From Antedon mediterranea (taxonomy: Eukaryota; Animalia; Echinodermata), in contig NC_092672.1 of assembly GCF_964355755.1 (NCBI RefSeq), forward strand, positions 7,564,001 to 7,628,000: 64,000 nt of DNA, written 5' to 3'. How positions within the stretch are numbered: position 1 is the stretch's first letter; each line of letters begins with the position of its first letter. Below the pieces are notes generated by a model. The model saw nothing but the letters and a program-made list of their open reading frames with translations. It was not told the DNA's origin and did not search any database. Made by a program: the position numbers and the translations under genes. This document shows positions 1 through 64,000 of this stretch, one piece after another.

Positions 1-3000
1 TTGAGATGGCCATAGTATCTGAGGGTGAATGCGGTGAGTTTTTAAAATAATAAATTAATAATAAAATCAGTAATTTAAACATTTAAATATTAATTAATTG
101 TTTCATATTATGTTCAAGTAGCTTTGCATCAAAAAGTGAAGTTAGTTGGTAAGATGTTTTTCCCTATTTGAATAGTTAAAGAATGAATATTATGTCGGTG
201 CAGTATATCTATACCCCCTGCTTCCTTTAGCTTGAATCTAACCATAGCTATCAGCATAAGCTTGGTGGTCTTGAGGTATAATAAATCATTTTAAGCTCAT
301 TTGTTCAAGTCCCACTTTAGAGTTACTTACATGGTTGTGTTCTCAATGTAAGTATATTAAAAGGATCTTTAGTTTCTGCTACGACTTTATAAACATAATT
401 GTCAACACATGCCTACTAATCAAATAGTGTTGTGGTTGCATCAGTGCTATGATTTTAACCCCAAACCATATTTGTATTTGTCTTTAAATTCAGTGACTGA
501 CAAGGCAGCTTTGTGTCTAGAACATCTCTGTGACTTTGGTTACTGTATTGTAGAGGGCGGCAAACCAGTTTGCAAATGCGACATGATGTGTCCTGTAATG
601 TATAAACCAGTTTGTGGAAGCGATGGTATGTCTTATGGTAGTGGCTGTGAACTTTATCAAGCAGCCTGTGAACTGAAGATGGATATTGTTATTGCATACG
701 AAGGTCTATGCGGTAAGGACTGGTTTGCACTTTTTGGAAGTGTTGTACAAGGTCTCCCAATAATCGTGGGAGTGATCTTCTATTTTCCACTTAAGATGCA
801 AGTTTTCTTGATTGTTTTAAATATACTAAAAATCATCCTGATAGTACATAAATTAACAAATTAGTCCCTAATACTAGATTCATATTTTATTAGTCCAGTC
901 TTTTCTTCCTTAATTAAAAGTGAAAAATGTATTGCCAATATATTTTCCATAAAGCACATCAGCTTACTGTAGAGCCTATGTTATTGTTACTTTTTCCGGC
1001 CACGATTTACTATAAAAATGATATATATAATATCTATATAATATAACTGTTATTAACTTATTGTTTAATGTATTTTAAAATCTATGGTTTGGCCATGTTT
1101 TATAAAGTCTCCCAATATTTACAATTGTTCTCAAGTTTGGATCTTGAAACATTGAGATTTCAACTAAGAAACTCCATAGTACAAGTCTATAATCACACAT
1201 CCTTGAAACCTTATTGATAAAGCAAGCAATAGTTACAATTAGTACACATTTTACTCACCTGGCCTAAGATTAAATTTGTTTAGCTACCATCTTTTATATT
1301 TGATGGCAATCTAGTTTTATTGCATATAACATCACTCAGTTTAACTACACATTGTATTTTATTTTATACAAAGCACAGTTGTTTTCAATCTTCTCTATCT
1401 ACCTTTCCTGACTATTTTAGTGTCATACATCTTTACATAATATAAAAACAAATGCAAACTTTCCTATTCACTTTTTTTATTCAGTTTGTACTATTCTGTT
1501 AGTAAATACTTGAACAGTGCTCATCCATTTTAGATAGCACTAGTAGGCCTACAATGGAATCTATTTTATTTCAGAGGGTTGTGAGCAACATGAGTGCGAG
1601 TATGGTGCCATCTGTGAGATGACCATAGATGGACCTAAGTGCGTCTGTTCAGAAGGATGCATAGAAGTCCAGGCCCCAGTGTGTGGTTCTGATGGAGTCA
1701 CGTACAGTAATGAATGTGTACTACGTGTAGAAGCTTGTAAAACCGAAGCAAATACATCCGTGGCATCACTGGGTCTTTGTGGTAAGCACTGCACTATAAA
1801 ATGTTCACACTCACTCAGTAACAGCATCACATTTAATATTCATTTAGCTTCTATCACGTTTTTATTTATATTTCACTTTGGTTCTTTTACCTAAACATAA
1901 AGCTTGGTTCTCAATAGGAAGCAATTCAAAGACGTAAGCGCAACGCATGTTTATTAAAAAAAATCATAACACAATTGAACATCCAAACTGTCGCTTGTGA
2001 TTGGTCAACTCACTTGAGATGTTTTTACATCCTTGCATTGCGTCCTGTGTTGGATCCAAGCTTAAATTCTTTAATAAATTTACTGCAGTAGTAGTGTGTA
2101 CTGCAGTAACCTATTTGCTATAACTATTACTGGAACTTCCATTGAAATAATGCATTAATGTTTCATACTTTTTTTGGTTTTCTTACTTTACAGTAATAAC
2201 AATGGCACTAAAGCTTGGTGATGATTGTTTGCCTTTAAGTAAAAGGTGTTTGGTTCAATTTACTCATATACCTACTGTAATATTTTTGATGTATAATGGA
2301 ATAAAGCTACTACCATTGTTAATTTCTTATAGATGAATGTGCTGATGTCACCTGCGAGTTTGGAGCTGAGTGTGATCGAGGAATGTGTCAATGCCAGACA
2401 GTCTGCCCTTTGAACTTCCAACCAATATGTGGTGAGGATGGCAAGACTTATGATAATGAGTGTTCAATGAAACTGGCAAGTTGTGAAACAAAGAAAAACA
2501 TTCTTAAAGATTTTGATGGAAGGTGTGAACAAGGTGAGTATCTAAATAAGTTTGTATTGAAAAAACTAATGTTAACACCTTATCACAATCAACAGTCCTG
2601 TACAGTGGTTACTCACGCGAAACTGTGGGAGGAGAAAATTAGAGTTGAAAAAAAATACCATTTGGAAAATTCCAGTTAGAACCAGTTTACATGTAATTTG
2701 GAATTACAGGAATTGTCTCCTTCCAGAGTTACAGGTATCAATTGGAAACTGTTTCCTGTATTAACTTGCAATTTTGTTTAGGTGCTGATAGATTTACGAT
2801 TGCGGAGTTTGTTATGTGTCTTTGCATAGATTAGGTCATTATTAATTGTATATTTACTAGTTACTTTGCATTTATTTACACAGACGGTGATGATGAGGAT
2901 GACTTCAGTGGTTCTGGTATTTATCATGTTAACATATTAAATGTCTTGGGATTCTTGCTTTAATTCTTGATGGGCTTAAGCTTGCTTTAGATATGCACAG

Positions 3001-6000
3001 CACATCAATGCAATTCAATCTCTTTATTTATCTCATAAAAAAAACAAATAATACACATAATAAAGAGGAGTAAAATAAATTTAAAGAAGGTAGACCTCCA
3101 GGAAACCCCAAGGAGCTTGTGATAGAAGAAAAAAAAAGTTACAAAAGATAAATATAATAAAAAGCCTGAATCTTCTAATATAAAATACAAAACATGCATC
3201 AATTCCTGCAAATTTTGTTTTTTGCATACAAATTAGGCTGTGGGGTTGCCTGAAAGATATCACAGAATATTTTGGGTTTTTTACATAGCTTCAGCTGTGT
3301 ATCCAGATTTCAAATTTTTTAATTTTAAATAGAAAAGAACCAAAACTTTGAGATTGTTGGAAGTTTTATTATAAGATTTAAGACCTTACTAAACTTAACA
3401 CAAATTCTCCAAAAAAGAAAATTTCCACAAAATTTGTAATCATTAATTACTAATCGATACAGTACACTACTGTCTGATGTATTGGCATGCATATGGTAAA
3501 CACATCAAATACAAGTTCATTGAGAAGCTATAAGTGATTTCCCTTGTGGAAGATAAAACGTATGTTACTTCTAATGAATATATTCTCAGACGTTTTTGCA
3601 TCTTGTTGTCTTTATGTGCACTTGCATTGTGAATATAGTATGCCTACAGACTGGATTGTAATACTATAGGTTTTACACTTTTTTTTGCACAGGTTTTTAT
3701 AAAAAAATCACAAACCCTTGTTCTTACACACATGCAATGATTAAGAGAATAAACAATTTATAGACAGACCTTTTGCTTGCAATTATTATTGAGGTATTTG
3801 ACAAATTTCGAACATTTTGTTCTTTTTTCGGTTATGGTACTTTGTCTTTTGCTTTTTTTTTGGCTTGTTGGATAGTTTAGGATAGGAAATCGTGTGACAT
3901 ATGTGGAGATGTTCCCAATGCAAATAGAAAGTCACCTTTTTTATCTACGACAACCAACAAATTGGAGTGCCTTCCCAATTTCATCAGGGACATCTACACA
4001 ATGTTGCTATTTATTATAGTGTAATTTTAACATGTAATACCGCAGTACATTAGGTCTATGTAAACATGGTATTGGCGTTTCGATGTGTAAATGTTAATGT
4101 ACTGCTTTTATAGGAATATTAATATGTTGCTTAGTGAGAAATATCACAAATGTATGTATGGAATCGGCAATATTTAGCACCTGGTAATCCAGGTACTACA
4201 TTAAACACTGTTAAGTTGGCACCTGTTGGATGGTCATGTGTTAAGATTAACACCTGGTAGATAGTGTTTGCACTAGTTTGCATTTGTGCTGCACATTTGA
4301 ACTTGTCAATATGTGAATGGTGATTCTAAGTCCTAAAATGTGCTATCAGATAAAGTCTTAATTCAATATAACACATTAATAGTTTATTGTATTTTGTTTT
4401 ATATAATTCTAAATTCACATCTATTAACAATAATTTGTTTTAAGTTAATTTATTTTGTTACTAACATTTAGTTTGTTTTCTTAATTTATTTTAAATTCAG
4501 GGTCTGGATCAGGATACGAAGGAAGTGGACTAGGTAGAGTAGCCACACTGTTAATTGTCCAAACACTGTCCTTGTCAAATTTGTCCAATTCCAATACTGT
4601 AGAGCTTGTATTTTTTTAATTCTCTAGTTTTGCCATTTTCGTAATTTTCATCATTTTTTAAGATAGTCAAATTACCATCCATTTTTACATTGATGCCTTT
4701 TCTTAAATTACCAACCAGATTTACAAAACCTTAAACAAGTCCGCAGATCTAAATTTTTACATTCCTACTTTCTGAAACAATTCTCTTCTTAAATAAGGGC
4801 ATATAAAAGATACAGAGCTCTACAGTTCATTGCAGATCAAAATCAAAACATTCTGTTAAATTAAGAAATAATCCATAATTGTTTTGTTTATCGAGCTGTT
4901 TACTATCTGTTCTCTTGTTTATCATCTGTTTTATTGTTTGTCATAAGTTTAAAGTAGAGGTTGTGGATTATTGAATTTGTTGAATTAAATAGATTATTGT
5001 ATTGCATTAAAGTAAAATTGTTTATTTTGTTGGACATTTACTTTTTTTTTAATTCTTGGTGCCTGTCAACAAGTTCTAATAATTAATACTCACTAAAGCT
5101 GGGTTCCCACTACAATGAAATACAATGTTGTATGCACTAATTGAATGACAAATTACTAGTTTTGCATTACATCCTTGTATTGTCTCAATTTGATATTTAT
5201 CATTGACAAAAACAATATGTCCTTTGGTTTGGTAAAACTAATTGAATGTTTGTGTTATTTTATTCAATGTTGCTCAATTTCTGTGATGTGCTTGGTAACT
5301 CTAACTTTTCTCAAAATGTTGTTATTGTTGCTAAAGTACCTATAACACTACGCTATTTCTTGTGTAAATTCACTACATCATTTCAATCATATTTCACATA
5401 CATTTACAAGCTTTCATTTTATTCTATATGTGGATAAAATAAGTTATTAAACCGTCTTTTTTATACCTTTTTTATTATTCAATAATTCATCTTTTTGTGT
5501 TTTCTTGTATGGTGTAATTTAATACTAAAAGGTATATCTAAACATAAAAATTAATCTGTAGGAGTAAAGTTTAAATCATGTTTATACCATTATCAATAAA
5601 CCAGTTTGTTCCAGTATCAGTAAATCAATACAAGTTTAAAACAGATAAAGAAACCAGTTATACCAATATCAGTATCAACACTAGTTTATATCAGTATCAA
5701 TACACCAGTTTATTCTAGTATCATTAACCAGTTTATTCTAGTATTAGTAAACCAGTTTATTCCAGTATCAGTAAACCAATACCAGTTTATGCCAGTATCA
5801 ATAAACCAGTTTATGCCAGTATCAATAAACCAGTTTATGCCAGTATCAATAAACCAGTTTATGCCAGTATCAATAAACCAGTTTATGCCAGTATCAATAA
5901 ACCAGTTTACGCCAGTATCATTCAATCAAAAGTCATCAAAATAAGTACAGTATATTTACACTTTAATAATGTCTTATTTTGAATCAAGGTTCTGGGTCTG

Positions 6001-9000
6001 GAGAAGATGATGGTTCAGGTAAACGTTGCGATACTAGGTACAACTGTTTTTATGGAACGTGCGAACAGACTGATGATGAGTTTGGTCGCTGTAGTTGCAA
6101 GTTTCGCTGTCCTCTTTTACGTGAACCTGTTTGCGGTTCAGATGGCAAGACATATGCTAGTGAATGTAACATGAGAGAGCATTCCTGCAAGAGCAGTAAA
6201 TATATAGCTGCCACAAAGTATAGCTCTTGTGAAGGTAAAATTTATTTTCATAGCTCATATAACTGTATTCTTATACGGTAGAACCATTATTAGGGGGATA
6301 CCGTCAGGACCAAACAAAGTTTCCCCTGAATGACGTGTCTCCTGATTAGGGGTTGGCTTTCCAAAGAAAGTGTCCTCTTAATATGGATGTTTAAAGCATT
6401 TCTTGCCTTCTTTCATTTCACAAGATCGTGTCTTCATAACAAGGGTGTCCTCTAGTAAATAAATATTTTATTTTGCAGAAGATTTTGGGGCCTGTGATGG
6501 TGAGACACCATTAAAGAGACCAGGTACTAATAAAGATCTGTACTGTGGACCAGAGGAAGGTTCTGATACCTGTCCTGAGAAAAGTTACTGTCATACCAAT
6601 ACAGAGAAAACATTTGCTAAATGCTGTCCAGGTGAGAATATTTTTTTATTGTGAATTGTTAATTATGATTAATCAATATATTGATTTTTGTAAAAATCAA
6701 AATTGATTGTTGTTGATATGGTAAATTGATAAGACCATTCAGCTACCATTAATGTTACTATCTTTAAAGTGATTTTAATAAGTACACTTCTTACTTAACA
6801 TATTCATTGTGTATATATCAATAATATCTATTTTTTTATAATGATTTTCTTATAATTATTTTCTTATACAATGCATCATTTTTGTCATCTAGCTTTTCCA
6901 GGTTTGTTAAAATGACAGTGATACAGTTTTGCACAATATTTTCTGTGTTTCTATATTGTATGGTTCACCCACCTTAGTATAGTATGTAGTTTACTTGAGA
7001 TGTGTGTCATCCTTACTGGGTAAAGTGATGTGACCTATTGTGTTATTTGTTTGATATATTGTAATACTGTTGTAAAATTATGAAGCCTTCCTCAAATAAA
7101 AAACGAACAACCATTGTACTTTGAGTCTTGGTGCCATACAGTGTATGATTGAGTGGCAGATATTATTTTGTGGTGAAAAAACTTCTTTGACCAGCAAACA
7201 ACAAAGAACCTTATTAGTAGATAAAAGATTTTCCTAGTTTACCAGGTGTTGTTACCAGTTCTTGTGAGAGTATGTGGCTTATTGTGTATCAGAATGCTTT
7301 TGTCTGGAGCCGCCTAGTATTAAAACTACCTGTTTTGTTTAGTAAGGTTATTCCATTTGCCAGTCATCTCATAAATGGTTTGATGAATTCTTATATAGCT
7401 TTAGATGGTGGTTTTCAAGCACCATTTCGGATTTTCACACTGTGTTTCAACACATTCTGCTTTTTGGTAGCACCTAATTAATTGTTCTTCTATTTAATGT
7501 TGATAAAACTGCACTTCTGTTTCTGTTCTGTCAGAGATATGTTGATTTAACATGCACAATTTATTTAGTATGACTATTAAGATAAGGTTAATCACTTTAG
7601 CCACCATAATTTTAAGGAAATTCTATAAAATTATGAAAATATTAAGTGTTATTATTAAAATTTACTATTATTTTCAGAGGAAAAAACTCATGGATGCACA
7701 GAGTCTATGTATGGTTGCTGCCCAGATGGAAAAACTTCTGCAAGAGGAACAAACTTTGCAGGTTGTCCAAGTAAGTATGCATTTTAAATCTCCTAAAATG
7801 ATTATTAGATTTGACTTAATACACTGGTTCTTGCAATCCCACCAAATATAAAACACCAAAAGCCATATGTGATTAAGGAATGAGAAACTACATTTTATTC
7901 ATTATCATTTTTGTAAAGGCTTGTGCAAATGTAATGAGCTAGGATCCTATAGAAGAACATGTGACCCAACATCTTTCCAGTGTTCGTGTAAACCGGGTGT
8001 TGGTGGAAGCAGATGTGATCGGTGTGAACCAGGCTTCTGGGACTTCAGAGGAATTCAGAATGGAAATAGTGGTTGTCGAGGTAAATTATAGTTTACAATA
8101 TACCTTTACTTTCAAAACTAAACATTTCTTTTGTATTCTTTATACCAGGTGACCTCTTTTGTACAAGACTTCCCCTCCCCCCCTCAGAGGGTCAGTACAC
8201 AACTTACAAAACAATTGATACCATTCACAAAACACAGCACAACCAACCACCACACATCAAATGTTTACATATCTTTTAACTGTAAACCAAAATCTAGGAA
8301 GTTCACTATGCCATAGTACCAAGATTTCTCCAAAATTGTGCCACTGCCTATACTTGGAGACTTGGTTAAGAACGCAATGTTTTCCAATACTGTGTTTTGA
8401 TAAAAATTCCAACTAGGTTTTGAATAACCTGATGATACGTTGTGTAATAAACTATTGTATGTATTGATGGCCTGCATGTCATGTGACACGCCCAAGTTTC
8501 AGCTTAATTTAAATGTACCAATATTATTATACTTTAGCCTGTAGTTGTCAGCCTGGTGGATCGATACGTGATGATTGTCATCAAATGACTGGACAGTGTC
8601 TATGTAAAGAATCTGTTATGGGAATGAAGTGTGATATCTGTCCATTTGAAGAAGTTATGACATCATCTGGATGTAAGTACAACATCTGAATTGTATTGTT
8701 TAACTTAACTTTCACTGTACTTGTATATAAGCATACAGTATAGGACATTTGAATACCTTATAATTAACTGACTTACTTTATTATTTTAGGTGAGTTACTG
8801 GAACCAGGTCAGGTGGTCAAATCATGTGATGAGCTAGAATGTCGTTATGGATGCAGTGAAGCAAGAGGTGTAGCAACATGCAAGTGTCCTGTTAGCTGTC
8901 CAGATGTTGGACCTGTTTGTGGAAGTGATGGAGCTACATACGCTAGCGAGTGCATGCTTGACCTGGTTGCGTGTCGAACCAATCAAAATCTGCGACTAGT

Positions 9001-12000
9001 ATCAAGAGAAAAATGCAAAAGTAATAACATTTTGTAATTCTCCATTCTTTATGTCAAATGATTTAATAAACAATGCTTCAACTCACCAATAATTGATTAT
9101 TGATTGTATTTATTCAGAACCTCCTCCATGCCCATCGACAAACTGCCAAGTACTGTGTCCACGCGGATTTGAACAAGATGAGAATGGATGCCAAACATGC
9201 AAATGCATTGGTAGGTTGTTTTATAATAATGTTTGCTCCAAAAGTTCTTATTAACATTTTGAACTATTAAAAATAAGTTTTTACCCAGCAACTAATAAAA
9301 TATATATTTTGACAAGTTTTCACTCTGAATTTATTCTTTTTACCATAGCAGAACCAACAACAAGCCCCGATATTGTCACTGAAACACCAGAGGTAAGCTC
9401 TGAATCACCAGAGGTAAGCTCTGAATCACCAGATGTAGTCACCACAAAGTCGGAAATTGTCACCATGGCACCAGAAAATATCACCATGGTGCCAGAAGAT
9501 GTCACTATGGCCCATGAGGATATGTCAACAACACCAATGCAAACACAGCCAGGAAAACTTCTTACTGCTGATATGTCTACATTGGAGCCTGATGAAATGG
9601 CAACAACAATCATTGAAGGAGTTACTTACAGAACTGAATTGGTAACAGAGTATCCAAAGGAAGTCACTGGCGAACCAAAGATGGAAACTGATGGCCAACC
9701 ATCAAAGACTGATCAGTTTTTCACATCAAACATGATTGTAATGGAAACAAGTACTTTATATGAAACAGTAACCATTGATATTGATAAGACAGAGAAAATG
9801 GTTTCTGGTAAGACACTGAAAGCCACTGAAGAATCAAAACTAGAGGTCACTCCAGAACCTCTGATCCAGACAACACTTCTAGCTACTGAAGTTGTTACTG
9901 AACGTGTAGACATGGGACCCATACCAACCTCTTCAGAAAAACTTCAACAGCAGACTACTGGATTTGGTATGGAACCCACTAAAATGTCCACAGAGATAGT
10001 AGAAAAAGATGTTACTGAGACAGTAGAAAAAGATGTCACTGAGGCAGTAGGAAAAGATGTCACTGAGACTTTAGAAAAAGATGTCACTGAGACTTTAGAA
10101 AAAGATGTCACTGAAACATTAGAAAGAGATGTAACTGAAAAGACAGAAATAGTTACAGAGAAAGTTATTGCTACTGAAATGTCCAATGTCAGAGTCACAA
10201 AGAATATTCCAGTTACTACTATGCCATCTGATGATGAAGATCTCTCTACAGAAATGGGTTCAGGGACAGGTAAAGTTACAGTTTCTATACAATAAAAGAG
10301 GTAGTTTCTGGATGATTAGATTTGGAGTTTTCTAGTTGGTGGTTTTCCTAAGCAGGTAGCCTCAACTGTCTTTGAGGGCACTTCTGTTTGTTAAAATGTG
10401 TAAAAATAGTGTACATTATAGCTTCTTCTTACGGACACCCTGTTCAGCTGATACCCACATTTAGCTCCTTTTTGATGTTACATCATTGGTTTTTTGCATT
10501 AGGTGAAGATCTTGAGCAAGGTGGTACCACACCAGTACTCATGACAAATATTGTTGGAACCACAGTAATGCCATTGTACACTGGATCAGGATGTGAGATG
10601 ACTAAGTTTGGTTGCTGTGAGGATGGTATTACACCATCTGATGGTCCTGATGGAATGGACTGTCCGCTGGTTGGTAAGTAAAAATCTTATTCATTTAAAA
10701 AAAGTTCTTTAAATAGATTTTTTCCATATAGTTAATATCCATATGTTCAGAAAAATATGTGCAATTGTAAGTGAAGTGAAATTTATTATTTTCAACTGTT
10801 AAAATGTTAAGCTCTGTCAACACTATCAAACCAATTTGAAAAAAAGTGTGACGTGCCAAAATAATAATGGTATAAAAATAAAACCAGTATATCATCGTAT
10901 ATACATTTGATTGTCACACAAAGTTTGATAGTGTAGACAGGGCTTAAGTAACTGTTAACTCAATTCACTGTACTGATTCATTTTAGTGACAACACCTGAA
11001 CCACCACCGCCAGCATGTGACTCTGTGATGTGTCAACATGGAGGTTCCTGTATCAACCGAATGGAAGAGCCTGGATTTATCTGCTTGTGTCCTCTTGGTA
11101 GAAATGGTCCTGTATGTGAAGAAGGTAAGGAATTTGTAGGTTTAATAAGTTATCACTGACCATAGAATGAAAATGTCATATAGGTTTTTTTCTGTCAATA
11201 AATGTGAAATAAAAAAAGTAATATAAAAAGAAACAAAATAATTGAATGTTTTTCGACATTATATTCAATTCAGCATTTAAGGGGCAGGGTAGTTTTTACA
11301 AAGCTTTTTTCTTTTAAGGAAAAGTGTTCAGAAATATTTTGTTACAATTTTAATTTTTAGAAACTGAATACACCACTCCTTCATTCTCTGGTCATTCATA
11401 CATTGCCTTTGAGAAGAGACGACGAACGGCAAGCTCAACAGAAATTGAAGTTGAATTCTATCCAGAATCTGATACAGGCATCCTCTTCTACTCATCTTCG
11501 TCTGATGGAGATGAGTTTATTTCAATAGAAATTGTTGACGGTTTTGTAGAGTTCAGGTTTGTTTAACATATTTTTTAATTTTTTGCTTGTGCTTTTTTAT
11601 TTATACTATTTCATTTCTATAGTAATATTTTTTTTCATAAATAAAAAATGTCACTGCTTTTCTGTGTACAGTCAGACCTTCAATACTAGATCAAATACAG
11701 TAATTATGTAAAAAAGTGTAACGTTTTTCAAGCATGACATTAACATATCAGGTGTTACATCCTCAGGTGGCAAGGTAAAGATGATGGTATCGCTAGGACA
11801 ACAATCGCCATGCCAACCACAGACAACAATAACGAGTGCGTCTTCATTAGTTTTTACCATGGTTTTATGTTCAGAAATTCTTCCATGGTTACGCCTCTTA
11901 AGCAATTCATTTATGCTAACAATACATGTTTGACTTTATTTGCCAGTATTCATATCCAGCAATCTTCTAACTCTACCATATTATACTGCCTTTATTATTA

Positions 12001-15000
12001 ATATTAATTAAATTTTGTATTCATTTACTTTGGTTCGCTCACAATTTCTTTGGTTGCTAGCTAGTTATGGGACAAACTACTTTACTTCTAAACAAACTGC
12101 AGCTTTTGGGACTTGCTTTTCTTGTAGGATCTCTTAAAAATATTTTTTACGTCTTGTCAAAAAAGACTTTGAATATAATATCAGCTTAATTATACCCTTA
12201 ATACTATAACTAGTAAACCTTTTCTTCCTCCGTTTGTTTAAATTTGCAGTTATGTTCATACCTCCTAGCCAGATACTCACTGTACCTTATTGGGTTTATT
12301 CTAAACAAACTTTTTGGACTTTGTTTTTTTTTTTGGATCTCTTTTACAAGAAAAAAGGCTTTGAATTTAATACCAATCTCATTATAACCTTAACTGTAAG
12401 TCCTTCCTTCCGTTCATTTAATTTTCCATTCACATGCATACCTCCCAACCAGATACCATCTGTTGTCCACTATACCATTATTTATGCTCCATGCACACAA
12501 TAGCCTATTTGCGCTAATGTACTGTAGTATTGGCCTGATAGCCCAATAGACCATGACAATTTTTGAAAGATATCCTAGCAAAATTAATATTGTATATTTC
12601 TAATGTTGTTCTTGATTACATATGAAACACTGTTACCATTCAATGGAACCTTATAAACTTTATATTTTCATACTCTACATTGTAGAAGTTCATTACAAAC
12701 AATGCATTTTTCATTTTTAGTTTTACTTTTGTTCATTTATGCACTACGATCATTATTCCTAGCTACTATCATTTTGACAGCAGATTGTTTTTGCAGGCAA
12801 CATAATAAGACATTAATGACATTTTTTTGTTTTATTTTTGTTAACTAATGTTTATTTATAAAAACCTAACAGTGATTATAACTATGTTATAGCGACCAAC
12901 AGTATGCATAGTCCAGTATGACTAATTAATATACATTATTTTTATATTTTTAACCTATGATTGAATATTATTATATGAATGGTTGTGTAGTGTGCAACTT
13001 ATTCAGTCATGTTATATTTGTTGGCCTAGCAACTTATGATGTTCATTTATGTGTTAATTCAGTTTTTTTGTACATGTTTATCTGTTTTCTTTATGTTTTT
13101 CATTTCTAATAGTCTACATTTCCTTCCTAATATGCTATTTGTAACAGCTAATAGTCCAATTGCAAGCTACTAACAAATATCCGACAGCCAAGCATCTTGA
13201 TAAACCCGCCTAGCATGTTTTCAGATTAATTTTTACTGGTTCTAAATGCATGTAAAACAATAATAATAATATAAAAGTAATTAATATATCCAACAATCTA
13301 ACATCTAACAAGTCCCATTCTCAACCCCTAGAGTGTTCATTGTATAATAAGATCCTCTTAATAATATGAGCCTGTAGTCTATCTTTATGCAACAATAGTC
13401 ACAATAGAAAAAATAATTACCGTATGTACTAATGCAAACATTGAATAATTTGTTCTACTAGTACTAATATCCAACTAGTCTATGTTATAGACTGTGATTC
13501 AACTAATATGGGAAAAAACATTTTGTCACACATGGTGTGTCATACCTATAAAAAAAATCAAACCACTGCTGTTGGTGGTTCCCATAATAAATAAATACTA
13601 ACAACGAAAAAAACATTTAAGAAAGGGGCTTAAGATAAAATAAAGTGTCAGACTAATTTAACAAAAAACTAATTTGACTGCTTACTGTATAATCTTAGTC
13701 ATTCAATATCTTTACTGGCTTGTGGAGTTTCCACACCACAATTCCCATACACTGTACTTCTTTCATTTCCTTTATTTTCTGAATAATTATGAATTTTTTA
13801 AGATATCAATATGAGAGAGATACTAATTGATTTCATCGGAAAGTGTTTCCTTAACATTGGTGTCCCCCTGAATTAACTGTTTAAAAGCTTTTCAACCAAT
13901 TTTAACATGTAACTGTTTCTTTCATTAGCTTTGATGTTGGATTTGATAATCTTTTGGTCCTTCGAAGCACGGAGTCCGTGTCAGTGAATGAGTGGCATAC
14001 AGTCGTTGCCATGCGTGAACGTCGTGATGGCAGCCTACAAGTTGACGATCAGGCCAAAGTTTCCAACAGGTTGGGAAGTGGGTCATCTCTTCTAATTCTA
14101 GAAACAGATGTATTTGTTGGTGGCATTCCTCTGGACCAAGAAAGGTATGTTGTACAATTTGAATATAACAATAATTTGGGTTTCAAGGCCGAGCCAATAT
14201 GAGGCAGACAATGCCTCGTCTGAAACTTTCAATTTTCAATCTTCTGACACATCTCGTCAATTTATATTAATGATTATATTGAAAGCATATTTGCCTCGTC
14301 TGTTTTCAACCTCTCGCTACGACCTTGATTTTTTTATTCTTTACACATTGAACAATTGAGAGCAGTCCCATACATTTAAAAAAGCAAATTTTGATTTTAA
14401 GAAACCATAGAAAAACAATTTTCTGTTTAATATCCAACATACAAATGAGGATACTCTATTGTTTTTCTCAAGTTAAGTTAATACAGTAAAAACCTCTATT
14501 AAGGGCAAACTTTCAAAACTGTCCTCTAAAAAGGGATTTTTTCAAGAATCAATTGAGTTTGTGAAAGCGTCCCATGAAGAAGTCAAAAGTTTTAACACAA
14601 TTGATTTTTATAACTTCTTGTTTATTCCAGTACATATGATCATCTTCAAGTATCAAGTGGCCTTGTAGGGTGTGTCAGAAAACTGTCTATAAATGATGAG
14701 CCATACCAACTGAAAGATGATGCACTGTATGGTGCCAGTGTCGGTGAATGTGGTGTTAGTCCATGTGATGCTAAACCTTGTCTTAATAATGCCACATGCA
14801 TTAAAGAAGGCGAAAATTTCATGTGTAAATGTGTTGAAGGATTCTTTGGTAATTTTTTTTTAATTTTAAAGATCTATCATTCTAAAAGTATATATTCATC
14901 TTATTATAAAATAGTGTAACATTGAACCATCTTTAGTACATTTAATACTACAGTATTGAGAATCTCTAAACATTTAAACGTTTGATTTTTAGGCCCGCTC

Positions 15001-18000
15001 TGTGGAGATATATTTGTGGATCCCTGTGAAGGTAACTTGTGTCGATCTGGTTCAACGTGTGTGACTCTACCTGAGGGTGGATATCGATGTGATTGTCCAA
15101 TTGGCTTGCAAGGAGAGAAATGTGAAGAAGGTAAATAATGCACATCTCCCATTTATTGTGGTGTCTGTAATCTCTGTGGTTACCATGAGCTCGGTGACAC
15201 AACACCATGAAGGACGCCATAGCATAAGCAGAACCAATGCAACTAGCTAGCATTGGACGGCTCCATATGAGTACTCAGCCAGTGGCCTTTGTATTCTGTG
15301 TTACGCCACTGCATGGGCTGTGCGTGCTAGTACTGTAGATGGCCTAACGCTCTGTCTACACTATCAAAACTAGACAAAAAAAGTGTAAATGTGCCCAATT
15401 ATGGTAGTGATATGCCCAAATAGTTTATAGTGATATGACATCATCATGTCCATATATGGGCACATTACGGGTTAAATTATTGATTGCATTATTACATTTA
15501 ATACACTATTATATTACATTTTTTTGTGTTAAAAGAAGTTGTAGAGGAAGTGTACATCCCAGCCTTCTCTGGTATATCCTACATTGAGAGACCAGGACTT
15601 AAGAATCTTGCAGACCAGACAAGTATGAATATCTCATTCTTAACAAAGGCAAAAGATGGTATGATTCTGTACAATGGACAAAAAGGATCCAATAGAAATG
15701 GAGATTTCATTTCTCTTAATATGGTTAATGGATTCTTGGAATTCAGATACGATCTTGGTGGAGGAGAAGCAAACATTAAGTAATTAACGATTTTAAATTT
15801 AAATTGGATATAATTAAACAATAACAAAACAATATTAGCATATTCAACTTTTTTAGCAGATCTAACAAGTTTAATTAACACATTATTTTTATAACTTTTA
15901 AATAGTGTCTGTACTGTACTTGTTTATTGTTTTAAACATTGTTCATTTATTTAAAACTGATTTGATATAAAAGACCAATAAAGGATGAATTTAATTGAAT
16001 TTTCTGTGATGAAGTTTACCTTTTTATAGGTGTATATTGATAACAATAAATTTTAAAAACTAACTTCCACCAAAACAAATAATCAACTTTAAACTTCTTG
16101 CAGGAGTGAAACACCTTTATCTATGAATGAATTTCATGATGTTTATGTGACACGAAATCGCAGAAATGGAATGATGGTGATTGATAATGGTACACCAGTA
16201 TCTGGAAAATCTAAGGTAAAAAAATGTCATAGAATTGAATTGTCAACAAATGATGATATCATGTTACTATTATATGCCGAACGAGATTTGGACTTATTTA
16301 CGCACACCGTGTATGCGGAACCTGTGTGCAAACAATTTTGTTACTAAAACTCAATTTTTTAATTTTATATATCTCATGTGTTTATATTGTTTTACTTTTA
16401 AATGTTTGAAGCTCACTAGTATGGAGAGCCGTTTCGATAGTGCGTACCTGAAAATGGAATAAAATTAAATAAAAATAAGGTACTAACTTTCTAACAAAGC
16501 AACTTTTCTTTTCATGATAAAGGGAACTCAGTCCCAGTTGAATCTAGGTGGAAATCTATTTATTGGTGGAAGTAGAGATTTCCAGTTTGCTACACGAGCA
16601 AGAATAACAACTGGTCTTACTGGTGCCATAGATAAAGTGAGTGCTTTTACATTTGAAAATAGATTATTAATCTATAAAAATGTACATTTATTTTAAATAA
16701 ATATGTTACACTGTAACAAATACAAATATATTTCATTCAAAAAATTGAAAATAAAGATTTGATAATATTTCAAAATATATGCTAATTTTGATACATTCAT
16801 AGTTCATGGTCAGAGGAGAGATGGTTGATGATTTGCTAGAGGGCGCCATTAATATTGTTGAAGTTACAAACTACCAAGATGATGTTTGTAAGAATTCTCC
16901 ATGCATGGATGGTTACATGTGCATGAAAAACGTAACTACGTACGCCTGTGTTTGTCCCCCCGGTAAATTTGACACCGAAAATGGTTGTGCTTCTGAAATA
17001 GGTAAGCTTAGAGTTGACAGCTTGAACTTTACTTTACCTTTATCAATCCAGTGAAGATTGATTGATCAATCTATGTAAATATGATTTCCTATATGAACAA
17101 ATACAATTTGAAATAATGACTGGCCTCAATTTGTTTTATATATCAAACTTAAATGGGCAATCTGATATACTAGTGTTGTACAGTATGTAAAAGTTTATAA
17201 CTGATTTTTAATTTCAGATCCAGGCATGGTATCAGATGTTCAAACAACGCAGAAACCAACCATAACACCATCAAATAATATCATAGGTCTTGATGGAAAT
17301 ACCACCCTAGCATACCCATCTGGGGGTAAAATAAGGTAAGAAAATTATCTTGAGTGCTGTACCTTTGAATAGGAGCAACACGTCTTTTAAGGCCTGAACA
17401 ATAAGCGGTTTTGCAATGAACAAAACAGATTGTGTTTACGAGTGAATTCTTGTAATGTAATGTAGGGCAGAGGTGAGAAGACAGTTACAAATGATGCTTT
17501 ATTAAAATAGCAAACTGAAATAAAATGCAGACAAAATGATGCTTTATTCAAATAGGCAACTGAAATAATAATAATTCTGATATATCTTAACATAAGTAAA
17601 ATTACAGTATGTTTTGCTAACCCAGTTGCAGAACTTTTGTGTATAATTAATATAAATTTAAATAATTTTACTTCTAGTATATCTTTTACTAATATGATAC
17701 TAGCTTTGAATAGAAAGTATTATTTGAATAATAATATAATTGGTTTGTAATTGTCTAATGGATTTGAAAATGTCTTTTTTACCATCCAATCTTGAAAGAA
17801 ACTGATGGTGCCTTAACAGTTCTTTGCAAGTTTTCTTTCAATTTTAATTTGTTAAAAAGACATTTGAAAATTATTTTGTTACTACAAAACAGATGAACAG
17901 TTTTGTCTGATTATGTTGTTGTAACCTAATCAGTATAAGTGTTGTGTTAAATTAACTATACTCACATAATACTAAATTGTAGTAGATAAGATTCCTGATT

Positions 18001-21000
18001 TTATTTTAGTTACAGACGCACTAAAAACATGTATGATAATAGTGTAGTGAAATATTCAGCAACTTATTGGAGTACTATACGGTAAAAACAACAACAAACA
18101 AATAAAATACAACCGACTTCTTTGCTACATCTTCATCAAATATCATGTGTGGATTTTCCAAATTTAGCTTTACCTATTTCCAGGGAGTTGTAAAATACTT
18201 TACAACTCCATGCTTTTTCTTTCAACATATCAATTTTCTCTAGTTAATGTAAAAAAAACACCAAATCATGTTCTTTTTAAAAGCAATGTTTTCATACAGC
18301 ATATAGGCAATCCATACATAATTTATCACACATAATAAATCGAATTACATTAAGAATTGTATTTTAGGAATGAAATATACATAATTAGTGTTTGAAAATT
18401 TAATTTTAAACCGATATAAGGATCGATGTATGTATTCATCTTTACCAAAACCCTTGCACAAACTTGAAAACATTCCAATTGTTAGAATGTGTATGTATAC
18501 ATTTCAAAAAGGAAAATTGGCTTTTAAACATTGTTTACGAATATCTTTCTAAATGTATGACTGTTGTAGGTAGTAAAAATTGATTATACTAAATTAGATT
18601 ATTATACATTCAGTTTTAGTTTGGAAACTATTTGTTTGACTTTGACAGAAGCACCACAAGGCAAAACATTTTGCTTTGTGAAATCTGCCATTTTGATAAG
18701 ATAAGATAAGATAACTTTTATTGATCCTCAAAAAGGAAATTCATTGCTCGTCATAATAACAAAGAAAACACAATAAAAACAAATATAGCATAAAACCATT
18801 CATATAAAAACATCTAAAAAATTACAAGATAAAATTATCTTCTTGACTTCCTGTTGTACTGGAGGATACCGGAGGGAATAAAGGATTTAGCAAATCGATT
18901 TGTTTTCACACTGAGGAGCCTCAATCTACCACTTGGATTAAGTAGGTCTATGATCACTTTGTGGAGAGGATGAGAGGCATCCGACTAAATAGGGTTGATT
19001 TCTTTTTAAATTTGTTTTGTATAAAATATAATAATATGAAAAACATTAATATGTATTCTTATGCTTGCAATGGAAGGTTACAATGCATGAACTGAGTTTT
19101 GTTTGATATTAAGATTTTAATCACAATATCTTGGGATTGGTAGCCATCTAAGTTACAACTCTTCTATTTATACCATTCACTTATTTAAAATTTCATAACT
19201 ACTGCACTACTTAATGTTTGATGTGACAGTAATATATTTTAGATAATAGTTTAATCAATTTTGTCATTGGTGTGATTTTGCTTGCCATTTTACTTCATCT
19301 TTACACCATGTCATATTTCATTTTCTATTCACAGTGGCGACGAAACGGTTGCATCTCTTCGGTATTAAAACTTACAATTTGTTCAACAGTTATAGTTGCA
19401 TGAACTTTAACCTTTGCATGCCTGCATGTTTTCTCCATTCCATTAACAGTTAAATTAAACTACGTAATAAAACTAACTACTCTATGTGCCAAACTTTTAG
19501 AGAGTTGGACATCTATCCTTTCTTTTAGATTTATTGTGTAGACGATTTCAAATATCTAAATAAATTGTTCATTTTTTAGCAGTGTTGGAAAACTACAATA
19601 TAAGATATCAAATATCTATCAGAGATATATATGATCTTTAAACAATAAATACATATTACAACAACACTTTGTTAAAATTTCTTTGTTCCAATTCAACACT
19701 TCTTTCCAATTCCAATTCCTTCTTTTGGCAGGGTGTTGAAAACGGTGTTTTGTGAATAATCTTTATGCTAAACAAACTTTTTTTCAAAATTGCTTATTTT
19801 CAATTTTCTGCTTCATAGCTAAGGCTTTATTTTTTGCATTTTTATTGATAATTCAATTTACTTTTCACTTGGCATGGCATGGATAAATCACAATTTTATT
19901 ATTGAAATTGTTTTTTTTTTCTATAAAAAATGTATTTTTTATTTTTTCCATCTGGAAACATAATCAGAATGAAATACTATTGGTTTTTTAAACCTTCTTT
20001 TTGAGATTTTAGCATGTTTTTTCCATTTCTTTTCATAATTTCAGGGAATAGTAAAGGTTTTTTTTGTGTGTTTTTAAATTAAATTTTAACATTGTGTTAG
20101 GATGCTTGTTGGAAAACACATAGTTGCATGAGGGACATAAAGCATTTAAAAAATAGTATACAATCAAAGTAAAGTAACTTTCAATCATGCCAATTTCTAA
20201 TTGAATTTATTTTGATAATTCCTTTCATTATGGATAAATACAGTATTTACCAATCATACTTAAGTGAGACATGTTAACTTTTTTTTAAGGTGTCCCCTCA
20301 ATAGAGGTTCAACTGAACTTCAAAAGGGTTGCAAAGTAGATTAGTAGTTAAAAAAATATTCTAAAAAATTATTCAAATAATTAAAGACACCTTCCCTACA
20401 ATTTGTGACGTTTTGTTAAAATAATACATATATTACTTTAAAAACATTAAACCAGGTCATTTCTTGTCTTAAATGTACGTTTTGTGGTAAATTATGATAA
20501 AAAGTGAGAAACAATGCACTACCTAAGTAGCTCGCGTCGATTGACCTCTCGTACACGATCTTTAGGCCTAGCCTAGGTAGGCTTAGTTTTGTAGGCCAAG
20601 CTGGTAAACATCGGTAACGTACGAACATCATACGCTAGCTATATACCTAGCCTGACGTTGTATAGTTGCTGCATTAATTGTCTATTTTTGCGAGACTCCG
20701 TTGATACAAATTGGGGAAAAACCGATATTTTCGCTGAAAAGTTAGGAGTCTTCCATTTGTTTTGGCCTCACGATCGATCGAAAAGTTGGTGAATTACAAA
20801 AGAAAAACAAAAATATCAATCCGCGCGCAATGCATTTTGGGATATATAGCGGGCCGCTATAATTATTAGATTCGAATTATTTTTCACATTTTTAACCATT
20901 TAAAGACGAAAACAGTTATCGCAATAGGACCATATAGTACATTAAATATCGTTTGTGATCTTAAATTAGATCTAAATAATGTAGGGAAGGTGTCTTTAAC

Positions 21001-23048
21001 TATCACTAATTTTATTTTAAAAGAGTAAAAGCAGCCAGATCCAGTCAGATTGAATTGGATGTAAGGACTGTCAACAAGTCTGGTGTCATCTTATGGAATG
21101 GCCAAGATAATGGAAAGAGTGGAGACTTCCTTGCCATAGCTATTATCAATGGACTTCCAGAATTTTCCTACAATCTTGGTTCAGGCACGCTGCGCATCAA
21201 ATCCAACATTCCGATTAACGATGGACAATGGCATAGAATATATGCTATGAGGCAAGTATTGATAATAATAATTGATAATAATATTCGGGCATTCCAACCT
21301 TACCGATTTCTCCAGGAGCCTTGCAAATTTTCAGCCGATTCCCCGAATATTAACAAAATCTCCCGAAATATTGGTTTTGGATGAAAACATTTATTATTAT
21401 TTATTCTCATTCAGTGAAAAAACCTCTAATTTGTAAGGTGCAGACATAATGTGTGGCTGAGTAGATGATGGGGAGCTAAATTGTGATATCCTATTTGCTG
21501 ATTTTCAGTGCAATGTTGGAATGTTCTGTTAAAATATTTGAACAAAATTGGTAGAGTTAGTTTCATTTCCCAAGATCTTTTAGTGAAAGTGTACATATAA
21601 TTGGTCAGATGTTTTGGCCTACTCTGACGTAATTTGTACTTCATACGAAGTAGGTTCTAAGTGGGTTCGAGTTCCATCCTAGAATTACTTGCGAATTGTT
21701 TCGTAAGTATTCTCAAATGTACTTAGTATGAAGTACAAATTACGTCAGAGTAGGGCAAAACATCTGACCAATTACTCAACTCCCTGACGCAAAGCTACTT
21801 CACAGTAGTTTAATACAATTACAACCCTAATTAATAATTGTTTATTTTTATATGTAGAAATCTGAGGGAAGGTAGTCTGCAAGTAGATGAGGATGAACCC
21901 ATTCTTGATACGTCAAAAGCAGCCTCAACTCAACTTGATACAAATGGACTATTAATATTAGGTATGTAAACAGCTTGTGTGATGTGCCCAAATATGGTAG
22001 TGATATGCCCAAATATGGTAGTGGTATGACATCATCATGTCCATTATTATATGGGCACGTCACGTCATGTTTTTGTCACATAAAGTTTGATAGTATAGAC
22101 AGATCTTAAGAGGTTACACATTCATTAGAATAAAGTTAGTTCATACTTTGTGCTTAATCCTGAACTATAATATATGTTGTAAAGTCTAAAATGCATCTCT
22201 CTCTTTTTTAACATCTTTTATACAATTTCAATTTTTTATTTCAATTATTAACAACAACCCAATTAGCAGCAACTTATAAATTACATGGTGTTTACAGAAA
22301 ATATAAAACATTTACAGAAATACACATACCATACTCAAGGAAAGACATTTACAAAGAATTATTAAATTAAAAAATTATTGCATCCACAAAATCAGTTTCT
22401 AATTTATAGTACAATTATTTAAAACTATCTATGTATTTTAGCAATATGAAACTAATAAAGGCATAGTACTAAATTTTAAAATGGTTTATAACAATTATTG
22501 GAATATTTCACTGTTGAGACAGCGAGTGAGGATAAGGTATTGCATTATTCCTATATCTATATGTTACCTCCATCAAAATGGCTAGAGGTTTTGTGGTCAA
22601 TTGCATGTGTCTGTATGTGTGTTTGTTTCTTTTTATATTTGTTAGCAGGATTACTCAAAAAGTTATTGCTCGATTTTCATAAGATTTTAAAGGATGATTT
22701 CATTCCTGTATGGGAACACGTCATTAGATTGTCATATGCTATAGGCAGAGGTTTGCGCTCTCTGAGTGCCCTTCTAGTTTGTAATTGATGGGTTGATATA
22801 AATAACTTTTTGTTTATAGTACTAATTAATGTGTATATAAATGAATAACACTATTTTTAAAAGCCATGTTAACATTTTTACTATCTTCCAAAACAGGTGG
22901 TGTTGATTCTTTATCAGCAAATGCACCGTCAGAATACAGGAACATGTTTGTAGGTTGTGTCAAGAATGTTCAAATAGTTGGAAACAATTTAAAATTAGTA
23001 GATGATGCTATCGGCCAGAAACCAACTCAATTCTGCAGTGAGAACTAA
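1..23048 (+). CDS. AGRN: Agrin (multi-exon, 5' end lies upstream of the window)
   Basis: Phase-consistent exons read by hand: <1-33, 494-712, 1575-1781, 2333-2533 (Kazal/follistatin, PVCGSDG..Y..EC), 2884-2916, 4501-4533, 5989-6234 (SG-rich + Kazal), 6479-6631, 7678-7770 (YGCCPDG), 7919-8080 and 8538-8672 (laminin-EGF, [14 protein letters not shown]), 8790-9020 (Kazal), 9118-9210, 9349-10269 (S/T-rich), 10503-10673, 10987-11124 (EGF), 11361-11556, 13929-14144, 14631-14848 (LG1+EGF), 14993-15130 (EGF), 15536-15779, 16104-16215, 16523-16636, 16803-17001 (LG2+EGF), 17218-17335, 21024-21251, 21858-21961, 22897-23048 (LG3, TAA). The order FS-LE-FS-S/T-EGF/LG x3 is diagnostic of agrin. Confidence 0.95.
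1899..2065. mobile_element. Short degenerate MITE (AAGCTTGGTTC...CCAAGCTT); related copy at ~39069-39175
   Basis: Imperfect terminal inverted repeats in TAA context; shares internal GTCGCTTGTGATTGGT with the 39.1-kb copy. Confidence 0.55.
2884..2916 (+). CDS. AGRN: Agrin 33-nt microexon encoding acidic Ser-Gly peptide ([11 protein letters not shown])
   Basis: acacag|AC...TCTG|gtattt; phase 1-1, frame-preserving; acidic+SG GAG attachment consensus; not in the ORF track. Confidence 0.85.
4501..4533 (+). CDS. AGRN: Agrin 33-nt microexon encoding [11 protein letters not shown]
   Basis: Branch point ACTAAC + T-rich tract, ttcag|GG...CTAG|gtagag; phase 1-1; Ser-Gly repeats. Confidence 0.85.
   Translation, partial: GLDQDTKEVD
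5590..5920. repeat. 24-bp minisatellite (CCAGTTTATGCCAGTATCAATAAA)n in agrin intron
   Basis: About 5 near-perfect copies at 5780-5920 plus degenerate copies upstream; gives the spurious [11 protein letters not shown]. Confidence 0.9.
6479..6631 (+). CDS. AGRN: Agrin exon encoding a lustrin/WR1-like cysteine module
   Basis: gcag|AA..CCAG|gtgaga; [51 protein letters not shown]. Confidence 0.8.
9118..9210 (+). CDS. AGRN: Agrin exon encoding an antistasin-like module
   Basis: ttcag|AA..ATTG|gtaggt; [30 protein letters not shown] fits C-x4-C-x3-C-x2-GF-x2-D-x-NGC-x2-C-x-C. Confidence 0.85.
9349..10269 (+). CDS. AGRN: Agrin Ser/Thr/Glu-rich mucin-like exon with 24-bp coding repeats (EKDVTETL) and a C-terminal [15 protein letters not shown] site
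   Basis: Long open frame, TAGCAG acceptor, ACAG|gtaaag donor; tandem 8-aa repeats at ~9990-10140. Confidence 0.9.
10810..10944. mobile_element. Short MITE family (TIR AGCTCTGTCTACACTATCAAAC); other copies ~15349-15466, ~21975-22108, ~40232-40406
   Basis: Inverted ends GCTCTGTCAACACTATCAAAC / GTTTGATAGTGTAGACAGGGC in TAA/TTA context; the other three copies share internal GTGATATGACATCATCAT. Confidence 0.75.
18695..19005 (-). mobile_element. 3' fragment of a Rex1/Babar-like non-LTR retrotransposon
   Basis: Minus strand reads DASHPLH...[29 protein letters not shown], followed by AATAAA and a (TTATC)n tail. Confidence 0.7.
19335..19361 (+). CDS. AGRN: Candidate 27-nt alternative microexon at the agrin z/B site (SGDETVASL)
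   Basis: Pyrimidine tract + cacag|TGGCGACGAAACGGTTGCATCTCTTCG|gtatta; phase 2-2 matches flanking exons; GC-rich island in AT-rich intron; 3 TGCATG just downstream. Confidence 0.7.
19397..19477 (+). promoter_or_regulatory. Intronic splicing-enhancer cluster: 3x TGCATG (Rbfox motif) plus ACTAAC
   Basis: TGCATG at 19397, 19415, 19423; ACTAAC at 19472; YCAY-rich tract at ~19264-19332 upstream of the microexon. Confidence 0.6.
20381..20999. mobile_element. Non-autonomous TTAA-specific DNA transposon (Kolobok-like)
   Basis: Perfect 20-bp inverted ends TTAAAGACACCTTCCCTACA / TGTAGGGAAGGTGTCTTTAA (TTAA TSD, AG...CT termini); no ORF. Confidence 0.85.
21598..21775. mobile_element. Hairpin/MITE-like element with ~55-bp inverted arms
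   Basis: TAATTGGTCAGATGTTTTGGCCTACTCTGACGTAATTTGTACTTCATAC ... GTATGAAGTACAAATTACGTCAGAGTAGGGCAAAACATCTGACCAATTA. Confidence 0.75.
22564..22780 (+). mobile_element. Degenerate Helentron-associated (DINE-1/HINE-like) element
   Basis: TTACCTCC 5' end, (GT/GTYT) microsatellite, 3' GAGGTTTGCGCTCTCTGAGTGCCCTTCTAGTT stem-loop end. Confidence 0.5.
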
Positions 23049-25714
23049 AATAAGAAAATAAATAAATGGTTTTACATAAACTATGATGTATAAAAAAACT
23101 ATTACCAGGGTATGTTAAGTTTCTGTTTACTAGACTGTACTCCCTGGTTGGTATAACTCTGTCCTTATTTGCAAAACTATTTGCACAAAATTAAAATATT
23201 ACTTTTGTCAAAATGCATAATTAAATCAGCAAAAATTAATGAAAAGTGATAACCACACCACAAGACCATAGAGGCGAAAATCCACCGAAAAGCATCTACA
23301 ATTGTACAAAATTGGTTTAAGCATCAACCATTTAATTGTTATGATTAATAATGACCCCAAAATGGATGTTGTCTATTAACAGTGTTACTGTATACATTTT
23401 AGTTGTGAGATATTTGTATTTGAACAGATTATTTACAATTTTGTTTAATACTTTAACAATAATTATTATACAATTAGTGTTATAACATTTTATGAAAAAG
23501 TATCATTTATGTTAATGAAGAGTGTTAGTATTTATATATTGCCAGCTAGAGGAGAACATGTCATTGTATATATATCCATATCAATCATCTCTTTATTTAT
23601 TTATGTTGTGTAAATTGTTTTGAAATGTTACCATTAAGAAGGTAGAAAACAGAAGAATTTAATATATGCTGTGTTTACACCACTAAAGTTTTACTGCTGT
23701 TCAATGCCTGATAGATTTCAGAGTTACATTCGATGCAACTTAAACTCCAATAGGTTTCAGAATGTCACATTAGACGAGCGATTCATATCGGTGTTGTATC
23801 AAATGTTTAACTGCTGTGTTTTTTGCCGAACTAGCTAAACGGCAATGTAACTCCGATCAGCGTAACTTAACTCCAATAGAAAAAGAAATTTGTAAACACA
23901 GCTATATATAGAAATTAGACAAAATATTATTATGTGTTTGTAATATTTGTATTTTATGTTTATAAATAAATATATATAAATTTGTTTTAAGCTTTTGTAG
24001 TTAAGAATTGTACAGTTAAGGCGTACTGTGGGTTCATACAGTATAATCATTTACAAACTTGTAATTGCATGATATTTTTGGTCAGATTTTAAAGAAATTG
24101 ATGGAAAATACATTTGAGAGCTTTAAAAATAAAATGAGACTCATAATTTTTTATTCTTTAGTTTGGATATCGACAGATCGATAGTTATTGGTTATTAATA
24201 TTTAAAATTTCAAAATAGCAGGAATTAGTGTAAATTGTGAGAATATTCAAAATAAGCCTACTAGGCTGTACAATGTTGTAAACAATTGGAACAGTTAAAT
24301 TGCAGTTTACACCCTGTTCACATCCACAATTATGAGTCCCATTTTGTGGTGAGCCCTCACAACTGTGTTTTTTCCACAATGAGTTTGACATTCGTTAATT
24401 TAATATGCTGCTACGCTAAAAATTACGGGTTTTTGAAGGTTATATTTTTATTATGTTAGTTTTCTGATCAATACACAGTATCAGCTAGCACTCAACATAA
24501 GAACCGGCTATGTATAGTAAGCTTGGCTATAACTTATCAACACAGATATGATGTAGTAAGGCAGTAACTATTACCATTAGGCTGCTATATGCAATGTTCA
24601 AATTTTGCACGATTTTATGATTATAATTGTAATATCACAAGGTTCTATATGTGGATAGAGAAAGACAGCAACTCTTACATAAATAACTGATTGTCATTAT
24701 TACTATACATAGCACATATTGTACAGACTTGCTACTTTTACGTTCTTATATGATATTATTAAATCATCAAAAACAAGTTAAACACGGCCAAAATGTTCGC
24801 ACAAAAAAAAAACCCAGCAAAAACCCCCAGCAAATTGATTTAGTAGGTATGAAAAATACGCTTATAATAAATATGTGTATGATACACTTTTATAGTAGAA
24901 CCCCTCTTCCTTGGGATACTCCTATTATCAAAGGGACACCTCTATTAAGGGGACACTTTAACGTGAGAAGAATGAAGGGACACTGATGGCTAACCCAAAC
25001 ACCTAATATTTTAAATAAAAGGGGCCTCTTTAATAGTTCTTCTGTATTATAATATTGAATGTATGTTGGTAGGTTATTTATATCTGCCAATAGATCACAA
25101 CTCATCCCATTCTTAATTTTTTTTTTTTTATTTAAAATTCTAATCAAAATTCGTGTCTATAATTTGTTTCCAAGTGATTCAAGAGATACGTAATTTCTAT
25201 AAATTTACATTATATATCTGTATGTTGAAATTTACGTTTTTAATATGGTATAAATATGGCCAAAATATTTAAATTTCCAAATTTAGATATACGAAAATAC
25301 GTCTTTCAAAGAGATGACGAATCGTGTGCTTTCATTTGACGTTAATTGTTGTTGATAACACAGCGATTTTAATTCCATATTTACAGTAGTAATGTTTAAC
25401 CTTTAAACCTGTCGATTGTTGATCATTTTAAAAAGTTTTTATTTTACAAAATTATATTAAAATCATGTAAGCCTAAAGCTGAGGTTTTATTATATATTGT
25501 GCCATTCATTATAGTCTGTTCTATTGTAGCACTATATTATTATAATCTTTTTTTACAGTAATGGTTGGTTCATTGTTGTTTATTTCGTTTTTTATGTATT
25601 GTCGTAAAGTTGGTAGTATGTGTACTGTAGCTTGTGTATAAGAAAAAACAATTGTCCAAGAAAAAGATTTAAAACAACAAGGTCATATACATGGCTGCAG
25701 TCGCATGCTCAAGT

Positions 25715-28030
25715 TAGTGTTTACCGACCAACCGAAAAAAAAGAAATGTTCGAAAAATGGACAAATTTCGATATTTTTTTATTTTGTTATCTAACTGGTC
25801 ACAATGGATCTTTAGAAGATGATAACAAAATAAAAGGTCGATATTTTGTGATTTTTTTTTCTCGATACAGGGAAATGAATTGAAATTTTCCTGTACTATA
25901 GTACATGGATTTTTTCGAAAAATGGCCAGAACATCCACTTTTTAAATTTCAATAATTATGCGATACTATTGCCATATATGAGCTATCATCATCTTATAGA
26001 GCCAAAGTAATTAGTTATGTCAACAAATAAATGGGTCGAAAAATTCCCATTTTTCGAAAATGTCCCTGTACAGGGATTTTTTCGAAAAATAGCCAAAACA
26101 TCCACTTTTTAAATTTCAATAATTATGCGATACTATTGCCATATATGGTGTTATCATCATCTTATAGAGCCATAGTAACTAGTTATGTAAAAAAACGGAT
26201 TTTTTCAAAAAATGGCCGATTTTCGACCTTTTTATTTTTCGATAAAACTGGTTACAATAGCACAATTGACATGCGCAGAACCCATTATTTCGACTCTGCG
26301 CATGTTGATTATGCTATAGTAAGCATTTATGTCAAAACTGGTTAATATAGCCCAACTGACATGCGCAGAACGCATTATTCGACTGCGCATGTTTCTTATG
26401 CTATAGTAAACATTTATGTCAAAAGTGGTTACTATAGCACGATTGACATGTACAGAACCCATTATTCGACTCTGCGCATGTTTATTATGCTATAGTAACC
26501 ATTTATATCACAAAATAAAATGGTCGAAAATCGGCCATTTTTCGAAAATTTCCCTGTAGGCCTACTATAGTACAGGGATTTTTTCAAAAAATAGCCGATT
26601 TTCGACCTTTTTATTTTTCGATAAAACTGGTTACTATAGCACAATTGACATGCGCAGAACCCATTATTCGACTCAGCGCGTGTTTATTATGCTATAGTAA
26701 CCATTTATGTCAAAAGTGGTTACTATAGCACGATTGACATGCGCAGAACCCATTATTCGACTCTGCGCATGTTTATTATGCTATAGTAACCATTTATATC
26801 ACAAAATAAAATGGTCGAAAATCAGCCATTTTTCGAAAATTTCTCTGTACTATAGTACAGGGATTTTTTCAAAAAATGGCCGATTATCGACCTTTTTATT
26901 TTTCGGTAAAACTGGTTACTATAGCACAATTGACATGCGCAGAACCCATTATTCGACTCTGCGCATGTTTATTATGCTATAGTAACCATTTATGTCAAAA
27001 GTGGTTACTATAGCCCAATTGACATGCGCAGAACCCGTTATTCCACTCTGAGCATGTTTATTATGCTATAGTAACCATTTATATCAAAAAATAAAAGGGT
27101 CGAAAATCGACCATTTTTCGAAAATTTCCCTGTACTGTAGTACAGGGATTTTTTTCAAAAAATGGCCGATTGTCGACCTTTTTATTTTTCGATAAAACTG
27201 GTTACTATAGCACAATTGACATGCGCAGAACGCATTTTTCGACTCTGTGCATGTTTATTATGCTATAGTAATCATTTATGTCAAAAGGGGTTTACTATAG
27301 CCCAATTGACATGCTTAGAATCCATTATTCGACTCTGCGCATGTGTATTATGCTATAGTAACCATTTATATAAAAAAATAAAAGGGTCGAAAATCGGGCA
27401 TTTTTCGAAAATTTCCCTGTACTATAGTACAGGGATTTTTTCAAAAAATGGCCGATTTTTTACCTTTTTATTTTTCTATAAAACTGGTTACTATAGCACA
27501 ACTATGCTATAGTAACCATTTATATCAAAAAATAAAAGGGTCGAAAATCGGCAATTTTTCGAAAATTTCCCTGTAGGCCTACTATATATAGTACATGGAT
27601 TTTTTTTCGAAAAATTGTTTAAATATCCACTTTTTAAATTTCAATAATTATGCGATACTATTCGCTATATATGAGCATATATGGTGCTATCATCATCTTA
27701 TAGAGCCATAGTAATTAGTTATGTCAAAAAATAAAAGGGTCGACAATTGCCCATTTTTTTCGAAATTTTACCTGTACTATAGTATAGGGATTTTTTTTCG
27801 AAAAATGGCCAAAACATCCACTTTTTAAATTTCAATAATTATGCGATACTATTGCCATATATGAGCATATATGGTGTTATCATCATCTTATAGTGCCATA
27901 GTAATTAGTTATGTCAAAACATAAAAGGGTCGAAAATTGCCCAGTTTTCGAAATGTTCCTTATACTATGATTGATAAATGTTTTTAAAATGTATTTAATA
28001 AATGCAACAAAATAAAAGGTCGACATTTTT
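25715..28030. repeat. Complex satellite of palindromic subunits with ~286-bp higher-order period
   Basis: TACAGGGATTTTTTC recurs at 26571, 26856, 27141, 27428; subunits GTTACTATAGC..CATGCGCAGA..TCTGCGCATG..GCTATAGTAAC and TTTTCGAAAATTTCCCTGTACTATAGTACAGGGATTTTTTC are self-complementary. Confidence 0.92.
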
Positions 28031-28354
28031 TTAATGCCCAAAGTTCAACTTTTCAACATTCTATTTTTTATTTTATGCGATAGTAGAATGCTTATAGTGG
28101 TATTGTAACCAGTTATGTCAGAACATAAAAGGGTATATTATTATAATACTCACAATTATGTGTTATTGCTTATTATAGAGTCATATTAACCATTTATATC
28201 AACAAATAAAAAGGTCTAAATATTAGTATTAGTAGGCCTAAATTAGTAATGAATATAATTTGAATAAAATACTACCGGTATATTAAAACATTTTATAAAT
28301 ACATAAATAAGTTTACAATTTATTATACAAACATGTCTATTAAACATTTACCAG

Positions 28355-28477
28355 AAAGGTCTTCAATAATAGTCGTGGTATCACGCTATCAGTAGTGTCA
28401 GGGTTTGTTCGATTGGTAATCACAATTTTAGTAGTGTCAGGGTGTGTTCGATTGGTAATCGCACTATCAGTAGTGTC
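28355..28477 (-). pseudogene. Remnant duplicate of gene A terminal exon, split by the foldback element (other piece at 30876-30892)
   Basis: Reads DTTDSAITNRTHPDTTKIVITNRTNPDTTDSV...ATTATTGAAGACCTTT, homologous to 30901-31014; acceptor piece TTATAG|GTTCAATATGAT abuts the other end of the element. Confidence 0.7.
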
Positions 28478-30875
28478 GGTTCTAGGACACCTACCCCCTA
28501 GACAGTTACCCCCCGGATATTTACCACCCGGACAACTACCCCCTTAGGACAACTAACCCCCGGACAACTAACCCCCGGACAACTACCCCCCGGACAACTA
28601 CCCCCTTAGGACAACTACCCCCTTAGGATAACAACCCCCCGGACAACTACCCCCCGGACAACTACCCCCTTAGGACAACTACCCCCTTAGGATAACTACC
28701 CCCCGGATAACTACCCCCAGGTCAACTACCCCCCGGTCAACTACCCCCCCCCCCCCAATCCAAAAGTAGACAAACGGTTTCTGTAAAAATGAAATCATCT
28801 GTTTCGAAACTAGAGACCCGAGAACAGAGACCTGACACGAGGCCCAATACGAAAAGGGAGACCTATATTTGGGTCTCCCTTTTCGTATAGTGTGGTCTCT
28901 CTTTTCGTATAGTGGGGTCTCCCTTTTTGTATATTTAGGTCTCCCTTTTCGTATATTAGGGTCTCTTTTTTCGTATAGTGGGGTCTCTCTTTTCGTACGT
29001 GGGTCTCTCTTTTCGTATATTTAGGTCTCCCTTTTCGTATTGGGTCTCTGGTCTCTGGTCTCGGGTCTCTAGTTTCGAAACACCCGTTTTTACGATTATT
29101 CTGTTTAACAGCACGCTAGACCCTAGATGTGCTAGATTTAAAGTACCGTATTTATTGACAAAACGGCCTGGGCTGTTTATTGTTTAGGTGGTTTTTAGGT
29201 GGACATTTATTGGAAGAAAGTTGTTTATTCAATGGGAGGGGGTATAATCTAATGGAAATAGACGCCGATTATTAATTCCATATGATGTTTCATGGGAGTG
29301 ACATGATCACCGTTTATTTGAGGTGAATTTATTTAAAGATCGCCGTTTATTCGGTGAGTGAACATTGAGGTCAAATATCAAAAGTGATATTATTCTTCAA
29401 GTGTACAAAAATACTTAGGCCTATATGACAAATTTGAGACAAAAATTAATTCTTTTAAGACCATTCAACAACCTGACTCTGCAACAGTGTATAATAGGAA
29501 TTAATAACTATATTTTAATTCGTTACTTTGACGAATTACTATTCATTATTGTAAACAAAAGTATAAGATTGAACATAAATTAATATAGCCTGGTATAAAC
29601 TGAAGATTGTCACACATGATCATAGGATAGTCGAACGTATTATATAGTACTCCCTGTATTTACTGTAAAGACTGGGTTCGCTAATAATAATAATAATTTT
29701 TGCGTCAGGACAATGCTTCGATAACCACTGGTCTTAAAAGAATTAATTTTTGTCTCAAATTTGTCATATATGTATTTTTGTACACTTGAAGAATAATATC
29801 ACTTTTGATATTTGACCTCAATGTTCACTCACCGAATAAACGTCGATCTTTAAATAAATTCCCCTCAAATAAACGGTGACCATGTCACTCCCATGAAACA
29901 TCATATGGAATAATCGGCGTCTATTTCCATTAGATTACACCCCCTCCCATTGAATAAACAACTTTCTTCCAATAAATGTCCACCTAAAAACCACCTAAAC
30001 AATAAACAGCCCAGGCCGTTTTTTCAATAAATACGGTACTTTAAATCTAGCACATCTAGGGTCTAGCGTGCTGTTAAACAGAATAATCGGTTAAAAACGG
30101 GTGTTTCGAAACTAGAGACCCGAGACCAGAGACCAGAGACCCGAGACCCAATACGAAAAGGGAGACCCACGTACGAAAAGGAAGACCCCACTATACGAAA
30201 AGGGAGACCCCACTATACGAAAAGGGAGACCCCACTATACGAAAAGGGAGACCCCACTATACGAAAAGGGAGACCCTAATATACGAAAAGGGAGACCTAA
30301 ATATACGAAAAGGGAGACCCAATTATACGAAAGGGAGACCCAAATATACAAAATGGGAGACCCAAATATACGAAAAGGGAGACCCACTATAAGAAAAGGG
30401 AGACCCACTATAAGAAAAGGGAGACCCCACTATACGAAAAGAGAGACCACACTATACGAAAAGGGAGACCCTAATATACGAAAAGGGAGACCAAAATATA
30501 GGTCTCCCTTTTCGTATTGGGTCTCGTGTCAGGTCTCTGGTCTCGGGTCTCTAGTTTCGAAACACCCGTTAAAAACAGATGATTTCATTTTTACAGAAAC
30601 CGGTCCTATATATTTGTCTACTTTTGGATGGGGGGGGGGGGTAGTTGACCGGGGGGTAGTTGACCGGGGGGTAGTTACCCGGGGGGTAGTTATCCTAAGG
30701 GGGTAGTTGTCCTAAGGGGGTGGTTGTCCGGGGGGTAGTTGTCCGGGGGGTTGTTATCCTAAGGGGTAGTTGTCCTAAGGGGGTAGTTGTCCGGGGGTAG
30801 TTGTCCTAAGGGGGTAGTTGTCCGGGTGGTAAACATCCGGGGGGTAACTGTCTAGGGGGTAGGTGTCCTAGAACC
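28478..30875. mobile_element. Foldback (Mutator-like) element with ~1-kb inverted arms containing minisatellites
   Basis: GGTTCTAGGACACCTACCCCC ... GGGGGTAGGTGTCCTAGAACC; arms ~28478-29463 and ~29729-30875, ~265-bp spacer; (GGACAACTACCCCCC)n subterminal repeats; no coding capacity. Confidence 0.9.
30099..30567. mobile_element. Nested MITE with 9-bp TSD (MULE-type); mirror copy at ~28800-29085
   Basis: TIR GGGTGTTTCGAAACTAGAGACCCGAGACC; flanked by a perfect direct repeat GTTAAAAAC (30090-30098, 30568-30576); internal ~23-bp repeat TATACGAAAAGGGAGACCCCAC. Confidence 0.88.
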
Positions 30876-30900
30876 ATCATATTGAACCTATAATTTGACC

Positions 30901-33900
30901 TCAAAGGTCTTCAATAATAATCTTATTACGAGTGGTGTCAGTCATGGTAATCACACTATCAGTAGTGTCAGGGTGTGTTCGGTTGCTTGATGTCTTCCTC
31001 CAGTCATATTGAACCTATAATTAGGAATAATGATATTACTAAATAAGGTGTATCGCAAATAGCGTGAGCGATGCATGATGAAAAGGAATCGGTAGCAATA
31101 GCGCCTCCACCAGTATATAAAGTTGTTATTATACGGTGGCGCTATTGCTACCAAACCCTGACCATCATGCATTGTGCAATGACGTTCTTCGCGAAACCAA
31201 GCTATTTATGATAAATCTTATGAGCAGTTCTATTTTAAAAGAAGATAACCCGTGCATTTTTTTTTCTTTAAAAAGAACTGAATAAATTGAATAACATACA
31301 TGTATGCAGCAATAAAAACTACTACTTAAAAATAAGTTATGATAAAAATAGATTAAGTGTAATGTGAGCTGCCGTAAAGAACGTCTTTCAATTTAATCTG
31401 AAATGTCCATTATATAAACACGAAATAAACTTTTCAAACTATTTTTCAAATTATGGTTCATTTTTCTTTGTTATTCAAAAGTTGTTACCAATTTTTCTAT
31501 TAAGAACAAACATTTGAACATGCTGATTGTGACTACAGTACCATCGAGAAAACATCTACCTTTGCACACATACTATCCGTGAAAAATATTCCCCGAGGAA
31601 TACTTCCTCCTAAAAGTTGGAACTCACGGTACAGCGTGCTCCAGCGATCATCGAAAATGTGTTTAACAAAAGGTCCTTGGGGTATAGATTATTACGTAAA
31701 AAAAAAATTCAAACTGTATTTTTTGTGATTATTTTGAGAAAGATGTGGCAGTTACCTCATTACTGAAGACACACTGAGAGAGCCAGATGAAGAAACCTTG
31801 CAAAGAATTCATGATGACAAATATGTATTCCATTACTTTGGAACTACTGAAGAGGATGATTATACCAAAAATCCATGGCAAACCAACAACCGGAGTAAGC
31901 AAACCCAAGCCGTAAACCAAGGACCTTAAAATAAGCAAAGTAAATCACTATACAGATTATCGCTTAGAGGTGAAACATAATATTTGATATTCGAGAGAGA
32001 ATGATATTTTGCTTGAGTGTGAATATATATATTTCCCGAAGCGCAAGCTAAATATCATTCTCAATGGGATCTTATATTTCACCGATATCTGTTATATTGT
32101 TTTTGTCTTGTGTGGGTTCGTCCCACTTTTATTATAGTTTTCTGTTATAAATATAATAATATAAATATATATATATATGCACATTTATGTATTTCTCTTA
32201 TTTATAAGGTACATTGCTAAAAAATACATATCTTTTGAACAGTATATACATAGGCTAAGATTATATCTGTTATATTCAACAACCAGTAGAATAGCTGCTG
32301 GGTCGGCTAGCTAGGCCTTGTGGTTGTGGGCGATTTGTTTATGGATGATAACGAAACATACATGCAAATAGCAAGAATAGGCCTACTAGATAATTATAAA
32401 TGTTTGTAATGATGATTATGCAAATTCAGCCTCTTTTAATTCTCGACATGACTTAGTCATATGACACCATAAGATGTAGTCTAGGTTTTAGAGCGAAATT
32501 AGTAAAACGTAAAATATGTTGGCACATATAGCGTTTCATACATATTATAATACTTAAGCTCATAATTTTTAGACATAAAGCGAAACGACTTAGGAAATGT
32601 TTACATAAGATGATAATAATACGTAATAATGTATATAGATTATGTTACCGAATAATAATTATCTGCTGATAAATCGGAAAAGATATATCATTATCTTATC
32701 ACGTCATAATTATTCAATTTACCTAATTCGTGTGTATGACGTCTTATCGTCTTTAGATTGTTGTGGAAGTCGAGTTTTCTTGAAAGCTATATACCCAATG
32801 ACCACAGTTTGTAGGAAGATGATCTGGAAAAAATATATATATATATACTGGTATTATTAAGCTGTAGGTCTAATGTTGATTGGTAAGGTGTGATCGGGCC
32901 TTTACTGTTGTTGCCTAAAGTGTCCGGCCGTAACTCCAATTCTTTCCCACACTAAATAAAACCTCGGGGAGCTTTCCTAAAAATATTGAAGTTGCATTCG
33001 ATAGATTTTGTAAAGGTTTCACAAAACGGGCATGGAATAAAAGAAGGGAGATCAACAATGAAAGTGATTAGTTCTTGTAAATCATGTATTACTTTTATTA
33101 ATGTTACTTTTTGTTGTTGTGCATAATTTAGTTTCCTTGTAAATAGGCCTATTGTTAAATCATTTTTTTCTCTAACCTTTATTTTACTTACTCTGGACGC
33201 ACCTTAATTCAAGAAGTGTGCCACTGTTTCAAAAGTGTAGCTTCCAAATCAATTATATTATTAGAAATCAGACTTTAAAAATAAATACAATATTTCAAAC
33301 CACACCAAAAAAAAAAGTCAACAAACAAAACAAAATAAGACAACATCAATTGTGGACCAGCGGAATTGAAACGAGATTTATCGTATTTTTCTAGCACTAA
33401 ATTTTCACTCTACTTACCAGAAGTGTAGTAAGCATTGGTATAATAAATGTCCAGATTGCTATGTCCATATTTAACCAGCACCTGTAGTAAAAAGCGGATG
33501 TCTAAACATAACTACTTGTTTTGATGTATAACTTAAAATTTGTCCTTACAAGTTAATTCAAAATTTCGAAAATGGCATACTACCTATACTATACATTATA
33601 ATACAAATATATCTTACACGTCATCAGAAACGTAGTTGTCCTTTGTACATCCAGCCGTCACTCCTACGATTATACTAGGCACTATCCAGCCAAGATAACG
33701 ACTAAATAAAAAGCGTCGTTCGTGGTTAACAAACGGGTGTCTGATCTTCATGTACACGTCTGTAGACACAATTAGCATCCATGTGAAAGCGGCTAAAAGA
33801 CTGTAATGTAAACAACCAGCAATAACAGCACACACAATCTGGAAAATAAAAAGATGTCAGTGACGTAACGGCAATTTTCATCAATGTATAAACACACTTT

Positions 33901-36900
33901 CAATGTGTTATGTTAGACAAAAATGTAAATAAAATTAAACTCTAATATATTATTAGTGTAAGATTCCTTTTAAGAAAATTTTTTTGTAAACAGTGAAACG
34001 AATATAAGAATAAACCTGAAAAATAAAATTTAGTGGTTCTTATTTAAAAAAAACAGATGTTAAAATCTTAGTAGTAGGTTATATAGCATATTCCATTGCT
34101 ACAAAAAATATATTTGTCCAATGAACAATGTAGTGATGATGTGTGCTACAAAAATAACACGTACCTTATTCTTAACATTCGCTCCAAGTAAGAAATACAC
34201 AAAATTGACAATAAGAAGAGCCACTACCAGATGGCAAAGTATCTTATGGCGCTCAGAATTTCTTAAATTTCTGAAATAGTAATTCTGTCTGTTATGAAAA
34301 GTTAGGCAAAAAAAATATAATGTAACTGTGTATGAAACACATACAGTATTCATGAAAATTGCAAGATACAATAGAGCCAGTGGGGCAGCAAAAGAAGAAA
34401 AAGAAATATATTTAGAAATTCGAAATAATCAGTGTTTGTGGCTGTTGCCGGTACCAAGTATGAGAGACTGTTTAACATACTATTAAGAAGAAACATAGAC
34501 TCGAATTTAATACTGTAGGCGAAGTGTCTAGGTATTCATCCGACATTGCAGCGCTTTCAATCAATTTCTTATTTAAGAAAAGATAACTTACTTAAAACTG
34601 TATACAGTAATCAGGGTTATGATGAGAAATATACTCGAAATAATAAGTCCAAAGTTTGTAAGAGTTGATAAAATCTTGTCATTACTTGACTAAAAGATAA
34701 GAAACAATATACATGAAATTTAGTTCAACCGTATATAACATTTTAATGACATTCATAATATTCTATACCTTTATCGTTTTATTGTTGATATAAAGTTGAA
34801 TATATATTTTACCGGTATCGGTTTCATCAAAACGACAAATGACGTCATATGTGTACAATTGCATATCACGCCGTCGGCATCATTTACAGTAGAACAACCT
34901 TCAGTTGACCATATCCTTTATTAAAAGAAAACATTACTATTATTTAATAAAGATTAAATAATGTACATTATGATGATACCTGAATAGAATTGCTGTGCCT
35001 TTTAAACATTATAATCATATCGTTACTATTATTATAATCATATCGTTACTATTATTATAATCATATCGTTACTATTATTATAATCATATCGTTACTATTA
35101 TTATAATCATATCGTTACTATTATTATAATCATATCGTTACTATTATTATAATCATATCGTTACTATTATTATAATCATATCGTTACTATTATTATAATC
35201 ATATCGTTACTATTATTATAATCCGTTTAACGTGATTCTCTCGTGTTTATCACTGTGTATAATTGTTTCAGCAAGACCATCATCATAATATAAACCAACA
35301 TTATAACAATCATCTCATCACCGTCGTGATCATCATCACCATCATTATCTTCACCATTGTCATGATTGAGGCCTACTTACGCAAAAGGGTTTTCCTCTTC
35401 AGTAAAATGACACAAATGTTCATATTTCATGCTCAAAGAATCTTTCACAACATCCTTTAAATTCAAGAAGGCAGATTCGAAAATCATATTTAGCAAACAA
35501 TACTCATGTAAACAAATTGTGCGTAGCGAATGTGTACATATGTTCAGTCATCTCATACGTACAAAGTAAGGACATCAAGTTTAAAATTAATTCGTATGTT
35601 TATTGATGTTATCGATAGATGGTTACAATACATAGCATTCGCCGATCCACCAGTACCACCAATAAACAATTGCTACGTATTTCTACCGTTATTATGCATT
35701 ATACCTCATCCTTATATCAAGCATATCACAGTACACCGGTCCAACAGCCACTTTTAAAAGAGAACGAAATCAGTTTAAGGTACCAAATACCGAATTATTA
35801 TTTTGTTCTTTATTTTATTATCAGCATACCTTAATTGGAAACCTGATTTCACAATCAATACTGAGCTCGTTGCCTTTGTTGTCATATATGTCTATAGTAA
35901 CAATATCTGATACACTTTGAAGCGTTGGGCTGTCCCTTTAAAATATAAATTATTCAATTTGAAGAATTAAGCAATTGATAATTTAAAAAATAGTAAATAT
36001 AGACATAAGCAAGTCCAAAATATACAAGTAAACATTTTTCAACATGATTGATAATACAAACAACACTAAAGCATGACAAAATAATAAAGTAAATAATTTA
36101 TATGAACACCGATTCTATAATTATAAATAAATGCTTTTTTAGTTTGAAATATTTCCAGCATTATCATTTTCGGATTCAAGTATGCGAACACTTTTTTTCA
36201 GCTGTAAAAACAAATAGAATATGCGTAATATAACGACAAACTTACTGACTTTCTACATAAAAATAAGCAGTTGAATTTACATCATTTTGAGTTGCAACCA
36301 CTTGAAACGGTCCATCTGAATAAATTACATTACAAAAATAAATATATATTTTTCGATTGTTTACATATATTTGTTCATATATATTTGTTTACAAAAATTG
36401 ATATTACCAAAAATATCAAACCATTTACCGAAAAATCTTAATGGAAAATGTCATTTAATCACTTTTTCACATATATTTTCAGTTTTTTAGGAAAAAACCC
36501 TACATTGGTCATTTGAAATAGATAACGCATAATCCCATACCTTTTACCAAATAGGACTTAGTTGAAGTCGAGAAAGTAATGCTGTCAGGTTCAGATGTTA
36601 AAGGGACGTCTTTTACTTCTGGCGAACTAGATTCAAAATGTATGCTAACTGAAAAGAAATGAATAATTTTTGTTTATTCTAACTTCCAACTAATATACAA
36701 ATCTTAAAATTATAAGGAGCAATGTAAATTAGAAGTAAGATAACTCTGATGATATTGTTTTATGGTAAACCGTATGTTGAATGTGCTGAAGTGAATAAAA
36801 AAAAGTTAAAGTAGATGATAAGAAGCTTAAAAGATTGAACCGCTGAACTTTAACTACTTCTGTGACACCAGATGTACGGTATCAATAAAGTATGGAGTGA

Positions 36901-39900
36901 ACATGGTATGAGGAGAATAATAGAATTGTCTTTTGGAATAACCCAACTAGTAGTATTTTGTTACATTTTACATATATCTGAAGGGATGCCATTTTAAACG
37001 AAATTATATTTACCACCGGGTTTTTCTGAATCAGTCGAACAGATCGTCATAATATTCGTTGAATTGGTAGTAGATATACCAATACCAGTGGTAGTAAGAT
37101 CATTAGTAAGACTATGCATATCAGGTATGTTTGTTGCACTGGTAGTTTCTTGACTTGTACTTTCTGGACTTGTGCATTCTGGACGTGTAGTTTCTGAACT
37201 AGTAGTTTCTGGACTAGTAGTTTCTGGACTTGTAGTTTCTGGACCGGTAGTTTCTGGACCGGTAGTTTCTGGACTTGTAGTTTCTGGACCGGTAGTTTCT
37301 GGACCGGTAGTTTCTGGACCGGTAGTTTCTGGACTGGTAGTTTCTATACTTGTAGTTTCTGGACTGGTAGTTTCTGGATTGGTTTTTCTGACTGTTGTGG
37401 TAGGTATCGTGGCACTCCTTCTATCTAAAAACGTACGGTAAACATTTATTTCTATTTTACATAAAAAAAAGGCAAACATCTCCGATGAAGGAACAAGAAA
37501 TTAAACGATTTCTTAAACACATGGACACCCACGTCATATTTACGTAATTTGTGTGCAGAAAAATGGTAATAAATAATCTGAATGATCTATACTTTCAGAT
37601 TTGGAAGAGAATATGTAAAACAGAAGAGGTTTTGATGTGACAGTATGGTATACACCAGTGGAAAGGGTAGGACAAAATAAGTGAATAATCAATAGTGGTG
37701 GATGGTGATGTGGTAATCTCTGAACATTGAAAGGAAGGTAACTGAGTGAGTACATAAAACACTTTTTATATTTTCTAATTTGGATTATTTTTTTCTTCAA
37801 TTGTTTAAAAAGATATAATATGATCAAGTTCAAATTAAAGATTTACCCATTTTTGATTTCAATTACGTCACCTGCAACTCAAGAATAAATAATCCCAAAA
37901 CACTCACTGGAGTTTGTTTTTGATATCATACACTTCTATGTATTGCATACCCTCAAATCAATTCTATTTTGTATCAAACAAATTGTGGTTTTTAGTATCA
38001 AAAATAAAATTTGGTTCATCTTACCGTTATACACAACAACGTTAGCTGAGAATCCTCTGTATTGTGAACTACCGTCGGTTCGAAACATAACAACCAACGA
38101 GTTGTTTGAAGACAGTATCACCGGTGGTAATACAAATCCTGTGTACTTCACAATTCTGTCTTCATCTTGAATAGAAACATAATCGCTGTCTTGTTCAAGT
38201 TGGAAATCGGTAAATGTAAGTAACAGCAAATATCCAGGATATGTATGTAACGTCCAGTTGTAACTGACGGATTTCGGATAATCGTTTGGGTAATTTGGCG
38301 ATGTAATATTCTTGGACTGGTCTGGATATATAAAGTACTCATTGAATACCTTTGTATCTTCAAAGAAAATACAAAGTTACAATTATTAGTTAGAGACACA
38401 ATTAATCAAAAAACAAAATTAAATACATTATAAACGATAGAAAAAATAGGTGTGGTACGCCGTAACGTTTGTCTAAAATAACAACTTACCGCCAAATTCA
38501 GGTACAAAATGAAAGATTAGAAGCAAGAATAAAAGAATAGTTTCCATGGTAACACACATACAAGCGAAGAATACAATGATCGTACAATATAATAATTTAA
38601 TGCGTGTTGTTTCACAGAAAACATGCAACTGACTGAACCTAAGATCTGTCCATTTTAATTACCTTTCTATATTAATATTGTACCAATTGTTTTTCTAATT
38701 AAACACAACAACTTTTACATTCATATCAGTATGAGCATGAAGTATCCTTGCATCAGTATGGATTGTACCAAAGGTTGCTTATTAATTGTCGTAATGCATA
38801 AGTCCATGCCTAGTGTTACTAAGGACAGAAATGAAACTTTTCAATGAGTAAACACGATTCAAGTATGTATCCATTGTGTCGGTTGGATCGGAGTTCAATA
38901 AGCCTAATGTACGTCAAGTATTCATCAATTAAGCTGACTACTTTTAAAAGACTCGAATTGAAAATATAAGATGTTTCTTAAGTGTGGGTTAACAATTAGA
39001 CGTCAAGTGTTTGATTTCGATGATTCTAAACTATACTAAACGATTAAATACAATCCATACTATTCTGTAAGGTTGGTTCTCACAAGTGATTATTCGAACA
39101 GTCGCTTGTGATTGGTTAACATACTTACGTTGCGTCTACGTCATTGCGTTACGTCACTAGTGAGAACCAAGTATAAAGAAGTGTTTGGGTACATATTGTA
39201 TTTAATCGTTACAGTATAGATTAGAATCGTCATCGCATGTATTTAATCATAATTATAGCTACTCGGTATGGATTGCACTAATAATAATATTATTAATTAG
39301 AGGTGCTTTAGTTAAAAAATAATTTAAAGCTACAATATTTTACTTAAACATTGGGATCAGAGAAATTAGAACCCAACTCATTGCATAGTATTATAGTAAT
39401 ACCATAAAACCCCCGATCCCTTGGTGCACCTCTATCCAAGGGACACATTTCAATGATCTGCGTCATGGTAAATCCCTAAAAGACTACGGCCAATCCTTTT
39501 TCAGGACACCTCTATTAAGGGACTCTTTGTTGGGTCTCGAAAGTGGACGCCTAGCTTGTTGATGACATTATATGAAATAAAATGATTCATGTATCTATTT
39601 TAAATAAGATTGTAATTCTACCAAGCGCATAAAGCAATATCAATTCTATTTCACTTGTATCTTGATCGCCTTCATAATGTACTGTACGTCCTTCGTGTGC
39701 GGGAACGGGGAATTGGTCTTAAACTATAGAGGATCTGAATGATATATAATCGATTAATTTGTTTTAAATCACACATATTTACCTTCAATACAATCAACTT
39801 CACTGATGTAAACATTATCAATAGCTATGCGTCCTATATTACCCAGGTGTCCCGTAGTGTATCCACGAAAAATCACATAGTCTGGAGTATAATTAGCATA

Positions 39901-41089
39901 AAGAATAGCAGTAGCAAGTGTCCATTTATTGTTCCCTGTAGCATAAATATTATTCAAAATCTTGTAAGACGTTGGACCAATGTAATGTTTTACAACTAGT
40001 CGCTGCTTAGGACTTGAACCGCTCATGTAATAATAAAACTGAACATACACACATCTCCAACTTGGTGGTAACTCTGGACTTTGGATAGCCGCAATATGTT
40101 CAAGTCCGTTAGAAGATTTAACAGAAATGTAGTAATTGTCTGTGAAAAAAACAACAAAATATTCACGGGAGCGCTAACATAAAATATCAGTGGGTATATA
40201 TTAACGATTGACCTGGCATAAATTTAAACATAAAGCCCTGTCTGCGCTACCAAACTGACAAAACAAAGGGTGATATATGCCCATGGTAGTGATATGACAT
40301 CATCATTTCCATGGGCACATCACATTTTATTGTCATATGACAATAGAATATGATGTGCCCATATATAAACATTTATATAAAGTTTGATATTGTAGACAGA
40401 GCTTTAATAATGTGAATGAAAATAATAACAATTATTCAGAGGTTATTTAGACACTAATGATATGCATTGTGTAAGACTGTGTATGCATTTTATATGAAAA
40501 CACATACAGGAAACGCCCACCAAAGAGAACAGGTGCTAAGATGCCATTAGTCTCTTAGTTAAGTTCCCTGTCAATTTTGTTCTTATTAATTATGCATTTT
40601 TGCATTGTTTTTAAAAAACATTAATTTACATTGATGAATGAAATAAAAAAATACGTGTACTTATTTGATGAGGTGGGGAAGGAGTTATTGTAAGCGGTTG
40701 TTGGTACGAACATTTTCTTACCAGTTTCAACTGGTTTGCCTGTGTATGGATCAATATTGTTTTCTTCCATGGAGCGTTTCCAAGGCTCTAATTGAATTCT
40801 ATTAACCCATCCATCAAAATCGTCTTCAAAGTCAGAACAAAAGCCTGCAATTTCTGGAATGTAAAAATTACTAACAATTTCAGGGTTGAATCTATAATTA
40901 TATTTATATTTTATATAAGTATATAATTTGAGAACATCCGTAAGTAATTTTCTGGTGGGACTCGAATCCTCACAGATCACTATCTTTCGTACATCTCAAG
41001 ACCTTAGAGCCTTCGCCGATTGTTAGTATAGGATCGATCGATCGAGTTAAAGAAAGTAGCGAAGGTATGATAATTGTATAACCAATATT

Positions 41090-41120
<31 letters not shown>

Positions 41121-42349
41121 TTTAGTTCAAGAGATGGGTATAAGAGATAAACTGTTTATCAAAAATGTAATTACTCAGTCGTCATTAATTTAGATGTAAT
41201 TGTTATTTAGATTTTATTTTTGTTCGAACTGGTAATAGTATTTGCAAATTCTCACAGAATATTAGTTATATATTTCGACACTCAGGCGACTAGACAACTT
41301 TACTGAACTGAACTTTATTGTATGTCTATCAGAGAACAGTCTCAATGAAACGTGCAACAACTACAGTAAAATGTTGCAGTCTCGAAAATACATTAAATTG
41401 GATATGTTCAACTTACCGTTAGTTAGATACACAATGACGTAAGCTGAGAATCCTCTGTATTGTGAATTGCCGTCGGTTCGCAATTTAACAACCAACGAGT
41501 TGTTCGAAGACAGTATCACCGGTGGTAATTCAAAGCCCGTGTAGTCCACGATTCTGTGTCGATCCTGAATGAAAACATAATCGTTGTCTTGTTCAAGTTG
41601 GAAATCGGTAAATGTAAGTAACAGCAAATAGCCAGGATATGTATGTAACGTCCAGTCGTAGCTCACGGATTTCGGATAATCGTTCGGGTAATTTGGCGAT
41701 GTAATATTCTTAGACTGGTCTGGACATATAAAGTACTCGTTGAATACCTTTGTATCTTTAAAGAATAATACATTTTAAATTAGATACAATTAATGAAAAA
41801 AAAAAAATAATAAATAAATGAATAAATAAAGTAACGTTAGTCTAAAATCAGATATAACGCTGTAATTAATAACGTTATTTCAACTTTATATATTAACAAC
41901 TTTCTATAATTCCTTTTATTGTATCTTTAGTCACTGTGATCGTTTTAGAGTTTCGGTTCGATTTCAACGGAAACCGTTTGTGTCGCATAGAGTGATATGT
42001 AGGCACATTCGTCAGATGGACCAAGGCAATAACAACAGGATGCTGAGCTTTGAGAATCAAGGGTTTATCTGTGGCTGCGACACGATCAGTTCCACGCTCC
42101 TAATCAGACAATGCGGAGAATATAATACAATACTCTTGTTATTTTCCGCAGCTGCTAGACACAAGATCAAAGGACTGTTACCTGTTCTTGGCAAGTGTCC
42201 TGTAGTTAGATTTAGTTGCATGGACGATGTCTACCACTCTTAATATGATAATCGTAACATCGTAATAACAACTTACCACTAAATGCAGGTACAAAATGAA
42301 AGGGTAAAAACAAGAACAAAAGAATCATTTCCAACAGAATAATGTCCAT
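30901..42349 (-). CDS. Adhesion GPCR gene A (SP-CUB-MAM-[SP]-CUB-mucin-short GAIN/GPS-7TM)
   Basis: Exons (minus): SP 42277-42349, CUB 41417-41755, MAM 40722-40853 + 39783-40139, second SP 38490-38547, CUB 38025-38357, S/T 37014-37424, GAIN 36541-36648, 36246-36315, 35830-35935, 35381-35454, GPS 34813-34915 (WSTEGC..CNCTHMTSFVVLM), 7TM 34592-34689, 34165-34270, 33618-33838, 33418-33481, 32723-32823, 31756-31924 (NSLQGFFI), tail 30901-31014 (ends IIIEDL-TGA). All GT-AG and phase-consistent. Confidence 0.88.
35008..35223. repeat. 23-bp minisatellite (ATAATCATATCGTTACTATTATT) x ~9
   Basis: Perfect tandem copies in an intron of gene A. Confidence 0.95.
37140..37385 (-). repeat. 15-bp coding tandem repeat (PETTS/PETTG) in the mucin stalk of gene A
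   Basis: (GTAGTTTCTGGACCG/CTA)n on + strand, about 16 units, in frame. Confidence 0.9.
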
Positions 42350-45300
42350 GTAACAAACAAACAAGCGAAGATAAAATGACTGCACACTACGGATAATGTT
42401 TGTCGTTTCACAGAAAAGAAGCAACTAACTGAACCGAAGATCTGTTAAATTACCCTTCTCTGTTGATATTGTTTCCATTATTAAACACAAAAATCTTTAA
42501 TTCATGAAAATATCACTGCAACATTAGTATGAATTGTACCAAAAATTACTTATTAATTGTCGAAAGGCATTAGTCCATGCCCAGTGTTACTAAGGACAGA
42601 AATTAAACTTTTCAACGAGTAAACACGATTCAAGTATGTATCAATATATTGTGTCGGTTTGATCGGAGTCCAATAAGCCTAATGTATGCCAAGTATTCAT
42701 CAATTAAGCTAAATACTTTTTTAAAGACTTGAATTGAAAATATAAGATGTTTCTTAAGTGTAGGTTAACAATTAGACTGGATTTGAGTTTTATGAGTCTT
42801 ACAATCGGTTCCCAATAGCGACGCATAGTTATGTCAAAGGTAAAAAAATGGAAATTTCGTTCATGTTTAAAAAAAAATGTTAAAAAATTGTAAATATAAA
42901 TATATATTTTTTGAACATTTGACACCAACTATAGCTGTCTACGACAAGCGGTACCAATTTTTAAAAAATCGGCGGCCATCTTTTTTTAACGTCAAATTGT
43001 GAACCTTTGCGGTAGTCCGAATTTAGTAAACTTTTGATATATGCTTTTGAGACCATATTTTATTGTAATACATCAAAAAACATTTTTTTTTGCAGTTTTT
43101 TGGAGGTTAGGCCCTTTACTTTCATATTTTGACTACAAGCTTAAAGAAGGATACGGATACATATTGTATTCAATTGTTATAGTTACTCAGTATGGAATCA
43201 ATTACAGGTGTATCTTAATAATTAAGCTACACCATTATAGTTAAAAATAGGAGTGATTCAACAATTAGAACAAAATCATTGATATCAACAATACAGTAAA
43301 CCCTCCTTTGGACACCCTTAGTATCTTACTTAGTTAGACTTACATAACCTTGCACAACATTCTGATCTTGTTGACATCTATATATAAATTATGGTTAATT
43401 CTGACATAGGCGAGCACAATGGAAAAACTTCAGATACCTATCTTATCTATCTCAGATGTACCGCGAAACGTAGATTTAATAACATTAGTTTCCACTATTA
43501 CGATTGTTCTATATTTCTATCTTAGGAAGATATTAGTTTTATAACAAACTTTATTTCATCGGTAGATTTTTAACTCTACGCGCGGTAGAAGTAATATCCG
43601 GGTTCACGGTAAGGTTTGTCAATAACCTTGCAACTTCCTGCATGGTTGGTTTCAACTAAGTTGGCCGTTGGTGGCGAAAGCCATTTTAGTTTTTTATTTA
43701 TTTTCGGACTGCGCGTGTGAATTAAATTAAATATATTCATGAAACATAGGAGTATATTGTGGGGAATAAGTGTATAAAATTACATTGAGAGAACTGATGA
43801 TAAGAGGTTTTGTTTGAAATCGAATGAAACCCCGATAGCCGAATTTTTAGTAAGCTGCCAGGACTTTATGTACAGTACACTGTGTGCTATCTGTGTACCG
43901 TTATGACCCTGGGATACTTCTGCCCATGTTGCAATCCGTCTAAAACGTCTTCCTTCTTAGGCCAAAACGGCTCACTGTATCGCAGAATAATGTATTAATT
44001 ATACCAATTAGATGGTATTTATTTTAAGAAATGCCCGGAACACCTCCCCAATAAAACATCAATTAGTAATTCCCGCCCTTTATAATTACCGTACCTTTAG
44101 TTTTTAGAAGTATGAATACGGTACCGTATCTTTAGCCATAACGTTAAATATTATGCAAATGTTTATCCAATTTATCTAATTTATATGTCTATGGTTTATC
44201 CAATCGCGTTTTAAATCAGTTGTTTCCACAATTTCTTATCATTAATATTGATATTCCAATACCTACCGTATACTAAGCTTATTGTACAATAATGCATCGA
44301 ACAATGATCCGGTCGGCCTGTATTCTCTACCTATTATGCTTACCTTACCGTCGTCACATAAAACGTATCGTTTCTTAGGTAATCCATTTCTTTATGATGC
44401 AATTAAAACAAATTGGTTAATTTCCACAATTACTTATATCGATATGATACAATCAATGTATGAACACATATTTGATAAATCTACTTGATCTCTTTACATG
44501 CAATACACATTGTAGATTCTCAAAACAACAACAATTGGCAACAACTAATTTGTCTGAGCAGTTGTTATGTAACCTAATTTGCATGTTAGTGTGTGTACAA
44601 GAACGGATGATATTATTATTATTATTCCAAAGTACATTTTTATGAATTAATTTAATGTTAAGACCGCAAATAGTTGTTTTAAAAACAGTCAATTCATTTA
44701 TCCATTATTAAATCATTGTGTACAAAGTTCAGGCGATCGAAAAATGATCATTAAATTGATTTAATAATTTACAAGTTGAGGAAAAACACATTTTATGACC
44801 GTAATTAAATATCGTGTTTATGGCGCTGTTTCAAGTATGCCTACATATTAAAGTCATAAAACAATTTTTACACAGACTTACTTATTGTATTGAATATTAT
44901 ACCGAATTAGTAATTTATTTGGCCTACAATGTCTGAAAATTACGTTTACAGAAACTCCTTGGTGAAACTTTGATGTAGTACGGTTGGACTAAACTATTCC
45001 ATATATCCTCAATTTTAATAATGTTTAAACACATTCTTAAATATGAATTTAATTGTAACACAATAATTATACAAAACAGTATACAGTAATAACTAATAAT
45101 TGATGCCTCGATTAGCGGCATTTTCTAAGCATATATAACTCTTAATATTATCTGCCCCAAAATCGTTAATGAATTAATATTAATATTTGAATTTACTAAT
45201 TAAAATTAGGCCTATGCAATACATAAGAAATCTCAAGTACGTAAAATATAAACTTCAGTGGAATAAAGCTGTGCCTGGCCTGCCTTTGCGCTGCGGTCTA

Positions 45301-45354
45301 GCATGCATTTGCTACCTATCTAGTAAGGTTCTTCAGTGGTGGTTTGCTGCCTGC

Positions 45355-48300
45355 CTAGTCACTTTCTATCGGAGGCATGGTGGGATCTTCCTGTTCAATA
45401 ATCGCATTGCTTATTGGTCGGTGGTAGGATGGGTCGTCAGTCTTATCAGGCACTTTAGTGGTCTGATCTGTCATAGTAAACGCGGTATCTGGATGGGTAC
45501 GGTTAGCCGACTTCTTCTTGCATGCATATTGAACCTATAGTTAATGAACATATTATTATACAAAATTATTTACTATTTAACCATAGTGTATCATTTAGTT
45601 TAATCACTGTCCAACAATACAAATGAAAGAAACATTTCGAAAGTTATGAATTACAAGCCTCCTCAAAATTGTGTTGCTGTAACTTTGTTTTCACTAAGTG
45701 TTAACAGATATTAATATTAAGCGCTCAGAAATGCAGACAGTGACAGAGAGCATGCTACTAATAGTTGATCCATATTGACGATACAGATAAATAGAGATTG
45801 TAATAAGCTTTTGTGACATCACCAATATATCGATTTTTCTGAAAATCAATATACATGGTCTGTTGGTACAGTATGTAGCTGAAACAACAAGTCTGGACGA
45901 TAACTTTTACTTTTTAAACAAATTTACATACATAATAAAACAATTATAAATGAATTATAATTTAAAGTATACGTGTGAAGTACTGTACCTCATTACTGAA
46001 GACACACTGAGACAGCCAGATGAAGAAACCTTGCAATGAATTCATGATGACAAATGTGTATTCCATGACTTTGGAACTACTGAAGATGATGATGATACCA
46101 AAAATCCATGGTAGTCCAACTACAGGTGCAAGGAGAATTATTCCGTAAGCCAATGACCTTAAATAAAAACAGAAACAGGATTGTTATTATTATTACGTAT
46201 ATAAATATACACCTAAAAGAGAGGTTGTAAGTTGGAACCAGACCTTCTTAATTTGTATACCCCTCTCAATATGACCCAGATAATTAGACAGTGTGACATC
46301 CACCTTTTTCTGTTGCAGGCTTACGCTCTCTTATGAATATGTAGGCCTATTATGCATATGTAGGACTCGTATGTACGTTTTAAGGCCTAATAATCTCTCA
46401 GTCTCTTATTTTGTAATATTTCTTCTCTGTATAATATTGTATTATTTTTGATATTGGTAATAATGACTCATCATCATCACATACCTGATACGTTTGTTTG
46501 TATTCTTGTCCTCTGCGGATTGTTGTGGAAGTCGAGTTTTCGTGAATGCTATGTACCCGATGACAACAATTTGTACAATGATAATCTACACAAAAAAGAC
46601 ATATTTTCCTAAGATAGCGTATTGTAGTAGATTGTTATGACATGATGACACAACATAATGAGGGTAGTTCAGTTTTCTACTTTTCGTGTTTGTATTGTAA
46701 TAATGATGGAGATGTAGCATGGGGAATGGAAGTGAGACTTACAGGGAATCGGTTAATAGAATAGAATAAGCAGGCAGAAAAATGCAGCATCACTTAAAGG
46801 GACACAACATACACACTGTTGCTTACCACAAGTGCAATAGTCATTGGTATGATAAAAGTCCAGATTGCAAAGCCCATATTCAACCAGCACCTATAAATTA
46901 AAATAATACAAGATGGTATTTAAGAATAAAGATTATTTATGCATTTGATCGTTTTCCAGATACCATAACAAACTGGTAATACAAGAAAACAGTAAATAAG
47001 AGTAAAGGGTATTTGTAATTTGGAGGATTGGATCGACTTGGTAATATACAATGCAACACAAGATTTTAAAAAGCATGTTGAGTACGCTGATTCACCGTAT
47101 ACAAGAAAATAGAATATATATTACACATCTTCGGATACGTATTTATCCCTCGTACATCCAGCCGTCACGACCACTATTATGATAGGAACTATCCAGCCAA
47201 GATAACGACTAAATAAAAAGCGTCGTTCGTGGTTAACAAACGGATGTTTGATCTTCATGTACACGTCTGTAGACACAATTAGCATCCATGCAAAGGCGGT
47301 TAAAAGACTGTAATGTAAGCAACCAGCAATGACAGCACACACAATCTGAAAAAAAATGTAAGGATGATGATGAATTTACAGCAGATGGATAATTCTCGAC
47401 TATGGTGGATTCATGAGGAATTTCAAGGTCATTGACTAGTCTGAGGAGTGGTGGGGTGTAGAGGTGGAATTAAGAGTTCCTCCTCTGGCTACAGTTCCAC
47501 ATCTTCCAGAGTTCCGCGTCGCTAAGATATGCACCTCCCCATGCATGTTTAAGTCTCAATATCATGTGTTTGTTTACGGTGGAGAAAGTTGAAGAACTAA
47601 GAGGAAAAGCATGTAATGCAACACCTTATTAACTGTTTTCCTATCTTTGAACAGCATTTAAACAAACATACCTCGTTTTTAACATTCAAACCTAGGAAGG
47701 CATAGAAGAAATTGACGATAAGTAGAGCAACCACCAGATGACACAGGATTTTATGCCGCTCAGAATTTCTTAAATTTCTGAAAGTAATTTTAAAATACAA
47801 TGTTTAGCATGTACTATTTTGTCATACGCTTGTTTGAGATATTAGAGAGGTTTCGCAATCTTACGAATACGATAACGAAAACGGATACGTCACATATTTG
47901 TGAAACTTTTGAGCTGATCCCCATTTCATATTCGTAAAGCGTATTTTTTGTGTAGTTGACGAATATCACCAGTCATATTCGTAACTACAAAACGAGTATA
48001 GTTTTTGATCTATTTTGCACATTTTGCATTTGAATCAGGAATGATTCATGATTATAATATAATTATACTTTTATTGAAAGTAATTTACTAAAGTAATTTA
48101 CTAAAATGCCAGGTAAATTTTGATAAATAGCAATTTTAAAGTCTTCACTCGCTTTGATTTCACGCTAGGCCTAGGCAGCCAAGCACCAAGCAACACGTAC
48201 CTGCGCTTCCCTCACATTTACCGCAGTCATATTTTGGGAGGCGCCCTCAATATTTCGTTGCCATGCGACACAGATTTTTACTGGCTTACGAAAAACGAAT

Positions 48301-51300
48301 ACGTGTGCGTGACGTATCCGTTTTTGTTATCCTATTCGTAAGATTGCGAAACCTCCCTATTAATGGAAACCAATAAAAGTATTACACACAAAGGAAGTCA
48401 CTTTGCTAATTATGAGGCTATACTGAAATGTTACAAACAAAGTTTTAGCAAAACCGACTTACATAGCACTAAAAATAAAGAACTATAAAATGTATAACAT
48501 AATTTTAACATTAACATCATAAAGAGTAAAGAGTTTGTAAAAGTGAAATAAACGTTTTAATGAAAAAAACTAACATGTTGTTAGTTATGACTTTGTGTCT
48601 TACATAATCTATGAATAACTTACTTGAAACTGTATACAGTAATCAGGATAATTACAAGAAACAAACTGGAAATACCAAGTCCAACGTTAGTAATTATTGA
48701 TAAACTCTTGTCATTAATATTTGACTACAAAAACATAAAAATAGAAATTACAATAAATATAACTACCTAACTACATACTTACATACAGCAACAGTAATTA
48801 ACAATACCACGCACATCTTCGTATTTTCATAATACTCAACAGTATTCAATATTAAAACATATTAGCAACTATTAGTGAACATTATTTAAACATACTCTGT
48901 TTATTTCTAAGATACTACTTGTTTTTACAAGAGTATTCTTAAAACGTAGAGTAAATTGTCGATTTACTAACAGAGACTGCGTTGGGTATATAATCATCAT
49001 AAACCAAGAATAATATTTCAATCTTCCCTGATTTCGATTTATATAAAACTGAATTTTTTACCTGTGTCGGTTTCAACAAAACGACAAATGACGTCAAGTG
49101 TGTACAATTGCATATCACGCCGTTGGTACGGTTGTTATATCTTAGAGTAGAACAACCTTCTGTTAACCACATCCTTGACAATTTATTAAAATGTAAAATT
49201 AACAGATTTATACATTACTATAATAATAATAATCATCATCATCAGAGCCATAATTGAAAATGTTCATCAACATTGTTATTGTTATCATCGTAATCATGAA
49301 GCATAACCATAATTATTCTTTAGACACCTCTTATAATAGCTTGTTAGGACGTATAAAAAGATTAGATCAATTACAGGTGACGGCTCATCCAAACTCGTCC
49401 GAGTCATCACTTGCCATTGATCAAATCTCCTAAATAAGTGCATACTCACGCCTCTGAAGAAACATTTTTAGTAAAATGGCATTCGGGTTTATATTGTAGA
49501 ACACTCGTAGATTTTTCTATTGTAATATTCTTGATTATGAACATTAAAAACAAAATGTTATTATATAATAACTATACATTTTTAAAGCTCTTTAAGAATT
49601 GTAATCTTAAGTACTATAATACTTTTAACCGATATATCTTACCTGAATAACAGGAAACTTAATCTCTACCTTAATGCTAAGTTTTTCGCCTTTATCATCA
49701 TATACGTCAATAGTGACAATGTCAGATGAACTGAATAGTGTCGTACCGTCCCTTTTGTAATACAAAATTATTTAACATGACATTCATTATAATTAAAATA
49801 GTGATGTAATTAGGCTATAGTTTTAAATCCCAACAAAATCAATAATTCACACTTTAACACTGCAGCAATTAGGGGATGTGTTACTAAAAATAGGTAAGAA
49901 ATAATGTTATTATGTACAGGCCTATTGAATTGAATTAGTATCTGATACCAATTAAGCAGAAGACAAAAGTCTACATTGATTACGAAAACTTAAAAGAAAA
50001 AAATAGAAATGTAACAGTCCAATCATGCTCATGAAAGAGGAAAATGGCATAAAATTGTGGAAAGGGTCATGTTGGAAGACGAGAGGCGGAACTGGTGATG
50101 ATGAATGTACAACGAATGGTTAGGAATAATGGTGCTTAATAACTTACTGATTTTCTACGTTGAAACGAGTACCTGGGTCAACAGTTTCCAACTCTGCAAT
50201 GATTGTGTAGTTTCCATCTATAGATTACAAAGGGTGAAACATATTGCAGAAAAGCAATATTAGTAAAAAAAGATATTCGATTGAGAGAATTTTGAAATGT
50301 ACACGCATTGTTGCAGTGCATCCACAAAGTATGTAATTGCATGTACGTGAAAATCCCACCTTTTTCTATAGGACTGTCAGTTGATGTCGAGAATGTAATG
50401 CTATCTGGTCCTGATGTTAAAGCAATGTTTTCCACTTCTGGTGATGTTGTTATGATAACTGAAAATACACGTAACATGTTATCATAGTAGAACTTGTAAT
50501 TGTATTAAATGCCAAAATAAACAACAATATTAATAAGTACATGTCCTCTTGCCGAAACACTATTTATTTTGCATTAGCTTTTAAATTCTCAATGTCAGTC
50601 AATATTTTCAGAATAATGTTCATAATAGTAGTAGATCATATTTTTGGCAAAAAATCTAAATATTTACCTTTTGTAACCGTAAGGTCAGTGGTGGTAGTAG
50701 TATCGTTTGGATTATTTTTAGTGGAATCAGTAGTAGCTGGATTAGTAGAAATAATATTGGTAGTTCCAGGATTAGTTGAAGTAGTATCTGCAGTCGCAGG
50801 ATTCATAATAGTAGTATCTGTATACCGCCATTAGTAAGAAAGAGAAAAAAACCTTAGTAGAAATATTATCAGTTAAAGCAGAATTTGTAGAAATAAGCCT
50901 AGATTTATCGAGGTTTTTTATACGGTTTGAATTCTTTGAATTTTGTGATGTTTTTTTAAAATCAAACGAAAGACCATATCTTAGATGTTTATTAATATCA
51001 GGATTCAAACATCATGAATCCAGTTTCATCAACCAATATGGTTTCATACAATGATGTTATCATTTGTGAAAGTTTCTTTTTCTTCTTTTGTGTATTTTTA
51101 ACGTTTGAAGGTTTGAGCTTTTGAAATATTCAGTGCAAATGTCCTGATCGGACAGCTTCTTCAGAAGAATAAGTAACTGACTGAATTGAATAACTGCCAA
51201 TGTTAGTTTTTGCTAATATTGTTTTATTTTTGTTTTGGGATTGTCAATATGAATATCTAAAAACCAGATAAACATGTTTAATCATCCTACCTGTGTACAC

Positions 51301-54300
51301 TATAATATCAGCAGAGAAACCTTTACGTTGTCCACTACTGTCGGTACGAAACAAAACAAGCAATGTGTTACTTGTCGACAATATATCTGGTGGCAAGTCA
51401 CTACCGCAGTAATTGGCAATAATATGTTCGTAGTCAACTAACACATAATCATGACAGTCGGGTTCGAGATGAAAATCAGAGAATTTGAGCAATAGTAAAT
51501 GTCCAGAATTTGTACGAAACTTCCAATTGTAGCTCAGATTATCAACATAGTTGCTGGGATAATTTGGTGATGTAATATTCATCGACTGCTTTGGAATTAG
51601 AAAGTATTCGCCAGACCATTCCGTTTGACCTTTAAAGGAAAAACCATTCATTTATGTTTTATAATCCTAAACAACAGAGACAATCAATACTTTTTTTAAT
51701 TACACCATAGTGTTTTTGAATTGTTTTCTGGTCTAATCTTTATCATAATTTTATATTATTACTATAGTTAGTCTTTCTTTCTTAGGAACATTGGCCAGAA
51801 CATTTATTATATATTAACTTAGCACGATTAAAATATATGCTTTCTTTTTTACTTGACATTAATAAAATAAATTTTAGTTGGTTTAATTTTCTCGGTTTAC
51901 TGTTTTGGTAAGTCCAGCAGCGAAAACTTGGTTTCATAAAACGTGGTTTGCCAAGACAGTGTTATCAATTATCATCAGTAAGGTACTGTATATGTACAAT
52001 GATGAGTATTACTTTCTTTGGTCTTTTGTGGATTTTAATATTTTGCAGTAGTCATGTCACAATATATATGTAATACATAGTGATGACATAAATGGTGGTG
52101 ACATAATCAACAATTGTATATACCCGAAAACATTAACAAAGATATTACTTCAAATATTACACTATCACAAGAATCATCAATGTAACTTTTGTCAAGTAAA
52201 AAATAATACAGGATTATCACACAATTTGAATATGTACATTAAGCAGTTGGTTCATCTACAAGTTACACAGTCACAAATTATTTATTTTTGATAAAATTTA
52301 AAATAATGTCAGGTAAAAGTTAGGATAATCTTTCAAAACATAAAATAATTTACAGATAACAGATCAATAAAAAGATCAATTTAAAAAGTTCCAACAGAAT
52401 AACAAAAGTTGAACTGATTTATTTCGAATCTATAAAACATAAGACAATAACAATAATATAATAATAATATTAAGACAATAGATCCAGGACGACCCAATCA
52501 ATCCTAAACACAGAAGAATTAGTTTCCATCGAGATCATAAAAAGTGTGAAAATAAGAAAATAAAAACGATAAAAGTAATTTAAGTTGATAACAAGGAATA
52601 GAAATAATTTCAATAGATCACATCCCATAGTAACTCACTCCTGTGAGTATACCTTCAACCCACATCGTATTTCGGAGGGACCGTTCTAACAGAGGTGGTG
52701 GTATTCTCACTGCAGTACATACCTCTCTTGCACCAATTCGTCTAAATGACCTTGAACCTAACGATCTTGAGCTGATATGGGTGATGTGCAGTGGTCACAA
52801 ATGTAAGTGGCTAATTGGCACCATATACCGTCCTCCGTCATCCACAGCTGCATACTGGGAGAAACTCCAAGTTGCATTAACCAACATCGAGCACAAGATT
52901 CACGACGTCACAGGTATCATCCCTTGGAGATCTTAACATCGACTGGTTGGTGAACACATCTGGCAAACGTCATTTAGTTGATATAACGGAAACATATGGA
53001 CTTGTTCAATTAGTCCCAACGTTCACTCGACCTTCATTGGATGATCCAACAGAAGGAACTTTTATTGATCACTTCTACATGAATCCGTCTGACAGTCTTT
53101 CGTTAATACAAACCGCAGACAATCCACTTGAATCTAACCACTTTGCTGTTGAATACAAATTTCAAATGCGAAAAGCTCAACCTGAACCAGCACTTATAAG
53201 GCAGTTTTTGTCTTATGCGAATGCTGACACTAATCATCTTAACCAGTTATTGCACCTTGCCCCGTGGTGTATGGTGATTGACCATCAAGACATCAACTCA
53301 TCTTGGGAAGGCTGTCTGGACCTACTAGAGGCCGCGGTTAGAGACAGTTTCCCAGTGGTGATACGCAAGAAATCCAAGAACAAACCATGGATTACGATCG
53401 ACATCTTACGGCTAGCCAACAAGAAACGAGCTCTGTTTATAAAGTTTGTGAAGACTCAATCAATGGACATTTGGACTAAATATAAACAAATTAGAAATGA
53501 TTTATAATACAAGACCAAAAGAGCGTATTATAATTATGTAAATAAATTGTTTTCATCTCCTGATAACAAACGTAGATTCTGGGGACATGTCAGAATGAAA
53601 CGGAAGTCTTCCTGTGCTAGTGTTTTCATGCTTGATGGAGCACAAATTGAAAAGCCGGAAGATATCGCTCAAGGCTTTCAAAATGTCTTTTCGTCCGTTT
53701 TTAATTATTCTGAGAATATTCCAGATACTCCTTTACCTTGTTTATATCCACTACCAACCTTATCTAATGTTTATTTTTCTGTTTCACAAATCACTAGCAT
53801 GTTGCAGAAGCTTAAAACAAACAAGGCTGCAGGCCCAGACAACTTGTCCCCCAAGCTTCTCCAGCTCTGTGCCCCGACATTTTCCCCAGTTCTTTACGAG
53901 TTGTTTAAAATTTCAATTTCATCAGGTTGTGTGCCAGAAGGTTGGAAGAGGGCACATGTCACCCCTATCTTTAAGAAAGGAGTGACTGCCGATTTTAACA
54001 ACTACCGCCCGGTGGCTTTAACATCTGTTGTGGGTAAATTGCTAGAGAGGCTTGTGGTGCAAGCACTTCTAAAACATGCTACTGACAATTGCTTGTTTAT
54101 CGAAAACCAACATGGGTTTTTACCTAATAAATCATGTGCCACGCAACTTGCAACTATTATCCATGACTGGTCCTCTGTTTTAGATAAAAGATCTCCACCC
54201 CATATTGATGCCATTTTTTAGATATCTCGAAGGCCTTTGACCGGATGCCTCATGACATTCTCCTCAATAAGCTTTCCCAGCAATTTAACATTACTGGTGA

Positions 54301-57300
54301 TATATGGTACTGGTTAAAGTCTTTTTTAATTAAAAGATACCAAAAGGTTCAATTTAAAGGGTCTTCATCTAACTGGGTGGAGGTAACCAGTGGGGTACCT
54401 CAAGGCAGTGTACTCGGTCCCATTCTTTTTAACTTTTTTATTAACGATATTATTTGTTCACTTAAATGTAAAACTGCTATTTTTGCTGATGATACTCTTA
54501 TTTATAATGCAATTAACTCTCCTCAGGATTCTCTAAACCTTCAAGTTGATCTGGATCGACTTGGTCTGTGGAGCCAAGCAAATCGCATGCCTTTCAATGT
54601 TATGAAGACGAATGTCCTGCATGTCACACGTTCGCGTAACAGACAGTTGTCTAAATACCTTTTGTTTGGCTCTCATATTAGTCCGGTGACATCTTTTAAA
54701 TACCTTGGTGTTACTTTTAACTCAAAATTGACCTGGGATGACCATGTCCATGTCATTGTTTCCAAAGCTAAACGTATTTTGGGCTTTGTTTGGAGTGTGG
54801 CTGGACATGCTTCGACCAGTGCATTTTTGTCTTTGTACAAAAGTCTTGTTTTGCCTGGTCTGGAGTATGCGCAACCTGCTTGGTTTCCATGGACGAAGTC
54901 TTTGTCAGATCAGCTTGAGGGGGTCCATAGGAGAGCAACTCGTCTTGCTCTCAAACAGCATCGTGGACAGATGTGCTTTGAGGAGAGGTTAAATTTGCTT
55001 TCAGTTTCATCTTTGTCTGTTAGAAGAGATACATTTCTTATTATATTTTGTTTTAAGCTTCTGGTGGGGTTTCTGGACTGTAACTCGCTGTAACTGTATT
55101 TTGTCTTTACGTCTTTTATGTGTTAACTGACTTTGGGGTTGGGTCAACCGGCTCAGCTACAGTGATTAAGTTCACTTAGGTTGACCCTGGTCTCCCCAAT
55201 TTCAGGTTTTTTGTTTTGTATATAATTAAATAGACCAAATAAATAATGAAATGGAATGAAATGAAAAAAGCGGTGACGATGAAATATTACTACTATTTCA
55301 CGAAATACAGTAGGCCTACAGACTGCATTATCATGTCTTTCAGAGAAATTTAACAATCTTAATTATTCTTCTCTGTTAATATTCTACAGATTGGAGTATT
55401 TTATGAATTTAATGATGACAATATTACACATTATTGTAAGTGCTATGGTTTGTATATTACCATTTCTTAGTAAACTAACTAACTATAAATTACTTATTAA
55501 TTTGTGAAAATTCCACCATTTTCAGTTTAAGTCGAGAATTTAATGCTATGGTCCTGATGTTGAAGAGCAGTGTTTTCTACTTCTGGTGATGTTGTTATGA
55601 TAACTGCAATTACACGTAATTTGCTATCATATTATAAATTGTAATTGTATTAAATGTCAAAATATTTAGAGGTGTATGTCCTCTTCTTCGCCGAAACACT
55701 ATTTATTTTGCATTAGCTTCTAAATTGTCAATGTCAGTCAATAAGTTCAGAATAATGTTCGTAATAGTAGATCATAATTTTTTGCGTAAACAGTAAAATA
55801 TCAAGATATTTACCTTTAGTAACCGTAAGGTCAGTGGTGGTAGTGATATCGGAAGTAGCTGGATTGGTCGTAGTACCGTTAGTAGCAGGATTAATTTTAG
55901 TGGAATCAGTAGTAGCTGGATTAGTATTAGTAGGATCGGTAGTAGGATTAGTAGCCGTATTATCCGTAACAACATGATCGATAGGATCGGATTTTGCAGG
56001 ATTATTATGCGTAGTATTAATAGTAGTAGAGTTAGTGATAGCGGCATCGGAGGTAGCAGTATTAGAAAGCGTATCTGTAGTTGCAGGATTCATAATTGTA
56101 TTATCCGTAATACCAAGATTAGTAGAAATGATATTAGTAGTAGCAAGATTATTAGAAGTAGATGTATCGGTTGTATATATGGTTGTGGTATCCTTTAAAA
56201 TTGGAGGCATCGGTTGATTAGAATAATCTATAATATTAATATAATAATAATAATTCGCTTTTCTAAAATGTAACTACAATTAATATTTTACTATATAAAG
56301 CAATATACTAATTTCAACCCAGTTTCATCAGTCAATAGGGTTCGTCGAAACAGTGATTCTATGATTTATAAAAATCTTGGCTGTTTGGGGTACTGTAGGA
56401 AGAGGGGTGAGTGGGGTTGGCGCAGATAGAGATTAAAATGGTATGGGGAAATACAGTACTCTTAACTATCCCATGTTTTGTATGAAACAGAATAATTCGA
56501 TTAAAATATTAATTAACAAATTTAAATAAAATAAACATATACATACTGTACACTCGTCCCTGATAATTTTTTTTTTTTAATTTGTATGGTGTTATATAAA
56601 CATAAATTCTAACATTTAAATTAACATCCTACCGTTGTACACTTTAATACCAGAAGAGAAACCTCTACGTTGTCCACTGTTATCGGTACTAAACTTAACA
56701 ATCAACGTGTTATTTATAGACAAAGTGTCTGGTGGCAAATCCTGACCGTCGTATCTGACAAGTGTACCTCCATCATCAACTGACACGTAATCATAGAATT
56801 CTTCGACATAAAAATCAAAAAATGTGAGCAACAGCAAATGTCCAGGATATGTACGAAACGTCCAATTGTAGCTCAGATTATCATCATACTTGTTTTGGTG
56901 ATGATAATGTGGTGATGTAATATTCTTCGACTGATTTGGATATAAAAAGTACTCAAAAGACCATTCCGTTTGACCTTTAACAAACGAAAAACATTCATTA
57001 AGTAAAACTATGTTTAAATAATTCGAAACAATATACACTGATATAACAAGGGAAGAGTTAACCCTGGATATAACCCTAGTAATTATTTATCGATTACAAC
57101 GCTGGTGTTTTTGTATTTTTTGTTGTTTTTGCTTGATCTTTTCATAATGTGATATTATTATTATAAAGATATAGAGTCACCGTAGTTCCACTGATACGCT
57201 TGTTTCTTCTTTTTACGTATTTTTTAAAATTTACCCTAACCTTAAAGAAAGTTATGGTAAATCTTCTTCTTTATAGCAATGTGAATGACACATTTATTGA

Positions 57301-60300
57301 ATGTCACATATTTTCTATATTGCGCATATTAAAACAAAATATAAATTAATTAAAAATAGAATAAAATATTAAATAAACATACCTTCAAAACTTTCACTAA
57401 CAAAAATATCATCAACAACTATAAGTCCTTTTGATGAGGTTTTTCCGAAAGCAATTCCGCGAATCAATATATTTGGAATTAAACTGTTACTAAATATTGC
57501 ACTTGCAAATTTCCATCCACCACTCGCTGTTTCATGAATGACAATAAAATCCTCAACAAAGCCATCTAAATAATATGTTACTTGAAGCTTCTGAGTGTAA
57601 GTTTGACTGCTTATGTAATAATAAAACTGAATAGATGCGTATTTCCAATTAGTTGGTAAATCTGAAAATTGAATGTCTGCAACATACCCTTGTTCATCAG
57701 AAGAATCAATATAAATATAATAATTTCCTTTAAAAAATAATGGAAATAAAGAGGTTGTTAATAATTCGATTTTTAAATGATTTACTCTATCTTTAAACAT
57801 ACAGCAGCAATGGAAACTAATTCTTAAATAACCTATTTAGTCTACATTAGTAAACACTGTGTTTGCAAACGCAGAGTTTGCTCGAGTGTGAAAACTAAAC
57901 TTTGCTTCCTGGGTTATTGCATCTCCACCCTAAAACAACTACAACAAAAACAATTTTAATCACTTCTTTTCTTGTCATTTAATAGTGTTTTAATAAGTTT
58001 TATCATCTAAAAATTTTTAATGGAGAAAAATGTGATTGTTCTATATAGGCCTATGTGTATATATTTATTTTTATCCTATATTATGATATGATATATGATA
58101 TGTGTAATATTTTAATACAAAGAGTAAGAGGTAGACTAATATTATGTCATTATGTTAAAAATCTATTTTATGGCAATAAAAGTGGGACGAGCCCACGAAG
58201 GACATAATACTAAACTTTGCTAGTGATCAGTATTCGTTGTGTGTTTAGCGGTGCTAAAATAAGTTTCTAAAGTGAATGATGAGGAAACATTATTTAGATC
58301 AGTATTAATAGTATGTTTTCTATAATTACTATAGTGGAAATAGTGAATGGCCAGTATGTAAATAATTTTGTGTGTGCTTGCTAAAAATGGCACGTACTAA
58401 ATATGATTGCTGACGTGTTTATGTGGAGGGTTTCTAACTTACTATTGGAGCCTGAGTGGCCAGAACTTGAATTGCTTATACTATTATTTGAGCGTTGCCA
58501 CACTGGTGAATGAGCATCAGGAGTCCAACCATTAAAATCATATTCAAAGTCAGCGCAAAAGCCTTCTGTTTCTATATTAAAATAAGATTAAGAAAAATAT
58601 AAATTTCTAAAATACATTTTATGAAATTTGTTCTATAATAAAACGTTGATATAATAAGTTATGAGCAATATACTGAAATAAAATAATATCGAACATTAAT
58701 ATAACACTTCCAGTCACAATGGTCTGGCAACAATAGAAACACAAAACATGAACCTATGAATTAGATAAACTAGAATTATGGCCAATAAGAGAATTCCAAA
58801 TGTTTAAAGTTAATAAGTTACATTATTTAGTACATAGTGTTGTTTTACCGTTGCCTAGTAGAGGCTTAATCAGAGGAAAGGGGTTTTCAGTGTTCATAAG
58901 ATTGTTTTTTAATACTTTAACTTCAAAATTTAGTGTTTGATTCTGTTATGTTACATATTTTGAGGAAATTGCATTTGGAAGATTCTTGCTTAGTCGTTCT
59001 ACAAGTCTGCATTTCAAAGGTCAAATTAATATTAGTAATTAACCTTTAAACTTTTCTCTCTCTTTTCACAGGTCGAACACCATGACATAATCAATTGGGT
59101 TGTGTATGTGCAACACGTCAGGTGAAATAATGCTTTAAGGGTCTGTCACACCTGTTCCGGCACGGTTTCGGTCCAAATTGCAAATTGAGTCGAACGTAAA
59201 TGTTTCGTTTTCACGCGGCCAAGCGCATATAGATTGACGCATGGCCACGTGGATTTGAAATGTTGACAAACCATTAATACAAAATATGCTAACCAATCAT
59301 AAACATAATACTACAATTATTAATATTCTGAAGAGTGGATTTTTCCAAGTGTACATCCAAACATCACATGATCTTTGGAGACCACGTTTACAATTTTGTA
59401 CCGGTACAGTCCACAACATGGCTGTTTACTATAGTTTTATTGTCCTGATCAGACAGCTTATTTAGAAGAATGAATAACTGTTTAATCACCTACCGTTGTA
59501 CACTGTAATATTACCAAAAAAACCATTACGTTGTCCACTACTGTCGGTACGAAACATAATAATCAATCTGTTACTTGTCGACAAGGTGTCTGGTGGAAAG
59601 TCTGTTTCGCAGTATTTTACAGTAGTATTTCCGTCGTCAATTAACACATAATCAAAACAGTCGGGTTCGAGATGAAAACTATAAAATGTGAGCAATAGTA
59701 AATTTCCAGGATATGTACTAAACGTCCAATTGTAGATAAGATTATCATCATAGTTGCTGGGATAATTTGGTGATGTAATATCCCTCGGCTGATTTGGACA
59801 TAGAAAGTACTCGCCAGACCATTCCGTTTGCCCTTTAAAAGTAAAAACACTCATTTAGTTTTTATAATCCCGAACAACAGAAACAACCAATATGATTATT
59901 TTTTTCAATTACACTCTAGTATTATGTAATTGTTTTTTGGCCTAATCGTCATCATTATAATGTTGATATCAGCCTATTACTATAGTCTTTCCTAGGAATA
60001 TTACCCGGGACATTCATCAAATACATAGTTCATTGGCCCGAATACGACAACAATTTAAATAATTTACAATAAAGTCAATTTATGTGTGCGTTAAATAATG
60101 CTTTCTCTTTTTTATAAGCAACGTAAATGAACGATTAAAACATTTGTATACCCGAAAATATTAACACAGATATTCAATCAAATATTACACAACTATCACA
60201 AGAATCATCAATGTAACTTTTGGCAAGTAAAAATAATACAGGATTATCACATACTATTTGAATATATTTTTATAAAGATTATACATTAGCAGTTGGTCCA

Positions 60301-60983
60301 TCTACAAGTTACACAGTCACACATTATTTATTCTTTCCAACAATTGTATTAAAAAATAATGTTTGTAAAATGTTAAGATAATCTTTCGAAAACTAAATTT
60401 ACAGATAACAGAGCAATGATAAGATCAATTTAAGAAAGTTACAACACACAAAGATTATGATTGTTACACTGCGTGTTGAGCTTATTTCGATTCTAAAAAC
60501 ATGAACATTGATAGAATAACACAATAGATTCAGGACGACCCTATTAATCCTTTAATATGTATTGTCCCCCTCCCCAAAATATGTAATAAAAAAGATCAAA
60601 TAAAAGAATGGAATGAAGAATATACATTCTTTCCTTTAAAAAAAAAAAACAATAATTCCACTTAAAAAAAACTTACATAGAACATAAACGGAAACATCCA
60701 AAAGTCATTGTCTGACAAACAATTCAAATTACAGTTTTTTAGGTGAATGCTTTTTTTCAACCTAATTTCAATCAAGATAATTAATAACTATTATGTTCAA
60801 TTAAAATGGCATTATTAAAACATATTTTCAAGGAGACAATTTTTTTTTAACACAGAAGAATTAGTGTCCATTGTGGTCCTAAAAAGTATGAAACTAAAAA
60901 AATGCATAGTTAAACTTACCAACAGAAAAATAGTTTAGGTTGATAACAAGGAATAGAAATGTTATCAACAGAACACGTTCCAT
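45355..60983 (-). CDS. Adhesion GPCR gene B (SP-CUB-MAM-CUB-mucin-...-CUB-mucin-short GAIN/GPS-7TM)
   Basis: Exons (minus): SP 60920-60983 (MERVLLITFLFLVINLNYFSV), CUB 59494-59832, MAM 58443-58571 + 57383-57727, CUB 56633-56974, S/T 55814-56227, CUB 51291-51629, S/T 50668-50817, GAIN 50360-50458, 50148-50217, 49643-49751, 49450-49529, GPS 49062-49173 (CNCTHLTSFVVLL), 7TM 48624-48724, 47672-47777, 47125-47345, 46827-46890, 46485-46585, 45989-46157, tail 45355-45534 (TAG). Joining across the LINE is inferred from phase only. Confidence 0.8.
47843..48359. mobile_element. Non-autonomous DNA transposon (MITE) with ~50-bp TIRs
   Basis: AGAGAGGTTTCGCAATCTTACGAATACGATAACGAAAACGGATACGTCAC ... GTGACGTATCCGTTTTTGTTATCCTATTCGTAAGATTGCGAAACCTCCCT; ATT on both flanks. 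Confidence 0.85.
52565..52628 (-). pseudogene. Dead duplicate of the gene B signal-peptide exon
   Basis: MGCDLLKLFLFLVINLNYF is homologous to 60920-60983 but lacks the GTAAG donor; the LINE sits 7 bp upstream of its ATG. Confidence 0.75.
52636..55266 (+). mobile_element. 5'-truncated, degenerate CR1/L2-group LINE (APE endonuclease + reverse transcriptase)
   Basis: RRDRSNRGGG, YRPP, GDLN (APE); GPD, NYRPVALTS, QHGF, KAFD, GVPQGSVLGP, FADDT, YLG (RT); frameshifts near 52925 and 54219, in-frame TAA at 53505-53507; AATAAA and (TGAAA)n tail. Confidence 0.93.
55515..55603 (-). pseudogene. Degenerate duplicate of the first GAIN exon of gene B, with in-frame stop
   Basis: gcag|TT ATC ATA ACA ACA TCA CCA GAA GTA..., homologous to 50360-50458; compensating +2/-2 indels, then TAA at 55527-55529. 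Confidence 0.75.
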
Positions 60984-61544
60984 AGTAACTTAAAACAGGC
61001 GACGATGAAATATTATTAGTATTAAATTAAAGAAATACCGTGGCAATATAATTATTTCTCCATGGAAATACAGTAGACCTACAGACTGCATAAGTCTTTT
61101 AAACAAATCATAACACTCCAATCCTAACCATAAGATTTAACTGTCTTAATTATTCTTCTCTGTTAATATTCTACATATTGGAGTATTTTATGAATTTAAT
61201 GATGACAATATTACACCTTATCTTAAGTGCTATGGTTTGTATATTACCATTTCTTAGTAAACTCAAAAGAGTTATTATTAGATTAGTCTCCATCGTCACC
61301 ATGGAAAGAACATTAATTTGTTAAGGTTAAACAACATTCAAGAGTGTTTCAATGTAATATTTTTAATAACGGTTAAATTCATCACTATAATTTTTATTAC
61401 GACGTGAAATGAAAAGCATCTAAGTTGTTGGAAAGGGTTGTTTACTTACAACTCAGTAATTATCTTGGAGAAAACAACCTGATATAAATAATAAATTGCA
61501 AGCAGGGTTTGTAAATCTCTATTCGACTAACACGTGTCTTACCT

Positions 61545-62595
61545 TCCTAACAATAATACGAATTTGTAATGAATAATAATACGAATTTCTAACGCGCAAA
61601 TTCCAGCAGTAAGTGATCAAAGGCGCAGAGTATGAGAGAGCTCAATTTGAAAGAACAAGGCCAACAGCCATTAAGTCGCGTGCTACAATGCATAGTGATA
61701 CCGGACCGACAGACAAACAGACCGACAGACAGACGGACCGACCGACAGACGGACCGACCGACATAGTGAACTATACTGACCGAAATTACTGAACATGTTT
61801 AAAAATGTTGAAATGTTTAAAAACATTTATATTTTTTTAATTTACACGTGCGTAGCCTGTCACTTTTGACGTGCTCGTATAACGTAATTTCGAGTTGAAA
61901 AGTAAGTCAAGAAAACAGAAATCGGGCAAGAAGAGTGCGCAATAACATTTAACGCGCAGTGCGTGCGCAAAAATCTGCGCACTCATGGCAATTTTGTAAA
62001 CGCTTAAAATTGCCTGAAACGTACTCTTATTTCATCGACAATAAATTTTGAAAATTTTAAGCGCGCGTACGCATGCGTTACATGCGCTACGCACGTAATT
62101 GTATTGCCATATGATGATTTATGCCCTGACATTTATGAGTACCAAATTTTATTTAATTGTGATTCATGGTTGTTAAGATATGATTACAAACGTGATTTCG
62201 TTAAATCGTGCGTAGACCGCGTAATTTTTTATTGCGCACCGTGAAAACATAACCACATCGATTCCTGGCCATAAGGAATATTCTGTGAAAAATTGACTTA
62301 GCTAGATTAAACTGATATCAAGATAAGGTCATAAAGCGATAAAACGCATAGTGATACCGGACCGACAGACAGACAGACAGACAGACCGACAGACAGACCG
62401 ACAGACAGACAGACAGACAGACCGACCGACCGACCGACATAGTGAACTATAGAGTCGCTTCCACGCGACTAAAAAGATGACTTTTCAAGGCAGATTTAAA
62501 GGCGATAGAAGAAGAACATGACATAACAGAGGCGGGTAGGTCATTCCATAAGCGAGAGGCAGCGGAACTACAGGTGCTTAGGCTATACGTTAGAT
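61545..62595 (-). mobile_element. 3' fragment of an L2/CR1-type LINE interrupted by the HINE element
   Basis: Minus strand SSAASRLWNDLPASVMSCSSSIAFKSALKSHL at 62475-62570; 3' UTR and (TAT)n-like tail resume at 61545-61653. Confidence 0.6.
61654..62474 (-). mobile_element. Helentron-associated non-autonomous element (HINE/DINE-1-like) with (GTCT/GTCG)n microsatellites
   Basis: Minus 5' end TTTTAGTCGCGTGGAAGCGACTCTATA; 3' end CACGCGACT sub-TIR + GGCTGTTGGCC stem-loop + TTGTT; two microsatellite blocks (61700-61765, 62358-62438). Confidence 0.75.
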
Positions 62596-64000
62596 CACAT
62601 TAGAAAACAAACAGATGGAAGCAGGATGGCATATTGACGAATTATAATCTAATAATTAACGAATGAGTTGTTGACGAATTTGGAATGTTGAAAAAATAAC
62701 AACAAAAAACCAAAAAACAATGGAGTCAGCAGCTGAAAGAACGAAACGGCGAAATACAACGATGCCATTTGATTGTCAAATACACACATTTTAGTATTAG
62801 AACAATTGTATAAAACCGATTCTATTGATTGATAATAATATATGTACCGATGTCCGCATGTGTGCTACTATTATGTAAAGCTTGCACTAATTATTATAAA
62901 TTACTGATAATACAATTTATGTATAAAAATATATGAATTGCGATTACTGCGTACATGTACGAGTGTTTATTGATTATTTGGCTCAACATACAGTTTTTTT
63001 TTGGGGGGGGGGGAGGGGTGGGTAATGTACGATGTCGACAAAGCTTTCAAAACAATGACACGTGACAAGTCATACTTGTTTAGCATTGCTGTCTGACATG
63101 ATTTATTTTACAAAATATTATTGAAAATGAAAAATAGTAACATTGTCATTTTGTTATTCAATGCAATAAATTGTAGATTACAGATTTATTTAATTATTAA
63201 ATAATTTTCCACAAATTTCGATAGAACAAAAATCACGTGATAACCTCCAGTAATTATGCAAAGCAAATAGTGTGACTTAATAATACATGTATGCATATGA
63301 CGTTACTTACAAGTACCGGTAGTTCTACAATATTAAAGTAGTACAACAAATTAAAAACCGACTATTCAAATAATGTAAAAACAGAATGATTAATTCATTA
63401 CAAACTCTAAAAATTCCGTTTAAAAAGACGACGTCATAGAATACGGTAGTTCAACGCAAAGCAGTTCAGTGTGAACAACTCCCGTATTACATGTGCTTTA
63501 AAGATAATCAGAGCAAACATATAATTTTAACACATTAATTATAATATAAATAAAATAATTATACACAGCAATATATACAATACACAAACAAATACAAATG
63601 GTTTATGTTGGTGTGGGTTTATCAAAGGTTGCTTCCAGGCTAGAATGTTCAATTGCGGCCTTTGTTTGTCCTAATTGGCCCTGATTATTCGAATGAGGAA
63701 TGTGAATTAAGCCCCTTTCTCACAGAGTTGTGTGCCAGGAATATTGCGGGAATATACCATTACCATGCCGGTATGGTTTTCTGTGAGAACGGGTCGTCTT
63801 GGCATCATGCCGGCACCATGCCGGCATCGACATGACCTGCTTTAGACCTAGTAATATTCTAGGGATATTCCCCGCAATGCCAGACGGGCATTCTGTGAGA
63901 ACGTATCGCCGTTATATTCCGGGGTTTCCCGTCGAGGCTTTGACACCTTGCGCAGTCAAGTGTATCACTTTGGCGCCTATTCAATTCAATTAACAATAAT

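Follow-up and report, generated by a model that had tools for sequence, protein, structure and literature searches.

The Z exon of agrin is the textbook microexon that builds a synapse, and the locus studied here raises the question of whether the splice site that harbors it is used as a switch outside the chordates as well. Z exons have been called chordate-specific, none having been found in nematode or sea urchin (PMC12445529, 2025), and invertebrates are stated to lack the B/z site or its motif (PMC1939731, PMC2874008; further background in PMC6966886 and PMC8797185). A first-pass annotation of the window, a stretch of 64,000 nucleotides of Antedon mediterranea DNA, had proposed a regulated microexon at this very position. 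The host is a crinoid echinoderm, that is, a non-chordate deuterostome.

The agrin gene and its z intron

The gene is indeed agrin, and the exon falls at the z/B position within LG3, as judged from RefSeq identity, from the position and phase of the intron, and from the alignment of the inserted peptide onto the chick B11 insert (1PZ7). On the plus strand, 27 exons from 494 to 23048 join into an open frame of 1,690 residues with the domains in the order expected of an agrin orthologue (Kazal/follistatin, laminin-EGF, Ser/Thr-rich, EGF and three LG), and the best protein matches are agrins. The only departures of the product from RefSeq A. mediterranea agrin isoform X1 are two alternative exons and whatever lies upstream of the window; the product is 65% identical to the agrin of another crinoid, Anneissia japonica, over 1,773 aligned columns, and 42% and 38% identical to hemichordate and sea urchin agrins, respectively, both over shorter spans. 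The phase-2 intron after the first LG3 strand is the one that carries the chordate Z/B exons (PMC12445529, S2 and S3 Figs), and the sea urchin z intron too has the exon layout seen in Antedon (PMC12445529). The features around the site are as follows.

17218..17335, plus strand: constitutive exon for the linker and first strand of agrin LG3, ending in phase 2; spanned by the spliced contig of sequencing run X1
17336..21023, plus strand: z-homologous phase-2 intron of 3,688 nt, GT..AG; amphioxus, sea urchin and C. elegans have it in the same place and phase
19250..19334, plus strand: long acceptor region, free of AG and rich in pyrimidines, holding a YCAY cluster (six in the last 60 nt)
19335..19361, plus strand: 27-nt alternative microexon adding 9 residues in the z loop; RefSeq isoforms with and without it
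19397..19428, plus strand: three TGCATG (Rbfox motif), a predicted inclusion enhancer
19472..19477, plus strand: ACTAAC, polymorphic and probably dispensable; lost in the run-X1 haplotype
21024..21251, plus strand: constitutive LG3 core exon with a GC donor
21858..21961, plus strand: LG3 exon
22897..23048, plus strand: final coding exon, finishing with the agrin stop codon

Several other features of the gene may be recorded here. No SEA domain appears in the domain listings of either crinoid agrin; an antistasin-like module (PF02822, listed for protein P0172) is encoded at 9118-9210, ahead of the Ser/Thr-rich region; a tandem acceptor at 9349-9351 gains or drops one Ala (RefSeq X2); and a GC-AG intron follows the LG3 core exon (donor at 21252). 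The y/A-position intron of LG2 lies at 16216-16522 in phase 0, with an insert in none of the eight RefSeq isoforms. Elsewhere in the window, inspection by eye showed minus-strand exons at about 31700-59700 that resemble tandem adhesion-GPCR genes (CUB-like, Thr/Ser-rich repeats, duplicated transmembrane exons) and, on the plus strand at 52634-55090, an interrupted LINE-like frame for an endonuclease and a reverse transcriptase. Short repeats of high copy number and a block of tandem repeats, recognized by very high contig depth, occupy about 10910-10950, 15345-15465, 18700-18990, 20420-20800, 21977-22076 and 25900-28300.

The 27-nt exon and its splicing signals

The proposed phase-2, frame-preserving exon was found to be correct in coordinates, borders and peptide: 19335-19361 is flanked by AG and GT, is in frame and stop-free, and inserts SGDETVASL between an upstream exon whose last base, 17335, stops two bases into a codon and the next LG3 exon, which begins at 21024. 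The exon is already present in the automated RefSeq annotation, where seven of the eight predicted Antedon isoforms (X1, X2 and X4-X8) carry the peptide and X3 lacks it, a count of automated models and not a measure of abundance. Variants of this kind are assembled in the NCBI pipeline from alignments of spliced RNA. Since 'GDETV' occurs in only seven of the 314 stored proteins, all of them Antedon isoforms, and no other stored protein carries the peptide, the exon call cannot stem from homology.

Skipping is seen in sequencing run X1, a contig-only record of unknown tissue which we take to be RNA because one of its contigs runs from exon to exon. This contig, of 2,578 nt and identified across two alignments via its length and depth, lies on exons at a depth of 81.6, versus 3-7 for the listed intronic contigs. 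Its positions 1-889 correspond to 23784-22895 and its positions 1220-1339 to 17335-17216, so that by the record coordinates, with the two exons in between counted, 17335 is joined directly to 21024; the sum of the exons without the microexon is likewise 2,578. The joints and loose ends listed for run X1 show none that takes in the microexon; minor forms are lost from contigs, however, and absence is not implied. Nor does the lack of cover by run X3 over much of 19003-19983 imply anything. With isoforms on both sides and a contig that skips, 19335-19361 is very probably a real alternative microexon, its inclusion being known here from automated RefSeq models. The same run bears on another alternative exon of the gene, a 69-nt one inside LG1 (11767-11835) that is skipped in RefSeq X7 and conserved in Anneissia: the main contig stops exactly at 13929, the acceptor that follows it, as expected of a branch. 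A shorter insert in the sea urchin protein P0182 may occupy the same LG1 position.

The splice signals were scored with a matrix built from the gene's own 27 acceptors and 26 donors, the real sites being scored leave-one-out; the matrix is crude, giving the real LG1 alternative exon a donor score of -3.8. Of the 410 AG..GT candidates that keep the frame in the gene's 26 introns, the microexon has the third-best splice score, and no other is followed by two or more TGCATG within the next 100 nt. The acceptor had been called good, and its score of 10.1 is near the top of the range of the annotated acceptors (-3.6 to 10.5), but the donor is weak, at 2.4 below every one of the 26 real donors (3.8-11.9). 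The acceptor region is the most pyrimidine-rich in the gene (a share of 0.75, versus 0.48-0.69 in the 27 annotated acceptors), and its AG-free zone of 83 nt is the third longest beside those acceptors, which reach 94 and 103. The exon itself has a G+C content of 56%, a level reached by about 1% of intronic 27-mers. Within-species variation around it amounts to at most one difference in 199 nt, versus 3.3 expected (P 0.04-0.15, in an interval chosen post hoc), a sign of weak constraint. Two of the eMIC/Srrm234 traits, a long AG-exclusion zone and a weak donor, are present, whereas the third, UGC near a very weak 3′ splice site, is lacking, no TGC being found at -25 to -3 of an acceptor that is strong. 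A second small-exon candidate in the z intron, 18016-18030, has the best splice score in the gene and would give N-x-V across the junction; it was rejected for now, being used in none of the eight isoforms, having neither an Rbfox nor a YCAY cluster, and having a short AG-free zone.

The three TGCATG that had been reported 36-67 nt downstream are present, beginning 36, 54 and 62 nt past the donor and finishing at +67. Such a triplet exceeds chance expectation: when the window's 22 plus-strand TGCATG were placed at random 200,000 times, any triple so tight arose in only 122 (about 6 in 10,000), and in Markov resamples of an equally long intron three TGCATG fell within 100 nt in 0, 1 and 1 of 3,000 for orders 1-3. 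One mark of RBFOX-enhanced micro-exons, an excess of TGCATG over chance close downstream in the intron, is present, and Rbfox-type control is plausible, as had been suggested. In human, alternative micro-exons are marked by TGCATG downstream, and RBFOX bound there promotes inclusion (PMC4317164). With the RBFOX-enhanced, PTBP1-repressed micro-exons of that study the Antedon exon shares a length below 51 nt, TGCATG just downstream, an extended pyrimidine-rich tract upstream and a weak donor; the basis differs, the micro-exons of that study having been established from conservation and CLIP in human brain (PMC4317164), the pattern in Antedon from sequence motifs. The combination of triplet, pyrimidine-rich acceptor and weak donor would fit an Rbfox-enhanced microexon. 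RBFOX micro-exons are found in heart and muscle too (PMC4317164); the pattern leaves nerve and muscle undistinguished.

Two further motif claims stood in part. A YCAY-rich upstream tract does exist, with copies at -50, -40, -29, -24, -17 and -6 from the acceptor, and six in 60 nt is the maximum among the gene's introns (0.17% of intervals of that size). Enhancement by Nova, however, is weakened as a reading: downstream YCAY is at or below background (2 in 200 nt and 7 in 600 nt, versus 1.5 per 100 nt), whereas the YCAY clusters through which Nova has been described to work in Ciona follow the Z exons. YCAY upstream of an exon means silencing in the Nova map of vertebrates. The nearby ACTAAC, which would favor a Quaking-type muscle program, is present at +111 from the donor, but a 4-nt deletion in run X1, one sequenced haplotype, abolishes it.

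The z loop in Antedon and in other animals

Structure prediction of LG3 with the insert, which the first-pass annotation had recommended, was carried out with AlphaFold2 (37 sequences) and returned the agrin LG3 fold, with a mean pLDDT of 93 and agrin LG3 structures as all ten of the best fold matches. In the model the insert is an unstructured stretch and the least confident block (68), and it is predicted to lie in a surface loop. The human LG3 Ca2+ ligands D1940, L1957, Q2007 and D2009 align to identical residues in Antedon, and the Ca2+ site of LG3 has been described as close to the z loop.

What the loop would do when lengthened is another matter. Binding to LRP4 is described as depending on N-x-I/V in vertebrate z8, and on N-x-F in Ciona Z6 (PMC12445529), and a constitutive N-x-I/V is said to be present in all agrins aligned in the latter study. 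The insert had been noted to lack the vertebrate Asn motif, and this holds more widely: N-x-I/V/F is absent from the loop of both Antedon forms and of Anneissia, and the constitutive N-x-I/V ahead of the insert is missing in both crinoids. Because of this lack of motif, a chordate-type LRP4 switch in Antedon is unlikely and a different job is likely. Insert-free vertebrate agrin binds alpha-dystroglycan strongly (PMC1939731).

The insert had also been said to create an acidic Ser-Gly (ISGDE). Its Ser-Gly is followed by Asp-Glu in the predicted loop, but it is preceded by Lys-Ile, with no acidic residue before it. The consensus for glycosaminoglycan attachment is an exposed Ser-Gly with acidic neighbors. 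Attachment to the new Ser-Gly is conceivable, since the gene already toggles two 33-nt Ser-Gly exons, but is rated low owing to the poor upstream context. Those two exons (2884-2916 and 4501-4533) encode acidic Ser-Gly repeats, are skipped singly or together in RefSeq X4-X6, and are likely to be optional glycosaminoglycan attachment sites.

To place the insert among those of other animals, the z loop was read in roughly 80 agrin-like proteins picked by hand from the 314 stored, fragments without LG3 being dropped and several proteins on which the search pattern failed being read by eye; inserts were located by their position in protein models. In insert-free bilaterian models two fixed strands lie 28 residues apart, such forms having been read from crinoid, sea urchin, sea star, hemichordate, amphioxus, mollusc, spider, mayfly, copepod and decapod. 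Against this spacing Antedon has 9 additional residues, Anneissia 31, amphioxus 8, the brachiopod Lingula 12 and the spider Oedothorax 13, while nine insect models have 30 to 60, Oratosquilla 43, Lepeophtheirus 50 and five decapod models 131 to 179. Pairs with and without the insert occur in the crab Eriocheir (X2 versus X4) and the copepod Lepeophtheirus (X1/X2 versus an older X3). The five long decapod inserts are alike, with 30-39% Asp/Glu and an acidic Gly-Ser-Gly in all five; long acidic pancrustacean z inserts were noted in P0003, P0225, P0228, P0248, P0289, P0166, P0223, P0226 and P0234. No insert was found in the readable mollusc models, and none of more than one residue in two sea urchin, two hemichordate and three sea star models, where one of 6, one of 3 and one of 4 cluster members were readable for the sea stars and Glandiceps was likewise read by its cluster representative.

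Conservation of the peptide in the other crinoid, which the proposal had looked to, did not hold: the Anneissia insert, taken from a single model, is 31 residues long and basic, and has no significant match in the three frames of the Antedon z intron (best score 26, shuffles 22-41). Both crinoid inserts do contain Ser-Gly next to Asp. We also noticed by eye, at about nt 77-94 of the sea urchin z intron in S3 Fig B of PMC12445529, an 18-nt frame-keeping AG..GT candidate, not called by the authors, that would encode N-x-I. It is absent from both S. purpuratus models read, and may be a matter of chance, 26 of 309 such candidates in the introns of the Antedon gene encoding N-x-I/V/F. In the literature searched, most subscription journals being outside its scope, we found no description of a crinoid or arthropod insert at the z site.

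Regulation and origin of the crinoid microexon

The reading that we favor overall, by a modest balance of the evidence, is that of a z-intron cassette switched by Rbfox in nerve or muscle, which would retune the binding of LG3 to matrix or glycans rather than activate LRP4. Given the weak donor, skipping would be the default state, and Rbfox acting on the TGCATG triplet would overcome the donor to give inclusion; regulation of the microexon by Rbfox in a tissue-dependent manner is probable on the strength of these motifs. The upstream YCAY and pyrimidine tract may possibly repress inclusion elsewhere, a part of the reading that we hold more tentatively. With its 9 residues the insert would extend the loop close to the Ca2+ site and bring in two acidic residues and a new Ser-Gly, and the longer, more acidic loop could then alter LG3 binding to glycan or matrix partners.

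That the exon is functionless, a product of low-level splicing noise or an artefact of gene modelling, seems very improbable. One could point to the only spliced contig, which skips it, to its weak donor, to the absence of the peptide in Anneissia and to inclusion evidence that comes entirely from predicted models. However, an unaided reader and an independent annotation chose the same 27 nt, no homologous protein could have guided the model, several independent signals converge, and the higher-scoring 18016-18030 in the same intron appears in none of the isoforms. It is also rather improbable that the exon is real but follows a different logic, with Nova or PTB acting on the upstream YCAY/pyrimidine tract as a silencer, or with use in muscle or ligament instead of nerve. 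This would agree with an upstream YCAY density unequaled in the gene and with the silencing effect of that arrangement in vertebrates, as well as with the repression of human Z exons by PTBP1 (PMC10139058) and the occurrence of RBFOX micro-exons in heart and muscle (PMC4317164). The TGCATG triplet is nevertheless the feature least likely to arise by chance, the two mechanisms can coexist, and the ACTAAC that would speak for a Quaking-type muscle program is polymorphic.

The relation to the chordate Z/B exons is the more difficult point, since the proposed match to the vertebrate exons stands for position but not for descent. Like them, the Antedon exon is a frame-keeping microexon with include and skip isoforms that feeds the same surface loop, and its 9 residues compare with 8 in amphioxus, 5 and 6 in Ciona, and 8 and 11 in vertebrates. 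In contrast to them, it lacks N-x-I/V/F, has its YCAY cluster upstream where that of Ciona is downstream, has a TGCATG triplet downstream and sits in a non-chordate host. By eye SGDETVASL has no likeness to z8, z11, Z6, Z5 or the amphioxus insert, 9 residues being too few to exclude drift. Because two defining features, N-x-I/V/F and downstream YCAY, are missing, the Antedon microexon resembles a Z exon at the RNA level yet stands outside the Z-exon family. Descent from an ancestral deuterostome or bilaterian z-site cassette, whose sequence then drifted while crinoids lost or never had N-x-I and other ambulacrarians lost it or have it unannotated, is one way to account for the shared site, and we regard it as unlikely. 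It would explain the common intron, phase and size and the Ser-Gly next to Asp in both crinoids, and it gains something from the Ciona Z exons having been overlooked by earlier analyses and from the 18-nt sea urchin candidate (PMC12445529). Against it are the lack of sequence likeness to any Z exon, the seven sea star, sea urchin and hemichordate models with at most one additional residue, a regulatory layout unlike that of Ciona, and the fact that the sea urchin candidate may be fortuitous.

We lean slightly, instead, towards an origin separate from that of the chordate Z exons, the intron being an old one in which several lineages have acquired alternative exons. Since unrelated inserts occupy the same position in Anneissia, a brachiopod, a spider and many pancrustaceans, the z intron looks like a bilaterian splicing hot spot to which chordates added the LRP4 motif. 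The pancrustacean inserts share with that of Antedon the protein position and the presence or absence among isoforms of one species (Eriocheir, Lepeophtheirus), but at 30-179 residues they are not microexons, and there is no sequence likeness. The best analogy may be the Fgfr IgIII hot spot (PMC5703972), where an old intron in a ligand-binding domain likewise received unrelated alternative exons across phyla, and one of these exons was taken up into a well-known switch of chordates; that case was shown with RNA data and regulator knockouts, whereas the non-chordate agrin events are known from protein models. A more far-reaching possibility, which we put forward with some doubt, is that regulated z-site splicing is older than the chordates, going back to early deuterostomes or bilaterians, where it added glycan-bearing or charged LG3 loops, and that chordates later wired it to LRP4 via N-x-I and Nova. 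In its boldest form this would have sea urchins, too, hiding an N-x-I microexon at the z site.

Our results suggest that splicing is switched at the z site in animals well beyond the chordates. They qualify the 2025 claim of Z exons as a chordate innovation (PMC12445529), and do not overturn the chordate status of the N-x-I/Nova/LRP4 circuit. Together with the include/skip cassettes of arthropods, the alternative microexon of a crinoid separates two events, the loop being made switchable and the LRP4-binding motif being gained, and thereby makes the order in which the neuromuscular agrin switch was assembled testable.
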